Positions 1-64,000 of a DNA stretch of 64,000 nt are shown here, one piece after another (the stretch's first letter is position 1; every line of letters begins with the position of its first letter). The position numbers were made by a program, and so were the translations under genes. The stretch is from Escherichia coli. Lineage in GTDB: Bacteria > Pseudomonadota > Gammaproteobacteria > Enterobacterales > Enterobacteriaceae. The stretch lies in NCBI RefSeq assembly GCF_003790525.1, contig NZ_CP033635.1; one strand, given 5' to 3'. Under the pieces are notes generated by a model. That model searched no databases and had not been told where the DNA came from. It saw only the letters and a program-made list of their open reading frames with translations.

Positions 1-482
1 AACTGTGTGCCCTTGATGACGTCGGTCATGCCGGAATAGGTGGCCCCCAGTAATTCGAGACCTTCTTCTTTCCGGAGGATATCGAGCACTTCCAGTTCGC
101 CGTGAACCCGGGCTTCCACATAGGTGAAGTCCGTGTTGTCGCGTCCTGGTGTGATATGCAGATCTGAGGCATCCAGTTGAGCGGCTTTTCTGATGTAATC
201 AAGAACTTTTCTTTGTACTGTGTTGATCCCTCCGTCGGATAAAACGCCCGGTGCACGTTCCGTATTATTGCTGTTCAGGGTTGCGATAACGTCAAGAGTG
301 GTAAAATCGAATTTGCTGATTTTTCCCGGATAGCGGGAGCGTAAGAGCGTCAGGTAACGTTGTACAGAGGTGATGTGCTTCTTCGCCTCGACGACTTTCA
401 CCCTGATTTTTCCGTCAGCGTCATGCTGAATTGCGACGAAATCACGAATATCTTCAGGAGGCAGTTCGATAGTCTCTGGCAT
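1..482 (-). CDS. pilQ: Type IVB pilus assembly ATPase, GspE/PilQ-like, N-terminal 160 aa only (runs off window)
   Basis: Hand translation from ATG at 482 stays open to position 1 (MPETIELPPEDIRDF...); contains ASDLHITP, close to the GspE/PilB-family SDIHIEP motif; follows pilP in R64-like order. Confidence 0.55.
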   Translation of the reverse strand, partial: MPETIELPPEDIRDFVAIQHDADGKIRVKVVEAKKHITSVQRYLTLLRSRYPGKISKFDFTTLDVIATLNSNNTERAPGVLSDGGINTVQRKVLDYIRKAAQLDASDLHITPGRDNTDFTYVEARVHGELEVLDILRKEEGLELLGATYSGMTDVIKGTQ

Positions 483-491
483 GATGGCACC

Positions 492-953
492 TCACGGGCG
501 TAGCGTCTGCCTGTTGCCGTTGTATTCCAGAATCACACTGTCCGGTGTGATTTGTTCCACCATGAACAGTGTACCGGGTAATGCCTGTCCGGCCCTGACA
601 TCAGTTTCAGTTCCTCCGGGGAGTATGACGCGTGCTGAAAGCTGTGGCTGAATACCAAAGATTTCTTTCAGACGGGGGGATGAAAATGCCTGTGAACCGG
701 AGGAGGTGCCAGCCGCATTTTCCGGCTGATGTCCCGTGACAGAACCGGAAACCGGGGAGATACCCTGTTCCAGTGTCCGCAATTCATGACGAATTTTTTC
801 TCTTGCCAGCATCGCTTCATACAGGGCGGTTTCTTCCTGAATCTGCTCAATCTGCAGTTGTTTGTTCTGTGACGCGTCATTTTCGTTGCCGGCCACTGCC
901 ATTGCCGGTAACAGCAGGGCTGCAATCAGCAGCGCTTTTGTTTTATCGTGCAT
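492..953 (-). CDS. pilP: Type IVB pilus protein PilP-like (signal peptide)
   Basis: ORF 492..1160; likely start at internal Met giving MHDKTKALLIAALLLPAMAVAG signal peptide (about 153 aa); overlaps pilO end; position in operon. Confidence 0.45.
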   Translation of the reverse strand: MHDKTKALLIAALLLPAMAVAGNENDASQNKQLQIEQIQEETALYEAMLAREKIRHELRTLEQGISPVSGSVTGHQPENAAGTSSGSQAFSSPRLKEIFGIQPQLSARVILPGGTETDVRAGQALPGTLFMVEQITPDSVILEYNGNRQTLRP

Positions 954-2241
954 AATATTTACCTGTGAACTGATAACGGAAACGACCATTTTCCAGTTGT
1001 CTTGTGACAGAGAGAAAACGGACAGATGGCTCGCTGAAGCGCTCTGCCAGCTGGTTAGCCGGGAGTAGCGTCTGTATCTGCAGGTCATACTCTTTCCACG
1101 GTGGCTGGATGATGTTTCCGTTTTCATCAGTGAAGCTGTTATTGACTTCCTGCCAGTCAATCTGCAGTTGAACTGACTGTGCGAGCGTGGTCAGTCGTTC
1201 CTGCAGGTCTCGGGTTTCCGGAAGGGAATCAACCGGGACAGGATTATCCGGGAGCCGGAATGTGACCGGCAGTGCAACGCCGCCAGAGTTCCCTTCAGGC
1301 ATAACAATAAACGGCCGGGTGTCTGTGAGTTCAGTGATGCGCCGGATGAAGGCTGTCACTGTCGTGCCTGCTGTATTGGTGTATGAAGACCGCAGATTAC
1401 CGCTGTTACCGTCAGTAGAACATTCAGCCAGGGTATAACGCCATCCGGCAGCAGACAGTGGCGTCTGGTTCCATGTTGTGCTGCATTGCCGGATAAATTC
1501 TCCGCTCTCAGGCTGCCTCGTCCATGGTGGCGTTATACGTGCTTCAGCTGCTTTCCGGGCGCTTTCTTCCCGTTCCGCTTTTTCCGCCTGCCAGATTTCA
1601 TAACGTTGCCAGCCGTACCACGATGCGCCAAGCAGCGTGATGATGAGTAAGGCTGTCATTAACTGTGGGCCTCTGGACACGGGGAGCAGACGCGCTTCTG
1701 CCGGATGCTTTCTGGTGCTGATCAGGTTTGACAGCGGTAGCGGGATACACCGACTGTCTGGTGAAAAACCGTCAGGTTCGTAGCGTACCCAGCCGTTTTC
1801 CGGTTCCGCATTGAGCATCAGGAACGTGTTGCGGGCTTCCGTGATTTCAGTCGGGGTACCGGTAACGTCGTTAACCAGAATGCCATTAATCACCGATACA
1901 AACGCACAGGTGAGTTCAGCGTCGTCGTTCTCGATGATGAAAATGGCATACCCACCTGATTTGAGTAGCGGGCGTATTAACATTGCCAGTGACAGGCACT
2001 GGCGAATGTTACGGGGGATATCTGCATCCTGACGACTGAGCAGGGCAATCATCATTTCATCACCGTTTTCACCGTCGTGGTTGTGGCAGGAAAGATACAG
2101 TTCTGCGCCCTGTGACCGGGCAAACCGCCGGGCATTCCGGTAACCGGGAGGTATGCTCTTCCAGTCAAGGCCCGCAAGGAATGCCTGTTTACCCGATATC
2201 AGTGAAACCGGACGAATTTTTTTCTGCATTGACCCGTTCAA
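943..2241 (-). CDS. pilO: Type IVB pilus biogenesis protein PilO-like
   Basis: 432-aa ORF with one internal hydrophobic segment; size and position between secretin and pilP match R64 PilO (about 431 aa). Confidence 0.5.
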   Translation of the reverse strand: MNGSMQKKIRPVSLISGKQAFLAGLDWKSIPPGYRNARRFARSQGAELYLSCHNHDGENGDEMMIALLSRQDADIPRNIRQCLSLAMLIRPLLKSGGYAIFIIENDDAELTCAFVSVINGILVNDVTGTPTEITEARNTFLMLNAEPENGWVRYEPDGFSPDSRCIPLPLSNLISTRKHPAEARLLPVSRGPQLMTALLIITLLGASWYGWQRYEIWQAEKAEREESARKAAEARITPPWTRQPESGEFIRQCSTTWNQTPLSAAGWRYTLAECSTDGNSGNLRSSYTNTAGTTVTAFIRRITELTDTRPFIVMPEGNSGGVALPVTFRLPDNPVPVDSLPETRDLQERLTTLAQSVQLQIDWQEVNNSFTDENGNIIQPPWKEYDLQIQTLLPANQLAERFSEPSVRFLSVTRQLENGRFRYQFTGKYYAR

Positions 2242-2252
2242 GGGAACCTCCG

Positions 2253-3878
2253 TCAGATTACGTGCGGTGTGATCAGCACAACCAGAATGGTGTCATCGTC
2301 ACCGCTGTCAGTGCCGCCACCCAGCCCGAAGAATGCCGGGCTGCCGACGCCCTGGCGCACGGATTTGCTGCCGGACTGCCGGAATCCGCTGAGAATGACG
2401 GTCTGACCTGATTTCAGGTCGATGGTCTGGTTGATGGTTTTCAGGTCTACCGTGGGCACCTGTGCCCGGCTGCCGCCGCTCTCGAACACCTCAAAGGTGG
2501 GTTTGTCGGAGAGGTTCATGCTGAAGAGCAGCTGCAGGCTGCGCGCATCCGGCTGAATGAACGGCAGCAGGGTCATGTTGAAGCCGGTGGTGATGGTGGC
2601 GGCGTTCAGGGAGGTGCTGGTCCCGACGTTGGCCGTGGTGTCGGTGGTGACACCTTCGATATAGCCCTGCTGGCTGGCCACCTGCATGGGCACCGGCGTC
2701 ATGTTTTTGGTGACGGCGGAGTTCTGTGTGACCACGCTGACGGTGCCCTGACTGGAGAGCGCCTTCAGGAAGGCCTTCGAGCCGGTGAGCTTACCGTCCA
2801 CAATGGAGACGCCACTGGTGATGATGTCATCGGCGGCACTGCTGAATGCCCCTCCCAGCGTGAGGCCGAGACGTCCGTCGCTGAAGACGGCATTCCAGTC
2901 AATGCCGGCCTGGTCACGGCGGGTTTTTCTGACGCTGAGGACTTCCACGTTCAGCACCACCTGACGTCGCATCTCGCGGTTACGTGCCTCCACAAAACGG
3001 CTGACGGTGTCGAGGACCCGAGGGGTGTCGGTGACGGTGAGAAAGCCGGTGGCAAGCACCATCCGGCCGGTCCCGGGGGTCAGCATGGCACCGACGGCAT
3101 TTTTCAGGTCCTCATAGAGGGTGGACTTCATGTCGACCGTGGTGGTCTGGGTGTTGCTGGCCTCCCCGCTGAGGGTGCCGGCGTTACTGCCGGTACTGCT
3201 GCCGGATGAGGAGGAGGCGGTGCCGCTGACCACCCGGGCGTTGTAGGTCACCTGAGAGTCCATGTAGGTGACCGGGAAGGTGCGTGTCTCCAGCCAGTAA
3301 AAGGTGATGGCGCGCCGGTCACTGTCGTAACGGTACGAGATACCGAGCCGGGAGGCGACGGTATCCAGCAGCTGCCGCAGCCCGGTGGCGCTGAGTTCCG
3401 GCAGGACGGCACCGCCGCCCGGGGGGATGACCTGTGCGCCACTGCCGACGGCGGCCAGCGGCACCATGCCGTTCGGGTCCGGTGCGGGGATTGCGCCTGT
3501 CAGCTGCTGTGTGGGGCCGGTGGTGGCCAGCGCCTGCCAGACGTCGGCGGTGATGGTCACGGGGATACCGCAGCTTCCGGTGATGCGCTGGGCTATCTGC
3601 CGCAGGCTGATATCCCGGCGGGTGTTGATGATGATGGGGCAGCCCGGCAGGCTCTGGTGTGCGGGGCTGACGCTGACAGGGGAGGGGTTGATCCACTGTC
3701 GCGTGGTCTCCGTGACCACCGGCCGGGATTTACGGAGTTCGCCCGCGTGCCGGCGCGCTTTCTCCAGTGTGGCGGTGGCGTCTTTTTCCGTGTTGCTGAT
3801 ACGTTCGGCCGTACCGCAGCCTGACAGCAGCAGGGCGACGGCAGTCAGTGGCAGGAGCATGTGTTGTCTTTTTTTCAT
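2253..3878 (-). CDS. pilN: Type IVB pilus secretin lipoprotein PilN-like
   Basis: Start at 3878 gives MKKRQHMLLPLTAVALLLSGC (lipobox LSGC) preceded by an AAGGA RBS; C-terminus ...TILVVLITPHVI is secretin-like; about 541 aa. Confidence 0.7.
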   Translation of the reverse strand: MKKRQHMLLPLTAVALLLSGCGTAERISNTEKDATATLEKARRHAGELRKSRPVVTETTRQWINPSPVSVSPAHQSLPGCPIIINTRRDISLRQIAQRITGSCGIPVTITADVWQALATTGPTQQLTGAIPAPDPNGMVPLAAVGSGAQVIPPGGGAVLPELSATGLRQLLDTVASRLGISYRYDSDRRAITFYWLETRTFPVTYMDSQVTYNARVVSGTASSSSGSSTGSNAGTLSGEASNTQTTTVDMKSTLYEDLKNAVGAMLTPGTGRMVLATGFLTVTDTPRVLDTVSRFVEARNREMRRQVVLNVEVLSVRKTRRDQAGIDWNAVFSDGRLGLTLGGAFSSAADDIITSGVSIVDGKLTGSKAFLKALSSQGTVSVVTQNSAVTKNMTPVPMQVASQQGYIEGVTTDTTANVGTSTSLNAATITTGFNMTLLPFIQPDARSLQLLFSMNLSDKPTFEVFESGGSRAQVPTVDLKTINQTIDLKSGQTVILSGFRQSGSKSVRQGVGSPAFFGLGGGTDSGDDDTILVVLITPHVI

Positions 3879-3940
3879 GCAGAAATCCTTGTGTGAAACG
3901 TGAAAACAGTGAGCAGAGCAGGGAGGGCAGAAGCGCTTCG

Positions 3941-4012
3941 GGACTGAAGTCTGCGCGTGATGGCGATATATCCGCGGGACATGACCGCGGCCGGATATGC
4001 AGACTTCAGTCC
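3941..4012. promoter_or_regulatory. Nested inverted-repeat structure in pilM-pilN intergenic region
   Basis: Perfect 14-bp inverted repeat GGACTGAAGTCTGC (3941-3954) / GCAGACTTCAGTCC (3999-4012) enclosing inner inverted repeat ATATCCG / CGGATAT and CCGCGG palindromes. Confidence 0.5.
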
Positions 4013-4067
4013 ACAGGCTCCTCACACTGTGCGGGACAGCGAAGGTTAACGGTGCAGTGATGTCCCG

Positions 4068-4505
4068 CTAGTTGAAATAAACAAATGCGCTGTCAGGAAT
4101 GACGGACGGCACGCTGATACCGGTGTCCTGACCTGTGGTGTTCAGCAGTCGCCGCCCCTTCACCCGGCCTGCCAGCGCGGTTTTGTGGGTGATGTCTGCC
4201 AGCGCACCTGCAAGCCCCGGGCGGTCATCCTGCCAGACAAAGACCCGCTGTCCGGCGATGATATGGCGGGTACCGTATACCGGGCGGAAACCCGTGGCGG
4301 TGACGGGGAGCGTGCCACCCCCCGTGCGCTCAGCCGGATGGGTGTACAGCCGGTCGTTAATGCCGTTCATGAGGCGGACCATCTCCCACGCACGTTCACG
4401 CATCTCCGCCTGCTCGCTGTACACGGTGACCCGGTGGGTACTGCTGTTGTGAAACCAGGTCAGCGCCACGGTCAGGGCCATGACCAGGGAGAGCGACCAG
4501 CCCAT
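4068..4505 (-). CDS. pilM: Type IVB pilus protein PilM-like
   Basis: Start at 4505 (MGWSLSLVMALTVALTW, N-terminal hydrophobic) lies 2 nt after the pilL stop; 145 aa, same length as R64 PilM. Confidence 0.45.
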   Translation of the reverse strand: MGWSLSLVMALTVALTWFHNSSTHRVTVYSEQAEMRERAWEMVRLMNGINDRLYTHPAERTGGGTLPVTATGFRPVYGTRHIIAGQRVFVWQDDRPGLAGALADITHKTALAGRVKGRRLLNTTGQDTGISVPSVIPDSAFVYFN

Positions 4506-4507
4506 GG

Positions 4508-5233
4508 TCAGTCTCCCGGTCTGTCGCTGACGTGCACCACACACTGCGTGCTGTTGATGGCTGCATACAGCGGCGTCTGTGCGTCCTGATAGAGACGGAA
4601 GAGTTCACTGAGCGCGTGGCGGAACTCGCCGGTGAAATGCAGCGGCGCATCGATGCTGTAATTGAGTCCGGGGTTCTGCCAGGCCAGCTGCCAGGTGCCA
4701 CCGGCCTGACAGGGAACGGCGGCCACCCACTGCTCAAGACCGGCACGCAGCAGGGTTCCGCGGGCAAGAGTCCAGGTGGTCCGTGCATGCGCCGGTTGCG
4801 GCATGTTTGCTGATTTTTCCGCGGTTTTTTCCTGCAGACTGGTGGTGCCCGGGGTGGCCTGAGACGGACTGAACAGGGTGTTCCGCTCAATACGTACATG
4901 CTTCTTCTCCGTGTCGGTGATGGCGCGGAGCTGATATTTTTTCAGCATGCGTTCCGTAACGTAATTCCACTGGTCATTTCCCTTCCATGACACCGTGCGG
5001 GGCGGCCTGACATCCGGTGCAATGTCAAATGTCCATCCCGGCGGTATCAGTTGCTGCATGGCTTTTTTCAGTGATAACCCTTTACCGTCCCGGGGAATAA
5101 ATTTCAGTGCTCCCGGAGCGCTGCTGACCGTGGACGATGAGGGTGCACTGACCTGAGAAGGTGACGGTGCAGCAAAAAGTGGAACAGAAAATGCCAGCAG
5201 CGGCACAATAAGAAGTGGTTTCAGTGGTGTCAT
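4508..5233 (-). CDS. pilL: Type IVB pilus protein PilL-like (secreted)
   Basis: 241-aa ORF with signal peptide MTPLKPLLIVPLLAFSVPLFA; second gene of the minus-strand operon. Confidence 0.45.
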   Translation of the reverse strand: MTPLKPLLIVPLLAFSVPLFAAPSPSQVSAPSSSTVSSAPGALKFIPRDGKGLSLKKAMQQLIPPGWTFDIAPDVRPPRTVSWKGNDQWNYVTERMLKKYQLRAITDTEKKHVRIERNTLFSPSQATPGTTSLQEKTAEKSANMPQPAHARTTWTLARGTLLRAGLEQWVAAVPCQAGGTWQLAWQNPGLNYSIDAPLHFTGEFRHALSELFRLYQDAQTPLYAAINSTQCVVHVSDRPGD

Positions 5234-5285
5234 ATTATGGTCCTGTATCGCACATTTTTTGTGTTTCCTGAGCCTGTATCCGGTT

Positions 5286-5504
5286 TTATTCCGGCTGAAC
5301 TCTGCTGCATGAGAATGCGGTGACGTTCACTTTCACACTGAACGATTTACCGGCCTCTTTTTCTTTTAAAAACAGCCTGACGCATTCAGGCTCAGTCATC
5401 GGTGTGTTCTGAAAACGCACCCAGGATACCGGTGCACCACCAGGCTTCAGGATGGTGGCTTCAATCCGGTATTTATGCGGTGTGGTGTCTGTTGTTGCTG
5501 TCAT
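5286..5504 (-). CDS. Small hypothetical protein (72 aa), first gene of the pil operon
   Basis: ATG at 5504 preceded by AGGAG at about 7 nt; no recognisable domain. Confidence 0.35.
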   Translation of the reverse strand: MTATTDTTPHKYRIEATILKPGGAPVSWVRFQNTPMTEPECVRLFLKEKEAGKSFSVKVNVTAFSCSRVQPE

Positions 5505-5512
5505 TCATGGCT

Positions 5513-5580
5513 CCTGTTGCCGGTTTCCGGTCCCGGAAAAACAGGCGACATCAGCAACAAGGGGAAAAACGCGATGTCGC
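5513..5580. promoter_or_regulatory. Palindrome cluster upstream of pil operon (candidate operator / oriT-related site)
   Basis: CCTGTT...TTTCCGG-TC-CCGGAAA...AACAGG (5513-5545) and 8-bp inverted repeat GCGACATC / GATGTCGC (5545-5580). Confidence 0.35.
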
Positions 5581-6030
5581 CTGAAAGGTACTGGTGCAGC
5601 GGTGCGTTGTACGGACGCAGGTCCGCACAACCGGAAATACACGGGATGATTCGGTCAGTGTATTTTCGTGTTGTGCGCCTGTACTGATACGGCAGGGTGT
5701 GATGAGTGTTACCTGTGGCTGCAGGCGCGGCACGTCACTCATAACGTAGCATTCTGTTTCCTCCTCAGCCCGGCTTCAGGGCGTTGCCGCAATACCCGAT
5801 TGTTAAAGAGCCTTACCGGCATGGTGTCCGGTGTCACCGCGCGGATAACGATACGGCGGTGTCTGAAGGGATGATGCTGCGGCGCTCTGCACATGGCGAC
5901 GATTAATTCTTTTTGTGTTTCTGAAAATTTATTGCCGGGAAATTTCTGGTGTGACAGGGTGAATTAATTCTGGTCAGCGACGCTCCTGAGAAGGCAGAGT
6001 GCGCTGACATTTCGTGAACGGAGGAATGCC

Positions 6031-7539
6031 ATGTCCCTGAATCCCACCGATGAACAGTCAGCCATCATTCACTGGCAGGGGGAAAAACTGGTGGTGAATG
6101 CCTTTGCCGGTACAGGCAAAACCAGCACACTGGTGCAGTTCGCCGCAGCCTGCCCTGAGAGCCGGATGCTGTATCTGGCCTATAACCGCGCGATTCGTGA
6201 TGAGGCGGAGCGCCGGTTTCCCTTTAATGTGGAGTGCAAAACCTCCCATCAGCTGGCGTATTCGCGGTTCGGAAAGCATTTCCGGCATCGTCTGGTGCCG
6301 GGGCTGTCAGTGACGGATGTAGCGAGAAAACTGAACACCCGCTACTGGACGCTTGCCCGTGTTGCCATGACCGCGCTGAATCAGTTCATCTGTTCGGCGG
6401 ACGTGGCGCCCGGAATGCAGCATATGCCGCCTCCCGACGAGATGAAGGGCATGTCGCCACAGGATGCGCTGCGTGCCGTGCAGATCCTCTGGCATGAAAT
6501 GAGCAATCCGGATGGCAATTTTCCGGTCACTCACGACACCTATCTGAAGCTCTATCAGCTTTCCTCACCGGATCTGTCACGCAGGTGGGATACGATCCTT
6601 TTTGATGAGGCCCAGGATGCGAATCCGGTGACGTCCGCACTGGTGCTGGGGCAGCGGTGCAGGGTGGTACTGGTTGGCGACCGTTACCAGCAGATTTATC
6701 GTTTTCGTGGTGCCAGCGATGCACTGTCGCATCCGGCACTGAACGGGGCGGACCGTCTCTGGCTGACGCAAAGTTTTCGTTTTGGTCCTGCCGTGGCCGG
6801 GGTGGCCAGCCAGTTACTGAAGCGTGCCGGCGAGAGCCGTGAGGTGACCGGCAGGGGCGGGGATGATGAAGTGCTGACGGCAGGTGAAATGCGTGCGCGC
6901 GTGAAGGCAGGGAAGATGACCGGTCACAGGGCGATACTGAGCCGGACGGTGGCCGGTGTGATTGGCACGGCACTGATGGCGGCAATGCGTGGCAGGAAGG
7001 TTTACTGGGTGGGGGGCATTGAAGGCTACAGAACGGAAGCACTGGAAGATCTTTACTGGTTTCAGATGGACATGCCGGAGCGGATGCACAGTGACAGACT
7101 GCGAAAGGACTACCGGAGTTTTGACGAGTACCGTCATATTGCGAAGGTGACGAAGGATGTGGAAATGAATCAGTCCATTCGTCTGCTGGAGCTGTGCTTT
7201 CCGCTGCCGAAGAAACTCGAACTTCTCAGAAAGCACACCGTCACGAATGAACAGGAGGCGGATATCACGGTCTCAACGGCACACCGCAGTAAGGGACTGG
7301 AGTGGGCACTGGTGATACTCGATGATGATTTTCAGGATATCACCGACCCGCTGATAAGCGAGCAGGAGCGGCGTGATGAAACCAATCTGCTCTATGTGGC
7401 GGTCACCCGGGCGCGCAGAACGCTGGTTCTCAATGAGCTCATGCAGCAACTGACGGAAGCTGCCGGCGATGGTGGTGCACCCGGAAACGCGCCGGTGCAG
7501 GGGAAGGAAGACGATGGCGTGGAGGGAGAGGATGTTTAA
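6031..7539 (+). CDS. SF1 (UvrD/Rep-like) DNA helicase
   Basis: 502-aa ORF; Walker A AFAGTGKTS; ILFDEAQD Walker B-like; C-terminal VSTAHRSKGLEW and LLYVAVTRAR motifs typical of UvrD_C; GGAGGAA RBS before the ATG. Confidence 0.75.
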   Translation: MSLNPTDEQSAIIHWQGEKLVVNAFAGTGKTSTLVQFAAACPESRMLYLAYNRAIRDEAERRFPFNVECKTSHQLAYSRFGKHFRHRLVPGLSVTDVARKLNTRYWTLARVAMTALNQFICSADVAPGMQHMPPPDEMKGMSPQDALRAVQILWHEMSNPDGNFPVTHDTYLKLYQLSSPDLSRRWDTILFDEAQDANPVTSALVLGQRCRVVLVGDRYQQIYRFRGASDALSHPALNGADRLWLTQSFRFGPAVAGVASQLLKRAGESREVTGRGGDDEVLTAGEMRARVKAGKMTGHRAILSRTVAGVIGTALMAAMRGRKVYWVGGIEGYRTEALEDLYWFQMDMPERMHSDRLRKDYRSFDEYRHIAKVTKDVEMNQSIRLLELCFPLPKKLELLRKHTVTNEQEADITVSTAHRSKGLEWALVILDDDFQDITDPLISEQERRDETNLLYVAVTRARRTLVLNELMQQLTEAAGDGGAPGNAPVQGKEDDGVEGEDV

Positions 7540-9157
7540 GCGGTTCAGACGTATGCTGCCCGGCACAAAGGTCACGGAGCCAGGCGTGGTCGCGCCGGTG
7601 ATACCGGCAGGGTTTTATGCGCCGCTCACAGCAGAAGCACTGTTATCACCAGAGCACAGGGAACTGAGGCTCAGGCAGGTATGGGATAACAATCCGATGC
7701 CCCGTGATGTATACGACAGGATGTGCCTTGCGCCACTCAGCCGGCTGTTGCTGAACACCCAGAATGTGCCGGCAACACGGGAAGGACGGTGGTCCCGTGC
7801 CGGTGGATTTGGTGATCTGACGGTACTGTACACCACGTATGCCGTTCGTCTGGCAAGAGGGTACATGTTTCCACCGGATGCGACCCCGGAAGACCAGGCG
7901 GCTCAGGCCGCAGTCTGGCATACGGTGATTTTCTGGTCAGCGCTGTTTTACCACCTGCCCCTGCTGGCGCACCTTGAGGGGGAGCTGCTGAGTGGTCGGG
8001 GCTGGCAGCCAGGGATTTCTGTGCCTGACGAACCTTTCCGTTTCCGGTTCAGGAAGACGGCGCCGCAGGGCACGGAAGCGCAACAACTGGCGGCCCTGAC
8101 TGCCGGCACGCTGTTACCGGACGGCGCAACGGCCTGGCTTGTGACGGCGCCGGGGGCGCTGCAGAATCTGGCCGGGGCGCTCTGGCATCAGCATCCCGGG
8201 ATGGCGCTGATTCGTGATGTGCTGCAGGAAGCGGCAAGGCAGACAGAGAGTCCGCTGAATACCTGCGCTGTCACTGCGCCGGTTACTGCGGAGGCTTCAG
8301 CAGACATCCGTCCTGCTGACCCGGTGGTGACCGGCAGCACGGACAGTGTGATGGCAGTCACTGAGGTGCAGCCGGCAGAGGAGGTGAAGACTGAGAGCGT
8401 GCAGACAGAGACTGAAGGTGGTGGTGAGTCCGCCGGAGCGTCAGAGGTGCCGTCCGCACAGCAGGAACTGACGGTTCAGACAGCGCCAGTGGTGACGGCA
8501 GATGATGAAGCGGTCAGTGCTTCTCCTGCGGATCAGGACACAGCAATGCTGCTGAGTCTTTTTTCAGCAGATGAGTCCGAAACTGCTGAACGGGATAATG
8601 GGGATGTGGTGATGCTGGCTGATGAGGAAGAAGCGCAGGATCTCACCGATGGACCGGATGAAGGCGATTCGTCTCCGGGCAGTATTCATGAATCGCCGTA
8701 TCTGGTGGAGAGTGACGCGTCGGTTAATCAGTCCGTATCCGGGGAATACCGCGCAACAGAAGTGAATCCGCTTACCGGAGATGATCCTGATTTAAAGGGA
8801 GAGACGTTTTTGGACTGGCTTAAAGCAGGGCTGAACAGTGGTGAGATATCATTTAACCAGAAAGGCGACAAAATACACATTGTTGCAGGACTGGTTTTCC
8901 TGCCGGTACCAGGCATTTTCTTTGATTACCTGAAAGCAGTGCAGCTTCCCGGGGACAAACGCCCGATTGTTCAGTCATCATTTGAGCGGCTCTGTATCAA
9001 TAAACGCCGTGATGACCAGCGTTTTTATTTTGCTCGTATTGCTGAGGAACCCGGGAACTGTGCACGTTACAAAACAGTCAAAGGTTACCTGGTCAAAGGA
9101 CGTAGTCTGATGCATGAAAGTAAACTGAAAGACAGTCCTTATCTTTTTATTTCGTGA
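7514..9157 (+). CDS. Putative conjugative relaxase (TraI_2 / MOBH-like) with acidic low-complexity linker
   Basis: ORF 7469..9157; start chosen at ATG 7514 (AAGGAAG RBS), overlapping helicase stop; C-terminal segment (IHIVAGLVFLPVPGIFFDYLK...) resembles TraI_2_C; family assignment is from memory. Confidence 0.5.
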   Translation: MAWRERMFKRFRRMLPGTKVTEPGVVAPVIPAGFYAPLTAEALLSPEHRELRLRQVWDNNPMPRDVYDRMCLAPLSRLLLNTQNVPATREGRWSRAGGFGDLTVLYTTYAVRLARGYMFPPDATPEDQAAQAAVWHTVIFWSALFYHLPLLAHLEGELLSGRGWQPGISVPDEPFRFRFRKTAPQGTEAQQLAALTAGTLLPDGATAWLVTAPGALQNLAGALWHQHPGMALIRDVLQEAARQTESPLNTCAVTAPVTAEASADIRPADPVVTGSTDSVMAVTEVQPAEEVKTESVQTETEGGGESAGASEVPSAQQELTVQTAPVVTADDEAVSASPADQDTAMLLSLFSADESETAERDNGDVVMLADEEEAQDLTDGPDEGDSSPGSIHESPYLVESDASVNQSVSGEYRATEVNPLTGDDPDLKGETFLDWLKAGLNSGEISFNQKGDKIHIVAGLVFLPVPGIFFDYLKAVQLPGDKRPIVQSSFERLCINKRRDDQRFYFARIAEEPGNCARYKTVKGYLVKGRSLMHESKLKDSPYLFIS

Positions 9158-9210
9158 GTGGAGGGGAGGCTATTATTGCAGGAATGTGAATGAAATGTAA
9201 AAGGTAATCA

Positions 9211-10200
9211 ATGAAAATAAATAATGCGGATAAGTGCTGGAATGATTTGATGGATGAGTTTTTTTTCTGCCGTTCAGTACGTGAAGCTACGGAGTGGAGC
9301 TACAGAAAGGTGCTGAACGGATTCCGTAAGTTTGTTGGCGGGACTCTGTTACCGGAAGATATCCGACAACAACATGTCAGGGAGTGGCGACGGGAGGTCC
9401 TGAAAAACCAGAAACGTTCAACTCATACATGGAACAACAAGGTACGCCATATGCGCGCTATCTTCAGTTTTGCTTCCTCATCTGAACTCCTGCATTTAAG
9501 TTGTAACCCGTTTGAGGGTATGAGCGTCAGACAGGAAAAGAAACGCAAAAAAACACTGACCCGGAAACAAATAAAACGCATCCTGCTGGTCCTTGAGCAG
9601 TTTCAGGAGGATGAAATGAACCTGAAGATGCACTGGAAGTGCGCCATTCGTCCGGCCTGGTACTGGATTATTGTGGTTAACACACTTCGCTTTACGGGGA
9701 TGAGGCTGAATCAGCTGCTGCATCTGCGCCTGCGGGATGTTAATCCTGAAGAACGGTGGATTGATTTATGCTCTGAAGGCAGCAAGACACATCATGAGTG
9801 GCGGATCCCGATGGTCAGTCATCTGGTTCCGGGGATAACCAGGCTGATGGATGAAGCGGTGAAACGTGGAGCCACGCCTGATGATTATCTTTTCCACTAT
9901 CATCGCTATGCTTTGCCTGTGTCTGAAGCATTATCGGTGAGCGGACCTCCGGAAGAGCAGAAGGTCAAAGGTTTTTTCCGGCGTCTGTCGAAAGAGTGTG
10001 GTTTTCAGGTATCTGCACATCGTTTCAGACACACTCTGGCAAGTACTCTGATGGCGGCACCGGAACGAAATCTGTACATGGTGAAAACCATGCTGGGTCA
10101 CCGGAATGTTTCAACGACACTGGAATATGTGGAGATGGATCTGAAGGGAACAGCACGTATACTTGAGGCCGAACTGTCAAAACTGACAGACGATCTTTAA
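9211..10200 (+). CDS. int: Tyrosine recombinase / integrase (329 aa)
   Basis: RBS AAGGTAA; catalytic-looking residues in LRFTGMR, HRFRHT, GHRNVSTT and LEYVE (R, H-x-x-R, H, Y); adjacent to tRNA-Phe 3' end. Confidence 0.85.
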   Translation: MKINNADKCWNDLMDEFFFCRSVREATEWSYRKVLNGFRKFVGGTLLPEDIRQQHVREWRREVLKNQKRSTHTWNNKVRHMRAIFSFASSSELLHLSCNPFEGMSVRQEKKRKKTLTRKQIKRILLVLEQFQEDEMNLKMHWKCAIRPAWYWIIVVNTLRFTGMRLNQLLHLRLRDVNPEERWIDLCSEGSKTHHEWRIPMVSHLVPGITRLMDEAVKRGATPDDYLFHYHRYALPVSEALSVSGPPEEQKVKGFFRRLSKECGFQVSAHRFRHTLASTLMAAPERNLYMVKTMLGHRNVSTTLEYVEMDLKGTARILEAELSKLTDDL

Positions 10201-10396
10201 TCAGGTGATTGCTTACAGTTGTTGACAACATGAAAAACCGTTGCAATCATAATGAATGATCGAGAAAGGGAGCATGCGACCAACATGCTCCCCAATCGAG
10301 AAAATGAGATGGCATGACCTAGACTCACGACATCTTGCACCTTCCCGATGACACCCGTCAGGGTTCTCACTCCTGACCAGTGGCTTTGATGTAAGG

Positions 10397-10472
10397 TGGT
10401 GCCCGGAGGCGGAATCGAACCACCGACACGGGGATTTTCAATCCCCTGCTCTACCGACTGAGCTATCCGGGC
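10397..10472 (-). tRNA. pheV: tRNA-Phe (GAA), pheV locus, variant T-stem
   Basis: Reverse complement reads GCCCGGATAGCTCAGTCGGTAGAGCAGGGGATTGAAAATCCCCGTGTCGGTGGTTCGATTCCGCCTCCGGGCACCA; matches E. coli tRNA-Phe except four compensatory T-stem changes. Confidence 0.9.
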
Positions 10473-10577
10473 AACGGGGCGCATTAAACCTGATTCGCCT
10501 CGTCTCGTCAATCAAATTTCTTCAATTTACTGCAGACTGCACAATCTATCATCACTTTGCCGCTATTGCACGCATTG

Positions 10578-11306
10578 TCAGGCAAACCAGGCGGTCCAGG
10601 CGGCGGAAAGCGGCATTGCCAGAAGGAGTGCTGGAAGCATGTTGACCACCGGGAACATTTTAATGCCACAGATGCGTAATCCGGTTGCCAGCAGCAATAA
10701 ACCGCCTACGGCGCTGAAGTCTGCCATCATCGACGGTGTGGTCAGCGGTAATATCAGCGCGGCAGCCCACGCCAGTGTTAACTGGATGATCAGTAATGGA
10801 ATGCTAATCACCGACACCGCAATACCCAGCGAGCAGGCGAAGATCATCGCCGTAAAGAAATCGAGAAATGACTTGGCGATTAAAATACTCGGATCGCCGG
10901 TCATCCCTTCGTTCATCGCCCCGAAGATCCCGGTGCCGCTGGCGCAAAACAGGACAATAATCGCGACATAATTCTGAATAAAAGATTCATGCGCTGGCTT
11001 CTTAGGTGAGTGGCGAAACAGATTTTGTGCTTTGGTGACCGCGGTATTGACCCCTTTTTCCAGCAGACACATTTCGCCGATTAATGCACCGAGTAAGGTT
11101 GCTAAAACCATCGCCGGAAGGTTGGCGCATTTCACCACCAGTAAAATACCAATCCCCAGCGATGCCAGACCAAAAATTGATGTCATGGAGACGCGGATAC
11201 GTTCCGGTAAGCGTTGACTAAGGAGTGCACCGAGAACGCCACCCAGTAATACTGCACTTGCGTTGATAAAAGGACCGATGACCACAAGAGTTCCTGTTAG
11301 CTGCAT
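10578..11306 (-). CDS. yqgA: DUF554 inner membrane protein YqgA
   Basis: 242-aa polytopic membrane ORF next to pheV as in K-12. Confidence 0.85.
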   Translation of the reverse strand: MQLTGTLVVIGPFINASAVLLGGVLGALLSQRLPERIRVSMTSIFGLASLGIGILLVVKCANLPAMVLATLLGALIGEMCLLEKGVNTAVTKAQNLFRHSPKKPAHESFIQNYVAIIVLFCASGTGIFGAMNEGMTGDPSILIAKSFLDFFTAMIFACSLGIAVSVISIPLLIIQLTLAWAAALILPLTTPSMMADFSAVGGLLLLATGLRICGIKMFPVVNMLPALLLAMPLSAAWTAWFA

Positions 11307-11677
11307 TGTCTGATTTTCTTATTATGACCGTTTGGCTCCTTCGATGGCTTGTTTGTTCGCAAAGTCCTGGCTTGCACGCTCTGGTGAAAGGTGCCATGAT
11401 TGCGCGAATTTTCTCCTCTCTGTACGGAGTTTGCCCGATGCACGCCACCTCCTTACATTCTCTCGCTTATCGCCGTTTCGCGCGAAACTCCTCCCTTTTT
11501 CTGCTCATGCGGTGAGGTTAACGCACGCTCACTGCAGGACAACAGTAAAATCAGAGCGTTTCTGCTTTTACTGATGTCTGGCGGTCGGAGCTGGTGACCA
11601 GTTTGACCCATATCTCGTGGGGCAGGGTTTTTCACCTTGTCCGGTATTCTTACTTCCCCGAAACGGGTTTTGCGCTT

Positions 11678-13813
11678 ATGAAATCAATGAATATTGCCGC
11701 CAGTAGTGAACTGGTATCCCGACTTTCTACTCATCGCCGCGTGGTGGCGTTGGGAGATACTGATTTTACGGACGTCGCGGCAGTCGTCATTACCGCTGCG
11801 GATAGTCGCAGTGGCATTCTTGCGTTGCTTAAGCGCACCGGTTTTCATCTACCGGTGTTTTTGTATTCCGAACATGCTGTTGAATTACCTGCGGGCGTTA
11901 CGGCGGTAATTAACGGCAACGAGCAGCAGTGGCTGGAGCTGGAATCCGCAGCCTGTCAGTATGAAGAGAATTTGCTGCCACCGTTTTATGACACGCTGAC
12001 GCAGTACGTTGAGATGGGTAATAGCACCTTTGCTTGCCCTGGGCATCAACATGGTGCGTTCTTTAAAAAGCATCCTGCCGGACGCCATTTTTACGATTTC
12101 TTTGGTGAGAACGTCTTTCGCGCCGATATGTGTAACGCTGACGTAAAATTGGGCGATCTGCTTATTCATGAAGGATCGGCGAAAGATGCGCAGAAATTCG
12201 CAGCCAAAGTCTTTCATGCCGATAAAACCTATTTTGTGCTGAACGGCACATCGGCAGCGAATAAAGTGGTGACGAATGCGCTGTTAACGCGTGGCGATCT
12301 GGTGCTCTTCGACCGTAACAACCATAAGTCGAATCATCACGGCGCGCTGATTCAGGCGGGGGCGACGCCGGTCTATCTGGAAGCTTCACGTAACCCGTTT
12401 GGTTTCATTGGCGGTATTGATGCGCACTGTTTTAATGAAGAGTATCTGCGCCAGCAAATTCGCGACGTTGCGCCAGAAAAAGCCGACCTGCCGCGCCCGT
12501 TTCGCCTGGCGATTATTCAGCTGGGAACCTATGACGGCACTGTCTATAACGCCCGTCAGGTGATCGATACCGTTGGGCATCTGTGTGATTACATTCTGTT
12601 TGATTCCGCATGGGTCGGTTACGAACAGTTTATCCCGATGATGGCGGATAGCTCGCCGCTGCTGTTAGAACTTAACGAAAACGATCCGGGGATCTTTGTG
12701 ACCCAGTCGGTGCACAAACAGCAGGCGGGATTCTCACAGACGTCGCAGATCCATAAAAAAGATAACCATATCCGTGGACAGGCGCGTTTTTGCCCGCATA
12801 AGCGGTTGAATAATGCCTTTATGCTCCATGCTTCTACCAGCCCGTTCTATCCGCTGTTCGCCGCGCTGGACGTTAACGCCAAAATTCATGAAGGGGAGAG
12901 TGGGCGTCGGCTGTGGGCGGAGTGCGTTGCGTTGGGGATTGAAGCCCGGAAGGCGATTCTTGCGCGCTGTAAGCTGTTCCGCCCGTTTATCCCGCCCGTT
13001 GTTGATGGCAAATTGTGGCAGGATTATCCGACGTCAGTGTTAGCCAGCGACCGCCGTTTTTTCAGTTTTGAGCCGGGGGCGAAGTGGCACGGCTTTGAAG
13101 GATATGCCGCGGATCAGTATTTTGTTGATCCGTGCAAGCTGTTACTCACCACGCCGGGTATCGATGCCGAAACCGGCGAATATAGCGATTTTGGCGTTCC
13201 GGCGACGATTCTGGCGCACTATCTGCGTGAGAACGGCATTGTGCCGGAGAAGTGCGATCTCAATTCCATTCTGTTCTTATTAACTCCGGCGGAAAGCCAC
13301 GAGAAGCTGGCACAACTGGTGGCGATGCTGGCGCAGTTTGAACAGCATATTGAGGATGACTCGCCGCTGGTTGAGGTGTTGCCGAGCGTTTATAACAAAT
13401 ATCCGGTGCGTTATCGCGACTACACCCTGCGCCAGTTGTGTCAGGAGATGCACGATCTGTATGTCAGTTTCGACGTCAAAGACCTACAAAAAGCGATGTT
13501 CCGCCAGCAGAGTTTCCCGTCAGTGGTGATGAATCCCCAGGATGCGCATAGCGCTTATATTCGCGGTGAAGTGGAGTTGGTGCGGATTCGTGATGCCGAA
13601 GGGCGAATTGCGGCAGAAGGGGCGTTACCTTATCCACCTGGCGTGCTTTGCGTGGTACCCGGGGAAGTCTGGGGTGGGGCGGTTCAACGTTATTTCCTTG
13701 CACTGGAAGAAGGGGTGAATTTGTTGCCGGGATTTTCGCCGGAGCTGCAAGGTGTCTATAGCGAAACCGATGCGGATGGCATGAAACGGTTGTACGGTTA
13801 TGTGTTGAAGTAA
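11678..13813 (+). CDS. speC: Ornithine decarboxylase, constitutive
   Basis: 711 aa from MKSMNIAASSELV...; ORF-track start at 11594 is an upstream extension. Confidence 0.95.
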   Translation: MKSMNIAASSELVSRLSTHRRVVALGDTDFTDVAAVVITAADSRSGILALLKRTGFHLPVFLYSEHAVELPAGVTAVINGNEQQWLELESAACQYEENLLPPFYDTLTQYVEMGNSTFACPGHQHGAFFKKHPAGRHFYDFFGENVFRADMCNADVKLGDLLIHEGSAKDAQKFAAKVFHADKTYFVLNGTSAANKVVTNALLTRGDLVLFDRNNHKSNHHGALIQAGATPVYLEASRNPFGFIGGIDAHCFNEEYLRQQIRDVAPEKADLPRPFRLAIIQLGTYDGTVYNARQVIDTVGHLCDYILFDSAWVGYEQFIPMMADSSPLLLELNENDPGIFVTQSVHKQQAGFSQTSQIHKKDNHIRGQARFCPHKRLNNAFMLHASTSPFYPLFAALDVNAKIHEGESGRRLWAECVALGIEARKAILARCKLFRPFIPPVVDGKLWQDYPTSVLASDRRFFSFEPGAKWHGFEGYAADQYFVDPCKLLLTTPGIDAETGEYSDFGVPATILAHYLRENGIVPEKCDLNSILFLLTPAESHEKLAQLVAMLAQFEQHIEDDSPLVEVLPSVYNKYPVRYRDYTLRQLCQEMHDLYVSFDVKDLQKAMFRQQSFPSVVMNPQDAHSAYIRGEVELVRIRDAEGRIAAEGALPYPPGVLCVVPGEVWGGAVQRYFLALEEGVNLLPGFSPELQGVYSETDADGMKRLYGYVLK

Positions 13814-13815
13814 GA

Positions 13816-13853
13816 ATAAAAAAACGGGTCACCTTCTGGCGACCCGTTTTTCT
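13816..13853. terminator. Bidirectional rho-independent terminator (speC / nupG)
   Basis: A-run, stem CGGGTC / GACCCG with 10-nt loop, then TTTTTC. Confidence 0.75.
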
Positions 13854-13861
13854 TTGCGTAA

Positions 13862-15118
13862 TTAGTGGCTAACCGTCTGTGTACCTGTCGGGACACGAAC
13901 GTGTTTATATTTGAACATCGCCATGAACGCGAAGGCCAGAACCACGGAGTAACCTGCGAAAATCAGCCATACGGTCTGCCAGTCGGTAATGCCGTTTTGG
14001 GTGTACATCTCAACCACTTTACCGCTCACGATGCCGCCGAGGATACAGCCGAAGCCGTTGGTCATCATCAGGAACATCCCCTGCGCGCTGGCGCGAATTG
14101 CCGGGCTAACTTCTTTTTCGACAAACACCGAACCAGAGATGTTGAAGAAGTCGAATGCGCAACCGTAAACGATCATCGACAGTACCAGCAGTACAGTACC
14201 GAACGGAGTCGGGTCGCCGTAAGCAAACAGAGCAAAACGCAGGATCCACGCCACAATACTGATCATCATTACGTTCTTAATACCGTAGCGGCTTAAGAAG
14301 AACGGGATGGTCAGAATGAACAGGGTTTCAGAGATCTGTGAAATCGACATGATGATTGACGCATGCTGCACGATGAAGCTGCTGGCAAACATCGGATCTT
14401 TGTCGAAGCTGTGCAGGAAGGTATTACCGAACATGTTGGTAATCTGCAGTTCCGCGCCCAGCAGCATTGAGAAGATGAAGAAGATTGCCATACGCTTGTT
14501 TTTAAACAGCGCGAATGCATCGAGGCCCAGCAGGGTTGTCCAGCTCTGATTCGCTTGCTGTTTAGCAACCGGAATATGCGGCAGAGTCAGGGTAAACAGA
14601 ACCAGAACGGCGGAAAGGGCTGCGCCAATATACAGCTGCATGTGGCTTAATTCGAAGCCAGACAGGCTCACCACCCACATTGCCATGATAAAGCCGATGG
14701 TGCCCCAGATACGGATTGGCGGGAAGTCAGTAACGATATCCATCCCGGCATTTTGCAGGCGATAGTAAGAGATGGTGTTGATTAACCCAAGCGTTGGCAT
14801 ATAAGCAAACGAGTTAATCAATATCACAAGGAACATCGCTTCCGGCGTCGTGACCTGTGCCGCCATGAACAGCGTGATAGCGCCAATGGTGTGGCAAATG
14901 GCATATACCCATTTCGCACTTAACCATTTGTCGGCCACAATCCCCAGCAGCGCAGGCATAAAGACCGCGGCGATACCCAGTGAACTATAAACTGCGCCAA
15001 TAGAAGCACCGTCAAACTTCAGGGTAACAAACATATAGGAGCCGAGGGTCGTCAGCCAACTTCCCCACAGACAGAACTGCAGAAAAGAGAGGATTTTCAG
15101 CTGCAGCTTAAGATTCAT
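13862..15118 (-). CDS. nupG: Nucleoside:H+ symporter NupG
   Basis: 418 aa from MNLKLQLKILSFLQF...; MFS topology. Confidence 0.95.
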   Translation of the reverse strand: MNLKLQLKILSFLQFCLWGSWLTTLGSYMFVTLKFDGASIGAVYSSLGIAAVFMPALLGIVADKWLSAKWVYAICHTIGAITLFMAAQVTTPEAMFLVILINSFAYMPTLGLINTISYYRLQNAGMDIVTDFPPIRIWGTIGFIMAMWVVSLSGFELSHMQLYIGAALSAVLVLFTLTLPHIPVAKQQANQSWTTLLGLDAFALFKNKRMAIFFIFSMLLGAELQITNMFGNTFLHSFDKDPMFASSFIVQHASIIMSISQISETLFILTIPFFLSRYGIKNVMMISIVAWILRFALFAYGDPTPFGTVLLVLSMIVYGCAFDFFNISGSVFVEKEVSPAIRASAQGMFLMMTNGFGCILGGIVSGKVVEMYTQNGITDWQTVWLIFAGYSVVLAFAFMAMFKYKHVRVPTGTQTVSH

Positions 15119-15319
15119 GTTAATTTCCTCACATCGTGATGCGGATGAGTGTTTGAAAAAGCACATTTGACCGTGCGAGATGATGGGATTCTATCAACTT
15201 CGCGGACTGGTTTTTTGTTACCTGTGGCAAATAATTGCAAACATTCCCAATTTGCAAAACGAAATTGTGATGTGGATAACATTTTTGCCCCTGAGCATCG
15301 TCAGGGGCGGTTAGTGGAA

Positions 15320-16426
<1,107 letters not shown>

Positions 16427-16463
16427 TTATGCAAGTTGCCGGAGGCGTGCTCCGGCACTGTTT

Positions 16464-16742
<279 letters not shown>

Positions 16743-16766
16743 TCATCCTCTTTATCGACTCACGTG

Positions 16767-17819
16767 CTAAACCGGCGCGCCAGTGCGTAACTGCTGTAAC
16801 AAACGCTCCACGGGAGCCGCCAGGCCAACTGACGGCGGTTGCGCTAAGTTATACCAGAGCGCATTGCCTTCATCCATGCAGCCGGTGAATGACGACACGG
16901 GAAGCCACATAGGCACAATATCTAAGTGGAAATGGCTGAAGGTATGCCGAAACGCGGTCAGTTGCGTCAGGTTATCGGCAGCAATCTGCCGTTGCGCCAG
17001 CCACTGCCGCAAACTTTCTTCGTCGGCAAACTGTGGGAAACAGTATAAACCGCCCCACAATCCACTCGGCGGGCGTTGCGCCAGCAATACCTCATCATCA
17101 TGCTGTAACAGTAAAAAGTAACCCGTGCGCTCCGGTAGCGTCTGCTTTGGTTTTTTGCCCGGATAAAGCGACCAGCTATTGTTGGCGGCGGCAATACACC
17201 CGTTTTGTAGCGGACAGAGCGAACATTTCGGCTTCGAGCGCGTACAAATCATCGCGCCCAAATCCATCATCGCCTGATTAAACCGTTCCACGCCGACCGC
17301 GGGCGTCACCTGCGCGCTCAAACTCCATAGTTTATTCTCGACCTCTTTTTTCCCAGGCCAGCCGCTTACAGCATAGCAGCGCGCCAGCACCCGTTTGACG
17401 TTACCGTCGAGAATCGGAAAGTGCTTACCCAGAGAAAGCGAGAGAATCGCACCTGTGGTGGAACGCCCGACGCCCGGTAACGCCGCGACTTCTTCAAAGG
17501 TTTCCGGGAATTTACCGCCGTGTAAGGTCGCCACTTGTTGTGCCGCTTTATGCAGATTGCGCGCGCGGGCGTAATAGCCAAGCCCGGTCCACAAGTGGAG
17601 AACTTCGTCGAGCGGCGCATTGGCGAGATCGGTCACCGTTGGGAAGCGCGCCATAAAGCGTTCAAAATAGGGGATAACGGTCGCAACCTGAGTTTGTTGC
17701 AACATCACTTCTGAGAGCCATACTTTGTAGGGCGTCTTGTCAATTTGCCAGGGCAGCGTTTTCCGCCCGTATTTATCGTACCAGTCCAGAACCTGGGCTG
17801 AAAATTGCGACGCTTGCAT
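16767..17819 (-). CDS. mutY: Adenine DNA glycosylase MutY
   Basis: 350 aa from [20 protein letters not shown]...; 4Fe-4S cysteine cluster region present. Confidence 0.95.
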
Positions 17820-17979
17820 GGTCACCGAATTCACTGTTATTGGGGGCAAGATTGCAGCACAGCGACGGCAGGGTGTAAACCGGAACTTTCCGCAGCCACG
17901 GCCTTATCATGCTTGCATCCGGCAACTAACTTTGGATAATGCCCGTTTTCAGAACACTTTCACAAGCGACTAAATCTTT

Positions 17980-18699
17980 ATGAAAAACGACGTCATCTCA
18001 CCGGAATTTGATGAAAACGGCCGCCCGCTGCGCCGTATCCGTAGTTTTGTGCGCCGCCAGGGGCGACTGACCAAAGGCCAGGAACATGCGCTGGAAAACT
18101 ACTGGCCGGTGATGGGCGTTGAGTTCAGCGAAGATATGCTGGATTTCCCTGCGCTTTTTGGCCGTGAAGCGCCGGTGACGCTTGAGATTGGTTTCGGCAT
18201 GGGGGCGTCGCTGGTGGCAATGGCTAAAGATCGCCCCGAGCAGGACTTCCTCGGCATTGAAGTGCATTCACCGGGCGTTGGTGCGTGCCTGGCTTCTGCG
18301 CATGAAGAGGGCTTAAGCAACCTGCGCGTGATGTGTCACGATGCGGTTGAAGTGCTGCATAAAATGATTCCTGACAATTCATTGCGCATGGTGCAGCTCT
18401 TTTTCCCTGACCCGTGGCACAAAGCGCGCCATAATAAACGCCGTATCGTTCAGGTGCCGTTTGCCGAACTGGTAAAAAGCAAACTGCAACTGGGGGGCGT
18501 ATTCCATATGGCGACCGACTGGGAACCTTATGCGGAACATATGCTTGAAGTGATGTCTTCTATTGACGGTTATAAAAACCTGTCAGAGAGCAATGATTAC
18601 GTACCGCGTCCGGCATCACGTCCGGTGACGAAATTTGAACAACGTGGTCATCGTCTTGGTCACGGAGTATGGGACTTAATGTTCGAGAGGGTGAAATAA
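17980..18699 (+). CDS. trmB: tRNA (guanine-N7)-methyltransferase
   Basis: 239 aa; divergent from mutY as in K-12. Confidence 0.9.
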
Positions 18700-19025
18700 T
18701 GGCAAAGAACCGTAGCCGTCGTCTGCGTAAAAAAATGCACATCGACGAATTCCAGGAATTAGGATTTTCGGTGGCATGGCGATTCCCGGAAGGTACATCG
18801 GAAGAACAGATTGATAAAACCGTTGATGACTTTATTAACGAGGTTATCGAACCGAACAAACTGGCCTTTGACGGCAGCGGTTATCTGGCCTGGGAAGGTC
18901 TGATCTGCATGCAGGAAATCGGCAAATGCACCGAAGAACATCAGGCGATTGTGCGTAAGTGGCTGGAAGAGCGCAAACTGGGCGAGGTACGCACCAGCGA
19001 ACTTTTCGACGTTTGGTGGGACTAA
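18699..19025 (+). CDS. yggL: DUF469 protein YggL
   Basis: 108 aa from [12 protein letters not shown]...; start overlaps trmB stop (TAATG). Confidence 0.85.
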   Translation: MAKNRSRRLRKKMHIDEFQELGFSVAWRFPEGTSEEQIDKTVDDFINEVIEPNKLAFDGSGYLAWEGLICMQEIGKCTEEHQAIVRKWLEERKLGEVRTSELFDVWWD

Positions 19026-19057
19026 GAAAACATACGGGCGATGACAAATGCAAAACT

Positions 19058-19140
19058 GCCTGATGTGCTACGCTTATCAGGCCTATAAAGATGCACGATC
19101 GAGTAGGCTGGATAAGGCGTTTACGCCGCATCCGGCATGG
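19058..19140. repeat. REP/BIME element (two REP units)
   Basis: GCCTGATGTGCTACGCTTATCAGGCCTA and GGCTGGATAAGGCGTTTACGCCGCATCCGGCA palindromic units typical of E. coli REP. Confidence 0.8.
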
Positions 19141-19208
19141 AAAACGCGCACTTTGTTATCAATCTGGGGCCAGCAAATGCTGGCCTGATTTGTTCTTGAG
19201 GGAAGACT

Positions 19209-19928
19209 ATGATGCGCAAAATGCTGCTGGCGGCAGCACTTTCAGTGACGGCAATGACCGCTCACGCCGACTACCAGTGCAGCGTCACGCCGCGTGACGA
19301 TGTGATTGTCAGCCCGCAAACCGTGCAGGTGAAGGGCGAAAACGGCAATCTGGTGATCACGCCAGACGGCAACGTGATGTATAACGGTAAGCAATATTCC
19401 CTGAATGCCGCCCAGCGCGAGCAGGCGAAGGATTATCAGGCTGAACTCCGTAGCACCCTGCCGTGGATTGATGAAGGCGCGAAAAGCCGCGTCGAGAAAG
19501 CCCGTATTGCGCTGGATAAAATTATCGTTCAGGAGATGGGCGAAAGCAGCAAAATGCGCAGCCGTCTGACCAAACTTGATGCGCAGCTGAAAGAGCAGAT
19601 GAACCGCATTATCGAAACGCGCAGCGATGGCCTGACGTTCCACTATAAAGCCATTGATCAGGTTCGCGCCGAAGGCCAGCAATTAGTGAATCAGGCAATG
19701 GGCGGAATTTTACAGGACAGCATTAATGAAATGGGCGCGAAAGCGGTGCTGAAAAGCGGTGGTAACCCATTACAGAATGTGCTGGGAAGCCTGGGCGGTC
19801 TGCAATCCTCAATCCAAACCGAATGGAAAAAGCAGGAAAAAGATTTCCAACAGTTTGGCAAAGATGTTTGTAGCCGCGTTGTGACTCTGGAAGATAGTCG
19901 CAAAGCCCTGGTCGGGAATTTAAAATAA
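19209..19928 (+). CDS. yggN: DUF2884 periplasmic protein YggN
   Basis: 239 aa with signal peptide. Confidence 0.85.
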   Translation: MMRKMLLAAALSVTAMTAHADYQCSVTPRDDVIVSPQTVQVKGENGNLVITPDGNVMYNGKQYSLNAAQREQAKDYQAELRSTLPWIDEGAKSRVEKARIALDKIIVQEMGESSKMRSRLTKLDAQLKEQMNRIIETRSDGLTFHYKAIDQVRAEGQQLVNQAMGGILQDSINEMGAKAVLKSGGNPLQNVLGSLGGLQSSIQTEWKKQEKDFQQFGKDVCSRVVTLEDSRKALVGNLK

Positions 19929-20103
19929 TCCTCTATTTTAAGACGGCATAATACTTTTTTATGCCGTTTAATTCTTCGTTTTGTTACCTGCCTCTAACTT
20001 TGTAGATCTCCAAAATATATTCACGTTGTAAATTGTTTAACGTCAAATTTCCCATACAAAGCTAAGGGATAATGCGTAGCGTTCACGTAACTGGAGGAAT
20101 GAA

Positions 20104-21150
20104 ATGGAGTTTTTCAAAAAGACGGCACTTGCCGCACTGGTTATGGGTTTTAGTGGTGCAGCATTGGCATTACCCAATATCACCATTTTAGCAACCGGCG
20201 GGACCATTGCCGGTGGTGGTGACTCCGCAACCAAATCTAACTACACAGCGGGTAAAGTTGGCGTAGAAAATCTGGTTAATGCGGTGCCGCAACTGAAGGA
20301 CATTGCGAACGTTAAAGGCGAGCAGGTAGTGAATATTGGCTCCCAGGACATGAACGATGATGTCTGGCTGACACTGGCGAAAAAAATTAACACCGACTGC
20401 GATAAAACCGACGGCTTCGTCATTAACCACGGTACCGACACGATGGAAGAAACCGCTTACTTCCTCGACCTGACGGTGAAATGCGACAAACCGGTGGTGA
20501 TGGTCGGCGCAATGCGCCCGTCCACGTCCATGAGCGCAGACGGTCCATTCAACCTGTATAACGCGGTAGTGACCGCAGCTGATAAAGCCTCCGCTAATCG
20601 TGGCGTGCTGGTGGTGATGAACGACACCGTACTGGACGGTCGCGATGTCACCAAAACCAACACCACCGACGTAGCGACCTTCAAGTCTGTTAACTACGGT
20701 CCTCTGGGATACATTCACAACGGTAAGATTGACTACCAACGTACCCCGGCACGTAAGCACACCAGCGATACGCCATTCGATGTCTCTAAGCTGAATGAGC
20801 TGCCGAAAGTCGGCATCGTTTATAACTACGCTAACGCATCCGATCTTCCGGCTAAAGCACTGGTAGATGCGGGCTATGATGGCATCGTTAGCGCTGGTGT
20901 GGGTAATGGTAACCTGTATAAATCCGTGTTCGACACCCTGGCAACCGCTGCGAAAAACGGCACTGCAGTCGTGCGTTCTTCCCGCGTACCGACGGGCGCT
21001 ACCACTCAGGATGCTGAAGTGGATGATGCAAAATACGGCTTCGTCGCCTCTGGCACGCTGAACCCGCAAAAAGCGCGCGTTCTGCTGCAACTGGCTCTGA
21101 CGCAAACCAAAGATCCGCAGCAGATCCAGCAGATCTTCAATCAGTACTAA
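20104..21150 (+). CDS. ansB: L-asparaginase II (periplasmic)
   Basis: 348 aa; signal peptide; conserved TGGTIAG motif. Confidence 0.95.
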   Translation: MEFFKKTALAALVMGFSGAALALPNITILATGGTIAGGGDSATKSNYTAGKVGVENLVNAVPQLKDIANVKGEQVVNIGSQDMNDDVWLTLAKKINTDCDKTDGFVINHGTDTMEETAYFLDLTVKCDKPVVMVGAMRPSTSMSADGPFNLYNAVVTAADKASANRGVLVVMNDTVLDGRDVTKTNTTDVATFKSVNYGPLGYIHNGKIDYQRTPARKHTSDTPFDVSKLNELPKVGIVYNYANASDLPAKALVDAGYDGIVSAGVGNGNLYKSVFDTLATAAKNGTAVVRSSRVPTGATTQDAEVDDAKYGFVASGTLNPQKARVLLQLALTQTKDPQQIQQIFNQY

Positions 21151-21157
21151 TCACCTC

Positions 21158-21183
21158 GCCCCGGTATCGTGCCGGGGCTTTTT
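21158..21183 (+). terminator. Rho-independent terminator after ansB
   Basis: Stem GCCCCGG / CCGGGGC followed by TTTTT. Confidence 0.75.
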
Positions 21184-21266
21184 CACTTCAGACTTACGTC
21201 CATTGCCAATTTTCATTACCCTGATGATAATCACCGAAATAAATTATTCCGCGCGAGGGTTTTCGG

Positions 21267-22274
21267 GTGAAAAAGCAATGGATTGTTGGCACGGCGCTGC
21301 TTATGTTGATGACTGGTAATGTCTGGGCAGATGGCGAACCGCCAACTAAAAATATCTTAAAAGATCAATTCAAAAAGCAGTATCACGGCATTCTCAAGCT
21401 TGATGCCATCACCTTAAAAAATCTTGATGCTAAGGGTAATCAGGCCACCTGGTCAGCGGAAGGCGATGTCTCTTCCAGTGACGATCTCTATACCTGGGTC
21501 GGTCAGTTGGCAGATTACGAACTGCTCGAACAGACCTGGACGAAAGATAAACCGGTAAAATTCTCGGCGATGTTAACCAGTAAAGGAACGCCCGCGTCTG
21601 GCTGGTCGGTGAACTTTTACTCTTTTCAGGCGGCAGCCAGCGATCGTGGGCGGGTGGTCGACGATATCAAAACGAATAATAAATATCTGATCGTGAATAG
21701 CGAAGATTTCAATTATCGCTTTAGTCAGCTTGAGACTGCGTTGAATACCCAGAAGAACTCGATTCCTGCGCTGGAAAAGGAAGTTAAAGCGCTTGATAAG
21801 CAAATGGTGGCGGCGCAGAAAGCAGCGGATGCATATTGGGGAAAAGATGCAAATGGTAAGCAAATGACCCGCGAAGACGCCTTTAAAAAAATTCACCAAC
21901 AGCGTGATGAGTTTAATAAACAGAACGATAGCGAGGCGTTCGCGGTTAAATATGACAAAGAGGTTTATCAACCGGCGATTGCGGCATGTCATAAACAGAG
22001 TGAAGAGTGTTATGAAGTGCCGATTCAGCAGAAACGAGATTTCGATATCAACGAACAACGGCGACAGACTTTTCTGCAATCACAAAAACTTAGCCGTAAA
22101 TTGCAGGATGACTGGATAACGCTCGAAAAAGGGCAATATCCGTTAACGATGAAAGTTTCAGAAATAAACAGTAAAAAAGTCGCGATTTTGATGAAAATTG
22201 ACGATATCAACCAGGCTAATGAACGCTGGAAAAAAGATACCGAACAACTGCGGCGCAATGGGGTGATTAAGTAA
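21267..22274 (+). CDS. yggM: DUF1202 periplasmic protein YggM
   Basis: 335 aa with signal peptide; K-12 neighbour of ansB. Confidence 0.85.
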   Translation: MKKQWIVGTALLMLMTGNVWADGEPPTKNILKDQFKKQYHGILKLDAITLKNLDAKGNQATWSAEGDVSSSDDLYTWVGQLADYELLEQTWTKDKPVKFSAMLTSKGTPASGWSVNFYSFQAAASDRGRVVDDIKTNNKYLIVNSEDFNYRFSQLETALNTQKNSIPALEKEVKALDKQMVAAQKAADAYWGKDANGKQMTREDAFKKIHQQRDEFNKQNDSEAFAVKYDKEVYQPAIAACHKQSEECYEVPIQQKRDFDINEQRRQTFLQSQKLSRKLQDDWITLEKGQYPLTMKVSEINSKKVAILMKIDDINQANERWKKDTEQLRRNGVIK

Positions 22275-22329
22275 CTCATGTTAAGTGCCTTTGCCGGATA
22301 ATATAAAAAGTTATCCGGCAAATTATTTT

Positions 22330-23631
22330 TTACATTAGCCCTAGTAGCTGTGGAATGAACAAGGATATTTGCGGGATGTAAGTGATCATCATCAACGCGA
22401 TTAACAATGCGGCATAAAATGGCAGCAATGGTTTGATCAAATGTTGAATCTTCACACCTGAAATAGAACAACCAACAAATAGCGCACTACCCACCGGCGG
22501 TGTTAACAGCCCAATACAAAGGTTAGCCACCATCATAATACCGAAATGTACCGGATCCATTCCCAGCTCTTGTGCAATCGGCAAGAAGATTGGTGTGAAG
22601 ATTAGTACAGCTGGTGTCATGTCCATAAAGATGCCGACAATTAATAAGACGATATTAATCAGCAGCAATATGACCAGTGGGTTATCAGAAATCCCCATCA
22701 ACGCGTCGCTGATCATATAAGGAATATCAGCATTGGTCATTGCCCAGGACATGCCCACGGAAAAACCGATCAACAGTAATACAATCGAAGTGGTAACAAC
22801 TGATTCCAGAATCAGTTTGGGTAAATCGCGCCATTTTACTTCCCGGTAAATCAGCACCGAGAGAATAAATGTGTAGACAACGGCAATCGCAGACGCTTCA
22901 GTTGCGGTAAAAATGCCGCCCAGAATGCCGCCCATCACAATGAACACCAGAAGCAAACTTGGTAAGGCATCCAGAAACGCTTTACAGGCCTGAGCGAAGG
23001 TTGCTCTTTCTGAAAGCGGGTAGCCACGGCGTTTAGCAATAATGCCGCAGACTATCATTACCGCGAGACCCATTAAGATCCCTGGCAAATATCCCGCCAT
23101 AAATAATGATGCTACAGAAACGCCGCCAGCTGTCAGGGAAAACACAATTAACACGTTTGAGGGCGGTATCAGTAATCCAGTAATACAAGATGAGACGTTT
23201 ACAGCGGTAGAAAATGCCGGATCATAACCTTCTTTGGTCTGAATGGGATTCAGTGTGCCACCAACGGCAGCAGCTGCCGCAACGGCTGAACCAGAAATGG
23301 AACCAAACATCATATTCGCCAGGACGTTCACATGACCAAGCGAACCAGGAACGCGGCCAACCATTACCTGGGCGAGGTTAATCAAGCGTATCGCAATACC
23401 GCCGCTGTTCATCAGCGTTCCGGCAAAGATGAAAAAGGGGATTGCCAATAGGGCAAAGTTATCCAGTCCATTAGCCAGTCGCTGCGAAACAGTGATTGCC
23501 GCGATATCCCAGGGAAACATCAAAAGCATTGAAGCTACAGTGGCAATACCGATTGAGAACGAAATGGGCACACCAATAAAGACCAGCACAAAAAAACAGC
23601 CAAATAGTGTAAGCGCGATATAACTATCCAT
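22330..23631 (-). CDS. TRAP transporter large permease (DctM family)
   Basis: 433-aa polytopic membrane ORF; forms operon with DctQ/DctP-like genes. Confidence 0.8.
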   Translation of the reverse strand: MDSYIALTLFGCFFVLVFIGVPISFSIGIATVASMLLMFPWDIAAITVSQRLANGLDNFALLAIPFFIFAGTLMNSGGIAIRLINLAQVMVGRVPGSLGHVNVLANMMFGSISGSAVAAAAAVGGTLNPIQTKEGYDPAFSTAVNVSSCITGLLIPPSNVLIVFSLTAGGVSVASLFMAGYLPGILMGLAVMIVCGIIAKRRGYPLSERATFAQACKAFLDALPSLLLVFIVMGGILGGIFTATEASAIAVVYTFILSVLIYREVKWRDLPKLILESVVTTSIVLLLIGFSVGMSWAMTNADIPYMISDALMGISDNPLVILLLINIVLLIVGIFMDMTPAVLIFTPIFLPIAQELGMDPVHFGIMMVANLCIGLLTPPVGSALFVGCSISGVKIQHLIKPLLPFYAALLIALMMITYIPQISLFIPQLLGLM

Positions 23632-24143
23632 TAACTGGCCTCCTGCGCAGGTTGTTTCAGTTGTTGAATGCTTTGATTAATAAAACACAAGGCATAAAAC
23701 ATCATCACCACTCCACTTAATGGCAGAATGATATATACGTATCCCATCGGTATTTGCATAGCGGCAGATACTTGTGATGTTGCCAGCGTTTTATCAATTA
23801 ATTTCAGGCCACCAGTCACAATGACCGAACCGGCAAAACCTAAAATGAGAATGTTAATGACTATACTAAGAAGTAATTGCTTGCGCTTATTCAGGGCGAG
23901 AGCAAATAAATCGATAGAGAGATGTCTCTGCGCGCCGACGGTATATGCAGCACCTAATAATCCTACCCAGATCATCAAAAAGCGTGCCAGCTCATCGGTT
24001 AATGTACTTGGCTGGTTAAGTACGTAGCGGCTAAATACTTGCCAGACTACGCATACAACCAGAGCAAGCATGACGGCGACAGAAAACGCGGCAATGACGC
24101 GGTCTACCGCAAGTTTCAGGCGGTTAAATATCATTGTAAGCAT
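23631..24143 (-). CDS. TRAP transporter small permease (DctQ family)
   Basis: 170 aa, four hydrophobic segments; start overlaps the DctM ATG. Confidence 0.75.
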   Translation of the reverse strand: MLTMIFNRLKLAVDRVIAAFSVAVMLALVVCVVWQVFSRYVLNQPSTLTDELARFLMIWVGLLGAAYTVGAQRHLSIDLFALALNKRKQLLLSIVINILILGFAGSVIVTGGLKLIDKTLATSQVSAAMQIPMGYVYIILPLSGVVMMFYALCFINQSIQQLKQPAQEAS

Positions 24144-24178
24144 CCTGGAAAATCAGGGCCAGAGACTGGCCCGAAATA

Positions 24179-25165
24179 TTATTGAGCAGCGTTATCGAAT
24201 TTCTCTAACAAAGCAGCTTGTTTTGGATCTTTTTTGAAGTCGTCAAACAGAGGTTGAACTGCGGCACGGAATGGGGCTTTATCAACCTTAACGATTTCAC
24301 CACCCATAGCTTTCGCCTGAGCACGTGTGTCAGCGTCAATTTTTTCCCACAATTTTTGTTGATAAGCTTCGGATTTCTTCGCCGCTGTTTCGAGGATTTG
24401 TTGCTGTTCTGGGGTTAATTTATTCCATGTTTTGGTGGAGATAACCAAAAAGTCAGGAATTGAGGCGTGTTCATCTTCAGAAAAGACTTTGGCAATTTCG
24501 ATATGTCGAGTCTGCACCCAGGAAGGTACATTATTTTCTGCTCCATCCACTACGCCTTGTTGCATCGCAGTATAAACTTCGCCAAATGAAATTGGAGTGG
24601 GTGAGCCACCCATCAGTTCAATCATTTTGATGGTGGTCGGGCTTGGCTGAACACGAATTTTCAGCCCTTTAAGATCTTCTGGCTTAGTAATCGGTTTTTT
24701 CGCATAGAAACTGCGTGTACCCGCTACATAAGCTGATAAAGCAAAAAAGCCTTTGTCTTTTGTTGAGTCCATAATTTCTTTACCAACTTCACCAAAAACC
24801 ACTTTGTTGAAGTGCACCTGATCTTTAAATAAGAACGGCAAATTATAGATAGCATAAATATTATCAAAAGACTCCAGATCACTGGCGGAACCTTTGGTCA
24901 TATCCAGTGCGCCATTTTGCAACAATTCCATAGTTTCTCGCGCATTACCCATCTGGCTGCTGGGATAAATACGGATCACCATATTACCTTTTGACAGCTG
25001 TTTTACCTCTTTCGCCAGCTCTTCAAAACTCTGATGTACAACATGACTTCTTTCCAGGTTGTGTGCTAACTTTAACGTCACTTTTTCTGCGGCGTTTACG
25101 CCAGTGCTAACCAGAGCCAGCAAGGATGCGCAGACTAATGAGCGGGTAAATGACCTCATTTTCAT
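24179..25165 (-). CDS. TRAP transporter substrate-binding protein (DctP/SiaP-like)
   Basis: 328 aa with signal peptide; motifs YPSSQMG, AGTR (carboxylate-binding Arg) and GSPTPISFGEVY resemble SiaP-type binding proteins. Confidence 0.8.
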   Translation of the reverse strand: MKMRSFTRSLVCASLLALVSTGVNAAEKVTLKLAHNLERSHVVHQSFEELAKEVKQLSKGNMVIRIYPSSQMGNARETMELLQNGALDMTKGSASDLESFDNIYAIYNLPFLFKDQVHFNKVVFGEVGKEIMDSTKDKGFFALSAYVAGTRSFYAKKPITKPEDLKGLKIRVQPSPTTIKMIELMGGSPTPISFGEVYTAMQQGVVDGAENNVPSWVQTRHIEIAKVFSEDEHASIPDFLVISTKTWNKLTPEQQQILETAAKKSEAYQQKLWEKIDADTRAQAKAMGGEIVKVDKAPFRAAVQPLFDDFKKDPKQAALLEKFDNAAQ

Positions 25166-25376
25166 AAAAAAACTCCCTGTTGAAGGATGGAAATTGGTTG
25201 ATATCTAATTGTGCTTATCAGTGCTTTGTGCGACAAATTGGTTAACCTGTCTGACAACTTGTCTATGTTTATCACAACTTGAAATAAAGTCAGAAATTAA
25301 ATATTAAATTTGTGCGCCAGGTTGTACATGTTTATAATCAATAAATGATGAGTAAATATTCACTAAATATATATAA

Positions 25377-25395
25377 TAAATATCGTCGATATTTA
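25377..25395. promoter_or_regulatory. 19-bp palindrome in TRAP operon upstream region (candidate operator)
   Basis: TAAATATCG-T-CGATATTTA, perfect palindrome about a central base, in the AT-rich 312-bp region upstream of the DctP-like gene. Confidence 0.4.
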
Positions 25396-25477
25396 TTCAG
25401 TAAGAAATATATTTTTGCCGAAGTTAATTAACGGGGGGTAAAAGAAGTGATTAATGCGCCCGCAGGCGCATTAATGA

Positions 25478-26614
25478 TTACTCAGCGAGGAATAATTCAA
25501 GAAGTGAGTTTAAGAATAATTTACCATGTTCCGTTATCTGCCAGTAATCCGCACATTCTGTGAGATAACCCTGAGCGATGGCCTCGTCTAACTGAGAGCG
25601 AATAACTTCTTCAGAAAGGCCAGTATACTGGCTAAACTCCACGCGCGGCGCGGCTTCCAGCAGACGGAAGCGATTCATAAAGAACTCAAACGGCTTATCT
25701 GCGGCTTCGACATCACGCTGGCTTTCCAGATATCTTCCCTGCATAAAACCACGCGGATGACGCGTTTTGGTGGTACGCAGAATGCGCCCATCCGGGAAGG
25801 TCACTTTGCCGTGCGCGCCGCAGCCAATACCGATGTAGTCGCCAAAACGCCAGTAGTTGAGATTGTGCTGGCACTGATAACCTGGTTTGGCGTAAGCGGA
25901 TGTTTCATACTGCTGATAGCCCGCTGCGGTTAATAACTGATGCCCCTGTTCGAATATATCCCACAACGCATCGTCGTCCGGCAGCACCGGCGGGCGAGAG
26001 CCAAACAGCGTATTGGGTTCGATGGTCAGTTGATACCAGGAAAGATGCGGCGGATTCAGTTCAATAGCCTGGCGCAGATCGCCTAGCGCCTCTTCCAGTG
26101 ATTGATCCGGCAGCCCATGCATCAAATCAAGGTTAAAGCTACGTAACCCTAAACCGCTCGCCAGCTTCGCAGCTCGTTTCGCTTCTTGCGGGCCATGAAT
26201 GCGCCCAAGTCGTTTCAGCTTTTCTTCGCTAAAACTTTGCACACCAATAGAGATGCGGTTCACACCAGCACGCTGATAATCGACAAAGCGATCGGCTTCT
26301 ACCGTACCAGGGTTCGCTTCCATAGTAATTTCTGCATCCGCTGCCAGCGGCAAACGCGCACGCACGCCGTCCAGCAGCGTTTGCATCGCCGGGCCGGAAA
26401 GCAGGCTCGGCGTACCACCGCCAATAAAGATTGTCTTTACTTCACGGCTCTGAGCGTAAGCCACATCGTTGTCCAGATCGCTAAGCAGATGCTGAACATA
26501 ATCGTCGTGCGGCACTTCTCCTTTCAACGCGTGAGAGTTGAAATCGCAGTACGGGCATTTCTGCACGCACCACGGGATGTGAATGTAGAGACTCAGCGGC
26601 GGTAATTTAACCAT
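25478..26614 (-). CDS. hemW: Heme chaperone HemW (radical SAM family)
   Basis: 378 aa; CxxxCxxC (CVQKCPYC) radical-SAM motif. Confidence 0.9.
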
Positions 26615-27200
26615 TACGTAAAGCGTCCAGCAGCAGTTTCAATGCCTGACCACGGTGGGAAATGGCGCTCTTTTCTTCGCGGGTCAGTTCGGCAGCGGTT
26701 TTCCCTTCGGAAGGTACGAAGAAGATTGGATCATAACCAAAGCCACCAGTGCCCGCTGGTTCACGAGTAATCACGCCTGGCCAGCTACCGTGGCATACCA
26801 GCGGAGTGGGATCTTCCGCGTGACGCAGATATACCAGCACGCAGTGGAAACGCGCCTGACGTTGGTCATCCGGTACGTCTTTCATCGTTTCCAGCAGTTT
26901 TTGCAGATTCTTTTGATCGGTCGCGTCTTCACCGGAATAACGCGCGGAGTAAATACCCGGCGCGCCACCCAGCGCATCTACCGCCAGACCGGAGTCGTCG
27001 GCAATTGCCGGTAAACCGGTCACTTTTGCCGCATGGCGCGCTTTCAGAATCGCGTTTTCAATAAAGGTCAGGCCGGTTTCTTCAGCGGAATCTACGCCGA
27101 GGTCTGTTTGGGCCACGATATCAAGACCGAAGTCGCTAAGCAGCGACGCCAGCTCACGCACTTTACCGGCATTGCCGGTTGCGAGGACAACTTTTTGCAT
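26607..27200 (-). CDS. rdgB: dITP/XTP pyrophosphatase
   Basis: 197 aa; Ham1-family sequence. Confidence 0.9.
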
Positions 27201-27207
27201 AGGATAC

Positions 27208-27510
27208 CTAATTAATTAACGCCGCGATTTCTGGCGGGATTTGTTGCGGATTAATGATTTTAATTTGTTTGTGGCGGCCAAGTTCGCCTTTTTCAATCAC
27301 CACCTGGCTTTTGGCAACCCGGAATTGCTTACCGAGAAACTTCACCAGATGGCTGTTGGCCTGGCCGTCAACCGGCGGCGCGGTAATGGCGACTTTTACC
27401 TCGTCGCCATGTAAACCGACAATAGAATCACGGCTGGCTTTCGGCTGAATATAGAGCCGTAAAACCAGACCGTCATCATTAACTGTTACGGCACTCATAA
27501 CGCCATCCAC
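27208..27510 (-). CDS. yggU: DUF167 protein YggU
   Basis: About 96-100 aa ORF in conserved position. Confidence 0.8.
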
Positions 27511-28061
27511 AGCCCCGGCAGCAGCATGTTTCCGGTTGCCTGTAATACTTCTGCGACACCCATATTGATGACATACAGCAGCAGAACGAGGATCATCGGC
27601 GAGAAATCAATCCCACCCATTGCCGGTAGCAGGCGGCGAATCGGGCGCAGCAGCGGATCGGCCAGCTGAATCAGCACGTATTCAATCGGACTACGACCCT
27701 GGCTTACCCAGCTCATAATCGCCATCACCAGCAGGACCCAGAAAATCAGCAGGCCGATGGTTTTCAGCAGAATCAATAAACCGGCAATCCAAATGATTGG
27801 CAGGAAGGTCACCACTTTAAACAGCACGATGGCTTTGATAAAACTGAGAATATAGGCAACCAGCAGCGAGGCGCTGTCAATCGGTCCCATTGCCGGAATA
27901 ACGCGGCGCAGTGGTCCGATAATCGGCTGCGTCACCTTCACCACAAACTGTGAGAAGGGGTTGTAAAAATCACAATGAGCCCACTGCATCCAGATGCGTA
28001 ATAACAGCACCATGGTATACAGCTCAATGACCGTTGAAAGCAGGAAAGTCAACGTATTCAT
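27495..28061 (-). CDS. yggT: YGGT-family membrane protein
   Basis: 188 aa, hydrophobic. Confidence 0.85.
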
Positions 28062-28078
28062 GGCGTTCCTTTAATTCC

Positions 28079-28783
28079 TTATTTTTTAGAGTAATCACGC
28101 GCACCAAAAATTGCAGTGCCGATACGAACCATCGTGCTACCTGCCGCAATAGCGGCTTCCATATCGTCCGACATTCCCAGAGAGAGCGTGTCGATATGCG
28201 GGTAGCGCGTTTTCAGTCCGGCAAATGCTACAGCCATTTGGCGTGCAACTTCAAACTGCCTTACATATTCTGACTCAGGCGCAGGGATTGCCATCAGCCC
28301 GCGCAGACGTAAACGCGGTAGTTCAGCGACCGCAGCTGCCAGCTCGTCCAGTTCTGCCAGTTGAATCCCGGACTTACTGTTTTCATCACTAATATTAATT
28401 TGAATCAGTACGTCAAGAGGGGGAAGTTCTGCCGGGCGCTGATCGTTGAGGCGGGTAGCAATGCGCAAACGGTCGATGGTATGACACCAGTCGAAATGCT
28501 CTGCCACCAGGCGGCTTTTATTAGACTGCAACGGGCCAATAAAATGCCATTCTAATCCTGTTACGCCCAGTTCCTGAAAGTGGCGAATTTTATCTACCCC
28601 TTCCTGAACGTAGTTTTCACCAAATTGACGCTGCCCGGCATCAATGGCTTCTGCGATGGCGCTCGCAGGTTTTGTTTTACTGACTGCAAGCAGCGTAATT
28701 TCTTCTGGAGAACGGCCGCAACGCGTTGCAGCCGCTGAGATTTTGTCCCGGACCTGTGCCAGGTTATGCGCAATATCGTTCAT
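28079..28783 (-). CDS. yggS: PLP homeostasis protein (YggS/PROSC family)
   Basis: 234 aa; alanine-racemase-N-like fold family. Confidence 0.9.
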   Translation of the reverse strand: MNDIAHNLAQVRDKISAAATRCGRSPEEITLLAVSKTKPASAIAEAIDAGQRQFGENYVQEGVDKIRHFQELGVTGLEWHFIGPLQSNKSRLVAEHFDWCHTIDRLRIATRLNDQRPAELPPLDVLIQINISDENSKSGIQLAELDELAAAVAELPRLRLRGLMAIPAPESEYVRQFEVARQMAVAFAGLKTRYPHIDTLSLGMSDDMEAAIAAGSTMVRIGTAIFGARDYSKK

Positions 28784-28800
28784 TTTCCGAGGATCTTAGT

Positions 28801-29781
28801 ATGAATATGGAAGAAATTGTGGCCCTTAGTGTAAAGCATAACGTCTCGGATCTACACCTGTGCAGCGCCTGGCCCGCACGATGGCGTATTCGCGGGCGAA
28901 TGGAAGCTGCGCCGTTTGATGCGCCGGGCGTCGAAGAGCTACTGCGGGAGTGGCTGGATGACGATCAGCGGGCAATATTGCTGGAGAATGGTCAGCTGGA
29001 TTTTGCTGTGTCGCTGGCGGAAAATCAGCGGTTGCGTGGCAGTGCGTTCGCGCAACGGCAAGGTATTTCTCTGGCATTACGGTTGTTACCTTCGCACTGT
29101 CCACAGCTCGAACAGCTTGGTGCGCCACCGGTATTGCCGGAATTACTCAAGAGCGAGAATGGCCTGATTCTGGTGACGGGGGCGACGGGGAGCGGCAAAT
29201 CTACCACGCTGGCGGCGATGGTTGGCTATCTCAATCAACATGCCGATGCGCATATTCTGACGCTGGAAGATCCTGTGGAATATCTCTATGCCAGCCAGCG
29301 ATGTTTGATCCAGCAGCGGGAGATTGGTTTGCACTGTATGACGTTCGCATCGGGATTGCGGGCCGCATTGCGGGAAGATCCCGATGTGATTTTGCTCGGA
29401 GAGCTGCGTGACAGCGAGACAATCCGTCTGGCGCTGACGGCAGCAGAAACCGGACACCTGGTGCTGGCAACTTTACATACGCGTGGTGCGGCGCAGGCAG
29501 TTGAGCGACTGGTGGATTCATTTCCGGCGCAGGAAAAAGATCCCGTACGTAATCAACTGGCGGGTAGTTTACGGGCAGTGCTGTCACAAAAGCTGGAAGT
29601 GGATAAACAGGAAGGACGCGTGGCGCTGTTTGAATTACTGATTAACACTCCCGCGGTGGGGAATTTGATTCGCGAAGGGAAAACCCACCAGTTGCCGCAT
29701 GTTATTCAAACCGGGCAGCAGGTGGGGATGTTAACGTTTCAGCAGAGTTATCAGCAGCGGGTGGGGGAAGGACGTTTGTGA
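28801..29781 (+). CDS. yggR: PilT-like twitching-motility ATPase homologue
   Basis: 326 aa from MNMEEIVALS...; Walker A GATGSGKST. Confidence 0.9.
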   Translation: MNMEEIVALSVKHNVSDLHLCSAWPARWRIRGRMEAAPFDAPGVEELLREWLDDDQRAILLENGQLDFAVSLAENQRLRGSAFAQRQGISLALRLLPSHCPQLEQLGAPPVLPELLKSENGLILVTGATGSGKSTTLAAMVGYLNQHADAHILTLEDPVEYLYASQRCLIQQREIGLHCMTFASGLRAALREDPDVILLGELRDSETIRLALTAAETGHLVLATLHTRGAAQAVERLVDSFPAQEKDPVRNQLAGSLRAVLSQKLEVDKQEGRVALFELLINTPAVGNLIREGKTHQLPHVIQTGQQVGMLTFQQSYQQRVGEGRL

Positions 29782-29811
29782 GGCTAAAGTGATTGATTAG
29801 TTTAGTAAATA

Positions 29812-29950
29812 TGCCTGATGCGCTACGCTTATCAGGCATACAAACGCAGCACCCGGCAATAAACGTCTGATGCGACGCTAACGCGTCTTATCAGACCTAC
29901 AGCCGCTGCCAGATGTGTGCTGGATAAGGCGTTCACGCCGCATCCGGCAA
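29812..29950. repeat. REP/BIME element (three REP units)
   Basis: TGCCTGATGCGCTACGCTTATCAGGCATA, CGTCTGATGCGACGCTAACGCGTCTTATCAGACCTA and GCTGGATAAGGCGTTCACGCCGCATCCGGCA between yggR and ruvX. Confidence 0.8.
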
Positions 29951-29993
29951 GATGGCGGGATGGTACGACTATCCGCCAGGCTTTTAAATCGCC

Positions 29994-30410
29994 TTAATAT
30001 CCCTGCTCGAAATAGCTTTCGAGAATAATAACCGCAGAGGCAGAGTCAACTTTGCCTTTGTTGAGCGCCCGATAGCCGCCCTGTTCAAACAGACCGGAAC
30101 GTGCCTCCACGGTGCTAAGACGCTCGTCATGGAGCTTTACTTCAACACCGAAACGGCCATGAATACGGTTGGCAAATTTACGGGCTCTGGCAGTCAATGG
30201 TTGCTCGGTGCCATCCATATTCAGCGGCAAACCAACGATGATTTCGTCCGGCTGCCACTCTTTCAGTAAACGTTCGATGAGATTCCAGTCCGGCGTACCG
30301 TCCTGTGCTTTAATTGCAGGCAATGGGCGAGCGGTGCCGGTAATGCGTTGGCCGACCGCTACACCAATGCTTTTGGTACCGAAGTCGAAGGCGAGTAAGG
30401 TTCCACTCAT
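29994..30410 (-). CDS. ruvX: Holliday-junction resolvase-like / pre-16S rRNA nuclease
   Basis: 138 aa from [20 protein letters not shown]... Confidence 0.9.
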
Positions 30411-30973
30411 CAGGCGTGTCCTGCCACACCAGGCATGGTGAGAATATCCACACCAATCAGTTTTGCCGCCTCGCGCCAGCGGTCGGCAATCGGCGTTTTG
30501 AACAGAATATTCAGATCTGCCGGGGCCGTTAGCCACGCGTTATCGAGAATTTCTTGTTCCAGTTGACCTTTCTCCCAGGAGGCATAACCCAGAGCCACCA
30601 ATACGTCAGACGGTTGTTTATCGGTGCCGAGCGTTTCCAGCACATCGCGGGAAGTGGTCATCACCGTGTTGTCTGAAATGCGAATGCTGGAAGCAAAATT
30701 GGAGGGCGGAGTATGCAAAATAAACCCGCGATCTTCAGCCAGCGGACCGCCGAGCATAACCGGTTTATCCAGACGGATTGATTCATCACGCGGCTCCGGC
30801 GTGATCTTCAGCTTTTCCAGAATCCCTTCAATTTTGAGATTTTCCAGCGGCTTGTTGACGATGATCCCCATTGCACCATTGGTATTATGTTCGCAAATGT
30901 AGACCACGGAACGACGGAAAATCGGATCCTGGAGAGCAGGCATGGCAATAAGAAAGTGATGCTGTAAATTCAT
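30410..30973 (-). CDS. yqgE: UPF0301 protein YqgE
   Basis: 187 aa from [17 protein letters not shown]... Confidence 0.9.
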
Positions 30974-31081
30974 TGTCAGAGGTTCTGTTTCCTGGTTCAA
31001 AAAAGCAACAGCGCCCAGTATGCGTGGAAAGAAGGGCGCTGTCACTCAGAGTCTCAACGAGATCCTTCTCGCTAAGGTGGG

Positions 31082-32032
31082 TTACTGCTGCTGTAAACGT
31101 GCTTCGATGGCATCCATTAACATTCCGGTGATCGACACCGGAAACTCTGCTTCAATCTCACGAATACAGGTTGGGCTGGTGACGTTAATTTCAGTCAGAC
31201 GGTCGCCGATGATATCCAGACCAACAAAAATCAGCCCTTTTTCTTTCAGCGTCGGCCCAATCTGACGGGCGATTTTCCAGTCACTTTCCGTCAGCGGACG
31301 AGGTTCACCGCGACCACCGGCAGCCAGATTGCCACGGGTTTCGCCCCCCTGCGGAATACGCGCCAGGCAATACGGCACCGGCTCGCCATCCACTACCAGC
31401 ACGCGTTTGTCGCCATCTTTAATGGCTGGCAGGTAATTTTGCGCCATGCAGTAGCGAGTGCCATGCTCAGTCAGGGTTTCGGCAATCACGCCGAGGTTTG
31501 GATCGCCTTCTTTCACGCGGAAAATCGACGCGCCGCCCATACCGTCCAGTGGCTTAAGAATGATGTCGCCGTGTTTCTCCCAGAACGCTTTTAGCTGCGC
31601 TTTATTGCGCGTAACCAGCGTTTCTGGCGTTAAGTCAGAGAACCAGGCAGTAAACAGTTTCTCGTTACAGTCGCGCAGGCTCTGCGGCTTGTTAACGATC
31701 AGCGTCCCTTTCTCTTCGGCACGTTCCAGAATATAAGTCGCGTAGATAAACTCGGTATCAAACGGCGGGTCTTTACGCATCAGGATCACATCGAGATCGG
31801 CCAACGGTAGATCCTGTTCACCGACGAACGAAAACCACTCTTCGTAGTTCTGCTTCACGTTCAGCGTGCGGGTATGGGCGCGGGCTTCGCCATTGATCAG
31901 ATACAGATCGCCCATCTCCATATAGTGAAGTTCGTAACCACGACGCTGTGCTTCCAGCAACATAGCGAAACTGGAATCTTTCTTGATGTTGATGTTTGCG
32001 ATGGGGTCCATCACGATGCCGAGCTTGATCAT
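31082..32032 (-). CDS. gshB: Glutathione synthetase
   Basis: 316 aa; ATP-grasp. Confidence 0.95.
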   Translation of the reverse strand: MIKLGIVMDPIANINIKKDSSFAMLLEAQRRGYELHYMEMGDLYLINGEARAHTRTLNVKQNYEEWFSFVGEQDLPLADLDVILMRKDPPFDTEFIYATYILERAEEKGTLIVNKPQSLRDCNEKLFTAWFSDLTPETLVTRNKAQLKAFWEKHGDIILKPLDGMGGASIFRVKEGDPNLGVIAETLTEHGTRYCMAQNYLPAIKDGDKRVLVVDGEPVPYCLARIPQGGETRGNLAAGGRGEPRPLTESDWKIARQIGPTLKEKGLIFVGLDIIGDRLTEINVTSPTCIREIEAEFPVSITGMLMDAIEARLQQQ

Positions 32033-32044
32033 TATTCTTCTCCG

Positions 32045-32776
32045 TTAGCCCAAATCGCCAAATCGTACTTGTAGCGCGGTAATGGCGGTGAGCGCAGTTG
32101 TCTCTGTACGCAAAACGCGAGGTCCCAACAGGATATCAGTAAATTGATAGCGGGCAGTCATGGCAATTTCATCTGCCGATAAACCGCCTTCCGGGCCAAT
32201 CAGCAGGCGGACGCGTTCGACCGGTAACGGCAACGTATTGATGCTGTTACTGGCGCGCGGGTGAAGATTCAGTTTCAGTCCTTCATCCTGCTCTGCACAC
32301 CAGGCTTCCAGATCCATCGCTGGACGGATTTCCGGCACCCGGTTACGACCACACTGCTCACAGGCAGCAATTGCAATCTTCTGCCACTGCTGGAGCTTCT
32401 TGTTCAGACGTTCACTATCCAGTTTAACGCCGCAGCGCTCAGAAAAAAGTGGCGTAATGAGGCTTACACCGAGTTCGATCGATTTCTGGATCGTAAATTC
32501 CATTTTTTCGCCACGCGACATCACCTGACCGAGGTGAATATGCAGCGGAGATTCACGATCGTCGATCTGTCCTTCCAGCACCTTCACTTCCACGCTTTTT
32601 TTGCTGGCGCTGGTAATTTCGGCGTCAAAGACCTGGTTGCTGCCGTCAAATAATTGCAACGCCTGCCCCGGCCCCATACGCAGTACGCGCCCGATATGGT
32701 TGGCGGCATCTTCGCAAAGCGCGATGTGAGAATGGCTGGTCAGTGGTTCAGGATGATAAATGCGGGGGATACGCAT
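32045..32776 (-). CDS. rsmE: 16S rRNA m3U1498 methyltransferase
   Basis: 243 aa from [12 protein letters not shown]... Confidence 0.9.
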
Positions 32777-32855
32777 AGTTAAAAATCCGCGTCGTCTCCC
32801 CACGCGGTTGTACGCGTGGGGTAGGGGTTAACAAAAAGAATCCCGCTAGTGTAGG

Positions 32856-33563
32856 TTAGCTCTTTCGCGCCTGGCAAGCGCGTTGCACATACGGGTTATG
32901 ATTGCCCTGCACCTTCGCGATGCGTTCATCACGCTCGCACTCCCAGTCGGTAACCGGATACATCTTGTTCCATGCGTTGAACAGCTGCGTTTGCTGGCGG
33001 GAGAGTGTCAGGTTGTATTGGTCGCGCATATAGAAGTAGGTGCGCGCAATGGCACCGCGTGCACGCGCTGGTGGTTCGGCCGCTTTTTCTTTGAAATCGA
33101 CCTTCATGGCGCATTGACCGTACTGGCCTTCGCCGCCATTCCACTGGCTGTACATAAAGTTGCCGCGATCGCCATTCACCTCGCCGACTGACGGTTGCAG
33201 GTTATGCATATCGCTTTCCATCTTGCGATAGACCGGATCTTTGGCGCAATTTTTACGTCCACCGTCCTGCCAGCACTGGCGCTGGTGACCGAATTGCCAG
33301 GCGGGAACGACGTGTTCCCACTCTACGCGGCTGGCGCGGTTTTCATTTTTGCGCACCTGATAGCCGCACGATTGCAGATCAACAACGCCTTTTTTGCCCT
33401 GCCAGTTAATTTTACATCCGCAATAAAACGTACCGGGCGCATCAGCGTGGACTTTTACCGCCGCGGCTTTCGCCTGAGAAAAACTATTGATACCTTCGGC
33501 CAACGCCGGGCCGGAAAATGCTGCGCTCAGTACCACCGCAGCAATAGACAAATAACGGTACAT
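32856..33563 (-). CDS. endA: Periplasmic endonuclease I
   Basis: 235 aa with signal peptide. Confidence 0.9.
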
Positions 33564-33657
33564 CACTTACTCCGTGTTAAAACGAGCCAGCAACGTAGCG
33601 AAAGTTGTTTTAGTATGCAATCAGCCAGATCAGGAAAGTTCCTGATAGTTCAGGTGG

Positions 33658-34155
33658 TTACTTTGCAATCAGCTGTTCACCGCAGTGAACACAGCGATAG
33701 ACGGCCTCGCCACGAACTACGCGATTATGGCGGCGTACGGTAAGCTGATGCTCCTGGCACTTGCAGCGGTAGGGGAAGGTGTTGCGACGCACGGATTGCA
33801 GTTCGAACTGATGCGTACGACGGGCGGGAACGCCCAGCACGTTTTCCATCATCCACTTCCACTCTTTGCCATGTGGCGCTACGCGGCCGAAATGTTTCCA
33901 TACCAGCAAATGTGCCAGTTCGTGCGGCACCACTTCTTCAATAAAGGCTTCACTGTTTTCCAACAGCAAAACGGGATTGAGGCGAATTTCATAGCTTTCC
34001 AGCCAGGCTGTTCCGGCGGAGGTGCCGCGCTGGGTGTAAGAGAGTTTTGGCTCCGGGTAGTTACGTCCTAGCTTCAGGTTGGCCTGGGCGAGTTTTTCCC
34101 GCAGGCGACGCATAACGGCTTGTTGGATGGCGATAGGGAGACGGGATGTTTTCAT
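33658..34155 (-). CDS. sprT: SprT-like zinc metallopeptidase-like protein
   Basis: 165 aa; HELAH motif. Confidence 0.85.
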
Positions 34156-34231
34156 AGCGGCAGAGGATAGAGCGAAGAAAAGATGACTGCAAGAGGTGGC
34201 TTCCTCCGCGACGGGAGGAAGCCTGAGGAGA

Positions 34232-35626
34232 TTAATCGTGAGCGCCGATTTCGCGCAGTTTACGACCTTTCATCAGATTACGTTCAATATGTTCCAGCGA
34301 AACGTGTTTGGTTTCCGGTACCAGCCACAATGTCAGCAAGATAAACAGTACGTTCAGAGCCGCATACACCCAGAAGGTGTTGGCGTTACCCAGCGTGTTG
34401 AGCATGGTCAGGAACGTTGCGCCAACGATCATGTTGGCAATCCAGTTGGTGGCGGTGGAGCAGGTGATGCCAAAATCGCGGCCTTTCAGCGGCTGAATTT
34501 CGGAGCACAGTACCCAAATCAGCGGACCGGCACTCATGGCAAAACCGACAATAAACATCAGCAGCATGGCGATAGCGAAATACTGCGCCGACGGAGAGTG
34601 GATACCGATATGCATCATTGTACCGAGTACGCCCATGCCAGCAGCCATCACCAGGAAGCCCAGCGTTAGCGTTGGTTTACGTCCCCAGCGGTCAACAAGG
34701 CCGATTGCGATAAAGGTGGCGAGTACGTTAGTCAGGCCGACGATCACCGTCCCCCACATTTGCTCGGTAGTGTTGGTATAACCCGCCAGTTCGAAGATTT
34801 TCGGCGCGTAATACATGATGACGTTCATCCCGGTGAATTGCTGCATTACCTGCAACAGTACGCCAAGGAACACCGCGCGGCGGAAGTTGCTGTTCTCTTT
34901 AAACAGCGCCCAGCCACTCTGTTTAACCTGCAAACTTTCACGGATTTCATCCAGTTCACGTTTCGCTTCCGCGCTGGTGTCACGCAGGCGCAGCAGCACG
35001 CGTTCGGCATCAACAAAACGGCGTTTGGCGGCAAACCAACGAGGGCTGTCTGGCAGGAAGAAGACACCAATCAGCAGCAAAATTGCCGGGATGATAATCA
35101 CACCCAGCATCCAGCGCCATGCACCGGTGTAGCTGAAGGCGGTATCAGAAAGATAAGCACCGAGGATCCCGATAGTGATCATCAACTGATACATCGAGAT
35201 CATACTGCCGCGAATTTTTTCCGGCGCAATTTCTGACAGGTACAGTGGTGCGGTATAAGAGGCCACACCCACCGCCAGCCCCAGCAGAACGCGGGAAAGA
35301 ATCAGTACTTCAACGTTTGGCGCAGCCGCAGAGAACAGTGAACCGGCAACAAACAGGATTGCGCCGATCATCAGGCTCTTTTTGCGCCCGAGTTTAAAGG
35401 AGAGCCAGCCGCTGCCCACCGCACCGACTGCCGCACCGAACATCATGGAGCTTACGACCCATTCTTGCGTGTGCGAAGTAATCTGGAATTCATCTGCAAT
35501 AAACGGCAGTGCGCCAGCAATTACACCGATATCCAGGCCAAAGAGTAATCCCGCCAGAGCAGCAAGGAAGCAGACGAAAAACGTCATTGCCTTGTTTGAC
35601 CGCCCCTGTTTTTTAGCGTCAGGCAT
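34232..35626 (-). CDS. galP: Galactose:H+ symporter
   Basis: 464 aa from [18 protein letters not shown]...; MFS sugar porter. Confidence 0.95.
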
Positions 35627-36010
35627 GATGCCCTCCAATATGGTTATTTTTTATTGTGAATTAAGATAGGTGAGTACGACGTAAAAAGATGTGAAGCAAA
35701 TCACATCAGTGTAATCGCTTACACTAACATTTATCTTGGTTATGATTTAAGTGCATGAAAATAATTGAGTTATATCATCATAGATTAAACGCTGTTATCT
35801 GCAATTAAGACTTTACTGAAAAGAAATGTAACAACTGTGAAAACCGAATAATAATATGAAAATATTACAAATCTTTGGCTGGTGTGGTTGGTGTAATCGG
35901 TTTCAGTAGCGATGATAATTTGCGGTAAAACGTGTTCAGGAAGAATGATGTTATTGTGCGGGCAGCTTTTTGCCGGATGCCGCGTGAACGCCTATCCACC
36001 GCGGTGAGGT

Positions 36011-36039
36011 AAAAGAAAAAGGCCAGCGCGAGGCTGGCC
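36011..36039 (-). terminator. Rho-independent terminator after metK
   Basis: Stem GGCCAGC / GCTGGCC followed (on minus strand) by T-run. Confidence 0.7.
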
Positions 36040-36061
36040 TTTGAAAGCAGGTGAAGAAAGA

Positions 36062-37216
36062 TTACTTCAGACCGGCAGCATCGCGCAGCAGCTGCGCTTT
36101 GTCGGTTTTTTCCCACGGGAAATGTTCGCGACCAAAGTGACCGTATGCTGCGGTTTCTTTGTAGATCGGGTGCAGCAGATCCAGCATCTGAATCAGACCG
36201 TATGGACGCAGGTCAAAGAACTCACGTACCAGCAGAGTCAGTTGTTCAGAAGGCACTTTCTCGGTACCGAAAGTTTCCACCATGATAGAGGTCGGTTCAG
36301 CCACGCCGATTGCGTAGGAAACCTGAATTTCACAACGATCGGCCAGGCCAGCAGCAACGATGTTTTTCGCGACATAACGTGCTGCGTACGCTGCGGAACG
36401 GTCCACTTTTGATGGATCTTTACCAGAGAATGCACCACCACCGTGACGTGCCATGCCGCCGTAGGTATCAACGATAATTTTACGACCAGTCAGACCGCAG
36501 TCACCCATCGGGCCACCGATAACAAAACGACCGGTCGGGTTGATGAAGAATTTGGTGGCAGAAGTCAGCCATTCAGCCGGCAGAATCGGCTTGATGATCT
36601 CTTCCATTACCGCTTCTTGCAGCGATTTCTGGTCGATTTCTTCAGAGTGCTGAGTGGAAAGCACGACAGCATCGATACCAACGATTTTGCCGTCGTCATA
36701 CTGGAAAGTCACCTGGCTTTTCGCGTCCGGGCGCAGCCACGGCAGAGTGCCGTTTTTACGCACTTCAGCCTGACGCTGTACCAGACGGTGTGCATAGGTG
36801 ATAGGCGCTGGCATCAGCACGTCGGTTTCATTGGTTGCGTAGCCAAACATCAGACCCTGGTCACCCGCGCCCTGTTCCAGCGGATCGGCACGGTCAACGC
36901 CCTGGTTGATGTCAGGAGACTGTTTACCGATGGCGCTCAGAACCGCACAGGAGTTAGCGTCAAAGCCCATGTCGGAATGCACATAGCCAATTTCGCGAAC
37001 GGTGTTACGGGTGATCTCTTCGATGTCTACCCAGGCGCTGGTGGTGATTTCGCCGCCAACTAAAACCATGCCGGTTTTTACGTAGGTTTCGCAAGCAACG
37101 CGTGCTTTCGGATCCTGTTCGAGGATCGCGTCTAAAACGGCATCAGAGATTTGGTCAGCAATTTTGTCAGGATGCCCTTCAGAGACGGACTCGGACGTAA
37201 AAAGGTGTTTTGCCAT
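36062..37216 (-). CDS. metK: S-adenosylmethionine synthetase
   Basis: 384 aa from [22 protein letters not shown]... Confidence 0.95.
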
Positions 37217-37519
37217 ATTTAATATCACCTAAAGAGAATTTGGTTAGCTCAAACTGTTGTGTGGATTTTCTGTGGTAGCGGATCCTACCACGACTCTGCA
37301 GGTTAAAAACACTGGCAGTCTGAGTGTTAATCGGTATGGATGGATTAACATCTGGATGGCTATTTTAGGTCAGTTCTTCACCCAATTTCCACTTTTTTTT
37401 GAATCGTGTCTCATTCTGTTAAAAACGTGGCTGGAAATTTTTCCTGACAATGCTGGCATTCTGCGTATTTATCTTTTGCAATTTTCTGCCATTGTGGGGT
37501 ATAAAACGCGGCGCGCGGC

Positions 37520-37735
37520 TTAAATAAAAAGCACACGACGTTTCTTTCGTGTTGCCACTTCCAGCCGGGTTGAAAACAGAGTTTTGGCTTGTGGGTTCGT
37601 CTTAACAGGCGGCCGTGGAGGTGATACGAAATAATGAACCGTTGTCTGCTGCTTAACCTGTCTCACCGTTCTGGTGAAGATTCGTTCCCCGCACTCTGCA
37701 TCTCTGCTTTGCATACCTGCCGATGTTATACCCAT
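37520..37735 (-). CDS. Small hypothetical protein, possibly YqgC (71 aa)
   Basis: 71-aa ORF in metK-speA intergenic region where K-12 has small yqgC/yqgD ORFs; coding status doubtful. Confidence 0.3.
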
Positions 37736-37870
37736 CTCGGCGCTTCTCAGGATTCAAGAGCTGGTTACAGCTACTGAGGACTGAACAAGGGCGCTCTTGT
37801 AAAAACAAGAGTTTTCTCGTGGTTTCGCCGAACTGTCACACTTACGTTCGGTTATGTGCTTAATAATGTT

Positions 37871-38002
37871 ATGAAAAAGAAACCGGTTGCGCAGTTGGAG
37901 CGTCAGCATTCACTGCTGGAAAATCCATGTGCTTATGGGTTGTTATCGCAGTTCCAGGCTGCGATAGTCGTTAACTGTTTTACACTTAATAAAATAATTT
38001 GA
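37871..38002 (+). CDS. yqgB: Small acid-stress/leader peptide YqgB (43 aa)
   Basis: ATG at 37871; [43 protein letters not shown]; stops 8 nt before speA. Confidence 0.8.
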
Positions 38003-38010
38003 GGTTCGCT

Positions 38011-39987
38011 ATGTCTGACGACATGTCTATGGGTTTGCCTTCGTCAGCGGGCGAACACGGTGTACTACGCTCCATGCAGGAGGTTGCAATGAGCTCCCAG
38101 GAAGCCAGCAAGATGCTGCGTACTTACAATATTGCCTGGTGGGGCAATAACTACTATGACGTTAACGAGCTGGGCCACATTAGCGTGTGCCCGGACCCGG
38201 ACGTCCCGGAAGCTCGCGTCGATCTCGCGCAGTTAGTGAAAACTCGCGAAGCACAGGGTCAGCGTCTGCCTGCACTGTTCTGTTTCCCACAGATCCTGCA
38301 GCACCGTTTGCGTTCCATTAACGCCGCGTTCAAACGTGCGCGGGAATCCTACGGCTATAACGGCGATTACTTCCTTGTTTATCCGATCAAAGTTAACCAG
38401 CACCGTCGCGTGATTGAGTCCCTGATTCATTCGGGCGAACCGCTGGGCCTGGAAGCCGGTTCCAAAGCGGAGTTGATGGCGGTGTTGGCACATGCTGGCA
38501 TGACCCGTAGCGTCATCGTCTGCAACGGTTATAAGGACCGCGAATATATCCGCCTGGCATTAATTGGCGAGAAGATGGGCCACAAGGTCTATCTGGTCAT
38601 TGAGAAGATGTCAGAAATTGCCATTGTGCTGGATGAAGCAGAACGTCTGAATGTCGTTCCTCGTCTGGGCGTGCGTGCACGTCTGGCTTCGCAGGGCTCG
38701 GGTAAATGGCAGTCCTCCGGCGGGGAAAAATCGAAGTTCGGCCTGGCGGCGACTCAGGTACTGCAACTGGTTGAAACGCTGCGTGAAGCCGGGCGTCTCG
38801 ACAGCCTGCAACTGCTGCACTTCCACCTCGGTTCGCAGATGGCGAATATTCGCGATATCGCGACAGGCGTTCGTGAATCCGCGCGTTTCTATGTGGAACT
38901 GCACAAGCTGGGCGTCAATATTCAGTGCTTCGACGTCGGCGGCGGTCTGGGCGTGGACTATGAAGGCACCCGTTCGCAGTCCGACTGTTCGGTGAACTAC
39001 GGCCTCAATGAATACGCCAACAACATCATCTGGGCGATTGGTGATGCGTGTGAAGAAAATGGTCTGCCACATCCGACAGTAATCACCGAGTCGGGTCGTG
39101 CGGTGACTGCGCATCACACCGTGCTGGTGTCAAATATCATCGGCGTGGAACGTAACGAATACACGGTGCCGACTGCGCCTGCAGAAGACGCACCGCGCGC
39201 ATTGCAAAGCATGTGGGAAACCTGGCAGGAGATGCACGAACCGGGAACTCGCCGTTCTCTGCGTGAATGGTTACACGACAGCCAGATGGATCTGCACGAT
39301 ATTCATATCGGCTACTCTTCCGGCACCTTTAGCCTGCAAGAACGCGCATGGGCTGAGCAGCTTTATTTGAGCATGTGCCATGAAGTGCAAAAGCAGCTGG
39401 ATCCGCAAAACCGTGCTCATCGTCCGATTATCGACGAGCTGCAGGAACGTATGGCGGACAAAATGTACGTCAACTTCTCGCTGTTCCAGTCGATGCCGGA
39501 TGCGTGGGGGATCGACCAGTTGTTCCCGGTTCTGCCGCTGGAAGGGTTGGATCAAGTGCCGGAACGCCGCGCTGTGCTGCTGGATATTACCTGTGACTCT
39601 GACGGTGCTATTGATCACTATATTGATGGTGATGGTATTGCCACGACAATGCCAATGCCGGAGTACGATCCAGAGAATCCGCCGATGCTCGGTTTCTTCA
39701 TGGTCGGCGCATATCAGGAGATCCTCGGCAACATGCACAACCTGTTCGGTGATACCGAAGCGGTTGACGTGTTCGTCTTCCCTGACGGCAGCGTAGAAGT
39801 AGAACTGTCTGACGAAGGCGATACCGTGGCGGATATGCTGCAATATGTACAGCTCGATCCGAAAACGTTGTTAACCCAGTTCCGTGATCAAGTGAAGAAA
39901 ACCGATCTTGATGCTGAACTGCAACAACAGTTCCTTGAAGAGTTCGAGGCAGGTTTGTACGGTTATACCTATCTTGAAGATGAATAA
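38011..39987 (+). CDS. speA: Biosynthetic arginine decarboxylase
   Basis: 658 aa from [18 protein letters not shown]... Confidence 0.95.
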
Positions 39988-40004
39988 TTAAGATTATTCC
40001 GCTG

Positions 40005-40045
40005 GCGGGTCGATTTATTTACGTAAATCGGCCCGCTTTCTTTTT
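40005..40045 (+). terminator. Rho-independent terminator after speA
   Basis: 13-bp imperfect stem GCGGGTCGATTTA / TAAATCGGCCCGC followed by TTTCTTTTT. Confidence 0.7.
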
Positions 40046-40132
40046 ATATATTCTTAAAAATAATTTAGCTGCTTTTCTTATTAAATAATCCCCCTACAAT
40101 CGCTGCATTAATTAAATGCAGAGGGAACGGTT

Positions 40133-40864
40133 ATGAAAAAATGGAAAGTACGTAGCGCGTTGATAGCATTAGCCGTGCTGCTGGCCGGTTGTTCCAGTAA
40201 TGCGCAGTATAATAGCAGTGCATCAGGCAATGTCGGCACCGCCTGGGGTGGGGATGTGCACTCATCGGTTCAGGGCGTATCTGCTGAACGAGTCTGGCGC
40301 GATCCGGCAGAGATGATCGTTATTAGTTATTCGACTACTGTTCCTTCGGGCTACGACCGCGTTTATAGCATTCGTATTAACGAACTTGAATATGCTATTC
40401 GCGATGGTAATTTTAATTCTCTACCTATTACGCGGGTTTATGATTCGTCAAATAATGAACCACGCTATATTGTCCATGCCAGAGTAGGAATGAATTATCA
40501 ATTATATGTCCGCAATTACAGTCGTAATACCAACTACGAGATCGTTGCTACGGTTGATGGCCTGGATGTGCTGAACGGCAAGCAAGGTTCGCTGAATAAC
40601 AACGGCTATATTGTGAATGCCGGAGATTCGTTAGCGATTAAAGGATTCCGCAAAGATAAACATACCGAAGCGGCTTTTCAGTTCGCCAACGTTGTTGATT
40701 CCTACGCAGCCAATTCGGCGCAAGGCGATGTGCGTAATACCGGTGTAATCGGCTTTGCCGCCTTTGAATTACAAGGCCCGGCGCAAAACGCGCTGCCGCC
40801 GTGCTCTGGACAAGCCTTTCCGGCGGACAACAATGGCTATGCGCCGCCACCGTGTCGGAAATAG
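40133..40864 (+). CDS. Hypothetical lipoprotein (243 aa), not recalled in K-12 at this site
   Basis: Signal peptide with lipobox LLAGCSS; Asn/Tyr-rich; no recognised domain; own terminator downstream. Confidence 0.6.
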   Translation: MKKWKVRSALIALAVLLAGCSSNAQYNSSASGNVGTAWGGDVHSSVQGVSAERVWRDPAEMIVISYSTTVPSGYDRVYSIRINELEYAIRDGNFNSLPITRVYDSSNNEPRYIVHARVGMNYQLYVRNYSRNTNYEIVATVDGLDVLNGKQGSLNNNGYIVNAGDSLAIKGFRKDKHTEAAFQFANVVDSYAANSAQGDVRNTGVIGFAAFELQGPAQNALPPCSGQAFPADNNGYAPPPCRK

Positions 40865-40931
40865 CAACCTCGCTTGATGCCTCGTCCATTTAAGGCGATA
40901 ATTAGCGCAAACTTGTGTTTCGCAAATCCAA

Positions 40932-40971
40932 CCCTTCCTCGTCGGGCCTAACGACGCGGAAGGGTTTTTTT
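40932..40971 (+). terminator. Rho-independent terminator after the inserted lipoprotein gene
   Basis: Stem CCCTTCCTCGTCG / CGACGCGGAAGGG (one mismatch) followed by TTTTTTT. Confidence 0.7.
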
Positions 40972-40999
40972 ATATCGACTTTGTAATAGGAGTCCATCC

Positions 41000-41920
41000 A
41001 TGAGCACCTTAGGTCATCAATACGATAACTCACTGGTTTCCAACGCCTTTGGTTTTTTACGCCTGCCGATGAACTTCCAGCCATATGACAGCGATGCTGA
41101 CTGGGTGATTACTGGCGTGCCGTTCGATATGGCCACTTCTGGTCGTGCGGGTGGTCGCCACGGTCCGGCAGCGATCCGTCAGGTTTCGACGAATCTGGCC
41201 TGGGAACACAATCGCTTCCCGTGGAATTTCGACATGCGTGAGCGCCTGAACGTCGTGGACTGCGGCGATCTGGTATATGCCTTCGGAGATGCCCGTGAGA
41301 TGAGCGAGAAGCTGCAGGCGCACGCCGAGAAGCTGCTGGCTGCCGGTAAGCGTATGCTCTCCTTCGGTGGTGACCACTTTGTTACGCTGCCGCTGCTGCG
41401 TGCTCATGCGAAGCATTTCGGTAAAATGGCGCTGGTACACTTTGACGCCCATACCGATACCTACGCTAACGGTTGTGAATTTGACCACGGCACCATGTTC
41501 TATACCGCGCCGAAAGAAGGTCTGATCGACCCGAATCATTCCGTGCAGATTGGTATTCGTACCGAGTTTGATAAAGACAACGGCTTTACCGTGCTGGACG
41601 CCTGCCAGGTGAACGATCGCAGCGTGGATGACGTTATCGCTCAGGTGAAACAGATTGTAGGTGATATGCCGGTTTACCTGACCTTTGATATCGACTGCCT
41701 GGATCCTGCTTTCGCGCCGGGAACCGGTACGCCAGTAATTGGCGGCCTGACCTCCGATCGCGCTATTAAACTGGTACGCGGCCTGAAAGATCTCAACATT
41801 GTTGGGATGGACGTAGTGGAAGTGGCTCCGGCATACGATCAGTCGGAAATCACCGCTCTGGCTGCGGCGACGCTGGCGCTGGAAATGCTGTATATTCAGG
41901 CGGCGAAAAAGGGCGAGTAA
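41000..41920 (+). CDS. speB: Agmatinase
   Basis: 306 aa; arginase-fold metal ligands (DAHTD, DIDCLDP). Confidence 0.95.
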
Positions 41921-42070
41921 GTCATCTGCCTGGTTGAATTTTTTACACAGTCCCTTGTCTGGCACAAGGGACTTATCATTTAAAACCTATCCTGTTAATT
42001 AAGTCATCTTTACCCTGACTGCTGTTTTTTTAATGGATTGTTATTATCACGTTTTTAATGGAATAAATAG

Positions 42071-43633
42071 ATGGAACGCACTCTTCCCTGGAAGCCCCTT
42101 CTTTGTTTGTTATTTCTTTTATCAACTGGCTGCGATAGAGCAGAAAAACAGAAAATTGCCGCACAGCTGCAACAAGACAAAGAAGCTATTTCCTCTGTCG
42201 TCAAAAAGAGTTATCGCGCATTATGTGGCCCTGAGTTTGTCACCAGCACAGATTCGCACGATCGCCTTGCGGAAATGCAGCAAGTATTTACACCTGCTTT
42301 AATGGAGCCTGTACTGAAATACTGGCAAGAGTCACCCAAAACGTGTAAACGACGTTTCCCCAGTTATAGCGATCCTTCAGCGACCTTCGTCGAAGGCGAC
42401 AAGGCGCAGATTGGTGCTTTTTTTGGTCACCAATCTTATATTGATATTCCAATGGAGTTAATCCGGCAAGGGGATGGTAAATGGAAGATTACTGCGATTG
42501 ATTTTGCATCGTTACACGAGTTTGAAAAAAACGGTCGGGTTACTGGTGAGGTGCAGAAGCAAATAGATTTGCTTAAAAAACGCTCATTCAAGCAACATAG
42601 GGATTCCCCTGTGCTGACGAGGACCGCGCCAGAGCGGGTCAGTAAGTCCCCTTTGACATCGATGGAGCAAACAGTTACGGAGCAAGACTCTTCCTGGCTG
42701 GATGTCTTACTGACAATAGGCAAATATGCCCTTTATCTGGTAGCGATAATACTTATTCTCGCCTTGGTGGCTGTTTTGTGGATTGGTTATGGCCTGGTGT
42801 TCGCCGGACATCGCCTTTTCAAAGCATCCTGTAGAGATCCCTCAATTCAAAAAATTCCTGTGGCTGAACGTTGGGCAATGGCAGTCGGCGCGCCTTATGC
42901 CATTGCGGGTAACAATCACTGGGCGCGACGAGTCGTTAATGATGATTCCGTGGAAGCAGAGAATGATTGCAAAAATGAAGTGGAGTCCCTTGCTGACATG
43001 TGGGGCGTCTTTGATCGGGATTCGTTACTTGAGCAACTCTTAGCTTTGTTTGTAGCAGGACATCGTCCAGTTTATGAAGAACAGATCAAAAACGATAGCG
43101 AAATGCCGGATGCTGAATATCGCGCGTTCGCTCAGCAATTAGCTCAGAACGCGAAATCAAGTAGCGAAGCGAAAGAGCGTTTGTGGCAGCTACAGATGGT
43201 CAGAAAAAATCGACGTAAAATATGCGATATAGATTTTTGTGCCTGGGATATGGTGCGTTTTGTCATGCTATGTAATAGCGGGGCGCAAGTGGGATACATT
43301 ACCCAGCGTGAAATGGTCGATTTTTCGATGCTGGCAGCCAGACGCGTACAGCAACATTACAGAAGCTGGCGCGAATTGGCCGGGCATTTTTTGCTGGCCC
43401 GTTGGTACTGGAAAGCAACGGATAAACGGCACCTGATTACCCATATTCTTTTTAAGAAAGCCATTACATCTTTATTAGAAGAGCAGGGGAGTCCGTGGCG
43501 TACTTTACCCTGGGATACTCCATTACCTGAAGGAACAGAGACGGCTTTTGCCTGGGCTTGTGGCGTAAGCACTGCCGATGTCGTAGAGGTGCGATCGGAT
43601 ACACCAGATAAAGCAATCTACGAAGCGAATTGA
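42071..43633 (+). CDS. Hypothetical lipoprotein/membrane protein (520 aa) with possible DUF1266-like C-terminal domain
   Basis: Lipobox LLSTGC; one central TM helix (LYLVAIILILALVAVLWIGYGLVFAG); C-terminal AWDMVR...GYITQRE...YRSWREL pattern reminiscent of DUF1266 (YbeU/YbeR-like), from memory. Confidence 0.55.
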   Translation: MERTLPWKPLLCLLFLLSTGCDRAEKQKIAAQLQQDKEAISSVVKKSYRALCGPEFVTSTDSHDRLAEMQQVFTPALMEPVLKYWQESPKTCKRRFPSYSDPSATFVEGDKAQIGAFFGHQSYIDIPMELIRQGDGKWKITAIDFASLHEFEKNGRVTGEVQKQIDLLKKRSFKQHRDSPVLTRTAPERVSKSPLTSMEQTVTEQDSSWLDVLLTIGKYALYLVAIILILALVAVLWIGYGLVFAGHRLFKASCRDPSIQKIPVAERWAMAVGAPYAIAGNNHWARRVVNDDSVEAENDCKNEVESLADMWGVFDRDSLLEQLLALFVAGHRPVYEEQIKNDSEMPDAEYRAFAQQLAQNAKSSSEAKERLWQLQMVRKNRRKICDIDFCAWDMVRFVMLCNSGAQVGYITQREMVDFSMLAARRVQQHYRSWRELAGHFLLARWYWKATDKRHLITHILFKKAITSLLEEQGSPWRTLPWDTPLPEGTETAFAWACGVSTADVVEVRSDTPDKAIYEAN

Positions 43634-43718
43634 TGCCCCAAATGATTGAGCTTGTTTAATGACTGTGACCGGCTCTGAATGAAAATTTCTCCGACATTCC
43701 TGTCGGAGAAATATGAAA

Positions 43719-44477
43719 TCACTTTATCCCATCCGCGCTCATACGATCGCGAATATGCTGGGCGCGTTCGGCGGATGCTGGATGGTCGTCAAACATTGAG
43801 CTTTGACGGCCTTCTTCCAGTTTTGCCAGTTTTTCAAAGCTGGTGGCAAGACCTGCCGGGCTGATGCCGCGTTGGCGCAGAAGATCGTAAGAATAATCAT
43901 CGGCTTCTGCTTCCTGGCGCTGGGAGAATTGCGAATTAACTAATTTCTCGCCCAGATCACCGAGTTGTGATTGAGATAAACTGCCGACAATCCCGCCCGC
44001 AGAGGCCGCAGCTACTCGTACGGCATTTGTACCAAGTGCCACCTGCATCCCTTTCTTCACATGGCCTAACGCTACGTGCCCCATCTCGTGACCGATCACC
44101 GCTTCGACTTCGTTATCTGTCATCATATCCATCAGCCCGCTATAGACGCGGATACAGCCGTTAGCCATTGCAAAGGCGTTCACATCCTTCGCCATATACA
44201 CTTTGTAATTCACCGGCTGACCGTTGATATTGTTGCCTAGCGCATTGGCAATAGTTGTCAGACGTTTAGCGTATTCGCTATTGGTTGGCGCAATCGTCGC
44301 CTTGCTGTCCATCTCCTGACATGCCTGATCGCTCAGGGTTTTCACCTGCGCATCACTCAAACTGTAAGCCTGAAAAGCTTCCGCTCCTGATGAGAGCAGT
44401 CCGTTGGAGTCCATATTCTGGCAACCGGTCAGTACCGTTGCCACGCTCATTGCTACCAATAAGGCGCGAATTTTCAT
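43719..44477 (-). CDS. loiP: Metalloprotease LoiP (M48 family lipoprotein)
   Basis: 252 aa from MKIRALLVAMSVATVLTGC; HEMGH zinc motif. Confidence 0.9.
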   Translation of the reverse strand: MKIRALLVAMSVATVLTGCQNMDSNGLLSSGAEAFQAYSLSDAQVKTLSDQACQEMDSKATIAPTNSEYAKRLTTIANALGNNINGQPVNYKVYMAKDVNAFAMANGCIRVYSGLMDMMTDNEVEAVIGHEMGHVALGHVKKGMQVALGTNAVRVAAASAGGIVGSLSQSQLGDLGEKLVNSQFSQRQEAEADDYSYDLLRQRGISPAGLATSFEKLAKLEEGRQSSMFDDHPASAERAQHIRDRMSADGIK

Positions 44478-44754
44478 GTTTTCTCTTCCGCACAAGGTCA
44501 GGATTATTCTAAAAATGCGCCGTTTGCAGGTGAATCGACGCTCAGTCTCAGTATAAGGAAAAGCGCAGCGGACGGGCGAGCAGATTGCGCAACATGCGAG
44601 CATGATCCAGAGATTTCTGAAGCGGCAAAAGGATGTTCCATGTACATGACGCGCGGCTTGCGGTAAATTGTTGGCAAATTTTCCGGCGTAGCCCAAAACG
44701 CGCTGTCGTCAAGTCGTTAAGGGCGTGCCCTTCATCATCCGATCTGGAGTCAAA

Positions 44755-46746
44755 ATGTCCTCACGTAAAGAGCTTGCCAATGCTATTCGTGCGCTGAGCA
44801 TGGACGCAGTACAGAAAGCCAAATCCGGTCACCCGGGTGCCCCTATGGGTATGGCTGACATTGCCGAAGTCCTGTGGCGTGATTTCCTGAAACACAACCC
44901 GCAGAATCCGTCCTGGGCTGACCGTGACCGCTTCGTGCTGTCCAACGGCCACGGCTCCATGCTGATCTACAGCCTGCTGCACCTCACCGGTTACGATCTG
45001 CCGATGGAAGAACTGAAAAACTTCCGTCAACTGCATTCCAAAACGCCGGGCCACCCGGAAGTGGGCTACACCGCAGGTGTGGAAACCACTACTGGTCCGC
45101 TGGGTCAGGGTATTGCCAACGCAGTCGGTATGGCGATTGCAGAAAAAACGCTGGCGGCGCAGTTTAACCGTCCGGGCCACGACATTGTCGACCACTACAC
45201 CTACGCCTTCATGGGTGACGGCTGCATGATGGAAGGCATCTCCCACGAAGTTTGCTCTCTGGCGGGTACGCTGAAGCTGGGTAAACTGATTGCGTTCTAC
45301 GATGACAACGGTATCTCTATCGATGGTCACGTTGAAGGCTGGTTCACCGACGACACCGCAATGCGTTTCGAAGCTTACGGCTGGCACGTTATTCGCGGCA
45401 TCGACGGTCATGACGCGGCATCCATCAAACGCGCAGTAGAAGAAGCGCGCGCAGTGACTGACAAACCGTCCCTGCTGATGTGCAAAACCATCATCGGTTT
45501 CGGTTCACCGAACAAAGCCGGTACCCACGACTCCCACGGTGCGCCGCTGGGCGACGCTGAAATTGCCCTTACCCGCGAACAGCTGGGCTGGAAATATGCA
45601 CCGTTCGAAATCCCGTCTGAAATCTATGCTCAGTGGGATGCGAAAGAAGCAGGCCAGGCGAAAGAATCCGCATGGAACGAGAAATTCGCTGCTTACGCGA
45701 AAGCTTATCCGCAGGAAGCCGCTGAATTTACCCGCCGTATGAAAGGCGAAATGCCGTCTGACTTCGATGCCAAAGCGAAAGAATTCATCGCTAAACTGCA
45801 GGCTAATCCGGCGAAAATCGCCAGCCGTAAAGCGTCTCAGAATGCGATTGAAGCGTTCGGCCCGCTGTTGCCGGAATTCCTCGGCGGCTCTGCTGACCTG
45901 GCACCGTCTAACCTGACCCTGTGGTCTGGTTCTAAAGCAATCAACGAAGATGCTGCGGGTAACTACATCCACTACGGTGTTCGCGAGTTCGGTATGACCG
46001 CGATTGCTAACGGTATCTCCCTGCACGGTGGCTTCCTGCCGTACACCTCCACCTTCCTGATGTTCGTGGAATACGCACGTAACGCCGTACGTATGGCTGC
46101 GCTGATGAAACAGCGTCAGGTGATGGTTTACACCCACGACTCCATCGGTCTGGGCGAAGATGGCCCGACTCACCAGCCGGTTGAGCAGGTCGCTTCACTG
46201 CGCGTGACCCCGAACATGTCCACATGGCGTCCGTGTGACCAGGTTGAATCCGCGGTCGCGTGGAAATACGGCGTTGAGCGTCAGGACGGCCCGACTGCGC
46301 TTATCCTCTCCCGTCAGAACCTGGCGCAGCAGGAACGTACTGAAGAGCAGCTGGCAAACATCGCGCGCGGTGGTTATGTGCTGAAAGACTGTGCCGGTCA
46401 GCCGGAACTGATCTTCATCGCGACCGGTTCTGAAGTTGAACTGGCGGTTGCTGCCTACGAAAAACTGACTGCTGAAGGCGTGAAAGCGCGCGTGGTTTCC
46501 ATGCCGTCTACCGACGCGTTCGACAAGCAGGATGCGGCTTACCGTGAGTCTGTACTGCCGAAAGCGGTTACTGCACGCGTTGCGGTGGAAGCGGGTATTG
46601 CTGACTACTGGTACAAGTATGTTGGCCTGAACGGTGCTATCGTCGGCATGACCACCTTCGGTGAATCTGCTCCGGCAGAGCTGCTGTTTGAAGAGTTCGG
46701 CTTCACCGTTGACAACGTTGTTGCGAAAGCAAAAGAACTGCTGTAA
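44755..46746 (+). CDS. tktA: Transketolase 1
   Basis: 663 aa from [20 protein letters not shown]... Confidence 0.95.
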
Positions 46747-46767
46747 TCGGTAAGATACTTTGTGAGA

Positions 46768-46794
46768 AGGGCCGCGAAAGCGGCCCTTTTTTTA
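46768..46794 (+). terminator. Rho-independent terminator after tktA
   Basis: Stem AGGGCCGC / GCGGCCCT, loop GAAA, then T7. Confidence 0.8.
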
Positions 46795-47700
46795 CTTAGT
46801 AGAGATAAACGGAACTGTGCTGCCGGGGATCATGGTATCGGGCAGTTTACCGTCCCAACGTTCGGCAGTGGTGAGGGCTACAAGTCCGGGATTATCCCGC
46901 AGAGCTTCACCGCGCAGGCGGATCGCTTCTGCTTCAGCCGCACTTTTTAAACGAATAGTTTCAGCCTCTGCCGCGCCTCTTACGCGAATAGTTTCCGCTT
47001 CTGCTTTAGCTGCCGCCAGTTTACTGTCTGCTTCTGCCTGGGCCTGAGTTACCGCTATTTGCGCCTGGATTTTCTCTGTTTCCAGATTTTGCTTACGCGT
47101 GGCAATGGCGACTTCTGCTTTCATTCGGTCTTCAATCGACTTTTCATAAGCGTCAGAAAAATCAATATTTTCAATCTGGACCCCGTCAATTACCACTGGC
47201 CCAACAACGGCTTTGCGCATGGCATTTTGCAGATCCTGAACCAGTTTTGTACGATCCTGTACAGCGCTGATGGCGGTATATTGGCCGAAAACGTTCTCCA
47301 GTTGAGTTGGCAACTGACGGACAATCAGACGATCTTTTAATGCTTCAATGGTGTTGTAGGTGGTATAAACCGCGCCTGCTTCTGAAGGTTTAATGTGGAA
47401 GCTGACTGATACTGTCATTTGTGCCGGTTGCTGGTCGCGGCTGTAGGCCTGTAATCCCTGATAGACCACAGCCTGATTACGCGTGGAAATTTTCTCCACG
47501 CTTTCCATAAACGGGATCTTAAAACCCAGACCCGGCTCGGCAACTTTTACGATTTTTCCGTAGCGCAGCAAAATGCCGCGTTCACCTTCATTAACGGTGT
47601 AATACGAGAGAAATGGCAGCACAACCACGGCAAGCACGCCAATGGCGATAGCAAGAGATTTTTGTGGGCGAAATGAGGTTAATGAAACAGGTGCTTTCAT
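46792..47700 (-). CDS. SPFH/band-7 (HflC/prohibitin-like) membrane protein
   Basis: 302 aa; N-terminal TM segment, band-7 core, Ala/Glu-rich coiled-coil tail; stop codon lies in the T-tract of the tktA terminator. Confidence 0.7.
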   Translation of the reverse strand: MKAPVSLTSFRPQKSLAIAIGVLAVVVLPFLSYYTVNEGERGILLRYGKIVKVAEPGLGFKIPFMESVEKISTRNQAVVYQGLQAYSRDQQPAQMTVSVSFHIKPSEAGAVYTTYNTIEALKDRLIVRQLPTQLENVFGQYTAISAVQDRTKLVQDLQNAMRKAVVGPVVIDGVQIENIDFSDAYEKSIEDRMKAEVAIATRKQNLETEKIQAQIAVTQAQAEADSKLAAAKAEAETIRVRGAAEAETIRLKSAAEAEAIRLRGEALRDNPGLVALTTAERWDGKLPDTMIPGSTVPFISTK

Positions 47701-48077
47701 GACAATCTTCCTTGAGTAAAGTGTGGGAATATGTCACATGAGATGAGGAGAAAACAGCCGACAGGTGAGAATTCAGAATCTATAAAGGGGTATAGCGAAA
47801 AAACATTGCTTTAAAAAAGTATGTTTTCGGACATTCAATAAATAAATGGCGATATGCATCACAAATACAACAATAATCAAAATGTTGATTTTGTGATAAA
47901 CGTAACAAATACAAAGTTGACTTTAAAAATATCAACTTCATGTTGTTATTATTTAAGGTTTTATTATTTTTGTTCATGGGGTTTTTCTTCTCGCGTACCC
48001 AATTGCTTTCATTAAACCGCACGAGTATTTTATTTTTACCGCCGGACGGTACCCTAAAAATAAAATAAGGATAATTT

Positions 48078-48521
48078 ATGCGGCTTAGTGATTATTTTCC
48101 AGAATCATCAATCTCAGTTATACATTCAGCAAAAGATTGGCAGGAAGCTATCGATTTCTCGATGGTATCATTGCTGGATAAAAACTATATCAGCGAGAAT
48201 TACATTCAGGCAATTAAAGATTCCACCATTAACAATGGCCCTTATTATATTCTCGCACCAGGCGTGGCAATGCCTCATGCGCGACCGGAATGTGGGGCGC
48301 TTAATACCGGGATGTCTTTGACATTACTTGAACAAGGTGTTTATTTTCCGGGGAATGACGAACCTATTAAATTACTCATCGGACTCTCTGCTGCCGATGC
48401 CGATTCGCACATTGGCGCTATTCAGGCGTTAAGTGAATTACTGTGCGAAGAAGAAATACTCGAACAACTCTTAACAGCATCATCAGAAAAACAATTAGCG
48501 GACATTATCAGCCGCGGATAA
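48078..48521 (+). CDS. cmtB: PTS mannitol-type EIIA (cryptic)
   Basis: 147 aa from MRLSDYFPESSISVIHSAKDWQ... Confidence 0.9.
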   Translation: MRLSDYFPESSISVIHSAKDWQEAIDFSMVSLLDKNYISENYIQAIKDSTINNGPYYILAPGVAMPHARPECGALNTGMSLTLLEQGVYFPGNDEPIKLLIGLSAADADSHIGAIQALSELLCEEEILEQLLTASSEKQLADIISRG

Positions 48522-48548
48522 TTACTCTCTCCTCTACAGGATAATATT

Positions 48549-49937
48549 ATGGAAAACAAGTCTGCTCGTGCAAAGGTCCAGGCTTTTGGGGGCTTTTTGA
48601 CTGCAATGGTCATCCCCAATATTGGTGCTTTTATTGCCTGGGGTTTTATTACTGCATTATTTATTCCTACTGGTTGGCTGCCTAACGAACATTTCGCCAA
48701 AATTGTCGGCCCGATGATTACCTATTTATTGCCCGTGATGATTGGTTCTACCGGTGGCCATTTAGTCGGCGGTAAACGCGGCGCGGTCATGGGCGGAATA
48801 GGTACTATTGGTGTGATCGTCGGCGCAGAGATCCCGATGTTCCTTGGCTCAATGATTATGGGGCCGCTCGGTGGGCTGGTCATAAAATATGTCGATAAGG
48901 CACTGGAAAAACGCATACCTGCTGGTTTTGAGATGGTTATCAATAACTTCTCATTAGGTATCGCGGGGATGCTCCTTTGTCTGCTGGGTTTTGAAGTGAT
49001 CGGCCCGGCGGTGTTAATTGCCAATACTTTCGTCAAAGAGTGTATTGAGGCGCTGGTACATGCGGGTTATCTGCCTCTGCTGTCAGTCATCAATGAACCG
49101 GCGAAAGTGCTTTTCCTTAATAATGCGATCGATCAGGGCGTCTATTATCCGCTGGGAATGCAACAGGCTTCGGTTAACGGTAAATCCATCTTCTTTATGG
49201 TGGCCTCTAACCCAGGTCCGGGCCTGGGGCTGCTGCTGGCGTTTACCTTGTTTGGTAAAGGGATGAGTAAACGTTCTGCGCCCGGGGCGATGATTATTCA
49301 CTTCCTCGGTGGGATCCACGAACTGTATTTCCCGTATGTGCTGATGAAGCCGCTGACCATTATTGCCATGATTGCAGGCGGTATGTCTGGCACCTGGATA
49401 TTTAACTTACTGGACGGTGGTCTGGTGGCTGGCCCAAGTCCGGGGTCTATCTTTGCGTACCTGGCACTGACGCCGAAAGGCTCGTTCCTGGCGACAATTG
49501 CTGGTGTTACGGTAGGTACCCTGGTGTCCTTTGCTATCACTTCGCTGATACTGAAGATGGAAAAAACGGTGGAAACGGAGAGCGAAGATGAGTTTGCTCA
49601 GTCAGCCAATGCGGTTAAGGCGATGAAACAAGAGGGTGCATTCTCGCTAAGCAGAGTTAAGCGTATCGCCTTTGTTTGCGATGCGGGGATGGGCTCCAGT
49701 GCGATGGGCGCGACGACCTTCCGTAAACGCCTGGAAAAAGCGGGGCTGCCAATTGAAGTAAAACATTACGCGATAGAAAACGTGCCTGCGGATGCGGATA
49801 TCGTCGTTACTCATGCCAGTCTGGAAGGGCGCGTGAAACGTGTGACGGATAAACCGCTGATATTGATTAATAACTATATTGGCGATCCAAAACTCGACAC
49901 TTTATTTAATCAATTAACCGCCGAACATAAACACTGA
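48549..49937 (+). CDS. cmtA: PTS mannitol-type EIICB (cryptic)
   Basis: 462 aa; EIIC membrane domain plus C-terminal EIIB. Confidence 0.9.
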   Translation: MENKSARAKVQAFGGFLTAMVIPNIGAFIAWGFITALFIPTGWLPNEHFAKIVGPMITYLLPVMIGSTGGHLVGGKRGAVMGGIGTIGVIVGAEIPMFLGSMIMGPLGGLVIKYVDKALEKRIPAGFEMVINNFSLGIAGMLLCLLGFEVIGPAVLIANTFVKECIEALVHAGYLPLLSVINEPAKVLFLNNAIDQGVYYPLGMQQASVNGKSIFFMVASNPGPGLGLLLAFTLFGKGMSKRSAPGAMIIHFLGGIHELYFPYVLMKPLTIIAMIAGGMSGTWIFNLLDGGLVAGPSPGSIFAYLALTPKGSFLATIAGVTVGTLVSFAITSLILKMEKTVETESEDEFAQSANAVKAMKQEGAFSLSRVKRIAFVCDAGMGSSAMGATTFRKRLEKAGLPIEVKHYAIENVPADADIVVTHASLEGRVKRVTDKPLILINNYIGDPKLDTLFNQLTAEHKH

Positions 49938-49951
49938 TTACAGAGGTAAAA

Positions 49952-51229
49952 ATGAAAACCAAAGTTGCTGCTATTTATGGCAAGCGGGATGTCCGTCTGC
50001 GCGAATTTGAACTGCCAGAAATTACCGATAATGAACTGTTAGTGAGTGTAATTTCTGACAGCGTCTGTTTATCGACCTGGAAAGCGGCGTTGCTTGGTAG
50101 TGAACATAAACGCGTACCCGACGATTTAGAAAATCATCCGGTCATTACCGGGCATGAATGTGCCGGGGTTATTGTTGAAGTGGGTAAAAATCTCACCGAC
50201 AAATATAAAAAAGGCCAGCGTTTTGTATTGCAACCGGCGATGGGGTTACCAAGCGGATATTCAGCGGGCTACAGCTACGAATATTTTGGCGGTAACGCCA
50301 CCTATATGATTATTCCCGAGATCGCCATTAACCTGGGCTGCGTATTACCCTATCACGGCTCTTATTTTGCTGCGGCGTCGCTGGCAGAGCCTATGTGCTG
50401 CATTATTGGCGCTTATCATGCCAATTATCACACTACGCAATATGTTTATGAGCATCGCATGGGCGTCAAACCTGGCGGCAATATTGCGCTGCTGGCGTGT
50501 GCAGGTCCGATGGGCATTGGCGCTATCGATTACGCCATTAACGGCGGTATACAACCGTCGCGGGTGGTGGTGGTCGATATCGACGACAAACGGCTGGCGC
50601 AGGTAGAGAAGCTGCTGCCGGTGGAACTGGCGGCCAGTAAAGGCATTGAGCTGGTGTATGTGAATACCAAAGGGATGAGCGATCCGGTACAGATGCTGCG
50701 GGCGCTGACGGATGATGCCGGATTTGATGACGTATTTGTCTATGCAGCGGTGCCTTCAGTCGTCGAGATGGCTGATGAATTACTGGCGGAAGATGGCTGC
50801 ATGAACTTCTTTGCCGGGCCAACGGATAAAAACTTCAAAGTGCCGTTTAATTTCTACAACGTCCATTACAACAGCACGCACGTCGTCGGTACATCTGGCG
50901 GTTCAACGGACGACATGAAAGAGGCGATTACCCTTAGCGCCACGGGACAGTTACAGCCGTCGTTTATGGTGACCCATATTGGTGGCCTTGATGCGGTGCC
51001 AGAAACCGTGCTCAATCTGCCGGATATCCCAGGCGGTAAAAAACTCATTTATAACGGCGTGACCATGCCGCTCACTGCCATTGCCGATTTTGCCGAAAAA
51101 GGCAAAACCGATCCGCTGTTTAAAGAGTTGGCGCGGCTGGTTGAGGAAACGCACGGCATCTGGAATGAGCAGGCCGAGAAATATCTGCTGGCGCAATTTG
51201 GCGTTGATATCGGGGAGGCCGCGCAATGA
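49952..51229 (+). CDS. yggP: Zn-dependent alcohol/polyol dehydrogenase-like protein
   Basis: 425 aa; MDR superfamily. Confidence 0.85.
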   Translation: MKTKVAAIYGKRDVRLREFELPEITDNELLVSVISDSVCLSTWKAALLGSEHKRVPDDLENHPVITGHECAGVIVEVGKNLTDKYKKGQRFVLQPAMGLPSGYSAGYSYEYFGGNATYMIIPEIAINLGCVLPYHGSYFAAASLAEPMCCIIGAYHANYHTTQYVYEHRMGVKPGGNIALLACAGPMGIGAIDYAINGGIQPSRVVVVDIDDKRLAQVEKLLPVELAASKGIELVYVNTKGMSDPVQMLRALTDDAGFDDVFVYAAVPSVVEMADELLAEDGCMNFFAGPTDKNFKVPFNFYNVHYNSTHVVGTSGGSTDDMKEAITLSATGQLQPSFMVTHIGGLDAVPETVLNLPDIPGGKKLIYNGVTMPLTAIADFAEKGKTDPLFKELARLVEETHGIWNEQAEKYLLAQFGVDIGEAAQ

Positions 51230-52191
51230 TGTCCCTGGCGTGGCCATTATTTCGCGTTACGGAACAGGCAGCGTTGGCTGCCTGGCCGCAAATCGGATGT
51301 GGCGACAAAAATAAAATTGATGGCCTGGCGGTCACCGCGATGCGCCAGGCATTAAACGACGTCGCTTTTCGTGGGCGAGTGGTTATCGGCGAGGGAGAGA
51401 TTGACCATGCGCCGATGCTGTGGATTGGCGAAGAGGTGGGCAAAGGCGATGGGCCAGAAGTCGATATCGCGGTTGATCCGATTGAAGGCACCAGGATGGT
51501 GGCGATGGGGCAGAGCAATGCGCTGGCAGTCATGGCCTTCGCCCCACGAGGCAGCCTGCTACACGCTCCCGATATGTATATGAAAAAACTGGTTGTTAAT
51601 CGGCTGGCGGCGGGCGCGATTGATCTGTCTTTGCCACTGGTGGACAACCTGCGCAACGTGGCGAAAGCGTTAGGCAAACCGCTGGACAAGCTGCGCATGG
51701 TTACGCTGGATAAACCGCGCCTGAGTGCCGCGATTGAAGAAGCAACACAGCTGGGCGTGAAGGTTTTCGCTCTGCCGGATGGCGATGTCGCCGCCAGCGT
51801 GCTGACCTGCTGGCAGGATAATCCTTACGATGTGATGTACACCATCGGCGGTGCGCCAGAAGGCGTGATTTCTGCCTGTGCCGTTAAAGCATTAGGCGGG
51901 GATATGCAGGCCGAGCTGATTGACTTTTGTCAGGCTAAAGGGGATTACACGGAAAATCGGCAGATTGCAGAGCAGGAGCGCAAGCGTTGCAAGGCAATGG
52001 GCGTTGACGTTAACCGTGTGTACTCGCTCGATGAACTGGTGAGGGGGAACGATATCCTCTTTAGCGCTACGGGCGTGACGGGTGGCGAGTTGGTGAACGG
52101 TATCCAACAGACGGCGAATGGGGTGCGGACGCAGACATTACTGATCGGCGGCGCGGACCAAACGTGTAATATAATAGACTCCCTGCATTGA
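51226..52191 (+). CDS. yggF: Fructose-1,6-bisphosphatase class II (GlpX-like)
   Basis: 321 aa; overlaps yggP stop (ATGA). Confidence 0.85.
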   Translation: MMSLAWPLFRVTEQAALAAWPQIGCGDKNKIDGLAVTAMRQALNDVAFRGRVVIGEGEIDHAPMLWIGEEVGKGDGPEVDIAVDPIEGTRMVAMGQSNALAVMAFAPRGSLLHAPDMYMKKLVVNRLAAGAIDLSLPLVDNLRNVAKALGKPLDKLRMVTLDKPRLSAAIEEATQLGVKVFALPDGDVAASVLTCWQDNPYDVMYTIGGAPEGVISACAVKALGGDMQAELIDFCQAKGDYTENRQIAEQERKRCKAMGVDVNRVYSLDELVRGNDILFSATGVTGGELVNGIQQTANGVRTQTLLIGGADQTCNIIDSLH

Positions 52192-52212
52192 TGGTGATCT
52201 ATCGGAAGACGA

Positions 52213-52722
52213 ATGGCGACGCTGACAGAAGATGATGTGCTTGAGCAACTGGATGCACAGGACAATTTATTTTCATTTATGAAAACTGCGCATTCTATTT
52301 TGCTCCAGGGGATACGCCAGTTTCTGCCGTCGCTGTTTGTCGATAACGATGAAGAGATCGTCGAATATGCAGTGAAGCCGTTACTCGCCCAAAGCGGCCC
52401 GCTTGACGATATTGATGTTGCGCTGCGTTTGATTTATGCGCTGGGGAAAATGGATAAATGGCTGTACGCCGATATCACGCATTTTTCCCAGTTCTGGCAT
52501 TACCTGAACGAACAGGATGAAATGCCCGGATTTGCCGATGACATGACCTGGGATTTTATCAGCAACGTCAATAGTATAACCCGCAATGCGACGCTCTATG
52601 ACGCATTGAAAGCGATGAAGTTCGCCGATTTCGCCGTCTGGTCAGAGGCGCGTTTTAGCGGGATGGTCAAAACGGCGCTGACGCTGGCAGTAACGACCAC
52701 CTTAAAGGAATTAACGCCGTGA
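52213..52722 (+). CDS. yggD: MtlR-like regulator
   Basis: 169 aa. Confidence 0.8.
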   Translation: MATLTEDDVLEQLDAQDNLFSFMKTAHSILLQGIRQFLPSLFVDNDEEIVEYAVKPLLAQSGPLDDIDVALRLIYALGKMDKWLYADITHFSQFWHYLNEQDEMPGFADDMTWDFISNVNSITRNATLYDALKAMKFADFAVWSEARFSGMVKTALTLAVTTTLKELTP

Positions 52723-53432
52723 AAATTGAATTAACGGTGAATGGGCTGAAGATACAGGCACAGTACCAGAACGAAGAGATTGAAAATGTACATAAACCGT
52801 TGCTGCACATGTTGGCGGCCTTACAGACGGTAAATCCGCAGCGGCGTACGGTGGTTTTTCTTTGCGCTCCGCCGGGGACGGGTAAATCTACCCTAACCAC
52901 CTTCTGGGAATATATCGCGCAACAAGACCCGGAACTGCCCGCTATTCAGACGCTACCGATGGATGGTTTTCATCATTACAATAGCTGGCTGGATGCGCAT
53001 CAATTGCGCCCCTTCAAAGGCGCACCAGAGACATTTGACGTTGCGAAACTGGCGGAAAATCTGCGCCAGGTCGTGGAAGGGGATTGTACGTGGCCGCAGT
53101 ACGATCGACAAAAGCATGATCCTGTTGAAGATGCGTTGCACGTTACCGCACCACTCGTCATCGTCGAAGGAAACTGGTTGTTGCTGGACGACGAGAAGTG
53201 GCGCCAGCTTGCGCAATTTTGTGATTTCTCGATCTTTATCAAAGCTCCCGCATCTGCGTTGCGGGAGCGTCTGGTGGGGCGCAAGCTGGCGGGAGGGTTA
53301 TCGCTGGCAGACGCAGAAGCCTTTTATGACCGTACCGACGGGCCGAATGTTCGCCGGGTGCTGGAAGAGAGTCTGCCTGCAAATTTGACCTTAATGATGA
53401 CCGCTACGGGTGAATATCGTCTGATGGATTAA
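52719..53432 (+). CDS. yggC: P-loop kinase-like protein
   Basis: 237 aa; Walker A APPGTGKST. Confidence 0.8.
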   Translation: MKIELTVNGLKIQAQYQNEEIENVHKPLLHMLAALQTVNPQRRTVVFLCAPPGTGKSTLTTFWEYIAQQDPELPAIQTLPMDGFHHYNSWLDAHQLRPFKGAPETFDVAKLAENLRQVVEGDCTWPQYDRQKHDPVEDALHVTAPLVIVEGNWLLLDDEKWRQLAQFCDFSIFIKAPASALRERLVGRKLAGGLSLADAEAFYDRTDGPNVRRVLEESLPANLTLMMTATGEYRLMD

Positions 53433-54114
53433 CGTTCCTGATTACACCATCTTCCAGTCGCACCACACGAGAGAAATGACGCCGGGTAAATGCGGCGTCA
53501 TGACTGATTGCTACGACGCTCGTGCCTCGCTGGCGGCACTTTTCCAGCCAACTTTCAAACACGCTCATCCAATTTTCGTCAAAATCCCGACTCGGCTCGT
53601 CCAGCAGCAATAGCGGCGGAGAGAGTGCTTCCAGGCAGGCGACGGCGACCATCCGTCGCTGCGCACTATGCAGATCCAGCGGATGCGCGCTGGCAGTGTC
53701 TGCTAACTGACAGCATTGCAGGGCAGCATTGGTACGTTGAGTGATTTCATCCGCCGGGCATTTTTGCAGTTTCAAACCAAATGCGATCTCGTCAGCGACG
53801 GTGCTGTGAAAAAGCTGGTTTTCCGCTTCCTGAAACAGTACGCCAATCTTTGCCGCGCGCTGGCGGTTTTTCAGGTTTTTCATCGCCTGTTGTTGCAGCA
53901 TAACCGTACCGGCTGTGGGCGTAAGAAGACCTGCCATTACTCGTAACAGCGTCGATTTTCCCGCGCCATTGTCGCCGGTCAGCGCCAACCATTCACCTTG
54001 TTTGAGTTGCAGAGAAATGTCGCAAAGACAATCCGTTGCCGCGTCAGGCCAGCGATAAGTTATCTGATTTAACGTTAACATAGTGGCTGGAGCGCTCCGT
54101 TTTGCAATTGCCAC
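53404..54114 (-). CDS. ECF/CbiO-type ABC ATPase subunit (second ATPase)
   Basis: 236 aa; Walker A GDNGAGKST; LLLLDEP Walker B; overlaps preceding ATPase gene. Confidence 0.75.
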   Translation of the reverse strand: MAIAKRSAPATMLTLNQITYRWPDAATDCLCDISLQLKQGEWLALTGDNGAGKSTLLRVMAGLLTPTAGTVMLQQQAMKNLKNRQRAAKIGVLFQEAENQLFHSTVADEIAFGLKLQKCPADEITQRTNAALQCCQLADTASAHPLDLHSAQRRMVAVACLEALSPPLLLLDEPSRDFDENWMSVFESWLEKCRQRGTSVVAISHDAAFTRRHFSRVVRLEDGVIRNVNPSDDIHP

Positions 54115-54758
54115 GCTTGCTGGCAGTAGTTCAGGAAAGGTGTACGATGACGTTCAAAAAGAATAATCAGCGAACCACGTTCAAGCGCCCAGTGTTGTAA
54201 GCGCTGCAACAGCATTTCGCAGGCCTGCGGCGTCAGGCGGCTAAAGGCTTCATCAAGAATTAAGAGCTTTGGCTGCATCGCGATGGCGCAGGCGATGACC
54301 ACACGCTGTGTCTCTCCACCGGAGAGTGTTGCCGGGTGACGATGGCGCAACGGCTGGCACTCGGTCAGAGTCAGGGCGGCATCAATCCGCGCCATAATCT
54401 CCTCTTCAGCAAGACACAGATTTTCTGGCCCAAAGGCAACTTTTTCTTCCACGCTAAAGGTACAGCCGGAGAGCTGCAAATAGGGCGATTGCTGAACGAG
54501 CTGGATGGTGGCGGATTGTTCATTAAGCGGGATATGCCCAATGGGCGTACCGAGAAGCGTCCCCGTGCCGGTTATCTCTCCTGGCAGAAAGTCCGGATAC
54601 CAGCCCGCCATCAGCTGTGCCAGCGTACTTTTGCCACTGCCGTTGTCACCAAAGATGGCGACCATCCCCGGTTTGACATAGTGAAAGTCATAACAGAACG
54701 GAGGATGCGTTGAGTGTGTCGGGCAATAGCGAAACTGTTCTAACGTAACCATATCCAC
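54075..54758 (-). CDS. ECF/CbiO-type ABC ATPase subunit (first ATPase)
   Basis: 227 aa; Walker A GDNGSGKST; signature LSGGE; LILDEA Walker B. Confidence 0.75.
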   Translation of the reverse strand: MDMVTLEQFRYCPTHSTHPPFCYDFHYVKPGMVAIFGDNGSGKSTLAQLMAGWYPDFLPGEITGTGTLLGTPIGHIPLNEQSATIQLVQQSPYLQLSGCTFSVEEKVAFGPENLCLAEEEIMARIDAALTLTECQPLRHRHPATLSGGETQRVVIACAIAMQPKLLILDEAFSRLTPQACEMLLQRLQHWALERGSLIILFERHRTPFLNYCQQAWQLQNGALQPLC

Positions 54759-55447
54759 GCTCCGAATTCAGCCAGCATTAGCAAGATCATGGCGTAACGT
54801 GCTACGCGTTGTAGGGTGCTATCGGCTGGTGCCCATAACGTAGTGCGCCTATTGTTGATTCGAAATGCCCGCATATCCAGCGCCGCACCACGGACAGCCA
54901 GATCGTTAAGCGCATTGTGTGTTAGCGGAATAATTAGCGCGGGCATCGCGCGTAAACGCTGATACCAGCCTTCATCAAGCGGCACGCCGCGGGCGCGCTG
55001 CGCTTCATGAATAATCGCTAATTGCCGTTTTAACTGCTCAACGACCAACAACGGCCCGGCGAACAGATAAGCGACGCCCGGCGGCAGGCGAGAAGCAAAC
55101 AAAGCGCGGATAAAACGTTGCACTGGGACGTACTGCATCCACAACTGCGAGGTTGAAACAATCGCCAGAATCCGCAACCAGAGCGTAATAGCATGCGTCC
55201 ACCGTTCTGGCGAGCGTGGCGTGCCGCTTAGCCATTCTATCAGCCAGCCACCGTGTACCAGCCACAGTCCAGCCCCCAGCGAGAACATCAGCCAGACGAC
55301 ATATTTTGCCCGCCGCCGCGTGGCCTTTAGCGCAATAAGGCAGAAAAAGGTCGCCGCGCTATAGACTGGCAATATTGTCTGTGTGGGCAGGATAAGCGTG
55401 GTGTAGGCCGCCAGCGCCCACAGCGTTAATGAGGTAAACGGATGCAT
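54740..55447 (-). CDS. ECF transporter transmembrane component (EcfT/CbiQ-like)
   Basis: 235 aa polytopic; ends with Arg-containing ALDMRAF segment of the kind seen in T components; lies between S-like and ATPase genes. Confidence 0.65.
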   Translation of the reverse strand: MHPFTSLTLWALAAYTTLILPTQTILPVYSAATFFCLIALKATRRRAKYVVWLMFSLGAGLWLVHGGWLIEWLSGTPRSPERWTHAITLWLRILAIVSTSQLWMQYVPVQRFIRALFASRLPPGVAYLFAGPLLVVEQLKRQLAIIHEAQRARGVPLDEGWYQRLRAMPALIIPLTHNALNDLAVRGAALDMRAFRINNRRTTLWAPADSTLQRVARYAMILLMLAEFGAWIWLR

Positions 55448-56026
55448 TTAGCGCACGGCTGCCATTGCCGGAAAATGGCGCGTGGTGCGAATCGGCAGCT
55501 GACGCAGTAAAAGCCAGACAATCACCGCTGTAAGAATTTTATCGACCAGGTTTGCGCCTATCACCGTAATCGCCACCGACTCCACCAGGTTTTGCCCCAT
55601 AGAGTGCATCCAGGCAACGAACAAATCGGCTCCGCTACCGGTGACACCGCCGAACAGCGCAGTACGCAGCGGTACAGCGACGACCGTTACCGCAAGCGTA
55701 ATAATCACGCCGCTGACAACGACTTTTGGCAGGGTGCGGAACCAACCCGCTCGCGCCAGCCAACCGGCGACCAGGCCGATGACCATCGCCACGGGCGCAA
55801 ATGCGGCGGCGATCGGGTCGGTCAGCAATCCCCAGAGTAAATTGGTCAGTAAGCCGGTCAGCATCCCGATCACCGGACCAAGCAGTACCGCGCTAATAAG
55901 TGTGCCGACGGAGTCGAGAAATATAGGTAATTTGACCATGCTGGCCAGTTGCCCGCCGATCATATTGATGGCGATAGATATAACGATCAACACCAGCGCC
56001 TGACTGGAAAAGTGGCGACGCGCCAT
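55448..56026 (-). CDS. ECF transporter substrate-capture (S) component-like membrane protein
   Basis: Start at 56026 (GAGAGG RBS) gives 192 aa, about six hydrophobic helices, Gly-rich; substrate not inferable. Confidence 0.6.
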   Translation of the reverse strand: MARRHFSSQALVLIVISIAINMIGGQLASMVKLPIFLDSVGTLISAVLLGPVIGMLTGLLTNLLWGLLTDPIAAAFAPVAMVIGLVAGWLARAGWFRTLPKVVVSGVIITLAVTVVAVPLRTALFGGVTGSGADLFVAWMHSMGQNLVESVAITVIGANLVDKILTAVIVWLLLRQLPIRTTRHFPAMAAVR

Positions 56027-56048
56027 AAGAAAACCTCTCTGAAAATAG

Positions 56049-56480
56049 TTAGTTAACGGGGGAAATATGCAACTCGTCGTAACCAGAAAGCGCGCAAGGC
56101 TGGCGGCTAAACGCCAGTTCCTCAAGGCAGCCGATCACCAGTTCAAGCGTGGTCCGCACGGTACAGCCGGGCATCATATGACCGCCAAGCATCGTGCCGT
56201 GTGGATCGGAAACGCAGAGATGAAGATGTTCACCACTCTGTTCCAGCGTGCCGTTCAATGCGATGACTTCGAACTTACCGCTTAGTAGGGCAGTGTTTTC
56301 TTGCCCGGCATAGCGTAAGGCGACGTCAGTCAGACTGCCGGTACAACCTGCAATCCACGCGGCGTGAAGTTGTTGTTGCTGCGCGAAGGCGCGTAATTGG
56401 GAGAGAACTTCCTGCCCGGGGAGCAGGCGCAGCGCGTAAAAACGTGCGGAGGAAGAATATGGGTAGGGCAATGTCATCAT
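56049..56480 (-). CDS. DUF296 / PPC-domain protein
   Basis: 143 aa, first gene of the ECF-like operon; size and motif pattern resemble PPC-domain proteins (from memory). Confidence 0.5.
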   Translation of the reverse strand: MMTLPYPYSSSARFYALRLLPGQEVLSQLRAFAQQQQLHAAWIAGCTGSLTDVALRYAGQENTALLSGKFEVIALNGTLEQSGEHLHLCVSDPHGTMLGGHMMPGCTVRTTLELVIGCLEELAFSRQPCALSGYDELHISPVN

Positions 56481-56851
56481 TGGAGTACTCCGAAACTCGG
56501 ACGTATTGCGGATAATATCGACGCTGCATCAGTCATATTCTGATATAAGTCAGGGTTTGTGACGGCACAACGAAAAGATTTTGCTACGCTTATTCGTGAT
56601 TCTGCAAAGTGGAATAAATTCCACAGGGGCGGGGCTGAAAACGTGACGTAAGTCAGATAATTGTCTTCTTTGACTGGACAATCATTCCTTTTATTCCACG
56701 TTTCGCTTATCCTAGCTGAAGCGTTTCAGTCGATTAAATGTTCGACAATTAACCAATCAGTCGCAGTTTGCGACAGGTAAGGTTTCCCCGGACGATTTGC
56801 TGGATTACTCTGTCTGGCAAATTTGCTCAGGGAAAACCTTGCAGGAGATCT

Positions 56852-57871
56852 ATGACCGTACGCGTAGCGATAAATGGCTTCGGTCGCATCGGGCGTAATG
56901 TGGTTCGTGCTTTGTATGAATCCGGACGCCGGGCGGAAATTACCGTGGTGGCAATCAACGAACTGGCGGATGCTGCGGGCATGGCGCATTTGTTGAAATA
57001 TGACACCAGCCATGGCCGTTTTGCATGGGAAGTACGACAGGAACGCGATCAACTTTTTGTTGGTGATGACGCCATCCGCGTATTGCATGAACGTTCACTG
57101 CAATCGCTCCCCTGGCGTGAACTTGGCGTTGATGTAGTCCTCGACTGCACCGGCGTATATGGCTCCCGTGAGCATGGCGAAGCGCATATTGCCGCCGGGG
57201 CCAAAAAAGTGCTCTTTTCACATCCTGGCAGTAACGATCTCGACGCGACCGTTGTTTACGGCGTCAATCAGGATCAACTTCGTGCGGAACACCGCATCGT
57301 TTCTAACGCTTCCTGTACCACGAATTGCATAATTCCCGTCATCAAATTGTTAGATGATGCGTACGGTATTGAGTCCGGCACTGTGACCACAATTCACTCC
57401 GCCATGCACGATCAACAGGTTATTGATGCATACCATCCTGACCTGCGTCGCACTCGGGCAGCCAGCCAGTCGATCATTCCGGTCGATACTAAACTGGCCG
57501 CCGGTATCACACGATTTTTTCCGCAATTTAACGATCGCTTTGAAGCGATTGCGGTACGTGTGCCAACCATAAATGTGACGGCAATCGATTTAAGCGTGAC
57601 GGTGAAGAAACCTGTAAAAGCCAATGAAGTCAACCTGTTGCTGCAAAAAGCAGCACAAGGTGCATTTCATGGTATAGTTGACTATACGGAATTGCCGTTG
57701 GTCTCTGTAGATTTTAACCACGATCCGCACAGTGCCATTGTCGATGGCACCCAAACCCGGGTCAGTGGCGCACACCTGATCAAAACGTTGGTCTGGTGCG
57801 ATAACGAATGGGGCTTTGCTAACCGAATGCTCGACACGACGTTAGCTATGGCTACTGTTGCTTTCAGGTAA
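56852..57871 (+). CDS. epd: D-erythrose-4-phosphate dehydrogenase
   Basis: 339 aa from [17 protein letters not shown]... Confidence 0.95.
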
Positions 57872-57920
57872 GACGCAAGCAGCGTCTGCAAAACTTTTAG
57901 AATCAACGAGAGGATTCACC

Positions 57921-59084
57921 ATGTCTGTAATTAAGATGACCGATCTGGATCTTGCTGGGAAACGTGTATTTATCCGTGCGGATCTGAACGTACCAGTAAA
58001 AGACGGGAAAGTAACCAGCGATGCGCGTATCCGTGCTTCTCTGCCGACCATCGAACTGGCCCTGAAACAAGGCGCAAAAGTGATGGTAACTTCCCACCTG
58101 GGTCGTCCTACCGAAGGCGAGTACAACGAAGAATTCTCTCTGCTGCCGGTTGTTAACTACCTGAAAGACAAACTGTCTAACCCGGTTCGTCTGGTTAAAG
58201 ATTACCTCGACGGCGTTGACGTTGCTGAAGGTGAACTGGTTGTTCTGGAAAACGTTCGCTTCAACAAAGGCGAGAAGAAAGACGACGAAACCCTGTCCAA
58301 AAAATACGCTGCACTGTGTGACGTGTTCGTAATGGACGCATTCGGTACTGCTCACCGCGCGCAGGCTTCTACTCACGGTATCGGTAAATTCGCTGACGTT
58401 GCGTGCGCAGGCCCGCTGCTGGCAGCTGAACTGGACGCGCTGGGTAAAGCACTGAAAGAACCTGCTCGCCCGATGGTGGCTATCGTTGGTGGTTCTAAAG
58501 TATCTACCAAACTGACCGTTCTGGACTCCCTGTCTAAAATCGCTGACCAGCTGATTGTTGGTGGTGGTATCGCTAACACCTTTATTGCGGCACAAGGCCA
58601 CGATGTGGGTAAATCCCTGTACGAAGCTGATCTGGTTGACGAAGCAAAACGTCTGCTGACCACCTGCAACATCCCGGTTCCGTCTGATGTTCGTGTAGCA
58701 ACTGAGTTCTCTGAAACTGCACCGGCTACCCTGAAATCTGTTAACGATGTGAAAGCTGACGAGCAGATCCTGGATATCGGTGATGCTTCCGCTCAGGAAC
58801 TGGCTGAAATCCTGAAGAATGCGAAAACCATTTTGTGGAACGGTCCGGTTGGCGTGTTCGAATTCCCGAACTTCCGCAAAGGTACTGAAATCGTGGCTAA
58901 CGCTATCGCAGACAGCGAAGCGTTCTCCATCGCTGGCGGCGGCGACACTCTGGCAGCAATCGACCTGTTCGGCATTGCTGACAAAATCTCCTACATCTCC
59001 ACTGGCGGCGGCGCATTCCTCGAATTCGTGGAAGGTAAAGTACTGCCTGCAGTAGCGATGCTCGAAGAGCGCGCTAAGAAGTAA
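57921..59084 (+). CDS. pgk: Phosphoglycerate kinase
   Basis: 387 aa from [25 protein letters not shown]... Confidence 0.95.
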
Positions 59085-59297
59085 AAAATCACAGGGCAGG
59101 GAAACCTGCCCTTGTTGCAGCGCGCTTTTAAAGCACGCACTTTTTCATACTCTAAATAATTCGAGTTGCAGGAAGGCGACAAGAGAGTGAATCCCATGAG
59201 CTTACATAAGTAAGTGACTGGGGTGAGCGAACGCAGACGCAGCACATGCAACTTGAAGTATGACGAGTATAAGGCCCGACGATACAGGACAAGAGAC

Positions 59298-60377
59298 ATG
59301 TCTAAGATTTTTGATTTCGTAAAACCTGGCGTAATCACTGGTGATGACGTACAGAAAGTTTTCCAGGTAGCAAAAGAAAACAACTTCGCACTGCCAGCAG
59401 TAAACTGCGTCGGTACTGACTCCATCAACGCCGTGCTGGAAACCGCTGCTAAAGTTAAAGCGCCGGTTATCGTTCAGTTCTCCAACGGTGGTGCTTCCTT
59501 TATCGCTGGTAAAGGCGTGAAATCTGACGTTCCGCAGGGTGCTGCTATCCTGGGCGCGATCTCTGGTGCGCATCACGTTCACCAGATGGCTGAACATTAT
59601 GGTGTTCCGGTTATCCTGCACACCGACCACTGCGCGAAGAAACTGCTGCCGTGGATCGACGGTCTGCTGGACGCGGGTGAAAAACACTTCGCAGCTACCG
59701 GCAAGCCGCTGTTCTCTTCTCACATGATCGACCTGTCTGAAGAATCTCTGCAAGAGAACATCGAAATCTGCTCTAAATACCTGGAGCGCATGTCCAAAAT
59801 CGGCATGACTCTGGAAATCGAACTGGGTTGCACCGGTGGTGAAGAAGACGGCGTGGACAACAGCCACATGGACGCTTCTGCACTGTACACCCAGCCGGAA
59901 GACGTTGATTATGCGTATACCGAGCTGAGCAAAATCAGCCCGCGTTTCACCATCGCAGCGTCCTTCGGTAACGTACACGGTGTTTACAAGCCGGGTAACG
60001 TGGTTCTGACTCCGACCATCCTGCGCGACTCTCAGGAATATGTTTCTAAGAAACACAACCTGCCGCACAACAGCCTGAACTTCGTATTCCACGGTGGTTC
60101 CGGTTCTACTGCTCAGGAAATCAAAGACTCCGTAAGCTACGGCGTAGTGAAAATGAACATCGATACCGATACCCAATGGGCAACCTGGGAAGGCGTTCTG
60201 AACTACTACAAAGCGAACGAAGCTTACCTGCAGGGTCAGCTGGGTAACCCGAAAGGCGAAGATCAGCCGAACAAGAAATACTACGATCCGCGCGTATGGC
60301 TGCGTGCCGGTCAGACTTCGATGATCGCTCGTCTGGAAAAAGCATTCCAGGAACTGAACGCGATCGACGTTCTGTAA
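59298..60377 (+). CDS. fbaA: Fructose-bisphosphate aldolase class II
   Basis: 359 aa from MSKIFDFVKPGVITGDDVQ... Confidence 0.95.
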   Translation: MSKIFDFVKPGVITGDDVQKVFQVAKENNFALPAVNCVGTDSINAVLETAAKVKAPVIVQFSNGGASFIAGKGVKSDVPQGAAILGAISGAHHVHQMAEHYGVPVILHTDHCAKKLLPWIDGLLDAGEKHFAATGKPLFSSHMIDLSEESLQENIEICSKYLERMSKIGMTLEIELGCTGGEEDGVDNSHMDASALYTQPEDVDYAYTELSKISPRFTIAASFGNVHGVYKPGNVVLTPTILRDSQEYVSKKHNLPHNSLNFVFHGGSGSTAQEIKDSVSYGVVKMNIDTDTQWATWEGVLNYYKANEAYLQGQLGNPKGEDQPNKKYYDPRVWLRAGQTSMIARLEKAFQELNAIDVL

Positions 60378-60403
60378 GTCATTCCTTTCTGCTTATCTCA
60401 AGG

Positions 60404-60425
60404 CCCGCTCTGCGGGTCTTTTTTT
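60404..60425 (+). terminator. Rho-independent terminator after fbaA
   Basis: Stem CCCGC / GCGGG followed by long T-run. Confidence 0.7.
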
Positions 60426-60567
60426 CGCCAAAAGCAAGGTGATACAGATGAGAAATCTGTGATCTATTTGGCAAAATTATGCTTTATTGTTTACCCTTGT
60501 CAGACTGCCCGTCATAAGGCGGCGGAGTGTATTTCTCCATTTTGAGTCAGTTGAAAAGGAATATTGA

Positions 60568-61428
<861 letters not shown>

Positions 61429-61566
61429 TCAACGCTGAGGCCAGATAATACTCTCTGGCCTCTCTCTTATTAGTTTTTCTGATTGCCAATTAATATTATC
61501 AATTTCCGCTAATAACAATCCCGCGATATAGTCTCTGCATCAGATACTTAATTCGGAATATCCAAC

Positions 61567-62202
61567 GTGTTTTCTTATTACTTTCAAGGTCTTGCGCTTG
61601 GCGCAGCTATGATCCTACCGCTCGGTCCACAAAATGCTTTTGTGATGAATCAGGGCATTCGTCGTCAGTACCACATTATGATTGCCTTACTTTGCGCTAT
61701 CAGCGATTTGGTCCTGATTTGCGCCGGGATTTTTGGTGGCAGCGCGTTATTGATGCAGTCGCCGTGGTTGCTGGCGCTGGTCACCTGGGGCGGCGTAGCC
61801 TTCTTGCTGTGGTATGGTTTTGGCGCTTTTAAAACAGCGATGAGCAGCAATATTGAGTTAGCCAGTGCCGAAGTCCTGAAGCAAGGCAGATGGAAAATTA
61901 TCGCCACCATGCTGGCAGTGACCTGGCTGAATCCGCATGTTTACCTGGATACTTTTGTTGTACTGGGCAGCCTTGGCGGGCAACTTGATGTGGAACCAAA
62001 ACGTTGGTTTGCGCTCGGGACAATTAGCGCCTCTTTCCTGTGGTTCTTTGGTCTGGCTCTTCTCGCAGCCTGGCTGGCACCGCGCCTGCGCACGGCAAAA
62101 TCACAACGCATTATCAATCTGGTAGTGGGATGTGTTATGTGGTTTATTGCCTTGCAGCTGGCGAGAGACGGTATTGCTCATGCACAAGCCTTGTTCAGTT
62201 AG
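61567..62202 (+). CDS. argO: Arginine exporter (LysE family)
   Basis: 211 aa. Confidence 0.9.
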
Positions 62203-62294
62203 GCGCTATCTGATGGAAAAATAAAACAGAGGCGCTAAGCTTGCCTCCAGAGGTCCTGAATTTTAGGCAAGTCAATTAACACGGAGAGACTAAC

Positions 62295-63035
62295 GTGAAG
62301 TTCAAAGTTATCGCCCTGGCGGCATTAATGGGTATTAGCGGGATGGCAGCGCAGGCTAACGAATTGCCGGATGGACCGCATATTGTCACCTCCGGTACGG
62401 CAAGCGTGGATGCGGTGCCAGACATTGCCACTCTTGCGATTGAAGTCAACGTGGCCGCGAAGGATGCCGCTACTGCCAAGAAACAGGCGGATGAGCGCGT
62501 CGCACAATACATTTCCTTCCTTGAACTCAATCAGATCGCGAAAAAAGATATCAGCTCAGCGAACTTACGCACCCAGCCAGATTATGATTATCAGGATGGT
62601 AAAAGTATCCTGAAAGGCTACCGTGCTGTGAGAACGGTGGAAGTCACGCTCCGTCAGTTAGACAAACTGAATTCCTTGCTGGATGGCGCGCTGAAGGCGG
62701 GTCTTAACGAAATTCGTTCTGTGTCGCTGGGCGTGGCGCAGCCGGATGCCTATAAAGACAAAGCGCGTAAGGCAGCGATTGATAACGCGATTCATCAGGC
62801 GCAGGAACTGGCGAACGGCTTTCATCGTAAACTGGGGCCGGTATATAGCGTGCGCTACCATGTTTCCAACTATCAGCCCAGCCCAATGGTGCGGATGATG
62901 AAAGCCGATGCCGCGCCGGTGTCCGCCCAGGAAACTTACGAGCAGGCCGCTATTCAGTTTGATGATCAGGTCGATGTGGTCTTCCAGTTAGAACCTGTGG
63001 ATCAACAACCCGCTAAAACACCTGCAGCACAATAA
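62295..63035 (+). CDS. yggE: DUF541/SIMPL periplasmic protein YggE
   Basis: 246 aa with signal peptide. Confidence 0.85.
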   Translation: MKFKVIALAALMGISGMAAQANELPDGPHIVTSGTASVDAVPDIATLAIEVNVAAKDAATAKKQADERVAQYISFLELNQIAKKDISSANLRTQPDYDYQDGKSILKGYRAVRTVEVTLRQLDKLNSLLDGALKAGLNEIRSVSLGVAQPDAYKDKARKAAIDNAIHQAQELANGFHRKLGPVYSVRYHVSNYQPSPMVRMMKADAAPVSAQETYEQAAIQFDDQVDVVFQLEPVDQQPAKTPAAQ

Positions 63036-63202
63036 TATTTGTAGCCCGACGTATTCGTCGGGCTAATGCCTTTACCCGATATTGCCTCCTTTTTCTGTAA
63101 TTTTCTGTAAAACCATGACGTAATCACCTATCTTTGCTCGCGGTTTCATCAAGGATAGGCTGACTGAAACGGTTAAGCGGACAAGGATGCGGGGGAGGGG
63201 GT

Positions 63203-64000
63203 ATGGACATTTTTATTTCGAAAAAGATGCGCAATTTCATTTTATTAGCGCAAACCAATAATATTGCCCGGGCGGCAGAAAAAATCCATATGACGGCTTC
63301 GCCATTTGGTAAAAGCATTGCCGCGCTGGAAGAACAAATTGGCTATACGCTATTTACCCGCAAAGATAATAATATCAGCCTCAATAAAGCCGGACAGGAA
63401 CTGTATCAAAAACTGTTCCCGGTTTATCAACGACTTTCTGCGATTGATAATGAAATCCATAACTCAGGGCGTCGTTCACGAGAAATTGTGATTGGCATAG
63501 ATAATACTTATCCGACAATTATTTTCGATCAGTTGATTAGTCTCGGAGATAAGTATGAAGGCGTGACCGCCCAGCCAGTTGAGTTCAGCGAAAACGGCGT
63601 TATCGATAATCTTTTTGACCGTCAGTTAGATTTTATAATCTCCCCACAGCATGTGTCTGCACGAGTTCAGGAACTGGAAAACCTGACTATCAGTGAACTA
63701 CCGCCGCTGCGATTGGGCTTTCTCGTTTCTCGTCGTTATGAAGAGCGACAAGAGCAAGAGCTGCTTCAGGAGCTACCCTGGCTACAAATGCGCTTTCAGA
63801 ACCGGGCTAACTTCGAAGCAATGATTGATGCGAATATGCGTCCTTGTGGGATCAATCCCACCATTATTTATCGTCCCTACAGTTTTATGGCCAAAATCAG
63901 CGCCGTGGAGCGCGGACATTTTCTGACGGTGATCCCGCATTTTGCCTGGCGACTGGTGAATCCGGCAACGCTGAAATATTTTGATGCGCCGCACAGGCCG
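63203..64000 (+). CDS. ygfI: LysR-family transcriptional regulator (partial, runs off window end)
   Basis: ATG at 63203 (MDIFISKKMRNFILLAQTNNIARAAEKIHMTASPFGKSI...) with HTH at N-terminus; no stop within window. Confidence 0.7.
   Translation, partial: MDIFISKKMRNFILLAQTNNIARAAEKIHMTASPFGKSIAALEEQIGYTLFTRKDNNISLNKAGQELYQKLFPVYQRLSAIDNEIHNSGRRSREIVIGIDNTYPTIIFDQLISLGDKYEGVTAQPVEFSENGVIDNLFDRQLDFIISPQHVSARVQELENLTISELPPLRLGFLVSRRYEERQEQELLQELPWLQMRFQNRANFEAMIDANMRPCGINPTIIYRPYSFMAKISAVERGHFLTVIPHFAWRLVNPATLKYFDAPHRP

Follow-up and report, generated by a model that had tools for sequence, protein, structure and literature searches.

Several kinds of short open reading frame (ORF) that act on the gene downstream of them have been described. 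The attenuation leaders trpL, hisL, and pheL are short ORFs within the leader of a biosynthetic gene, and they are defined by a run of regulatory codons and by an intrinsic terminator/antiterminator directly 3' of the ORF. In SpeFL-speF, whose peptide is an ornithine-sensing arrest peptide, and in MdtU-mdtJI, which is spermidine-dependent, a small upstream ORF (uORF) precedes a polyamine gene and Rho-dependent termination takes place downstream of it. In translationally coupled pairs, the stop codon of the upstream partner overlaps or abuts the start of the gene that follows, and this downstream start, with its Shine-Dalgarno (SD) sequence, is closed by structure.

The small gene yqgB of Escherichia coli, which lies immediately upstream of speA, can be compared with each of these. 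It shares with trpL, hisL, and pheL its small size and its place in a biosynthetic leader, but it has neither a regulatory-codon run nor an intrinsic terminator/antiterminator directly 3', and so lacks the two defining features of such leaders. Its likeness to SpeFL and MdtU is one of context only: there is no sequence similarity between these peptides and YqgB, which matches just its own family and is not known to arrest in response to a ligand, and yqgB has neither a conserved spacing between motif and stop codon nor an arrest-like signature upon overexpression. Judging from its sequence, yqgB appears to resemble translationally coupled gene pairs or uORFs most closely in how it works. In every locus, as in such pairs, the yqgB stop codon shares nucleotides with the SD (UGAGG) or the start (AUGUCUGA) of speA, and base pairing is predicted for the speA start region. 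Unlike the upstream partner of a typical coupled pair, however, yqgB is a 43-codon ORF that sits in a long leader and has no SD of its own, and the coupling itself is a prediction.

Work on Rho-dependent termination has already drawn attention to this region. Adams et al. (PMC7815308) place yqgB together with another small ORF, yqgG, in a speA leader of ~500 nt that is under Rho-dependent termination; they report a probable yqgG-yqgB-speAB transcript and list yqgB-speA, as a candidate only, among nine possible regulatory uORF/gene pairs. A passage of the same paper, citing Hemm 2008, refers to yqgB as an 'experimentally validated' small ORF. The Rho-dependent RNA 3' end that they report at K-12 position 3085854 (Rho score 3.1; PMC7815308) corresponds to position 38068 of the window, 57 nt into speA. 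(The window is the whole stretch of E. coli DNA that was analysed, 64,000 nt from contig NZ_CP033635.1; the 3' end was placed on it through the coordinates in their supplement and an alignment to K-12.) In the same work the rhoR66S mutation has no effect on fusions that contain only the 5' UTR of cyaA or of eptB. Because this loss is reported for the cyaA and eptB fusions, it is implied that the Rho effect is retained in the 5' UTR-only lacZ fusion of speA.

The window contains the following features at the junction between yqgB and speA:

37871..38002, plus strand: yqgB, 43 codons from ATG to TGA, with no SD (best duplex -2.4 kcal/mol)
38001..38004, plus strand: GAGG, the SD of the first speA start (M1), which overlaps the yqgB stop (TGAGG); duplex -6.3 kcal/mol
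38011..39987, plus strand: speA, encoding biosynthetic arginine decarboxylase, full-length (MSDDMSMGL...), annotated as 658 aa
38089, plus strand: ATG of an internal speA start (M27), with the SD AGGAGG; duplex -11.0 kcal/mol

The first-pass annotation had reported a 43-aa ORF that begins with the ATG at 37871 and stops 8 nt before the speA start, and had identified it as the known small protein YqgB. Coordinates, translation, and spacing are all correct: translation of the window gives a 43-codon ORF with an ATG start and a TGA stop at 37871-38002 (plus strand), the TGA occupies 38000-38002, and a spacer of 8 nt, GGTTCGCT, separates it from the speA ATG at 38011. The identification is right as well. 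The alignment to K-12 yqgB that had been proposed as a check was run and reveals no mismatch to the annotated YqgB (MG1655 b2939, NP_417414.2), with 43/43 residues and 132/132 nt identical; over 541 nt of aligned sequence (window 37520-38060) there are 3 substitutions, each of them in the leader 5' of yqgB. The protein matches the Pfam family PF11036 with 113.3 bits against a cut-off of 24, with residues 1-43 of 43 covered, and NCBIfam NF033844 with 90.1 bits against a cut-off of 35. A 871-nt stretch around yqgB, on which RefSeq annotates yqgD, yqgG, yqgB, and speA, is present in 5425 of the 5426 complete E. coli genomes, with an identity of at least 99% in 5396 of them. Its length of 43 codons alone would be within chance, because many ORFs of about that size are present in the ORF list of the window. 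The ORF is nevertheless taken to be real because it matches curated families, is annotated as yqgB in RefSeq, and keeps the position of its start, frame, and stop in 79 loci. Its identity as yqgB is essentially certain; by all available tests it belongs to the YqgB family, and as found here it is an already known, annotated E. coli gene. An in-frame GTG at 37856, which would give a 48-aa version, was set aside in favour of the ATG at 37871, since this ATG is invariant across genera, annotated, and a site of initiation in cell-free profiling.

The arrangement upstream of speA is also preserved, as had been claimed. The annotations of strains SK1144 and MG1655 share the gene order metK, yqgD, yqgG, yqgB, speA, and the K-12 gene has the same DNA, the same protein, the same neighbours, and the same 8-nt gap to speA. 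The two loci differ further downstream. Between speA and speB, which in K-12 are only 137 nt apart, the window has an ORF of 243 aa (40133-40864, plus strand) with a lipoprotein-like signal (MKKWKVRSALIALAVLLAGCSS...), which is absent from K-12. It is a 'hypothetical protein' in RefSeq (WP_000758911.1), present in 3558 of the 5426 complete E. coli genomes, and has no Pfam match.

The speA SD, GAGG, is invariant in all loci, and the internal start is mentioned in a passage of the INRI-seq paper, which recalls a second speA start at codon 27. Cell-free initiation profiling (INRI-seq) detects the yqgB start codon, and in vivo Ribo-RET does not; because yqgB has no SD and gives no Ribo-RET signal in vivo, its translation may be weak. 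The conservation of its open frame speaks for translation. A two-codon ORF, ATG-TTA-TGA (37866-37874, plus strand), overlaps the yqgB start codon and has no SD before it; the pattern ATG-NTA-TGA is retained in >90% of 48 aligned sequences.

The leader that precedes these signals contains the following:

37476..37505, plus strand: probable promoter of the long speA leader, read from the sequence, with a -35 element TTGCAA (37476-37481), an 18-nt spacer, and a -10 element TATAAA (37500-37505)
37513..38010, plus strand: speA 5' leader of ~498 nt, which holds yqgG and yqgB; its bounds are from the primers of Adams et al. (PMC7815308)
37634..37777, plus strand: yqgG, a 47-codon upstream ORF annotated in RefSeq, which matches Pfam PF23505 at 3e-38
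37793..37822, plus strand: terminator-like hairpin (GCTCTTG/CAAGAGT, 37793-37812) followed by a T-rich tract, found by consensus scan between yqgG and yqgB

The predicted transcript start for this promoter is near 37513, and the 'speA 5' UTR' clone of Adams et al. 2021 (PMC7815308), made with primer GCGCGGCTTAAATAAAAAGC, begins at the position equivalent to 37513 of the window. From about 37548 on, the leader is strongly conserved across genera in a nucleotide-level manner. yqgG itself has a strong SD (GGAGGTG, duplex -10.6 kcal/mol) and a near-invariant C-terminal peptide motif of 17 residues, and its length ranges from 42 to 51 codons across loci with one exception; its tagged protein has been detected in published work. 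A C-rich, G-poor stretch at 37633-37750 (C/G 1.6-1.7), within or overlapping yqgG, looks like a Rho loading (rut-like) site. In all loci but one, 84-105 nt separate the yqgG stop from the yqgB start; the yqgB-speA junction is fixed. The terminator-like hairpin between the two ORFs has a predicted energy of -14 kcal/mol (z = -2.4) and is almost invariant across genera. An Rfam scan of 37200-38200 on both strands gives zero matches at E <= 1, so the region contains no riboswitch, leader, or sRNA family that has been described. The minus strand opposite yqgG (37520-37735) contains yqgC, an ORF of 71 aa that is in the K-12 annotation and absent from the PGAP annotation of an identical strain; published data reveal no ribosome density and no tagged protein for it, and given this yqgC is probably not a gene.

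Outside E. coli, yqgB is found in a narrow group of relatives. A word-indexed protein search with YqgB returns no relatives beyond Escherichia and Shigella, and the exhaustive HMMER search that is needed to reach other genera gives only 14 representative relatives, which indicates that the family is small. A scan of one genome per species contributed 80 of 112 confirmed loci, from about 20 Enterobacteriaceae genera together with two contaminated records. One of these records (L003) is a 270-nt contig filed as Streptobacillus notomytis, whose yqgB is identical to that of E. coli; the other (L056, 3123 nt) is filed as Chryseobacterium sp. 18061 and matches the locus of Citrobacter sp. 18056 (L055). 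Contamination or mislabelling of the public assemblies is the most likely origin of both. The comparative set consists of the 79 loci that cover the yqgB-speA junction.

In all 79 loci, which represent other genera as well, yqgB lies between yqgG and speA, has its ATG, and has a frame that is never interrupted. In 64 of them the stop is the TGA within TGAGG, 8 nt before the speA ATG. In the other 15, a 1-nt change in length moves the stop to the TGA of ATGTCTGA, so that yqgB overlaps speA by 8 nt; three more loci added by protein identity (L083-L085) have this same overlap. The spacing between yqgB and speA is thus +8 or -8 nt with zero exceptions (an apparent gap of 19 nt in one locus, L066, is an artefact of the BLAST alignment, and reading the sequence gives 8 nt), and none of the loci compared has yqgB in the third frame, in which it would be fused to speA. 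This has to be read with the knowledge that an ORF entering in two of the three frames stops here automatically, because TGAGGTTCGCTATGTCTGA, which comprises the speA SD and first codons, is invariant anyway. Across codons 1-39, an in-frame stop occurs in 0 of 72 unique sequences, where column resampling leads one to expect 12% (~9); the other two frames carry stops in 72/72 and 47/72 sequences; and among the sequences compared there are no indels in these codons, despite free variation there.

Two further observations concern the length and the middle of the peptide. In five loci from four species, yqgB has an insertion of 81-144 nt, located 3' of its CFT codons and 5' of the speA SD, at these coordinates of the respective locus sequences:

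L039, 1615-1746: insertion
L082, 1615-1755: insertion
L083, 1615-1758: insertion
L084 and L085, 1615-1695: insertion

Each is predicted to form a long stable hairpin (-30 to -57 kcal/mol) and is flanked by a TAYRCACTT repeat; it may be a mobile repeat or an added regulatory domain. The uORF stays open through the insertions to the TGA that overlaps speA, giving peptides of 70-91 residues; this open frame is not significant alone, since a second frame contains hardly any stops in these G+C-rich hairpins either. In addition, two YqgB variants, one of E. coli (P0005) and one of Shigella flexneri (P0008), depart from the E. coli sequence in the middle and agree with it at both ends, as would be expected of paired compensating frameshifts; they could be sequencing errors. 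If they are real, the open frame would have been kept and the peptide not.

How the ORF varies can be compared with the gene that follows it. With E. coli as the reference, the divergence at nonsynonymous (pN) and synonymous (pS) sites is:

yqgB codons 1-39: pS 0.32, pN 0.17, pN/pS 0.54
speA codons 1-40: pS 0.19, pN 0.056, pN/pS 0.30
speA codons 41-440: pS 0.56, pN 0.036, pN/pS 0.06

Among 69 unique sequences, the yqgB blocks GGG TTG TTA TCG, GCG ATA, TGT TTT ACA, AAA CCG, CAG, and CTG show no variation at any of the three codon positions, as expected of constraint at the RNA level. Codons 9-11, 14, 17-20, 27-30, and 40-43 change freely at each of their three positions, so that more than one third of the YqgB residues are free; the peptide is under weak constraint and evolves quickly. 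Conserved peptide motifs are present (MxKKPVA, YGLLS, and AIVVNCFTL), and within the conserved blocks variation is greater at third positions than at first and second ones. Purely synonymous variation is confined to A7, H13, V33, V34, L39, and N2; because A7, H13, V33, V34, and L39 change only synonymously, part of the peptide may matter. Overall, sequences would be expected to vary in this way if the translation and the RNA sequence of the ORF mattered more than most of its amino acids. The first ~35 codons of speA are, like the whole leader, conserved in a nucleotide-level way. The strong reduction of synonymous divergence in speA codons 1-40 (38011-38130, plus strand; pS 0.19 against 0.56 in the rest of the gene) points to a possible RNA-level constraint that would span both speA starts, M1 and codon 27.

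The RNA structure was modelled as an RNAalifold consensus of 48 sequences over window positions 37860-38075, which contains the following predicted elements:

37881..37941, plus strand: RNA domain within yqgB, with helices 37881-37886/37936-37941, 37891-37894/37929-37932, and 37903-37907/37915-37919
37943..37967, plus strand: hairpin TTATCGC...GCGATAG, within yqgB codons 25-33
37976..37986, plus strand: 5' arm of a long-range helix (TGT..TACACT), yqgB codons 36-39
38059..38069, plus strand: 3' arm of the long-range helix, speA codons 17-20
38004..38056, plus strand: hairpin that encloses the speA start codon, in which 38004-38021 pairs with 38041-38056

Taken as a whole, 98.9% of the cells of the consensus structure are paired, compared with 27-52% when the partners are slid by 1-3 columns. 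Compensatory changes are seen only in the helix 37891-37894/37929-37932, where an A-U pair in 29 sequences is replaced by G-C in 15. The pair counts are neutral on the hairpin at 37943..37967, because its stem is invariant and its loop variable. In the long-range helix (37976-37986/38059-38069), all 9 pairs are invariant in the 48 sequences, synonymous sites included, and there is no covariation. Of the 16 pairs in the hairpin at the speA start, 13 are invariant and 3 have one-sided variation, mainly from U-A to the wobble U-G; 99.5% of its cells are paired in the 48 sequences, and up to 100% of those in the long-range helix. In isolation, this hairpin has no excess stability over shuffled sequence (z = -1.05). 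Because the helices at the speA start are invariant or vary by wobble only, with no covariation, they are consistent with a structure and do not prove one. Across 12 genera, the mean unpaired probability is 0.18-0.34 in the speA start region and 0.45-0.69 in the yqgB start region. The Rho-dependent 3' end at 38068 coincides with the 3' foot of the enclosing helix, and would fit with a transcript trimmed back to stable structure, as Adams et al. (PMC7815308) proposed for such ends.

The explanation that best accommodates these observations, and which seems somewhat better than an even bet, is that yqgB is a uORF translationally coupled to the first speA start, with a role mainly in cis. As read directly from the sequence, the yqgB UGA overlaps the speA SD and the speA AUG lies 8 nt on. 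In the modelled RNA, the speA start would be held in the hairpin 38004-38056, which would itself be enclosed by the helix 37976-37986/38059-38069. A ribosome on the last codons of yqgB that goes on to terminate at the UGA would melt both helices, and either this ribosome or a new 30S subunit could then initiate at the speA AUG (M1) through reinitiation or coupling. Were yqgB to remain untranslated, the speA start would stay closed and the early speA RNA would be bare, allowing Rho to terminate transcription. When yqgB is deleted in Salmonella, the levels of speA mRNA, speB mRNA, and arginine decarboxylase fall (2026 paper), which fits with an effect of yqgB in cis. The cause could instead be the loss of RNA or DNA elements with the deletion, not the loss of translation.

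Another reading is that yqgB is an incidental ORF, its conservation being due to a structured leader RNA or to DNA control sites and its translation having no role. It would account for the lack of an SD, for conserved blocks that are invariant at all codon positions with reduced synonymous divergence, and for the similar conservation of the entire leader and of speA codons 1-40; in addition, a consensus scan finds a promoter-like match, TTAACT-16-AATAAT (37971-37998), at the 3' end of yqgB. The behaviour of the frame speaks against it. The ATG is invariant, in-frame stops are found in 0/72 sequences against ~9 expected, codons 1-39 are free of indels while the other frames are closed in 72/72 and 47/72, third positions vary more than first and second ones within the conserved blocks, and initiation at the yqgB ATG is detected by INRI-seq. 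An incidental ORF is judged highly improbable. Only slightly less doubtful is the idea that yqgB is a sensing leader, either an attenuation peptide that reports arginine or an arrest peptide for a metabolite of the polyamine pathway in the manner of SpeFL and MdtU. Its setting invites the idea, since it is located in the leader of a polyamine-pathway gene with Rho-dependent termination, other polyamine genes (speF, mdtJI) use such uORFs, and AIVVNCFTL lies near the C-terminus, where the ribosome exit tunnel would hold the motif. However, arginine is encoded only once in E. coli yqgB (R11), at a site that is variable, and the ORF contains no runs of codons for Arg or other amino acids of the pathway. 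No terminator-like hairpin follows it: in the consensus scan there is no terminator/antiterminator pair within or after yqgB, up to speA, and the sole such site (37793-37812) lies 5' of yqgB. An arrest peptide would be expected to keep a fixed distance between its motif and its stop, and across the genera compared no such distance is found; from AIVVNCFTL/CFT to the stop there are about 4-5, 9-10, or ~30-50 codons depending on the genus. Moreover, in a published screen for arrest peptides, overexpressed YqgB triggers heat shock and does not give the cold-shock-like signature that arrest peptides produce. From its sequence, yqgG may be the real sensing element of the speA leader.

A stronger contender, still thought unlikely, is that YqgB is a small acid-stress protein acting in trans, its adjacency to speA reflecting operon organisation with no control in cis; such a protein could coexist with a cis role. 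The databases favour this by name (RefSeq and NCBIfam have 'acid stress response protein YqgB', Pfam 'virulence promoting factor'), the Salmonella yqgB deletion strain is more sensitive to colistin at low pH, with its authors treating YqgB as a drug-binding protein, and the peptide does have the three conserved motifs and five codons that change only synonymously. Yet these motifs do not vary even in their nucleotides and fall on predicted helices, pN/pS is 0.54 against 0.06 for speA, over a third of the residues are free at three codon positions, and the C-terminus extends 4, 9, or ~50 residues beyond the CFT motif. The Salmonella phenotype comes with lower speA/speB and is relieved by arginine, putrescine, or spermidine, and complementation is not mentioned in the 2026 paper. 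Overexpressed YqgB, for its part, induces heat-shock proteins of the aggregation type.

Returning to yqgB as a uORF coupled to speA, the label 'leader peptide' given in the first-pass annotation is plausible and is supported in part. What stands is the position in the speA leader, together with the comparative support for a cis-acting uORF of the coupling type; the classical marks of attenuation are absent, and the label, if true, would refer to coupling rather than to attenuation. A broader proposal, offered as a speculation that is more probably wrong than right, is that the 'acid stress' phenotype of yqgB mutants is a cis effect on speA, and that a coupling uORF indifferent to its peptide, yqgG, the rut-like stretch, and the structured leader of ~500 nt together constitute a two-uORF, Rho-dependent switch. 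Such a switch would in addition determine how much of the long SpeA isoform is made relative to the short one, because only M1 would be coupled to yqgB and M27 has a strong SD of its own.

A role of yqgB in cis would add modestly to a suggestion that is already in the literature. It would link translation of a uORF to speA expression within a long leader with known Rho-dependent termination, and a cis effect on speA would therefore be an effect on polyamine synthesis. This would bear on recent work in which YqgB is treated as a drug target. If the cis reading holds, the name 'acid stress response protein' may describe an effect on speA rather than an activity of the peptide.

Follow-up and report, generated by a model that had tools for sequence, protein, structure and literature searches.

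In Escherichia coli K-12, the polyamine genes speA and speB lie next to each other. Here they are separated by a third gene, and the question is whether that gene was gained in this strain or lost from K-12. In the window (the whole stretch of 64,000 nucleotides of E. coli DNA analyzed here), 1012 bp lie between the speA stop codon and the speB start codon, compared to 137 bp in K-12 MG1655, in line with the roughly 140 bp that a preliminary description of this locus had given. The MG1655 spacer is without any gene, and comparison with MG1655 finds no orthologue between speA and speB, again as that description expected. The longer spacer of the window contains an open reading frame for a predicted lipoprotein, which the preliminary description interpreted as an orphan gene inserted between speA and speB. 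The features of the locus are listed below in order along the window.

38011 to 39987, plus strand: speA, biosynthetic arginine decarboxylase, the left neighbor.
39988 to 40045, plus strand: speA-proximal intrinsic terminator (predicted), with its stem at 40004-40037 and then a T-run; missing in K-12.
40071 to 40100, plus strand: putative promoter of the lipoprotein gene, with the T-rich block GCTGCTTTTCTT and a candidate -10 element TACAAT at 40095-40100.
40103 to 40125, plus strand: tentative 5'-UTR hairpin (CTGCATT/AATGCAG) that abuts the Shine-Dalgarno sequence.
40133 to 40864, plus strand: lipoprotein coding sequence, 243 amino acids; the same coding sequence is annotated in RefSeq.
40874 to 40902, plus strand: promoter-like site by speB, TTGATG-17-GATAAT, called by a promoter scan; a diverged copy is present in K-12.
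40930 to 40973, plus strand: hairpin followed by U7 before speB, with its stem at 40930-40966, 27 nt 5' of the speB start.
41000 to 41920, plus strand: speB, agmatinase, the right neighbor.

The wider gene order is metK (minus strand), yqgD, yqgG, yqgB, speA, the lipoprotein ORF, speB, a DUF1266 gene, loiP (minus strand), and tkt. The DUF1266 gene is a rarer accessory gene, inserted 150 bp 3' of speB in this strain. The window is 100% identical to the E. coli GF131 chromosome (NZ_CP172134.1) across the two stretches queried, of 1.6 kb and 1.75 kb, and the corresponding GF131 RefSeq coding sequence is WP_023141972.1. RefSeq names for the lipoprotein coding sequence vary by genome between 'hypothetical protein', 'lipoprotein', and 'membrane protein'. 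The source of GF131 is chicken meat from Switzerland.

Judged from its relatives, the ORF is a real gene under selection. A chance ORF is excluded because a word-indexed search found 290 homologues at E ≤ 1e-3 and because dN/dS is between 0.09 and 0.15 in comparisons with O157, E. whittamii, Salmonella, and Klebsiella aerogenes. The lipoprotein gene evolves faster than speB, for which dN/dS is 0.009. Enteric homologues (Salmonella, Citrobacter, Klebsiella, Kluyvera, and Raoultella) share 56-74% identity with the protein, and homologues at 35-43% identity occur in Providencia, Neisseria, Variovorax, Paracoccus, and others. Run against 1.84 billion representatives, a profile built from 45 members matched 4273 clusters at E ≤ 1e-3, of which 3298 reached E ≤ 1e-10, where family clusters are defined at 50% identity. 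With 290 homologues and 4273 profile clusters, the gene can no longer be called an orphan.

Curated resources say little about this family. Pfam gave zero matches to the 243-residue query even at E ≤ 10, which bears out the earlier remark that the protein has no recognizable domain, and zero matches to 45 + 38 family members at E ≤ 0.001. NCBIfam gave only sub-threshold matches confined to the signal peptide, the PDB returned no relative by sequence or by profile, and PADLOC had no match for the lipoprotein. Matches in AFDB50 came from three proteobacterial classes (Alpha, Beta, and Gamma) and from Verrucomicrobia and Myxococcota, and none bears a name other than 'lipoprotein', 'outer membrane lipoprotein', or 'uncharacterized'. 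Our literature search found no paper that mentions the lipoprotein gene or any function for it. The protein is annotated yet uncharacterized; it is of the outer-membrane lipoprotein kind, but its family is missing from the curated resources. It represents a large unstudied family of about 4300 clusters, reaching from Proteobacteria to Myxococcota and Verrucomicrobia, which was probably overlooked since the model strain is without the gene.

To decide between gain here and loss in K-12, we consider the distribution of the two alleles, beginning with E. coli itself. The long allele (speA-gene-speB) was found in 3542 (65%) of the 5426 complete E. coli genomes searched, including O157:H7 and many human isolates. 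The 60-bp spacer of K-12, which marks the short allele, is found in 1867 of the 5426 genomes, in one copy each, and at ≥99% identity in 1791 of these 1867; its carriers include K-12, BL21(DE3), Rosetta, and several ETEC and bovine strains. Together, the long and short alleles account for 5409 of the 5426 genomes.

Beyond E. coli, the gene occupies the same site. The Salmonella orthologue (74% identity) lies directly 3' of speA and is followed by a GntR/mannitol-dehydrogenase cluster at the position that speB has in E. coli, and the K. aerogenes orthologue (61% identity) lies between speA and speB. Scanning one genome per species, we found the speA-gene-speB(-loiP-tkt) context at 15 Enterobacteriaceae loci in nine genera: E. 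coli, E. albertii, E. whittamii, and two cryptic Escherichia; three Citrobacter; and Kluyvera, Klebsiella, Intestinirhabdus, Phytobacter, Kosakonia, Entomohabitans, and Enterobacter. These 15 include one contig that begins within the lipoprotein gene and one locus where speB was called as an antisense ORF. Overall, the arrangement with an orthologue directly after speA extends to every other sampled species of Escherichia and to 10 or more enterobacterial genera, and an E. fergusonii protein falls in the same 90% cluster as the lipoprotein.

The locus also has none of the hallmarks of insertion that we looked for. The preliminary description had suggested that duplicated flanking sequence would mark a precise insertion; the gene junctions show no direct repeats, just short repeats of 73-80% identity off the K-12 junctions. 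The annotated neighborhood of the lipoprotein gene contains no IS element, integrase, or tRNA, and no copy was found on a true plasmid, the 'plasmid' matches being mislabelled chromosomes or megareplicons. The GC content at third codon positions (GC3) is 0.47 for the lipoprotein gene versus 0.62 for speA and speB, which on its own might suggest foreign origin. GC3 is likewise low in the Salmonella orthologue (0.49 versus 0.65) and in the Klebsiella orthologue (0.51 versus 0.74), so it is an old property of the gene and no sign of recent import.

Taken together, the outgroup synteny, the prevalence of the gene in E. coli, and the lack of insertion hallmarks imply that the K-12 state is a derived loss. 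Our main reading, to which we give a probability of about 0.8, is that the gene encodes a lipoprotein processed by Lgt and LspA, has been inherited vertically in its position after speA since before the Enterobacteriaceae genera split, and was lost, or its allele replaced, in the K-12 lineage. A recent insertion in this strain, with K-12 as the original state, could appeal to the absence of the gene from K-12, to its GC3, and to the DUF1266 gene that truly was inserted nearby, but it is refuted by the shared gene order of the outgroups, and it would also have to accommodate the missing target-site duplications and mobility genes, the low GC3 of the orthologues, a downstream hairpin that K-12 has as well, and a gene carried by 65% of E. 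coli, such that we regard it as improbable enough to set aside.

The direction of the event is therefore the reverse of that first proposed: the adjacent speA and speB of K-12 are the derived, minority arrangement, found in about one third of sequenced E. coli. Small envelope genes are often present or absent between phylogroups, and the presence/absence polymorphism as such is ordinary and unsurprising to specialists.

The short allele is without the speA terminator, the putative promoter of the lipoprotein gene, and its coding sequence. We considered whether the 60 bp that K-12 has in their place are unrelated filler, and rejected this: they align to window positions 40865-40922 better than 1983 of 2000 shuffles, and an alignment of several genera shows that the -35, 17-bp spacing, and -10 of the speB-proximal promoter are kept. 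In K-12 this element reads TTGAAT-17-GATAAT and stands 19-20 nt from the hairpin, the same distance as in the long allele. The retained K-12 spacer shares just about 60% identity with the long allele, compared to 97-98% for the speA and speB flanks, and the short allele is therefore no recent simple deletion. We found no raised SNP density that would mark a recombination tract beside the K-12 junction, with flanks at 0-8 differences per 100 nt in three pairwise comparisons. From these comparisons, the short allele would be either old or imported by recombination between speA and the conserved hairpin and speB.

Several elements around the gene bear on how it may be transcribed. The speA-proximal hairpin, which the preliminary description recognized as the speA terminator, has a 15-bp stem with a predicted folding energy of -23.4 kcal/mol (z -5.3), and in a set of 12 enterobacterial sequences 8 of 14 pairs have both partners altered without loss of pairing. 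The speB-proximal hairpin (-24.4 kcal/mol, z -4.3) is identical in K-12 and matches K. aerogenes at 97.8% over 45 nt. Compensatory substitutions preserve its pairing in two other lineages, from A-U to U-A in Kluyvera and from C-G to U-A in K. spallanzanii. By their GC-rich stems, U-tracts, and covariation, both hairpins are predicted intrinsic terminators. A search of Rfam with positions 37200-42100 at E ≤ 1 assigned no family to either hairpin or to the UTRs.

The gene had been credited with its own strong terminator at 40932-40971. A strong hairpin is indeed there, but K-12 has it too, identical at every base, and so it is not the gene's own. It would terminate the lipoprotein transcript, and because it lies 3' of a conserved promoter-like element it may also act as an attenuator in the speB leader. 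The core of this promoter-like site, 'GGCGATAAT', is kept in Escherichia, Citrobacter, Kluyvera, Enterobacter, Klebsiella, and Entomohabitans, and the Phytobacter and Kosakonia version is 'GCCGATAAT'.

A separate candidate promoter lies upstream of the lipoprotein gene. In Escherichia, Salmonella, Citrobacter, Klebsiella, and Enterobacter, a TACNNT hexamer occurs 30-40 nt 5' of the ATG after a T-rich block, and across the genera the putative -10 is TACAAT, TACACT, TACTAT, or TACCAT. A scan for consensus promoters did not call the TACAAT site of the window because its -35 is poor. The ORF has a Shine-Dalgarno sequence, GAGGG, at 40121-40125, 7 nt 5' of the ATG. In E. coli, the possible hairpin that abuts it has a predicted energy of -7.9 kcal/mol (z -2.6); the stem at this place in Salmonella is a different one (CCCCCU/AGGGGG) and takes in the Shine-Dalgarno sequence, and no equivalent hairpin was found in the K. 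aerogenes 5'-UTR.

Strong predicted terminators flank the lipoprotein gene and a promoter-like site of its own is conserved, so it is most likely a separate transcription unit. Read-through from speA to speB would need to cross two predicted terminators in the long allele versus one in K-12, and the terminator of speA together with the intervening gene could, in the majority of E. coli, change how far speB depends on that read-through.

The protein itself begins with the sequence MKKWKVRSALIALAVLLAG followed by CSS, comprising a positively charged n-region, a hydrophobic core, and the lipobox LLAG before the cysteine. The signal peptide spans residues 1-19, and Cys20 is encoded at 40190-40192. 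This cysteine is invariant in 45 of 45 aligned homologues, and the lipobox and conserved cysteine together give the sequence signature of a signal peptidase II lipoprotein, in agreement with the original assignment of a 243-residue lipoprotein. The residues at +2 and +3 are both serine, and with serine rather than aspartate at +2 the protein is predicted by the +2 rule to be sorted to the outer membrane by the Lol system. Its composition is rich in asparagine (23 of 243 residues, 9.5%) and tyrosine (14 of 243, 5.8%), as had been noticed. The mature protein, of about 24 kDa, consists of a linker (residues 21-33), a beta-sandwich (residues 35-213), and a C-terminal tail, FPADNNGYAPPPCRK, which is conserved, proline-rich, and contains Cys214 and Cys241.

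The family alignment shows a conserved block, LGTxWGE...R...P...Y, after the variable linker. A strongly conserved core reads Y-E-[IV]-V-A-T-V-D-G-L-D-V-x-x-G ... G-Y ... G-F-R-K ... A-A-F-R-F ... Y-A-A-N ... N-x-G-V-I-G-x-A-x-F, and the extreme C-terminus carries the tail motif FPxD...YAPPPx[YC][RK]. The globular domain has no invariant His or Cys, its invariant positions being mostly Gly, aromatic residues, Asp, Glu, Arg, and Asn; among them are W38, R53, Y66, Y122, N128, E136, D142, Y159, R173, and Y191. Two cysteines bracket the tail in the enterobacterial members, Trabulsiella, and Providencia (C214 and C241 here); this pairing, in an oxidizing periplasm, fits a Cys214-Cys241 disulfide that probably closes the tail in enterics. 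Linker length across the family ranges between about 13 and about 140 residues with no Pfam domain added, and the extra length of the longest members (up to 384 residues) is just Pro/Ala-rich linker.

Two family members, P0237 and P0240, are circular permutants in which the 'GTxYGE...V.F.R' segment stands after the core and before the C-terminal tail, with the tail retained at the extreme C-terminus. From this order of segments, the N-terminal hairpin and the tail would lie close together in the fold. The permutants and the proline-rich motif at the extreme C-terminus offer handles for structure-function work.

AlphaFold2, run with the 45-sequence alignment, gave a confident, all-beta model (pLDDT 82.6, pTM 0.78), in which the score is about 82-98 for residues 31-210 and low for the linker and for residues 217-233. 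The model resembles a sandwich of the broad MATH/DUF7918 type, a weak and generic resemblance that we treat as a lead and not as a classification. Sandwiches of the MATH/TRAF type bind peptides on the sandwich surface.

For the function of the protein, we propose the following path. After Sec export, the protein would be processed by Lgt, LspA, and Lnt, with lipidation of Cys20, and would then be carried by Lol transport to the outer membrane, its domain facing the periplasm. The surface of the beta-sandwich could bind a peptide or another envelope ligand in the manner of MATH/TRAF domains, and the proline-rich C-terminal tail may be its own ligand, within or between molecules, or a regulator. 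Tentatively, then, the lipoprotein would serve as a binding or adaptor module that is anchored in the outer membrane and has no enzymatic activity, a possible reading that we favor for its lack of conserved globular His or Cys, its lack of relatives with catalytic domains, its MATH-like sandwich, its variable tether length, and its conserved terminal peptide. Against this reading stand the weak and generic structural matches and the invariant E136, D142, and R173 and several tyrosines, which might just as well make up a catalytic or metal site. Whatever it does, its natural loss in about one third of E. coli means that the protein is dispensable in many niches.

Invariant residues also underlie a second, unlikely proposal, that the protein acts enzymatically on an envelope polymer (such as peptidoglycan or another glycan), with E136, D142, Y122, Y159, R173, and W38 as its active site on the scaffold of the beta-sandwich.

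We looked for further clues to function in the genomic context of homologues outside the speA-speB site. Neighbors at 80 loci were clustered, with the caveat that our crude ORF caller failed in high-GC genomes and left 17 loci without the target ORF, and no partner gene conserved across orders emerged. In Providencia, the gene lies in the order metJ, the gene, a small beta-barrel outer membrane protein, and rpmE; the Gilliamella homologue adjoins recO; the Neisseria homologue adjoins a small lipoprotein and mltG; and the homologue of Comamonadaceae lies between hisD and hisC together with a 115-residue secreted protein with two cysteines. The Trabulsiella homologue (41% identity) has a DUF1161 (ynfD-like) gene on one side and a UPF0257 (ynfC-like) gene on the other, with a speG-like acetyltransferase two genes away, in what appears to be a neighborhood of the ynfB-speG-ynfC-ynfD type; its speG identity was assigned from size, Pfam matches, and neighbors. 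From these arrangements, the family gene appears to behave as a stand-alone unit lodged between housekeeping operons.

The position after speA, kept over at least 10 genera, invites a link to polyamines, in which the lipoprotein would be an envelope sensor or binder of agmatine or putrescine or a partner of SpeA as an envelope-associated arginine decarboxylase, and the presumed speG-like neighbor in Trabulsiella points the same way. We consider such a link quite improbable: the gene is set off by predicted terminators on both sides and a putative promoter of its own, it occupies unrelated sites outside Enterobacteriaceae (metJ/rpmE, recO, mltG, and the his operon), and one third of E. coli have lost it with speA and speB intact. 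If the link were real, it would have escaped decades of work on polyamine genetics since K-12 and B strains are without the gene, and the loss in K-12 would also have taken the speA terminator, altering the transcriptional feed to speB.

A periplasmic immunity or inhibitor lipoprotein, directed against a toxin or against an enzyme of a host or competitor in the manner of MliC/PliC or T6SS immunity proteins, would suit a small, non-essential, putatively outer-membrane-tethered product of a stand-alone gene that is patchy within a species, and the pairing of the Comamonadaceae homologue with a small secreted two-cysteine protein also speaks for it. No effector or toxin gene adjoins the family gene at any locus examined, its inheritance is vertical and its selection purifying rather than diversifying, and it matches neither PADLOC models nor the folds of known inhibitors, all of which make this role highly improbable.

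Returning to the reading of a tethered binder, the closest comparisons are with MATH/TRAF-C domains, DUF7918, and outer-membrane lipoproteins in general. The likeness to the peptide-binding beta-sandwiches of MATH/TRAF-C proteins (USP7, SPOP, and TRAF1/6) is weak. We examined and rejected membership in DUF7918, whose Pfam model is unmatched even at E ≤ 10; with no profile matching, we take the similarity to DUF7918 and MATH as a resemblance and assign no membership from it. DUF7918 proteins differ further in being fungal, eukaryotic, and cytosolic rather than lipoproteins, are associated with fungal RING/GRF-linked domains, and have no known function themselves. With outer-membrane lipoproteins in general, the protein shares a positively charged n-region, a hydrophobic core, the L-A-G-C lipobox, the lack of aspartate at +2, a short unstructured tether, and a globular periplasmic domain (predicted), but this globular domain falls outside every lipoprotein family described in Pfam, NCBIfam, and PDB sequences.

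At the level of the locus, the known system for comparison is the speA-speB spacer of K-12. Both alleles have in common speA, speB, the architecture of the speB-proximal promoter, and the hairpin with U7, and the long allele differs from K-12 in having a predicted terminator for speA itself and, following it, an intervening gene that is probably transcribed separately.

The real accessory insertion of the speA-speB neighborhood is the DUF1266 gene downstream of speB, and not the lipoprotein gene, which the preliminary description had taken to be inserted between speA and speB.

Window 42071-43633, + strand: DUF1266 gene, 520-aa product, between speB and loiP.

The site between speB and loiP lacks this gene in both K-12 and O157:H7, and only ~4% of the complete E. 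coli genomes searched (211/5426) carry it. The short, K-12-type allele without the lipoprotein gene looks, from its sequence, like an old allele or one acquired through recombination, and not like a recent deletion, because its spacer (L001:3289-3348, the K-12 locus) is only ~60% identical to the corresponding part of the long allele (window 40865-40922), while the speA and speB genes flanking it retain 97-98% identity between alleles with no rise in SNP density.

Another gene lies further along, at a position that corresponds to part of the 64-kb window, and it is not known to occur there in K-12.

L012:15092-16000 (E. coli GF131 chromosome), - strand: prohibitin-family protein gene, annotated between tkt and cmtB, downstream of tkt.

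Two candidate regulatory elements were found around the lipoprotein gene, one ahead of speB and the other in the gene's own 5' UTR.

Window 40874-40973, + strand: promoter-like site TTGATG-17-GATAAT, kept across Enterobacteriaceae, followed by a hairpin and U7.
Window 40103-40125, + strand: small hairpin abutting the Shine-Dalgarno sequence of the lipoprotein gene.

The promoter-like site, which reads TTGAAT-17-GATAAT in K-12, is followed after ~27 nt by the hairpin and U7, and these after a further 27 nt by the speB ATG. If the site is a real promoter, the hairpin initially described as a terminator falls within the speB 5' leader, where with its U7 it could act as a transcription attenuator; we know of no mechanism for the induction of speB by agmatine. 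Phytobacter, Kosakonia and Intestinirhabdus have another hairpin at this position, without a U-tract, and Rfam returned no family for the hairpin and U7 (window 37200-42100, E<=1). The 5'-UTR hairpin may be a translational control element, with weak statistical support. Salmonella has a hairpin at the equivalent place with a different stem (CCCCCU/AGGGGG) that includes the Shine-Dalgarno sequence, and K. aerogenes has none at that position.

Members of the lipoprotein family also occur in other genomic contexts.

L007:6001-6759: Trabulsiella guamensis homologue (41% identical), between DUF1161 (ynfD-like) and UPF0257 (ynfC-like) genes.
L009:6001-7171, L010 and L047:7839-9039: Comamonadaceae/Variovorax members, inside the histidine operon in the hisD-hisC gap.
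L022/L023:8001-8729: copy in a Citrobacter isolate (63% identical), in a context other than speA-speB.

Two genes away from the Trabulsiella homologue is a gene for a 185-aa acetyltransferase, speG in appearance, which would give the family a second polyamine-gene neighborhood, though the proximity may be coincidence. The Comamonadaceae/Variovorax members are accompanied, also between hisD and hisC, by a gene for a secreted two-Cys protein (115-142 aa) that has no Pfam match. A record labeled 'Chryseobacterium sp. 18061' is probably mislabeled or contaminated, since its gene layout and match statistics equal those of the Citrobacter isolate.

The family also varies in the order of its segments. 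P0237 and P0240, two members from the search of representative proteins, are natural circular permutants, in which the 'GTxYGE...V.F.R...Y' segment is C-terminal to the core domain and directly precedes the FPAE..YAPPPP C-terminal tail; in the E. coli lipoprotein, unlike these two, the same segment is N-terminal.

Follow-up and report, generated by a model that had tools for sequence, protein, structure and literature searches.

A predicted membrane-anchored DUF1266 protein encoded between speB and loiP in a minority of Escherichia coli genomes

In the 64,000-nucleotide stretch of E. coli DNA analysed here (the window), the core genes speB and loiP enclose a reading frame that K-12 lacks at this position, raising the question of what kind of protein it encodes, how it came to be there and what the protein might do. 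The reading frame is intact and lies on the + strand (42071..43633), running from an ATG at 42071 to a stop codon ending at 43633, and specifies 520 residues. Pairwise dN/dS values of 0.14–0.42 between alleles indicate that it is a selected coding sequence rather than a chance ORF. The product (RefSeq WP_023141973.1, UniProt A0A229ANM8) is already named in both databases as a 'DUF1266 domain-containing protein', and the gene, though confirmed, is an accessory gene of a fairly ordinary kind that by itself overturns nothing. The domain is widespread in bacteria, its sequences forming about 1,540 clusters when grouped at 50% identity, among them two K-12 proteins tied to the Hsp70 HscC, and the 520-residue protein shows it in what is typically a membrane-held form. 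For genetics in E. coli, the gene is compact, solo, non-essential and naturally polymorphic, with natural knock-out alleles at hand.

The speB–loiP interval and its history

By pairwise alignment with K-12 BW25113, homology was lost at the speB stop codon and regained at the loiP stop codon. The segment so delimited (41922..43718, without strand) amounts to about 1,797 bp in the window, compared to 205 bp of REP/BIME-like sequence separating speB and loiP in BW25113. The sequence-only reading had placed the gene outside K-12 at this position, which the alignment bears out, and had called it a single-gene insertion. As a description of a single-gene presence/absence difference this holds, but the polarity it implies is doubtful.

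Several observations bear on that polarity. Among 5,426 complete E. coli genomes, 211 (3.9%) carry the gene, always as a single copy and in all but one carrier (210/211) between speB and loiP. Two more distant Escherichia-like lineages, L009 and L010, about 91–93% identical to the window, have it at the same site. Synonymous divergence between alleles (dS of 0.02–0.13 among E. coli alleles and about 0.18 when these are compared with L009) is similar to that of speB and tkt. Neither terminal direct nor inverted repeats were found at the boundaries of the segment, and no integrase, transposase, tRNA, target-site duplication or terminal inverted repeats adjoin the gene at the locus. Since dS tracks the flanking genes, the site is shared with lineages 91–93% identical and an insertion signature is absent, the data fit an old resident gene, which most strains have lost outright or through recombination, better than they fit a recent arrival, and 'insertion' is probably the wrong polarity. 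Delivery by a mobile element was rejected on the lack of boundary repeats, the core-gene neighbours, the flank-like dS and the failure to find a full-length plasmid copy, plasmids carrying only distant DUF1266 domains. An origin in phage or defence systems was likewise rejected, PADLOC, PHROGs and phage genomes all being negative; for the latter, tblastn gave no match in 50,697 phage records.

GC3 of the gene is 0.443, compared to 0.62 for speA, speB and tkt, and the alleles are mosaic. The DUF1266 domain is the most constrained part of the protein (dN/dS 0.08–0.22, compared to 0.15–0.55 for the predicted periplasmic domain, here the ectodomain). About 90% of carriers have an uninterrupted reading frame, and about a tenth have a nonsense allele. 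Such alleles occur at codon 90 (EC9 group; about 4 out of 40 carriers sampled evenly) and, in L009, at codon 462. In our view this is very probably an old, low-GC Escherichia accessory gene that purifying selection maintains in a minority of strains and that has elsewhere been lost or replaced by REP elements.

Two further candidates were set aside. A 647-bp match in strain IH5 lies within a patchwork of gene fragments and is a probable assembly artefact. A link to the gene for a 243-residue lipoprotein between speA and speB was rejected, as that gene occurs in 3,558 genomes versus 211, and in strain 2014C-3655 it is missing although the DUF1266 gene is there.

Predicted architecture of the 520-residue protein

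The N-terminus, MERTLPWKPLLCLLFLLSTGC-D, matches a PROSITE PS51257-type lipobox pattern, with the cysteine at position 21 and aspartate at 22. The predicted lipoprotein signal peptide, with lipobox LSTG-C, comprises residues 1–21 (42071..42133, +), and residue 22, at position +2, is Asp. A lipobox regular expression matched LCLLFLLSTGC with Cys21 and also matched 9/9 family members, among which both Cys21 and Asp22 are invariant. An aspartate at +2 leads to inner-membrane retention in E. coli through Lol avoidance. Going by this pattern, Cys21 probably carries a lipid, and the protein should be retained in the inner membrane by its Asp at +2.

Residues 22–178 (42134..42604, +) form a predicted periplasmic alpha+beta domain, modelled by AF2 with pLDDT mostly of 77–96 and one dip to 64. 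Helices at 22–52, 62–72 and 75–87 precede four strands (99–143) and closing helices (145–178), and Cys52 and Cys92 are invariant among family members. In sequence the domain is an orphan: no homologs were found in Pfam, PDB profiles or other architectures, and the only sequences recovered with its profile were fragments and truncated alleles of the gene itself. The best Foldseek matches (E 0.2–3, target TM-scores 0.39–0.50) were to PARC6, Tai3, YybH and an iota-carbonic anhydrase. The ectodomain model, in which helices pack against a curved antiparallel sheet, thus comes closest, though weakly, to NTF2-like proteins such as the T6SS immunity protein Tai3 (PDB 4hz9/4hzb) and YybH (2gxf), but at these scores and with no profile similarity the resemblance is one of loose fold only.

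A disordered linker follows (residues 179–208; 42605..42694, +; pLDDT 43–64), varying in length and sequence among homologs, and leads into a single predicted transmembrane helix (residues 209–243; 42695..42799, +) with a hydrophobic core at 223–243 of hydropathy 2.86. Net charge is −2 over the 20 residues preceding the core and +3 over the 20 following it. The AF2 model of the whole protein (pLDDT 87) has one transmembrane helix. The layout proposed from the sequence, a lipobox, a periplasmic part of about 190 residues, one transmembrane helix and a cytoplasmic DUF1266 domain, is in agreement with the AF2 model, the invariant Cys21 and Asp22 and the charge bias across the helix.

The DUF1266 domain and its relatives

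Beyond the helix lies a predicted cytoplasmic, all-alpha DUF1266 domain delimited by Pfam, alignments and AF2 (residues ~262–505; 42854..43585, +). What had been described as DUF1266-like proved to be a full-length Pfam match (PF06889; model 1–175 of 175, residues 306–481, nt 42986–43513; E = 3.5e-30, 105.9 bits). The motifs AWDMVR, GYITQRE and YRSWREL, singled out earlier, are present and have family-invariant residues among them. All invariant and nearly invariant residues of the family, judged from alignments of 140 and 113 sequences, are carried by the protein; the conserved positions are W268, W311, G330-H331-R332, W392-D393, R396, E414, W433, R444, W447, P475 and W481. A partial match to NCBIfam NF008480 (PRK11380, a 353-residue hypothetical protein) scored 20.8 bits (E 2e-4), below the curated cut-off of 386 bits.

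Modelled alone, the domain gave a pLDDT of 92.9 and a pTM of 0.90. A Foldseek search against AFDB50 returned 433 matches at E <= 0.001, with query TM-scores of 0.60–0.96; for superposition on the AlphaFold models of other DUF1266 proteins the query TM-score was 0.6–0.94. Among the matches listed, 48 of 50 were named DUF1266, PF06889 or YbeU and none had a supported function, and no solved structure resembling the fold was found. A literature search on DUF1266, PF06889, ybeU/ybeR and the protein accessions yielded no functional information. The sole mention of DUF1266 found there concerned EAEC 042 (locus tag EC042_RS03510), and the number of the tag suggests another chromosomal region, so that this is perhaps a ybeR/ybeU-type paralog.

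A similarity to the K-12 proteins YbeU and YbeR had been noticed from the sequence, and it stands at the level of the domain: they share DUF1266, the conserved His and the W-D-x-x-R and S-W motifs. However, YbeU aligns only to residues 307–507, with 23% identity, and both K-12 proteins have 235 residues without signal peptide or transmembrane helix, whereas the 520-residue protein has a lipobox and one such helix. The genomic setting differs as well. In K-12 MG1655, ybeR and ybeU each share a 4-bp overlap with a downstream J-protein gene (ybeR-djlB and ybeU-djlC) and lie beside hscC and Sel1-repeat genes, an arrangement also found on an Erwinia persicina plasmid. In contrast, the speB–loiP gene is solo and uncoupled to any J-protein gene.

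Other relatives are membrane-anchored DUF1266 proteins of 300–350 residues, for example from Proteus mirabilis, Photorhabdus, Xenorhabdus and Actinomyces (25–33% identity). They are likewise held in the membrane by one helix and encoded by solo genes between housekeeping genes (in Proteus, uvrB and yvcK-moaA), but they lack the lipobox and the ectodomain of about 160 residues, and their anchor is the extreme N-terminus. Of the relatives examined, at least 85% have an N-terminal hydrophobic segment, in predicted cytoplasmic or exported orientations, and most near relatives consist of an N-terminal transmembrane anchor and DUF1266 only. The combination of lipobox, orphan ectodomain, transmembrane helix and DUF1266 is confined to about 4 of the ~1,540 clusters at 50% identity. 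Intact relatives with 40–51% identity occur in Klebsiella and Hafnia-like genomes, and a Leminorella relative keeps the lipobox, transmembrane helix and DUF1266 but has just 56 residues where the ectodomain would lie. Three metagenomic proteins (P0054, P0141 and P0092) have a like layout, with an exported domain of about 110 residues, one transmembrane helix and one or two DUF1266 domains. Their ectodomains belong to no Pfam family and have no detectable kinship with that of the 520-residue protein (hhalign probability 0.7%), which also led us to reject them as SnoaL/NTF2-like kin. The layout of signal peptide, ectodomain, transmembrane helix and DUF1266 seems to have arisen independently.

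Possible roles and flanking signals

We propose that the product is a stand-alone inner-membrane protein, probably lipidated at its N-terminal cysteine. On the periplasmic side it would expose the orphan alpha+beta domain, which is about 160 residues long and probably contains a disulfide bond; one helix would span the membrane, and the all-helical DUF1266 domain of about 240 residues would sit on the cytoplasmic face. The DUF1266 domain would be the working part, a membrane-tethered protein-binding module acting as an adaptor or by sequestration, and the ectodomain an addition peculiar to the lineage, perhaps serving to tune or localise the working part. We regard DUF1266 as the core because the Leminorella relative lacks the ectodomain, near relatives are anchor plus DUF1266 and this is the most constrained part. 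We favour stand-alone action because no gene neighbour is shared across seven contexts (E. coli, Klebsiella, Leminorella, a Hafnia-like contig, Proteus and two metagenomic). We are largely confident of the anatomy and evolutionary history as proposed. The membrane-tethered protein-binding mechanism we infer only tentatively, and for the explanation as a whole, with anatomy, history and role taken together, we would give a probability of roughly 0.35.

An enzymatic or small-ligand-binding role for DUF1266 is somewhat more doubtful than protein binding. Here the transmembrane anchor would hold the domain against a membrane- or envelope-associated substrate, such as a lipid-linked intermediate, that occurs on either face of the inner membrane. 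The polar or aromatic nature of the conserved residues (H331, R332, D393, R396, E414, R444 and five Trp) is in keeping with such a role, as are the prevalence of N-terminal hydrophobic segments in cytoplasmic and exported orientations and the lack of any solved relative of the fold, which leaves room for a new activity. However, the fold resembles no known enzyme, the W-x-x-x-R motif, of which the domain consensus has two copies, resembles the signature of a structural repeat more than a catalytic feature, and biosynthetic or transport genes are not co-located.

It is also conceivable, if unlikely, that the specialised Hsp70 HscC, working with the tail-anchored J-proteins DjlB and DjlC, has the cytoplasmic domain as its client, adaptor or regulator. 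The 520-residue protein would then be a form of YbeR/YbeU with an anchor of its own, bringing the HscC system to a membrane site. The overlapping K-12 gene pairs next to hscC, repeated on the Erwinia persicina plasmid, point in this direction. Yet identity to YbeU is just 23%, no J-protein or Hsp70 gene lies in any context observed for the membrane-anchored members, no fused DnaJ domain was found among the 140 relatives scanned, and many relatives are apparently exported to where no Hsp70 exists.

A bolder reading, which we consider improbable, is that DUF1266 is a new functional fold at the membrane surface, serving either to convert or bind a lipid-linked envelope intermediate present on both membrane faces or as a docking module that recruits HscC-DjlB/DjlC to membrane clients. 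If so, the protein would unite the whole in one polypeptide, a rare form whose orphan periplasmic domain governs that activity across the membrane.

Immunity or defence would place the function in the periplasmic domain instead, neutralising or sensing a T6SS effector, colicin or phage component. This would account for the patchy, strain-specific distribution, and it is consistent with low GC3, mosaic alleles, an ectodomain evolving faster than the rest and the weak structural likeness to Tai3 (Foldseek probability 0.84–0.89, target TM-score ~0.47). The odds are nevertheless poor: Foldseek E-values are 0.2 or worse, no PADLOC family matched at E <= 0.1, the only PHROG match had E 0.06, toxin, T6SS or defence genes are not adjacent and the ectodomain dN/dS is below 1. 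Moreover, the conserved part is the cytoplasmic domain, and Leminorella dispenses with the ectodomain.

Least probable of all is a decaying leftover without a current role, on its way out of E. coli, since its absence from 96% of genomes, the nonsense alleles at codons 90 and 462 and the lack of a strong promoter have to be set against a reading frame intact in most carriers despite dS of up to 0.13, low dN/dS in a DUF1266 domain that keeps the family-invariant residues, and the intact Klebsiella and Hafnia-like relatives.

Protein binding at the membrane is the role we favour, though with low confidence. In the flanks of the gene, a sequence scan placed a terminator-like hairpin with a 10-bp stem and a weak T tail just 3' of speB (41949..41973, +), separated from the DUF1266 gene by a 97-bp AT-rich stretch in which a consensus scan found no σ70 match. 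Judged from these signals, transcription could proceed via read-through or from a non-consensus promoter. A search for non-coding RNA at the locus found none. Between the convergent DUF1266 gene and loiP lies a second terminator-like hairpin, the inverted repeat I1 (43685..43712, −; 12-bp stem), with its T-run on the loiP side.

The speB–loiP interval

The DUF1266 gene (42071, ATG, to 43633, end of the stop codon; + strand; 520 aa) lies between speB upstream (41000–41920, +) and loiP downstream (43719–44477, −). The sequence-only reading held that K-12 lacks a gene here and that the product has a DUF1266-like domain, and it was right on both the facts and the family. In K-12 BW25113 the speB–loiP coding gap is only 205 bp compared to 1,798 bp in the window, and in a pairwise alignment homology ends directly past the speB stop codon and restarts at the loiP stop codon. 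The single significant Pfam match of the product is DUF1266 (PF06889; residues 306–481, model positions 1–175 of 175, E = 3.5e-30). Since the gene is missing from K-12 and the family match is clear, the observation is confirmed. The product is already in databases under a generic name: strain TUM1586 carries an identical gene (RefSeq WP_023141973.1, "DUF1266 domain-containing protein"), and the AFDB entry is A0A229ANM8. The TUM1586 locus (L002) is identical to the window across 41000–44500; its cmtB is interrupted by an IS1 element (L002 13079–14298).

The filler between speB and loiP in K-12 appears to consist of three REP (BIME-type) palindromic units. The empty site is polymorphic, with matched spans of about 1,750 to 2,132 bp (K-12, L001 3922–4126, and hits H3, H6 and H21–H26), presumably due to differing numbers of REP/BIME units. 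In strain ST2747 an IS1397-family element occupies it; REP sequences are a known target of IS1397.

Just past speB is a hairpin (41949–41973) whose T tail is weak, and another with a 12-bp stem (43685–43712) lies between the convergent ends of the DUF1266 gene and loiP. No Rfam family matched in the region and no match to the sigma-70 consensus was found upstream of the DUF1266 gene, which may be transcribed through read-through or have a promoter that departs from the consensus.

Predicted anatomy of the protein and its relatives

A layout of lipobox, periplasmic part, one TM helix and cytoplasmic DUF1266 domain had been proposed, and agrees with the lipobox pattern, the AF2 model and the charge bias of the protein. 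Residues 11–21 (LCLLFLLSTGC) match the PROSITE-type lipobox pattern, as do all nine of nine family members, with Cys21 and Asp22 invariant. An Asp at +2 acts in E. coli as the classical signal for Lol avoidance, retaining lipoproteins in the inner membrane. The full-length AF2 model (mean pLDDT 87, 140-sequence alignment) comprises an alpha+beta ectodomain (residues 22–178: helices 22–52, 62–72 and 75–87, four strands within 99–143, helices within 145–178), a disordered linker (179–208) and a single long TM helix (209–243). Net charge is −2 over the 20 residues preceding the TM hydrophobic core and +3 over the 20 following, with the same bias in seven of nine homologs, which would put the N-terminal domain on the outer side of the membrane and the C-terminal one on the inner side. 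Two ectodomain cysteines, Cys52 and Cys92, are invariant, consistent with a putative periplasmic disulfide.

The ectodomain is an orphan. It had no Pfam match and no PDB profile match, and when 5.8 billion proteins were searched with its profile it turned up only in fragments and alleles of the same gene. Foldseek gave only weak resemblances (E ≥ 0.2), to NTF2-like proteins including Tai3, YybH and iota-carbonic anhydrase and to the intermembrane-space region of PARC6. Residues 244–520 modelled alone reach pLDDT 92.9 and pTM 0.90. As DUF1266 conservation begins near residue 262, the true domain would span about 262–505, exceeding the 175-position Pfam model. Residues conserved family-wide are W268, L307, W311, G330-H331-R332, W392-D393, R396, G404, E414, W433, R444, W447, P475 and W481.

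When 1.84 billion cluster representatives were searched exhaustively by profile (E <= 0.001), about 1,540 DUF1266 clusters emerged, only about four of them with the full architecture. The architecture of the window protein is a rare variation within an established but functionally uncharacterised family. Literature searches on the family (DUF1266, PF06889), on ybeU/ybeR and on the protein accessions turned up no functional study. Three metagenomic relatives (P0054, P0141 and P0092) repeat the order of signal peptide, ectodomain, TM helix and DUF1266; their ectodomains had no Pfam match and no detected relationship to that of the window protein (hhalign probability 0.7%). Among 100,044 GTDB species, each represented by a single genome, hits were confined to Klebsiella spallanzanii (51% identity), Leminorella grimontii (62% over the C-terminal part) and a distant Actinomyces DUF1266; AFDB adds a Hafnia alvei homolog (49%). 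The Leminorella protein keeps lipobox, TM helix and DUF1266, its ectodomain being replaced by only 56 residues. Its gene adjoins a 911-aa ORF, without a Pfam match, and a ccdA–ccdB toxin–antitoxin pair (Leminorella-type contig L005, 5069–11487), all inserted between the alcohol dehydrogenase gene and selA; the same two genes flank the homolog on the Hafnia-like contig (L004).

The nearest other relatives are mostly proteins of 300–350 aa in which DUF1266 comes after an N-terminal TM helix. We classified about 122 relatives by a crude positive-inside rule: 30 appear TM-anchored with DUF1266 cytoplasmic, 30 have a signal-peptide-like segment with DUF1266 exported, 19 lack an upstream hydrophobic segment, 17 have one ambiguous N-terminal hydrophobic segment, and the remainder are multi-TM or other. 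This census suggests that the domain is overwhelmingly membrane- or envelope-associated, yet on a side that varies. Relatives P0033, P0050 and P0054 have a tandem pair of DUF1266 domains behind the TM helix. Within one domain consensus the motif W-x-x-x-R occurs twice, which hints at a possible internal repeat.

Possible roles of the DUF1266 domain

The gene encodes a selected, predicted membrane-anchored protein that acts with no dedicated gene beside its own. Pairwise dN/dS is 0.14–0.42 overall, 0.08–0.22 in the DUF1266 domain and 0.15–0.55 in the ectodomain. No partner gene is conserved across the contexts compared: speB/loiP in E. coli, marC and an MFS transporter gene on the Klebsiella-type contig, a zinc alcohol dehydrogenase gene and selAB in Leminorella and the Hafnia-like contig, uvrB and yvcK–moaA around a Proteus TM-DUF1266 relative, peptidase and aminotransferase genes around P0141, and a nearby integrase gene for P0016.

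We propose that the conserved working part would be DUF1266, a cytoplasmic domain tethered to the inner face of the inner membrane, since it is the most constrained part of the protein, is retained in Leminorella and in many TM-only relatives, and has soluble K-12 paralogs coupled to J-proteins with a tail anchor of their own in the plasma membrane (PMC8215388). It may serve as a protein-binding adaptor or sequestering module, a role we favour with a probability of roughly one in four because its sole structural echoes are helical-repeat modules, because TPR and ankyrin repeat fusions and tandem DUF1266 copies occur, and because Sel1-repeat, J-domain and Hsp70 genes lie around the paralogs.

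Conservation of His, Asp, Glu, Arg and Trp residues, together with the occurrence of DUF1266 on either side of the membrane, would also suit a fold that acts on an envelope-associated substrate as an enzyme or ligand binder, which is possible if doubtful. A specific link to HscC–DjlB/DjlC seems unlikely. In K-12 the pairs ybeR–djlB and ybeU–djlC each show a 4-bp overlap and have as neighbours two Sel1-repeat genes, ybeQ and ybeT, and hscC, which encodes an Hsp70, and an Erwinia persicina plasmid repeats an arrangement of DUF1266, large ORF and HscC; the window gene, in contrast, has no conserved partner, and its product shares only 23% identity with YbeU. A role in immunity or defence we consider improbable.

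Age and distribution in E. coli

Of 5,426 complete E. coli genomes, 211 have the gene, always as a single chromosomal copy and in all but one (210/211) between speB and loiP. Allele classes are about 100%, 98.7%, 97.8%, 97.4% and 95.7% identical to the window. The earlier proposal of a single-gene insertion holds as a presence/absence difference from K-12, but a recent insertion fits poorly. Synonymous divergence of the gene (0.02–0.13 among E. coli carriers, about 0.18 against L009) is like that of speB (0.06–0.15; 0.20–0.25) and tkt (0.07–0.14; 0.17–0.23), and the Escherichia-like lineages L009 and L010 (about 92.7% and 90.9% identical to the window across speB–tkt) both have it at the same site. 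No flanking direct or inverted repeats of the segment, no phage counterpart and no full-length plasmid counterpart were found, and GC3 is 0.443 compared to about 0.62 for speA, speB and tkt. Together these data suggest an old accessory gene of atypical composition, which has diverged in step with its flanks and which most strains lack; presence/absence polymorphism describes it better than insertion. The EC9-type allele (L019 3001–4563) is mosaic: over the first ~200 codons it equals the 2014C-3655 allele, while its DUF1266 half differs (dS about 0.18), so homologous recombination through the core flanks also shuffles alleles. As no Escherichia species representative in GTDB has the gene, it may be ancestral with many losses or an ancient polymorphism spread by recombination.

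Nonsense codons in the EC9 group (position 90; about 4 of 40 evenly sampled carriers; annotated by RefSeq as two ORFs) and in L009 (position 462) indicate that the gene is dispensable. They would also be expected of a gene in decay, which we consider the least probable reading, the dN/dS values standing beside them. In strain IH5 (L020, NZ_CP168949.1 5130797–5139443) a 647-bp piece of the gene lies amid truncated unrelated fragments (T6SS, T2SS, btuB, IS66, integrase), a patchwork suggestive of misassembly or of scrambling in this region.

Two further single genes absent from K-12 lie nearby. A 302-aa prohibitin/Band-7 (SPFH) family gene (46792–47700, −; GC3 0.459) is situated just downstream of tkt, where the K-12 tkt–cmtB gap is only about 313 bp and lacks it; it is the third low-GC difference of this kind within about 8 kb. 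The other (40133–40864, +; GC3 0.467), between speA and speB, encodes a predicted 243-aa lipoprotein (lipobox LLAGC-S) without a family match in NCBIfam, PADLOC or PHROGs. It is found in 3,558 of the 5,426 E. coli genomes, and its presence is not tied to that of the DUF1266 gene, which strain 2014C-3655 carries without it. In L009 (1–3000; GCA_946060805.1, ~93% identical) GntR-family and mandelate-racemase-family genes replace speA upstream of the lipoprotein gene and speB, so speA may be elsewhere or missing there, or the contig rearranged.

Follow-up and report, generated by a model that had tools for sequence, protein, structure and literature searches.

The cmtB-cmtA-yggP-yggF-fumE(=yggD)-yggC cluster, located at positions 48078-53432 (+ strand) of the analysed window (a 64,000-nucleotide stretch of the Escherichia coli genome GCF_003790525.1, NZ_CP033635.1), is very probably an intact core-genome operon with an Escherichia-type yggC end, as opposed to that of K-12, encoding a putative polyol pathway. 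The cluster itself is ordinary, as it consists of well-known, near-universal "cryptic mannitol" genes, and its departures from K-12 are a swapped yggC tail and extra neighbour genes that many or most E. coli carry.

The initial annotation described six contiguous and uninterrupted genes, and six ORFs were indeed found in this region. Frameshifts, named there as counter-evidence to be sought by alignment to MG1655, were absent from all six genes: in gene-by-gene global alignments each had the same length, start codon and reading frame as its MG1655 counterpart, and neither gaps nor internal stops were present. Five of the six genes also share the stop codon, the exception being yggC (TAA here versus TGA in K-12). 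From cmtB to yggC, nucleotide identities to MG1655 are 99.5, 98.0, 96.2, 97.2, 97.3 and 85.7%, corresponding to 1, 2, 8, 3, 4 and 31 amino acid differences. DNA 100% identical over 7.5 kb is present in NZ_CP098919.1, where PGAP annotated six complete CDSs with no pseudogene flag. Packing of the genes is tight: three of the junctions are spacers of 27, 14 and 21 bp, and at the other two the start and stop overlap by 4 bp. The locus occupies its usual position, with tktA on one side and epd on the other. The family assignments proposed earlier (EIIA, EIICB, dehydrogenase, FBPase, MtlR fold and P-loop kinase) all hold in Pfam and NCBIfam searches.

The first two genes encode PTS proteins of the mannitol type. 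CmtB, an enzyme IIA of 147 aa (48078-48521, + strand; 1 difference from K-12), matches the NF007358 equivalog (323.9 bits, cutoff 192), PF00359 (102 bits, cutoff 27) and the CmtB structure PDB 2OQ3 (E 3.5e-93). Its His67 ('GVAMPHARPE') aligned to the histidine of 'IAVPHG' in the IIA domain of MtlA, and the phosphorylatable P-H motif is present. CmtA, an enzyme IICB of 462 aa (48549-49937, + strand; 2 differences from K-12), carries EIIC and EIIB domains (PF02378, PF02302) and lies barely over the cutoffs of both TIGR00851 (479.6, cutoff 468.4) and NF011663 (593.4, cutoff 589). It is 53% identical to residues 6-471 of MtlA and keeps the IIB motif 'CDAGMGSSAMGA', in which Cys377 (within 'FVCDAGMGSSAMGA') aligned to the phospho-cysteine of MtlA 'VACDAGMGSSAMGA'.

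The yggP gene (49952-51229, + strand; 425 aa, 8 differences from K-12) encodes a long zinc-type MDR dehydrogenase, which exceeds the Pfam cutoffs for ADH_N (PF08240; 37.2, cutoff 23.5) and ADH_zinc_N (PF00107; 63, cutoff 31.8), and whose predicted catalytic-zinc residues are Cys38 and those of the G67-H68-E69 motif. None of the NCBIfam substrate-specific equivalogs searched (GatD, Tdh, IolM, L-idonate 5-dehydrogenase and others) was matched over its cutoff, the best being IolM with 87.5 bits (cutoff 450), while GatD reached 21.4 (cutoff 550); YggP was therefore not placed in any substrate-specific family. The nearest solved structures, a ketose reductase and sorbitol dehydrogenases, are weak matches (E ~1e-9), and several databases label YggP homologues with the unverified name 'L-sorbose 1-phosphate reductase'. 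The start of the next gene, yggF (51226-52191, + strand; 321 aa, 3 differences from K-12), overlaps the yggP stop (ATGA). Its product is a class II (GlpX-type) fructose-1,6-bisphosphatase paralogue, scoring 586.6 against the GlpX equivalog TIGR00330 (cutoff 259.3; family PF03320) and matching the E. coli GlpX structure 1NI9 over its full length (E 2.4e-112), with the DPIEGT, DGDVA and GGAPEG motifs kept. FBPase activity of K-12 YggF was reported by Brown 2009, as cited in PMC8719807.

The fifth gene, fumE (= yggD; 52213-52722, + strand), encodes a 169-aa protein with the MtlR fold, annotated as fumarase E, which differs from that of K-12 at 4 residues. It covers 164 of the 165 positions of the PF05068 MtlR model (178.6 bits, cutoff 25.2), scores 334.4 bits against the NF007455 equivalog (cutoff 167), matches PDB 3C8G (E 5e-109) and, across 105 aa, shares 36% of its residues with E. 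coli MtlR. The initial annotation named this protein an MtlR-like regulator. The fold was recovered, but the label of regulator was not, as ChIP-exo in K-12 found no YggD binding sites (PMC8464067), and the authors of that study cite its reassignment as fumarase E. "MtlR-like regulator" is thus a fold label only. The reported fumarase function, for its part, fits poorly to a polyol route.

The last gene, yggC (52719-53432, + strand; 237 aa, 31 differences from K-12), has a GTG start that overlaps the fumE stop and encodes a P-loop kinase of the PRK/uridine kinase/PanK superfamily (FrcK-like). The protein scores 520.3 against the NF006742 equivalog (cutoff 402), its best solved match is 3C8U, deposited as 'fructokinase' (E 8.5e-24), and its Walker A motif, A-PPGT-GKS, spans residues 50-57 (A50-x4-G55-K56-S57). 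A YggC homologue from Lachnospiraceae occurs as a fusion with a PfkB sugar kinase.

Identity to K-12 drops inside yggC at ~53199, which the initial annotation had missed. From this point on, nucleotide identity is 65-72%, as against at least 96% before it, and amino acid identity is 98.75% over codons 1-160 versus 62% over the tail (53199-53432, + strand; codons ~161-237, i.e. 77 codons), where dN is 0.34 and dS is saturated. The statement that the cluster is as in K-12 thus applies to its content, order, lengths and frames, but not to the last ~235 bp of yggC, which are a different allele. The tail found here shares 91-99% identity with its counterparts in E. albertii, E. whittamii, two further Escherichia species and an E. 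coli-like MAG contig, whereas that of K-12 shares 56-64% with all those compared except the tail of one other Escherichia lineage (87%). Judged by these identity patterns, which are not a rooted tree, the tail of the strain studied appears to be the usual Escherichia type and that of K-12 the outlier.

Beyond yggC, on the right flank and outside the operon, lies an ECF-type transporter with a PCC gene (53404-56480, - strand), recognised from annotation and Pfam/NCBIfam matches. It comprises two ECF ATPases (53404-54081 and 54075-54752), a T component (54740-55447), an S component (55448-56026) and a PCC-domain gene (56049-56480), all on the - strand, and is convergent with yggC, with a 29-bp 3' overlap. 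According to BLAST breakpoints, the segment 53364-56630 stands in place of 132 bp of K-12. The module is missing from MG1655, but was found in 3318 of 5426 E. coli genomes (61%), and it occupies the same position in E. albertii, E. whittamii, Citrobacter, Superficieibacter, Phytobacter and Atlantibacter. This is the majority state in E. coli and is probably ancestral. Extra DNA relative to K-12 was confirmed on both flanks of the operon, where accessory insertions had been proposed; however, given the frequency of the ECF/PCC module in E. coli and its identical placement in E. albertii, E. whittamii, Citrobacter and Atlantibacter, the word "insertion" has the wrong polarity on the right. Comparison of the loci indicates that the K-12 end is a replacement, in which the ECF/PCC module would have been removed and a diverged yggC tail swapped in, and that the strain studied here has the common Escherichia haplotype, in which an apparently native yggC tail overlaps the module. 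The two types of yggC end, ECF-type (3318) and K-12-type (2094), account for 5412 of the 5426 genomes, and these two old haplotypes could differ in kinase properties.

On the left flank, the segment 46748-47999 stands in place of 234 bp of the K-12 tktA-cmtB spacer. It contains, outside the operon and divergent from cmtB, an SPFH/Band 7 (prohibitin family) gene (46792-47700, - strand; PF01145, 111.6 bits), annotated as 'prohibitin family protein' in identical DNA. MG1655 lacks this gene, 1816 of 5426 E. coli genomes (33%) carry it and, among the loci fetched, it is restricted to Escherichia. Between it and cmtB lies a spacer (47701-48077, + strand), in which only the cmtB-proximal leader of 78 bp (48000-48077) is highly identical to K-12; the remainder (~48%) is a deeply diverged allele. 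Two CRP-like palindromes (TGTGA-N6-TCACA-like) were found in the spacer at 47848-47863 and 47892-47907, and both align across Escherichia, Citrobacter, Raoultella, Lelliottia and Superficieibacter, while promoter and terminator scans gave matches at chance level. In K-12 the cmtB promoter is activated by CRP (PMC3105977), and the cmt promoter was reported to be active, CRP-dependent and uridine-inducible (PMC12412646). We infer that the two boxes act in cmt expression in this strain as well.

Of 5426 complete E. coli genomes, 5388 (99.3%) have the cmt core, a few genomes, e.g. H32, H65 and H66, having deletions inside the cluster, and all six genes are present in the same order in 43 of the 56 species loci compared. 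The dN/dS values are 0.02-0.29 versus K-12, 0.03-0.16 versus E. albertii and, for genes with estimable dS, 0.04-0.15 versus Citrobacter and Buttiauxella. Such low values (0.02-0.29) mean that the cluster is kept by selection and is not decaying; the operon is under purifying selection. Outside the enteric bacteria, Aliivibrio fischeri and two Clostridia contigs have a cluster that encodes an EIIA and a mannitol-type EIICB together with homologues of YggP (65-68% identity) and, over the full length, of YggC (42-43% identity). The Aliivibrio cluster also contains an MtlR-fold gene and, in the position that yggF has in E. coli, a PHP-domain phosphoesterase.

The joint occurrence of EIIA, EIICB, YggP and YggC in Aliivibrio and Clostridia suggests a polyol PTS route via a doubly phosphorylated ketose. 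In such a route, CmtB would pass phosphate from HPr, through His67, to Cys377 of CmtA, which would import and phosphorylate a hexitol-like polyol, probably not as the main mannitol route. YggP would then oxidise the polyol phosphate to a ketose phosphate, onto which YggC, as an FrcK-like P-loop kinase, would place a second phosphate. Either an aldolase would split the resulting bisphosphate, or the GlpX-type YggF would remove one phosphate from it to leave a ketose 6-phosphate. FumE/YggD could be an accessory or regulatory partner, or the reported fumarase, and expression would depend on cAMP-CRP via the two conserved upstream boxes. Since an operon encoding both a kinase and a bisphosphatase could give rise to a futile cycle, the substrate of one of the two may be a different one. 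As a whole, this mechanism (PTS import, YggP oxidation, YggC kinase, then aldolase or YggF), in which the reaction order was derived only from family membership and gene linkage, is proposed tentatively, with a fair but less than even chance of being correct. It is possible, if rather doubtful, that the operon is the E. coli copy of a widespread uncharacterised PTS pathway for a non-mannitol polyol, proceeding via ketose mono- and bisphosphate to a phosphatase step. If so, its signature would be the combination of EIIA, mannitol-type EIICB, YggP-type long MDR and YggC-type kinase, found also in Vibrionaceae and Clostridia, with the phosphatase step performed by a GlpX-type YggF in enterics and by a PHP-domain enzyme in Aliivibrio.

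A redundant, second system for mannitol uptake and catabolism, working like mtlADR, would agree with the passing of the mannitol-specific EIIC model by CmtA, its 53% identity to MtlA, the mannitol EIIA equivalog passed by CmtB and the MtlR fold of FumE. We consider it unlikely, as the cluster encodes a long MDR dehydrogenase in place of an MtlD-type mannitol-1-phosphate 5-dehydrogenase, and also a dedicated kinase and a bisphosphatase, none of these three being needed by the mtl pathway, while the kinase and dehydrogenase stay linked to the PTS genes across phyla. Moreover, the mannitol phenotype of K-12 is mtlA-dependent and does not require cmtA (PMC11656735).

It is very improbable that the cmt operon forms one larger functional island with the ECF/PCC module and perhaps the SPFH gene. 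Many genera do have the module next to yggC, the 3' overlap of the two being conserved, and Buttiauxella sp. B2 has it on the other side, upstream of cmtB; however, cmt genes are missing beside it in Leclercia, where it lies between epd and tktA, and in E. kobei, where its neighbour is an unrelated PTS/mannosidase cluster, and conversely the operon lacks it in K-12, Raoultella, Lelliottia, Buttiauxella and 39% of E. coli. In addition, the two are transcribed convergently, no riboswitch or other Rfam element linking them was found, and the ATPase pair near the yggC homologues of Alkalibacterium belongs to a housekeeping ecfAAT-truA cluster.

That the genes are a silent relic, strictly "cryptic", kept by chance and on the way to pseudogenes, to which the historical name 'cryptic mannitol', the dispensability of cmtA for the K-12 mannitol phenotype (PMC11656735) and the few deletion-bearing genomes might point, is the least credible reading in view of the six open frames, dN/dS of 0.02-0.29 at every distance with estimable dS, the near-universal core with its conserved order, the extension of the four-gene core to Vibrionaceae and Clostridia, the active promoter, and the higher tobramycin MIC that follows deletion of cmtA (PMC12412646). 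The term "cryptic", adopted by the initial annotation, is a K-12 laboratory label; the cmt promoter is activated by CRP and induced by uridine, and the cmtA deletion has a phenotype (PMC3105977, PMC12412646).

Among known systems, the intact operon with its putative polyol pathway is closest to cmtB-yggC of K-12 MG1655 (b2934-b2928), with which it shares genes, order, strand relationship, lengths, starts and the tktA-epd position, at 96-99.5% nucleotide identity for the first five genes and yggC codons 1-160. The differences are the yggC tail from codon 161 (62% aa identity) with another stop codon, the upstream region, of which only 78 bp are common (the rest ~48%) and where the SPFH gene stands opposite cmtB here, and the lack of the ECF/PCC module in K-12.

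The E. coli mtlA-mtlD-mtlR system likewise has a mannitol-family PTS permease, to which CmtA (53% to the MtlA IICB) and CmtB (28% to the IIA part) are related with phospho-Cys and phospho-His motifs kept, and FumE shares 36% identity with MtlR over 105 aa. In the cmt cluster, however, EIIA is encoded on its own, a zinc MDR stands in place of MtlD as the dehydrogenase, and a P-loop kinase and a GlpX-type bisphosphatase are added.

The L-sorbose (sor) pathway of Klebsiella and Lactobacillus is similarly PTS-linked and includes a ketose-1-phosphate/hexitol-phosphate oxidoreductase (SorE, L-sorbose-1-phosphate reductase). The likeness of YggP to SorE, which we assume from database names and partly from the size of SorE, is taken as a lead only; sugar uptake in the sor pathway relies on a PTS of the mannose family, and the pathway includes neither a YggC-type kinase nor a GlpX-type phosphatase. 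Finally, in the fructose PTS route (FruBKA), the PTS product is also phosphorylated again by an operon-encoded kinase (ketose-1-phosphate to 1,6-bisphosphate) before entering glycolysis. However, FruK belongs to the PfkB family, whereas YggC is a P-loop kinase of the PRK/PanK type, and the fructose route needs neither a dehydrogenase nor a bisphosphatase.

The initial annotation placed six contiguous genes, cmtB-cmtA-yggP-yggF-yggD-yggC, between positions 48078 and 53432, and the ORF listing agrees with it exactly. All six lie on the plus strand: cmtB (48078-48521, 444 nt), cmtA (48549-49937, 1389 nt), yggP (49952-51229, 1278 nt), yggF (51226-52191, 966 nt), fumE, formerly yggD (52213-52722, 510 nt), and yggC (52719-53432, 714 nt). 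They are separated by spacers of 27, 14 and 21 bp and joined by two 4-bp overlaps (ATGA at yggP/yggF, GTGA at fumE/yggC), which are operon-type junctions. As had been stated, the cluster is a known one, the cmt locus of E. coli, and nothing new; the observation stands confirmed, and its interpretation is supported with refinements. A 7.5-kb stretch around it finds a match in 5425 of 5426 complete E. coli genomes, several at 100%. One of the latter is NZ_CP098919.1, from a dog urinary isolate, in which PGAP annotates all six genes with no pseudogene flag (yggF is named 'glpX' there; the PGAP product of yggC is a nucleoside/nucleotide kinase family protein).

MG1655 carries the six genes in identical order between tktA and epd, and gene-by-gene DNA and protein alignment showed that their lengths and start codons are the same in both strains. 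Nucleotide identity from cmtB to yggC is 99.5, 98.0, 96.2, 97.2, 97.3 and 85.7%, with 1, 2, 8, 3, 4 and 31 amino acid differences, respectively. As no gap and no internal stop separates any of the six genes from its MG1655 counterpart, this careful alignment revealed no frameshift, and the description of the cluster as uninterrupted holds. One global alignment had small paired gaps at 50709/50713, which were dismissed as alignment noise, the gene lengths being equal. No suspicion of gene decay is left: the locus belongs to the E. coli core, is in its expected state and, as a feature of the window, matters little.

The reading of the locus as a relic is ruled out by its distribution, its conserved order and its low dN/dS values. 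The core of the cluster (48000-53198) is present at a coverage of at least 80% in 5388/5426 genomes, nearly all at 95-99% identity. A YggC scan with one genome per species yielded 56 loci, of which 43 have the complete set in unchanged order, with representatives from Escherichia, Citrobacter, Raoultella, Lelliottia, Enterobacter, Superficieibacter, Buttiauxella, Phytobacter, Providencia, Rahnella, Limnobaculum and Yersinia frederiksenii. In the Budvicia locus yggF alone is missing. The dN/dS ratios (Nei-Gojobori) were 0.02-0.29 versus K-12, 0.03-0.16 versus E. albertii and, for genes with estimable dS, 0.04-0.15 versus Citrobacter and Buttiauxella. Published work on K-12 likewise speaks against a dead locus: CRP activates the cmtB promoter (PMC3105977), uridine induces a cmtA-gfp fusion about six-fold and deletion of cmtA raises the tobramycin MIC (PMC12412646). 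A mannitol-dependent phenotype was found to require mtlA, not cmtA (PMC11656735). Deletions inside the cluster are apparent in NZ_CP180597.1, in which cmtA adjoins epd-upstream sequence, and in NZ_AP027685.1 and NZ_CP048304.1; the locus is thus dispensable in some lineages.

The cluster had also been described as being as it is in K-12. This is correct for gene set, order, lengths and starts, but not for the last 235 nt of yggC (53199-53432). A sliding comparison gave at least 96% identity to K-12 up to about position 53198 and then, abruptly, 65-72%. Codons 1-160 of yggC specify a product with 98.75% amino acid identity to K-12, versus 62% for codons 161-237, and in the tail dN is 0.34 while dS is saturated. 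These alignments indicate that yggC is mosaic relative to K-12, which was overlooked in the first reading. The window tail shares 91-99% identity with its counterparts in E. albertii, E. whittamii and two further Escherichia species, and 99% with that of a short contig that is E. coli-like but was binned in a Citrobacter MAG (L005). Against the Citrobacter loci compared, it reaches 73-77% identity and the N-terminal part 73-78%, the agreement that vertical descent predicts. The K-12 tail shows 56-64% identity to every genus, its nearest relative being one other Escherichia lineage (L009, 87%). For the YggC C-terminus, two old alleles exist in E. coli, and we infer that the K-12 tail is probably the replaced one. 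With its foreign-looking yggC tail and the loss of an ECF transporter module, K-12 is an atypical reference at the cmt locus, and results on yggC or on cmt control obtained solely in K-12 may therefore be unrepresentative of the species.

The two tail alleles correlate with the state of the right flank. By BLAST breakpoints, 53364-56630 stands in for 132 bp of MG1655. It contains an ECF/PCC module (53404-56480) of five minus-strand genes, four for a dedicated ECF-type transporter (two ABC ATPases, the T and the S component) and one with a PCC domain. The S component hits the CD3073-family model with a score under the cutoff, and the last ATPase gene of the module overlaps the 3' end of yggC by 29 bp. 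The module is found in 3318/5426 genomes (61%) and is absent from K-12, while the K-12-type tail and spacer occur in 2094. Together these account for 5412 genomes, so that the polymorphism is a two-state one with K-12 in the minority state. The yggC/ECF junction recurs in E. albertii, E. whittamii, many Citrobacter, Silvania, Superficieibacter, Phytobacter and Atlantibacter, which makes the module look ancestral, and K-12 has lost it. Of the accessory insertions claimed for both sides of the cluster, extra DNA relative to MG1655 is indeed present on both, but the right one is an insertion only relative to K-12.

The module repeatedly lies next to the operon, in Buttiauxella sp. B2 (L051) on its opposite side, which prompted the idea that it is part of the cmt system. 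This idea fails, since the module occurs without cmt genes in Leclercia (epd, then PCC and ECF genes, then tktA) and in E. kobei, where it adjoins an unrelated PTS/mannosidase cluster. Many genera have the cmt operon without the module. What links the two is position: the interval between tktA and epd is a small hotspot, at which the SPFH gene of the left flank, the cmt operon and the ECF module combine independently in different enterobacteria.

On the left, 46748-47999 stands in for 234 bp of MG1655 (BLAST breakpoints). It carries an SPFH/Band 7 ('prohibitin family') gene (46792-47700, minus strand) between tktA and cmtB, divergent from the latter. This gene is present in 1816/5426 genomes (33%) and, among the fetched loci, in Escherichia only; it therefore looks like a genus-level gain. 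It shares with cmtB a 377-bp divergent control region, of which only the 78 bp adjoining the cmtB ATG are common to K-12. At about 48% identity in this alignment, the remaining spacer represents a deeply diverged allele, and an Escherichia species without the SPFH gene (L008) has a version 98% identical to the K-12 one. CRP-like palindromes at 47848-47863 and 47892-47907, 44 bp apart, fall in conserved alignment columns of all genera compared. Their position is conserved in at least five genera within a highly diverged spacer, and we infer that they are probably functional here. CytR-type control, considered in view of the published uridine induction and the two CRP-like boxes in tandem, was dropped, since the alignment shows no conserved TGCAA-type operator between them. 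In a promoter/terminator consensus scan the counts were not above shuffled expectation, hence no promoter is claimed from it. No Rfam riboswitch or sRNA reached the gathering score in 44000-58500, including upstream of the ECF module.

Further differences from K-12 were seen elsewhere in the window. Past tRNA-Phe (pheV), K-12 synteny is lost in 1-10395, a pheV-associated island with group 2 capsule genes (kpsF, kpsE, kpsD-like, kdsB/kpsU, kpsC/kpsS-like) and IS remnants. A three-gene TRAP transporter (substrate-binding protein, small and large permeases), which MG1655 does not have, lies at 22275-25477 between hemW and yggM. Two more genes that K-12 does not have occur at 39988-40922 and 41922-43720: one, located between speA and speB, encodes a hypothetical protein of 243 aa, the other, located between speB and loiP, a DUF1266 protein.

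Pfam and NCBIfam scans upheld each protein family label. CmtB scored 323.9 bits with the mannitol EIIA equivalog (cutoff 192), is nearly identical to the solved structure 2OQ3, and its histidine aligns with the MtlA IIA histidine. CmtA has EIIC and EIIB domains, passes mannitol-specific models narrowly, shares 53% identity with MtlA and keeps the IIB cysteine motif. YggP, a zinc-type MDR dehydrogenase of 425 aa, reached no substrate-specific NCBIfam model; its closest solved structures are a ketose reductase and sorbitol dehydrogenases, at an E-value of only about 1e-9. YggF exceeded the cutoff of the glpX equivalog (586.6 versus 259.3 bits) and aligns with E. coli GlpX over its full length with intact active-site motifs; FBPase activity was reported for K-12 YggF (Brown 2009, as cited in PMC8719807). 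YggD/FumE has an MtlR fold; it is reported as a fumarase, and ChIP-exo detected no DNA binding (PMC8464067). YggC, in which a Walker A motif is present, scores above the cutoff of its own equivalog and is most closely related, among solved proteins, to the structural-genomics 'fructokinase' 3C8U. The literature searched yielded nothing on the substrate or enzymology of YggP and YggC.

Homologues of YggP at 65-68% identity were found in Aliivibrio/Vibrio and Clostridia. The Aliivibrio fischeri locus (L066, 5962-11349) encodes, in this order, EIIA, a mannitol-type EIICB, YggP, an MtlR-fold protein, a YggC homologue and a PHP-domain phosphoesterase; two Clostridia contigs have the order PRD regulator, EIIA, YggC homologue, EIICB and YggP. 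YggC homologues at such cmt-like clusters show 42-43% identity over their full length. From these neighbourhoods the conserved core comprises the PTS, the dehydrogenase and the kinase. The phosphatase is provided by different families in different lineages, and the Aliivibrio phosphoesterase, in the position of YggF, may be a non-orthologous replacement of this step. Other distant yggC neighbourhoods, such as the housekeeping genes ecfAAT-truA in Alkalibacterium or mutY-yggX-mltC, after which yggC comes in Pragia and Leminorella, are uninformative about function. The exception is a 551-aa protein of a Lachnospiraceae MAG (L053, 10001-11656), in which a P-loop kinase domain like that of YggC forms a fusion with a carbohydrate kinase of the PfkB family.

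Strong purifying selection and the cross-phylum linkage of PTS, dehydrogenase and kinase argue that the operon has a real substrate. The question of this substrate is a tractable gap in what is known of carbohydrate metabolism in E. coli, and the residual novelty lies in this species-wide gap, not in the window. The simplest reading, drawn from protein families and gene linkage and offered tentatively, with our judgement leaning somewhat against it, is that a polyol phosphate would be delivered by the PTS and oxidized by YggP to a ketose phosphate, which would receive a second phosphate from YggC; an aldolase would then split the bisphosphate, or YggF would trim it to a ketose 6-phosphate. The presence of a kinase and a bisphosphatase within one operon remains awkward for this mechanism. 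In the mtl route of E. coli MtlD suffices, whereas the proposed cmt route would have further steps.

Follow-up and report, generated by a model that had tools for sequence, protein, structure and literature searches.

The closest described relative of the locus analyzed here is O-island 119 (OI-119) of EHEC O157:H7. Its gene lmiA was published in 2020 (Liu et al., mBio, PMC7667037) and again in 2024 (Gut Microbes, PMC11657066), and encodes a regulator that is activated by PhoP and acts on LEE and gad genes: lmiA is induced by PhoQ/PhoP at low Mg2+, and LmiA activates ler/LEE as well as gadA/gadBC in EHEC (PMC7667037, PMC11657066). LmiA was placed at the ler and gad promoters by EMSA, competition, ChIP-qPCR and DNase footprinting, and complementation from a plasmid rescues the phenotypes (PMC7667037, PMC11657066). 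Deletion of z4268-z4271 gave no adherence or LEE phenotype (PMC7667037), and we found no transport data for these four genes in the published literature. A second point of comparison is the queK-qrtT-queL operon of C. difficile, which relies on an S component of the PF12822 type for queuosine, queuine and preQ1 (PMC11477304, PMC11130926).

The window, a 64,000-nt stretch of Escherichia coli DNA, carries a five-gene cluster that is OI-119, z4267-z4271, here lmiA-ecfS-ecfT-ecfA1-ecfA2. This identity follows from proteins 93–98% identical to the O157:H7 orthologues (93% for the lmiA product), in the same order and at the same chromosomal site (epd/yggC), from a window-specific segment whose length equals the published island size of 3,267 bp (PMC8565820), and from exact copies of the published PhoP footprint and −10/−35 elements. 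BLAST of a K-12-type locus (L002) against the window delimited this segment (53364..56630, no strand assigned), which is absent from K-12 MG1655; K-12-type genomes hold an unrelated 132 bp in its place. The earlier note, made from the sequence alone, had named epd and yggC as neighbors in K-12, and in MG1655 the two genes (b2927 and b2928) are indeed adjacent, with nothing between them and the module missing. A 100%-identical counterpart is found in E. coli strain CM2, a chicken isolate, whose RefSeq annotation contains the same five genes and already names the S and T components as ECF transporter, and the cluster is present in 3,318 of the 5,426 complete genomes of E. coli. The module is not novel, having been published as OI-119 with lmiA (PMC7667037, PMC8565820). 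What we add is its ancestry beside epd, the purifying selection on its genes, the pairing of PCC and ECF genes in several phyla, the traits of the PCC protein and the nucleoside-type neighbors of distant S relatives.

All five genes lie on the minus strand, as ORFs exactly at the positions given by the earlier note (53404-56480) and in agreement with the CM2 annotation. The first, lmiA (56049..56480, z4267 orthologue), encodes a single-domain PCC/DUF296 protein of 143 aa (PF03479 PCC, E = 2.7e-27), which bears out the description of the module as DUF296-led. It is followed by the genes for the ECF S component (55448..56026, z4268 orthologue; 192 aa, about six transmembrane helices, PF12822), the EcfT/CbiQ-type T component (54740..55447, z4269 orthologue; 235 aa, PF02361 CbiQ), the ABC ATPase A1 (54075..54752, z4270 orthologue; 225 aa, TIGR04520 ECF_ATPase_1, E = 1.7e-34) and the ABC ATPase A2 (53404..54081, z4271 orthologue; 225 aa, TIGR04521 ECF_ATPase_2, E = 8e-44). 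A gap of 22 bp separates lmiA from the S gene, S runs directly into T, the overlaps of T with A1 and of A1 with A2 measure 13 nt and 7 nt, and the stop of A2 overlaps that of the convergent yggC by 29 bp. Such tight packing suggests that the five genes are co-transcribed and translationally coupled. The same gene order is found at at least 70 related loci.

Upstream of lmiA, on the same strand, the published −10 TAGCAAAAT (56578-56586) and −35 TTGCAG (56602-56607) elements (PMC7667037) match the window exactly, as does the published PhoP DNase-I footprint CTTACGTCACGTTTTCAGC (56634..56652), which sits just outside the 3,267-bp island-specific segment; these matches indicate that the window holds a putative PhoP-bound lmiA promoter. 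The transcription start site, 90 nt upstream of the ATG (PMC7667037), defines a 90-nt leader (56481..56570, minus strand), in which a palindrome CCTGACTTATATCAGA (56539-56554) and a short hairpin ACGTCCGAGTTTCGGAGT (56487-56504), the latter beside the ribosome-binding site, are conserved across Enterobacteriaceae genera. The riboswitch scan that had been proposed for the region upstream of lmiA gave no Rfam match in the leader (cmscan, E up to 5), the sole match at this setting being a sub-threshold one to DUF3577 within the coding sequence of A2. Folding of the leader is no more stable than that of its shuffles (z = 0.24), and Alifold returned two short hairpins with minimal covariation. Judged by these scans, the operon is not one of the riboswitch-controlled vitamin ECF operons.

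The assignment to the ECF family holds for all parts of the transporter. The membrane protein matches PF12822 (ECF_trnsprt, E = 2.3e-8), so that the HMM check suggested by the earlier note places it in an ECF and not a non-ECF family; its best NCBIfam model is NF045596 (CD3073 family), at 135.6 bits against a curated cut-off of 180, pointing to a protein related to this equivalog yet outside it. In a Foldseek search of the PDB with its AF2 model (pLDDT 88.6), the top 18 matches were all ECF S components (TM 0.5–0.67, probability 0.85–1.0), RibU, FolT, ThiT, PanT and BioY among them. The T component matches PF02361 CbiQ (E = 1.5e-4), and among 77 homologues R153 and G154 of its coupling motif QRARG are 100% conserved and R186 of the second motif, AVRG, is conserved at 95%. 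Both ATPases contain the Walker A motifs read in the earlier note: A1 combines GDNGSGKS with the signature LSGGE and the Walker B LLILDE and has no clear H-loop on motif inspection, and A2 combines GDNGAGKS with a degenerate signature, LHSAQ, the Walker B LLLLDE and the H-loop SHD. Their matches to ECF-ATPase models (E = 1e-34 to 1e-44) stay below the NCBIfam equivalog cut-offs, with only about 220 of 270–280 model positions covered; the E. coli proteins are ~50 residues shorter than canonical EcfA, missing C-terminal residues, and one ATP site is degenerate. Because of the Pfam and NCBIfam matches, the S-component fold and the invariant EcfT ARG motif, and given two EcfA/CbiO-type ATPases with S, T and A genes in one operon, as in dedicated systems, we infer with high confidence that the last four genes encode a dedicated (group I) ECF importer.

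The DUF296 gene beside this transporter had been regarded as an unusual partner. Instead, our survey indicates that such a partner is the norm for this S-component family in several phyla: of 46 loci with an S component of 50% identity or more, 43 have the PCC gene immediately upstream of S, and these loci are distributed over Gamma-, Beta- and Alphaproteobacteria, Desulfobacterota, Synergistaceae and Chloroflexi. The pairing is kept in a different genomic context in Buttiauxella, the two proteins are fused in frame in one Citrobacter genome, and PCC-hydrolase-S-T-A-A operons occur at two loci (L061, L071). LmiA itself is 80% identical to the Salmonella protein of PDB 2HX0/2NMU, and its domain, fold and conserved His triad place it in the PCC/DUF296 family (PF03479). 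H85, H87 and H101 are invariant in 60 ECF-linked PCC homologues, as are R18, R56, E71, T110, T111, E113, R126 and E136. LmiA is acidic (pI 5.6; median 5.4 over the 60 homologues, none above 8), and the AT-hook (RGRP) is absent from LmiA and from all 60 ECF-linked PCC proteins, which resemble zinc-dependent acetolactate decarboxylases. The “DNA-binding” annotation of PCC comes from plant AHL proteins, in which the AT-hook, and not the PPC domain, contacts DNA; LmiA does not belong to this AHL-type class. These data suggest that LmiA is an ancient, obligatory cytoplasmic partner of the transporter family, with a His3 metal or ligand site, and that its regulation of EHEC virulence genes may be a lineage-specific use of a transporter partner.

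The cluster also appears to be old at its present site. Atlantibacter has this cluster in the interval from epd to yggC, and the cluster adjoins epd in E. albertii, Citrobacter, Kluyvera, Pseudescherichia, Superficieibacter and Phytobacter. Compared with Atlantibacter, the C terminus of YggC is 79% identical in the island-bearing haplotype and 61% in the K-12 type. All five genes have dN/dS values of 0.03–0.32 (partners from O157:H7 to Atlantibacter), indicative of purifying selection. On the gene neighborhoods and the YggC comparison, we take the place beside epd to be the ancestral one of the cluster in Enterobacteriaceae and the K-12 state to be derived, K-12-type strains having lost the cluster through a replacement event.

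As to the substrate, we regard a nucleoside or (modified) nucleobase as a better guess than cobalt or a classical vitamin and give it slightly less than an even chance, because relatives of the S component are embedded in nucleoside and modified-base salvage clusters. Of the 34 loci with an S component below 50% identity, 24 have a nucleoside hydrolase among their flanking genes, and a ribokinase and a YhhQ/QPTR transporter are also among the neighbors of such loci. A LacI-family regulator and a uridine phosphorylase flank one cluster (L067), the flanking genes of another (L080) fall in the same local BLAST clusters as these two, and a third (L093) has a GntR regulator, a nucleoside hydrolase and a 5′-nucleotidase. 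Tgt is directly upstream of S at two loci (L060, L064), as is a gene for a CD3072-type TudS-related desulfidase at another (L084). The survey covered recurrent clusters and sampled annotated neighbors, most flanking ORFs being unannotated. Within the clade of E. coli itself (S at least 50% identical), none of the 46 loci has an adjacent nucleoside hydrolase, and the inference therefore depends on ~40%-identical relatives and the PCC partner they have in common. Genomic contexts also vary within the family, which includes nucleoside catabolism, queuosine and sulfur/selenium genes, and this counts against a nucleoside; weak support for one comes from the enrichment of nucleotide transport and metabolism among the genes up-regulated in ΔlmiA (PMC11657066).

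The traits of LmiA are also consistent with a protein that is mainly a zinc-dependent enzyme or a ligand-handling accessory for the imported compound, the reported DNA binding being secondary, moonlighting or indirect. We consider this possible, if rather unlikely: it would fit the invariant His triad and other residues of ECF-linked PCC proteins, the acidic character and missing AT-hook, the origin of the “DNA-binding” label in the AT-hook of plant AHL proteins, the in-frame Citrobacter fusion and a gene that shares its operon with the transporter and, at some loci, with a nucleoside hydrolase. However, we know of no catalytic activity for any PCC protein, and PCC-less loci sometimes carry a classical LacI or GntR regulator, as would fit PCC being a regulator. 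The published promoter binding at ler and gad and the complementation (PMC7667037, PMC11657066) likewise speak against an enzyme and favor LmiA as a dedicated, ligand-responsive transcription factor of the operon, with a transporter that imports a vitamin-like micronutrient unrelated to nucleosides. The first-gene or adjacent position typical of a cognate regulator, the tendency of PCC not to co-occur with LacI or GntR regulators, and the best structural matches of the S component (RibU, FolT and ThiT) point the same way. Most characterized PF12822-type S components carry vitamins. Even so, this alternative is distinctly unlikely, since no vitamin-specific S model is matched (FolT family, 17.8 bits against a cut-off of 60), the Rfam scan found no vitamin riboswitch, no vitamin-pathway genes were recognized among the recurrent and sampled annotated neighbors, in which genes for nucleosides and modified bases turn up repeatedly, the window lacks the published 17-bp LmiA motif, and the LmiA fold is enzyme-like.

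Two more specific substrates were weighed. Salvage of a queuosine precursor (preQ1, queuine or queuosine) by a transporter of the QrtT type would agree with QrtT being PF12822-type and clustering with the nucleoside hydrolase QueK in C. difficile, and with relatives beside YhhQ/QPTR (7 loci) and Tgt (L060, L064). It is nevertheless very improbable: the Rfam scan gave no preQ1 riboswitch, no queL or queK lies near the 46 E. coli-type clusters, many relatives have ribokinase, uridine phosphorylase or LacI/CytR-type regulators of general nucleoside catabolism, and, according to PMC5372724, E. coli has de novo queuosine synthesis and already takes up preQ0 and preQ1 through YhhQ. With Tgt and YhhQ neighbors confined to relatives about 40–45% identical, we do not assign the module to the QrtT/QueT systems. 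We find no support for the legacy “cobalt” label. A cobalt (or nickel) ECF transporter, as the name “cbiQ-cbiO2” implies, with STM3071/LmiA as metal-responsive regulator, would account for the CbiQ and CbiO matches, the His3 metal site of LmiA and the control of the operon by divalent-cation-sensing PhoPQ (PMC7667037), but it is the least probable of all these readings. The CbiQ/CbiO matches are generic to ECF modules and far below equivalog cut-offs, and the annotated neighbors of relatives are nucleoside, queuosine or sulfur genes, among which no cobalamin or urease/hydrogenase genes were recognized. Metal transport by ECF systems depends on an S component of the CbiM/NikM type (PF01891) together with CbiN/NikN. 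The S component gave only PF12822 and NF045596, and no PF01891, in the Pfam and NCBIfam scans, and the operon contains no CbiN-like or additional small membrane ORF; lacking both partners, the module falls outside the CbiMNQO/NikMNQO metal systems.

Taken together, we favor, as somewhat more probable than its denial, an OI-119 operon that encodes a group I ECF importer with a nucleoside-type substrate and with LmiA as its partner, from an ancestral cluster lost in K-12. In such an importer, the six-helix S component would capture the small substrate and topple against the EcfT scaffold, driven by an ATPase heterodimer with one canonical and one degenerate ATP site. A broader proposal, which we put forward tentatively and consider doubtful, is that PCC/DUF296 proteins with the invariant His3 are the obligatory cytoplasmic partner (enzyme or ligand receiver) of a widespread family of dedicated ECF importers for (modified, possibly thiolated or selenated) nucleosides or nucleobases, the regulator label of LmiA reflecting a secondary or indirect role. 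If true, E. coli would have an ECF-type nucleoside/base salvage system that K-12 has lost.

Among structurally characterized proteins, we compared LmiA with PCC/DUF296 members (Salmonella 2HX0/2NMU, V. cholerae VCA0587 2P6Y and PH0802 2DT4) and with zinc α-acetolactate decarboxylases (ALDC; 4BT2, 1XV2 and 6INB). LmiA differs from the former, structural-genomics proteins, in being reported as a transcription factor, and from the latter, which have two domains and no transporter association. The C. difficile QueK-QrtT-QueL system and CD3072/CD3073 pair share with the E. coli module a PF12822-type S component genetically coupled to enzymes of modified nucleosides or bases, NF045596 (CD3073) being the best model for the E. 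coli S component; unlike them, the E. coli module has its own T and ATPase genes instead of a shared core module, lacks a riboswitch, has no hydrolase, lyase or desulfidase next to it and is partnered by PCC. With BioMNY and CbiMNQO it has in common S, T and two ATPase genes in one operon, the S fold, the EcfT Ala-Arg-Gly motif and ECF-type ATPases. It differs in an S component that is neither BioY nor CbiM/NikM, in ATPases of ~225 aa that lack ~50 C-terminal residues of canonical EcfA, with a degenerate A2 signature, and in the PCC protein as an extra conserved operon member. The genes, order, site, PhoP footprint, promoter and 3,267-bp length are those of OI-119 in O157:H7 EDL933, whereas the window comes from another E. 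coli lineage with an lmiA allele diverged from that of O157:H7 (dS 0.35). In the OI-119 papers the island counts as a horizontal acquisition and z4268/z4269 as hypothetical genes, whereas our analysis indicates that the cluster is ancestral and that these two genes encode ECF S and T components.

Five ORFs follow one another on the minus strand at 53404-56480, and RefSeq gene limits and profile searches place lmiA, which encodes the PCC (also written PPC or DUF296) protein, at 56049-56480 (PF03479), an ECF S component at 55448-56026 (PF12822), a T component at 54740-55447 (PF02361), and two ATPases matching ECF-ATPase models, A1 at 54075-54752 and A2 at 53404-54081. The genes are tightly packed: a 22-bp gap separates lmiA from S, S and T abut, T and A1 overlap by 13 nt and A1 and A2 by 7 nt, while A2 and the convergent yggC share 29 bp. 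E. coli strain CM2 is 100% identical to the window at this region, and RefSeq names its products a PPC domain-containing DNA-binding protein, an ECF transporter S component, an energy-coupling factor transporter transmembrane component T and two ABC transporter ATP-binding proteins. ORFs, RefSeq and profile searches therefore agree on the five-gene ECF module led by a DUF296 gene that an earlier note had read from the sequence, and which that note expected to be missing from K-12; in MG1655, epd (b2927) and yggC (b2928) are indeed adjacent. The description was accurate in all details checked, so that the observation is confirmed and the interpretation given to it is supported.

The locus is a correct re-discovery of a known and annotated island, OI-119, and its novelty is low. 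In EHEC O157:H7 EDL933, OI-119 comprises five genes, of which z4267 (lmiA) encodes a DUF296 protein, z4268 and z4269 were termed hypothetical, and z4270 and z4271 encode ABC ATPases (Liu et al. 2020, PMC7667037); a review gives the island a length of 3,267 bp (PMC8565820). The identity rests on several concordant results: the window proteins are 93-98% identical to those at the same site in an O157:H7 genome, alignment with a K-12-type genome shows 53364-56630, likewise 3,267 bp, swapped for an unrelated 132 bp, the published PhoP DNase-I footprint CTTACGTCACGTTTTCAGC is found exactly at 56634-56652, and the published lmiA -10 and -35 elements lie at 56578-56586 and 56602-56607. What the present analysis adds is of modest novelty, namely a pairing of PCC and ECF genes across phyla, an enzyme-like fold of the PCC protein and an ancestral origin of the cluster, all of them directly testable. 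Our search of the literature on CD3073, STM3071-3073 and z4268-z4270 found no functional data on the transporter.

Of 5,426 complete E. coli genomes, 3,318 (61%) have the site filled and 2,094 have the empty K-12-type junction. Atlantibacter hermannii carries the same five genes between epd and yggC, and the cluster adjoins epd in E. albertii, Citrobacter, Kluyvera, Pseudescherichia, Superficieibacter and Phytobacter; Salmonella has an LmiA orthologue (PDB 2HX0/2NMU), and in Buttiauxella the five genes have been relocated as one unit to a different genomic context. The GC content of the island is only slightly higher than that of its flanks (54.6% vs ~51%), and dN/dS is 0.03-0.32 for all five genes, similar to epd and yggC. 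The two yggC haplotypes of E. coli are near-identical over the first 150 codons (the N-terminal two thirds), which are equidistant from Atlantibacter in both, and differ strongly over the last ~75 codons (window 53190-53432 vs 3190-3496 of the K-12-type locus L002), where the island-bearing form is 79% and the K-12 form 61% identical to Atlantibacter. Given that the island-bearing end is the closer one to the outgroup genera, the yggC 3′ end of K-12-type strains is foreign or derived, and a 132-bp spacer follows it in place of the ECF cluster. This spacer is not the scar of a simple internal deletion, since it shows only chance-level short matches to the island. Taken together, the outgroup positions beside epd, the yggC haplotypes, the GC content and the dN/dS values argue that the cluster is ancestral to the Enterobacteriaceae and functional, and that the K-12 state is a derived replacement. 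This evidence corrects the published view, in which lmiA is stated to be horizontally acquired by EHEC (PMC7667037).

Compared with L003 and L011, alleles within the island of the window are mosaic: between the window and O157:H7, dS is 0.35 for lmiA (56049-56480) and 0.27 for the T gene (54740-55447), and 0.06-0.07 for S, A1 and A2. Such uneven divergence suggests recombination or old polymorphism inside the operon. The window LmiA shares 97.9% identity with its E. albertii counterpart, and only 17 of the 5,426 genomes match the 4-kb region of the window at 99% or more.

At E < 1e-10 the S component belongs to a large family of 752 representative clusters. The earlier note had regarded a DUF296 partner as unusual for a vitamin-uptake ECF system. 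A survey of 80 loci, obtained by scanning one genome per species followed by local HMM iteration, reverses this point. Among the 46 loci whose S component is at least 50% identical to that of the window, a PCC gene is present in the flank in all 46, directly upstream in 43, and no nucleoside hydrolase gene occurs, alone or with PCC; the pairing is thus the rule. These loci belong to Enterobacterales, Aeromonas, Wohlfahrtiimonas, Laribacter, Brucella, Mesorhizobium, Kaistia, Paracoccus, Desulfobacterota, Synergistaceae and Chloroflexi. In the 34 loci below 50% identity, PCC lies directly upstream in one and anywhere in the flank in 13, a nucleoside hydrolase gene is in the flank of 24, and 11 have both; two loci of this group (L061 and L071) have the operon order PCC-hydrolase-S-T-A-A. 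In Citrobacter sp. R56 (L054 6428-7579), the PCC and S genes form one ORF (...ISPVNPSPGKRFFMAHRQFSS...), a fusion that would anchor PCC at the N-terminal, cytoplasmic end of S. We did not retain it as “Rosetta stone” evidence, as it is a single in-frame case that could be a sequencing error; no PCC-S fusion occurs among 270 database proteins.

When compared with solved structures, the S protein as modelled by AF2 (pLDDT 88.6) has ECF S components as its only matches (RibU, FolT, ThiT, PanT and BioY, TM 0.5-0.67); a sequence search of S against PDB sequences returned zero matches. The S-component HMM check proposed earlier yielded a match to PF12822, the best model being NF045596 (CD3073 family putative ECF S component), at 135.6 bits, under its cut-off of 180. 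The T protein has the invariant QRARG coupling motif and a second motif, AVRG. Of the two ATPases (53404-54752), A1 displays a canonical LSGGE signature and no clear H-loop, and A2 a degenerate LHSAQ signature and an SHD H-loop, an asymmetry that predicts one consensus and one degenerate ATP site. Each is ~225 aa long and spans only ~220 of the 270-280 positions of the ECF-ATPase models. This is the length in Enterobacteriaceae, compared with ~280 aa in Proteus, Providencia and more distant loci, indicating that the usual EcfA C-terminal extension is missing. A cobalt/nickel transporter can be set aside, since S belongs to another family than CbiM/NikM and CbiN is absent; the cobalt label is thus a legacy of generic CbiQ/CbiO homology. 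Among relatives of S we also observed domains fused to histidine kinases (569-935 aa), apparently membrane sensor modules, and S-T fusion proteins of 460-490 aa (these fusions being P0220, P0243 and P0153, P0170, P0172, P0176), as well as a tandem S-S protein, P0137, which scores above the CD3073 cut-off.

PhoP binds upstream of lmiA, which is induced at low Mg2+ (PMC7667037), and given the tight gene spacing the transporter genes should be induced together with it. Two other modes of control were considered. The riboswitch scan suggested in the earlier note found no Rfam family in the lmiA leader (cmscan, E up to 5), the predicted fold of the 99-nt stretch 56472-56570, which covers the 90-nt leader and nine coding bases after it, is no better than that of shuffled sequences (z = 0.24), and RNAalifold on leaders of 11 Enterobacteriaceae genera gave only two 4-5-bp hairpins with little covariation; a riboswitch or structured leader was therefore rejected. 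Autoregulation through the published 17-bp LmiA motif was likewise rejected, as the whole window contains no match with up to three mismatches. Phylogenetic footprinting revealed two conserved leader elements, a palindrome (CCTGAYTTATATCAG; 14 bp, CTGAYTTATATCAG) at 56539-56554, directly 3′ of the transcription start site, and a hairpin at 56487-56504 by the ribosome-binding site, with a 5-bp stem and GGAG in its 3′ arm. Both are kept in Escherichia, Citrobacter, Kluyvera, Atlantibacter, Superficieibacter, Phytobacter and Enterobacter, were not found in Buttiauxella, Proteus, Providencia, Hafnia or Aeromonas, and may be protein operators or translational-control sites.

The PhoP footprint block (56631-56665) lies just beyond the island-specific segment, and K-12 keeps a diverged version, GTGTGATGTGAGTCAGA; each of the two, read on the plus strand, looks like a CRP site (TGTGA-N6-TCACA). 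Since other genera of the Enterobacteriaceae conserve the block, its role may lie partly or wholly at the divergent epd promoter. At 56712-56732 there is a Cra-like operator, CGACTGAAACGCTTCAGCTAG, and a sub-threshold Rfam DUF3577 match in the A2 coding sequence (53475-53578, minus strand; 21.5 bits vs gathering 42.6, E = 0.98) is almost certainly due to chance.

The “DNA-binding” label of PCC proteins stems from plant AT-hook proteins. ECF-linked PCC proteins are acidic (median pI 5.4), the AT-hook is absent from all those examined, and H85, H87 and H101 are invariant, along with R18, P21, G48-S49-L50, R56, E71, T110, T111, E113, R126 and E136; this enzyme-like signature sits uneasily with the label. 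The EMSA, ChIP and footprint data on LmiA stand as experimental evidence (PMC7667037, PMC11657066). The gene for catabolic acetolactate synthase, alsS, is a close upstream neighbour of the PCC-ECF cluster in Proteus (L028 4488-6167; L024 3038-4717), an adjacency noted in view of the relationship between the PCC fold and acetolactate decarboxylase; it is probably a coincidence, being genus-specific and interrupted by an unrelated gene in P. penneri.

K-12 has no ECF transporters, and for this reason E. coli is in wide use as an “ECF-free” host; yet 61% of complete E. coli genomes carry this one, as do Salmonella and Citrobacter. LmiA is relevant to EHEC colonisation, and if it is a ligand- or metal-binding partner of the importer, virulence control at low Mg2+ would be linked to the import of one particular gut metabolite, and the large PCC/DUF296 family would gain a first biochemical context.

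Recurrent neighbours in the E. coli-type clade (Proteus, Providencia, Hafnia, Morganella and Budvicia) reflect lineage-specific synteny only (purC, mtfA, alsS, tktA), bar a TsuA/YeeE-like gene. Relatives of S at ~40% identity lie among genes for the salvage of nucleosides or modified bases, with a RihA/RihC-type nucleoside hydrolase in 21-24 loci, often duplicated, ribokinase in 8-11 and the queuosine-precursor transporter YhhQ/QPTR in 7. A Bacillota locus (L067) has a LacI/CytR-type regulator and uridine phosphorylase, L080 has, at matching positions, genes that fall into the same local BLAST clusters, and the metagenomic L093 combines a GntR regulator, a nucleoside hydrolase and a 5′-nucleotidase; in two Ardenticatenaceae loci, Tgt is directly upstream of S. 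Sulfur- and selenium-handling genes also recur beside these ECF clusters: a CD3072-family TudS-related desulfidase with a cysteine desulfurase/SclA-like gene in Desulfosporosinus (L084 6439-7017), a putative 2-thiouracil desulfurase (L009 3633-4196), a YedF-like (C-terminal-domain) gene in eight loci (L039, L041, L049, L050, L056, L058, L082 and L088), all eight of which also have PCC, and a TsuA/YeeE-like membrane protein gene in three (L031, L042 and L084). This recurrence hints at thiolated or selenated substrates. Genes up-regulated in a ΔlmiA mutant are enriched for nucleotide transport and metabolism (PMC11657066), and the PF12822 S component encoded by queK-qrtT-queL of C. difficile imports preQ1, queuine and queuosine (PMC11130926, PMC11477304). 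Together, the neighbours of relatives, the ΔlmiA enrichment and the C. difficile system indicate that the substrate is most likely a nucleoside or (modified) nucleobase; for the E. coli clade, we infer this class from relatives that are ~40% identical and from the shared PCC partner. QrtT of C. difficile provides the characterised precedent, an S component of the same PF12822 type as that of the window.
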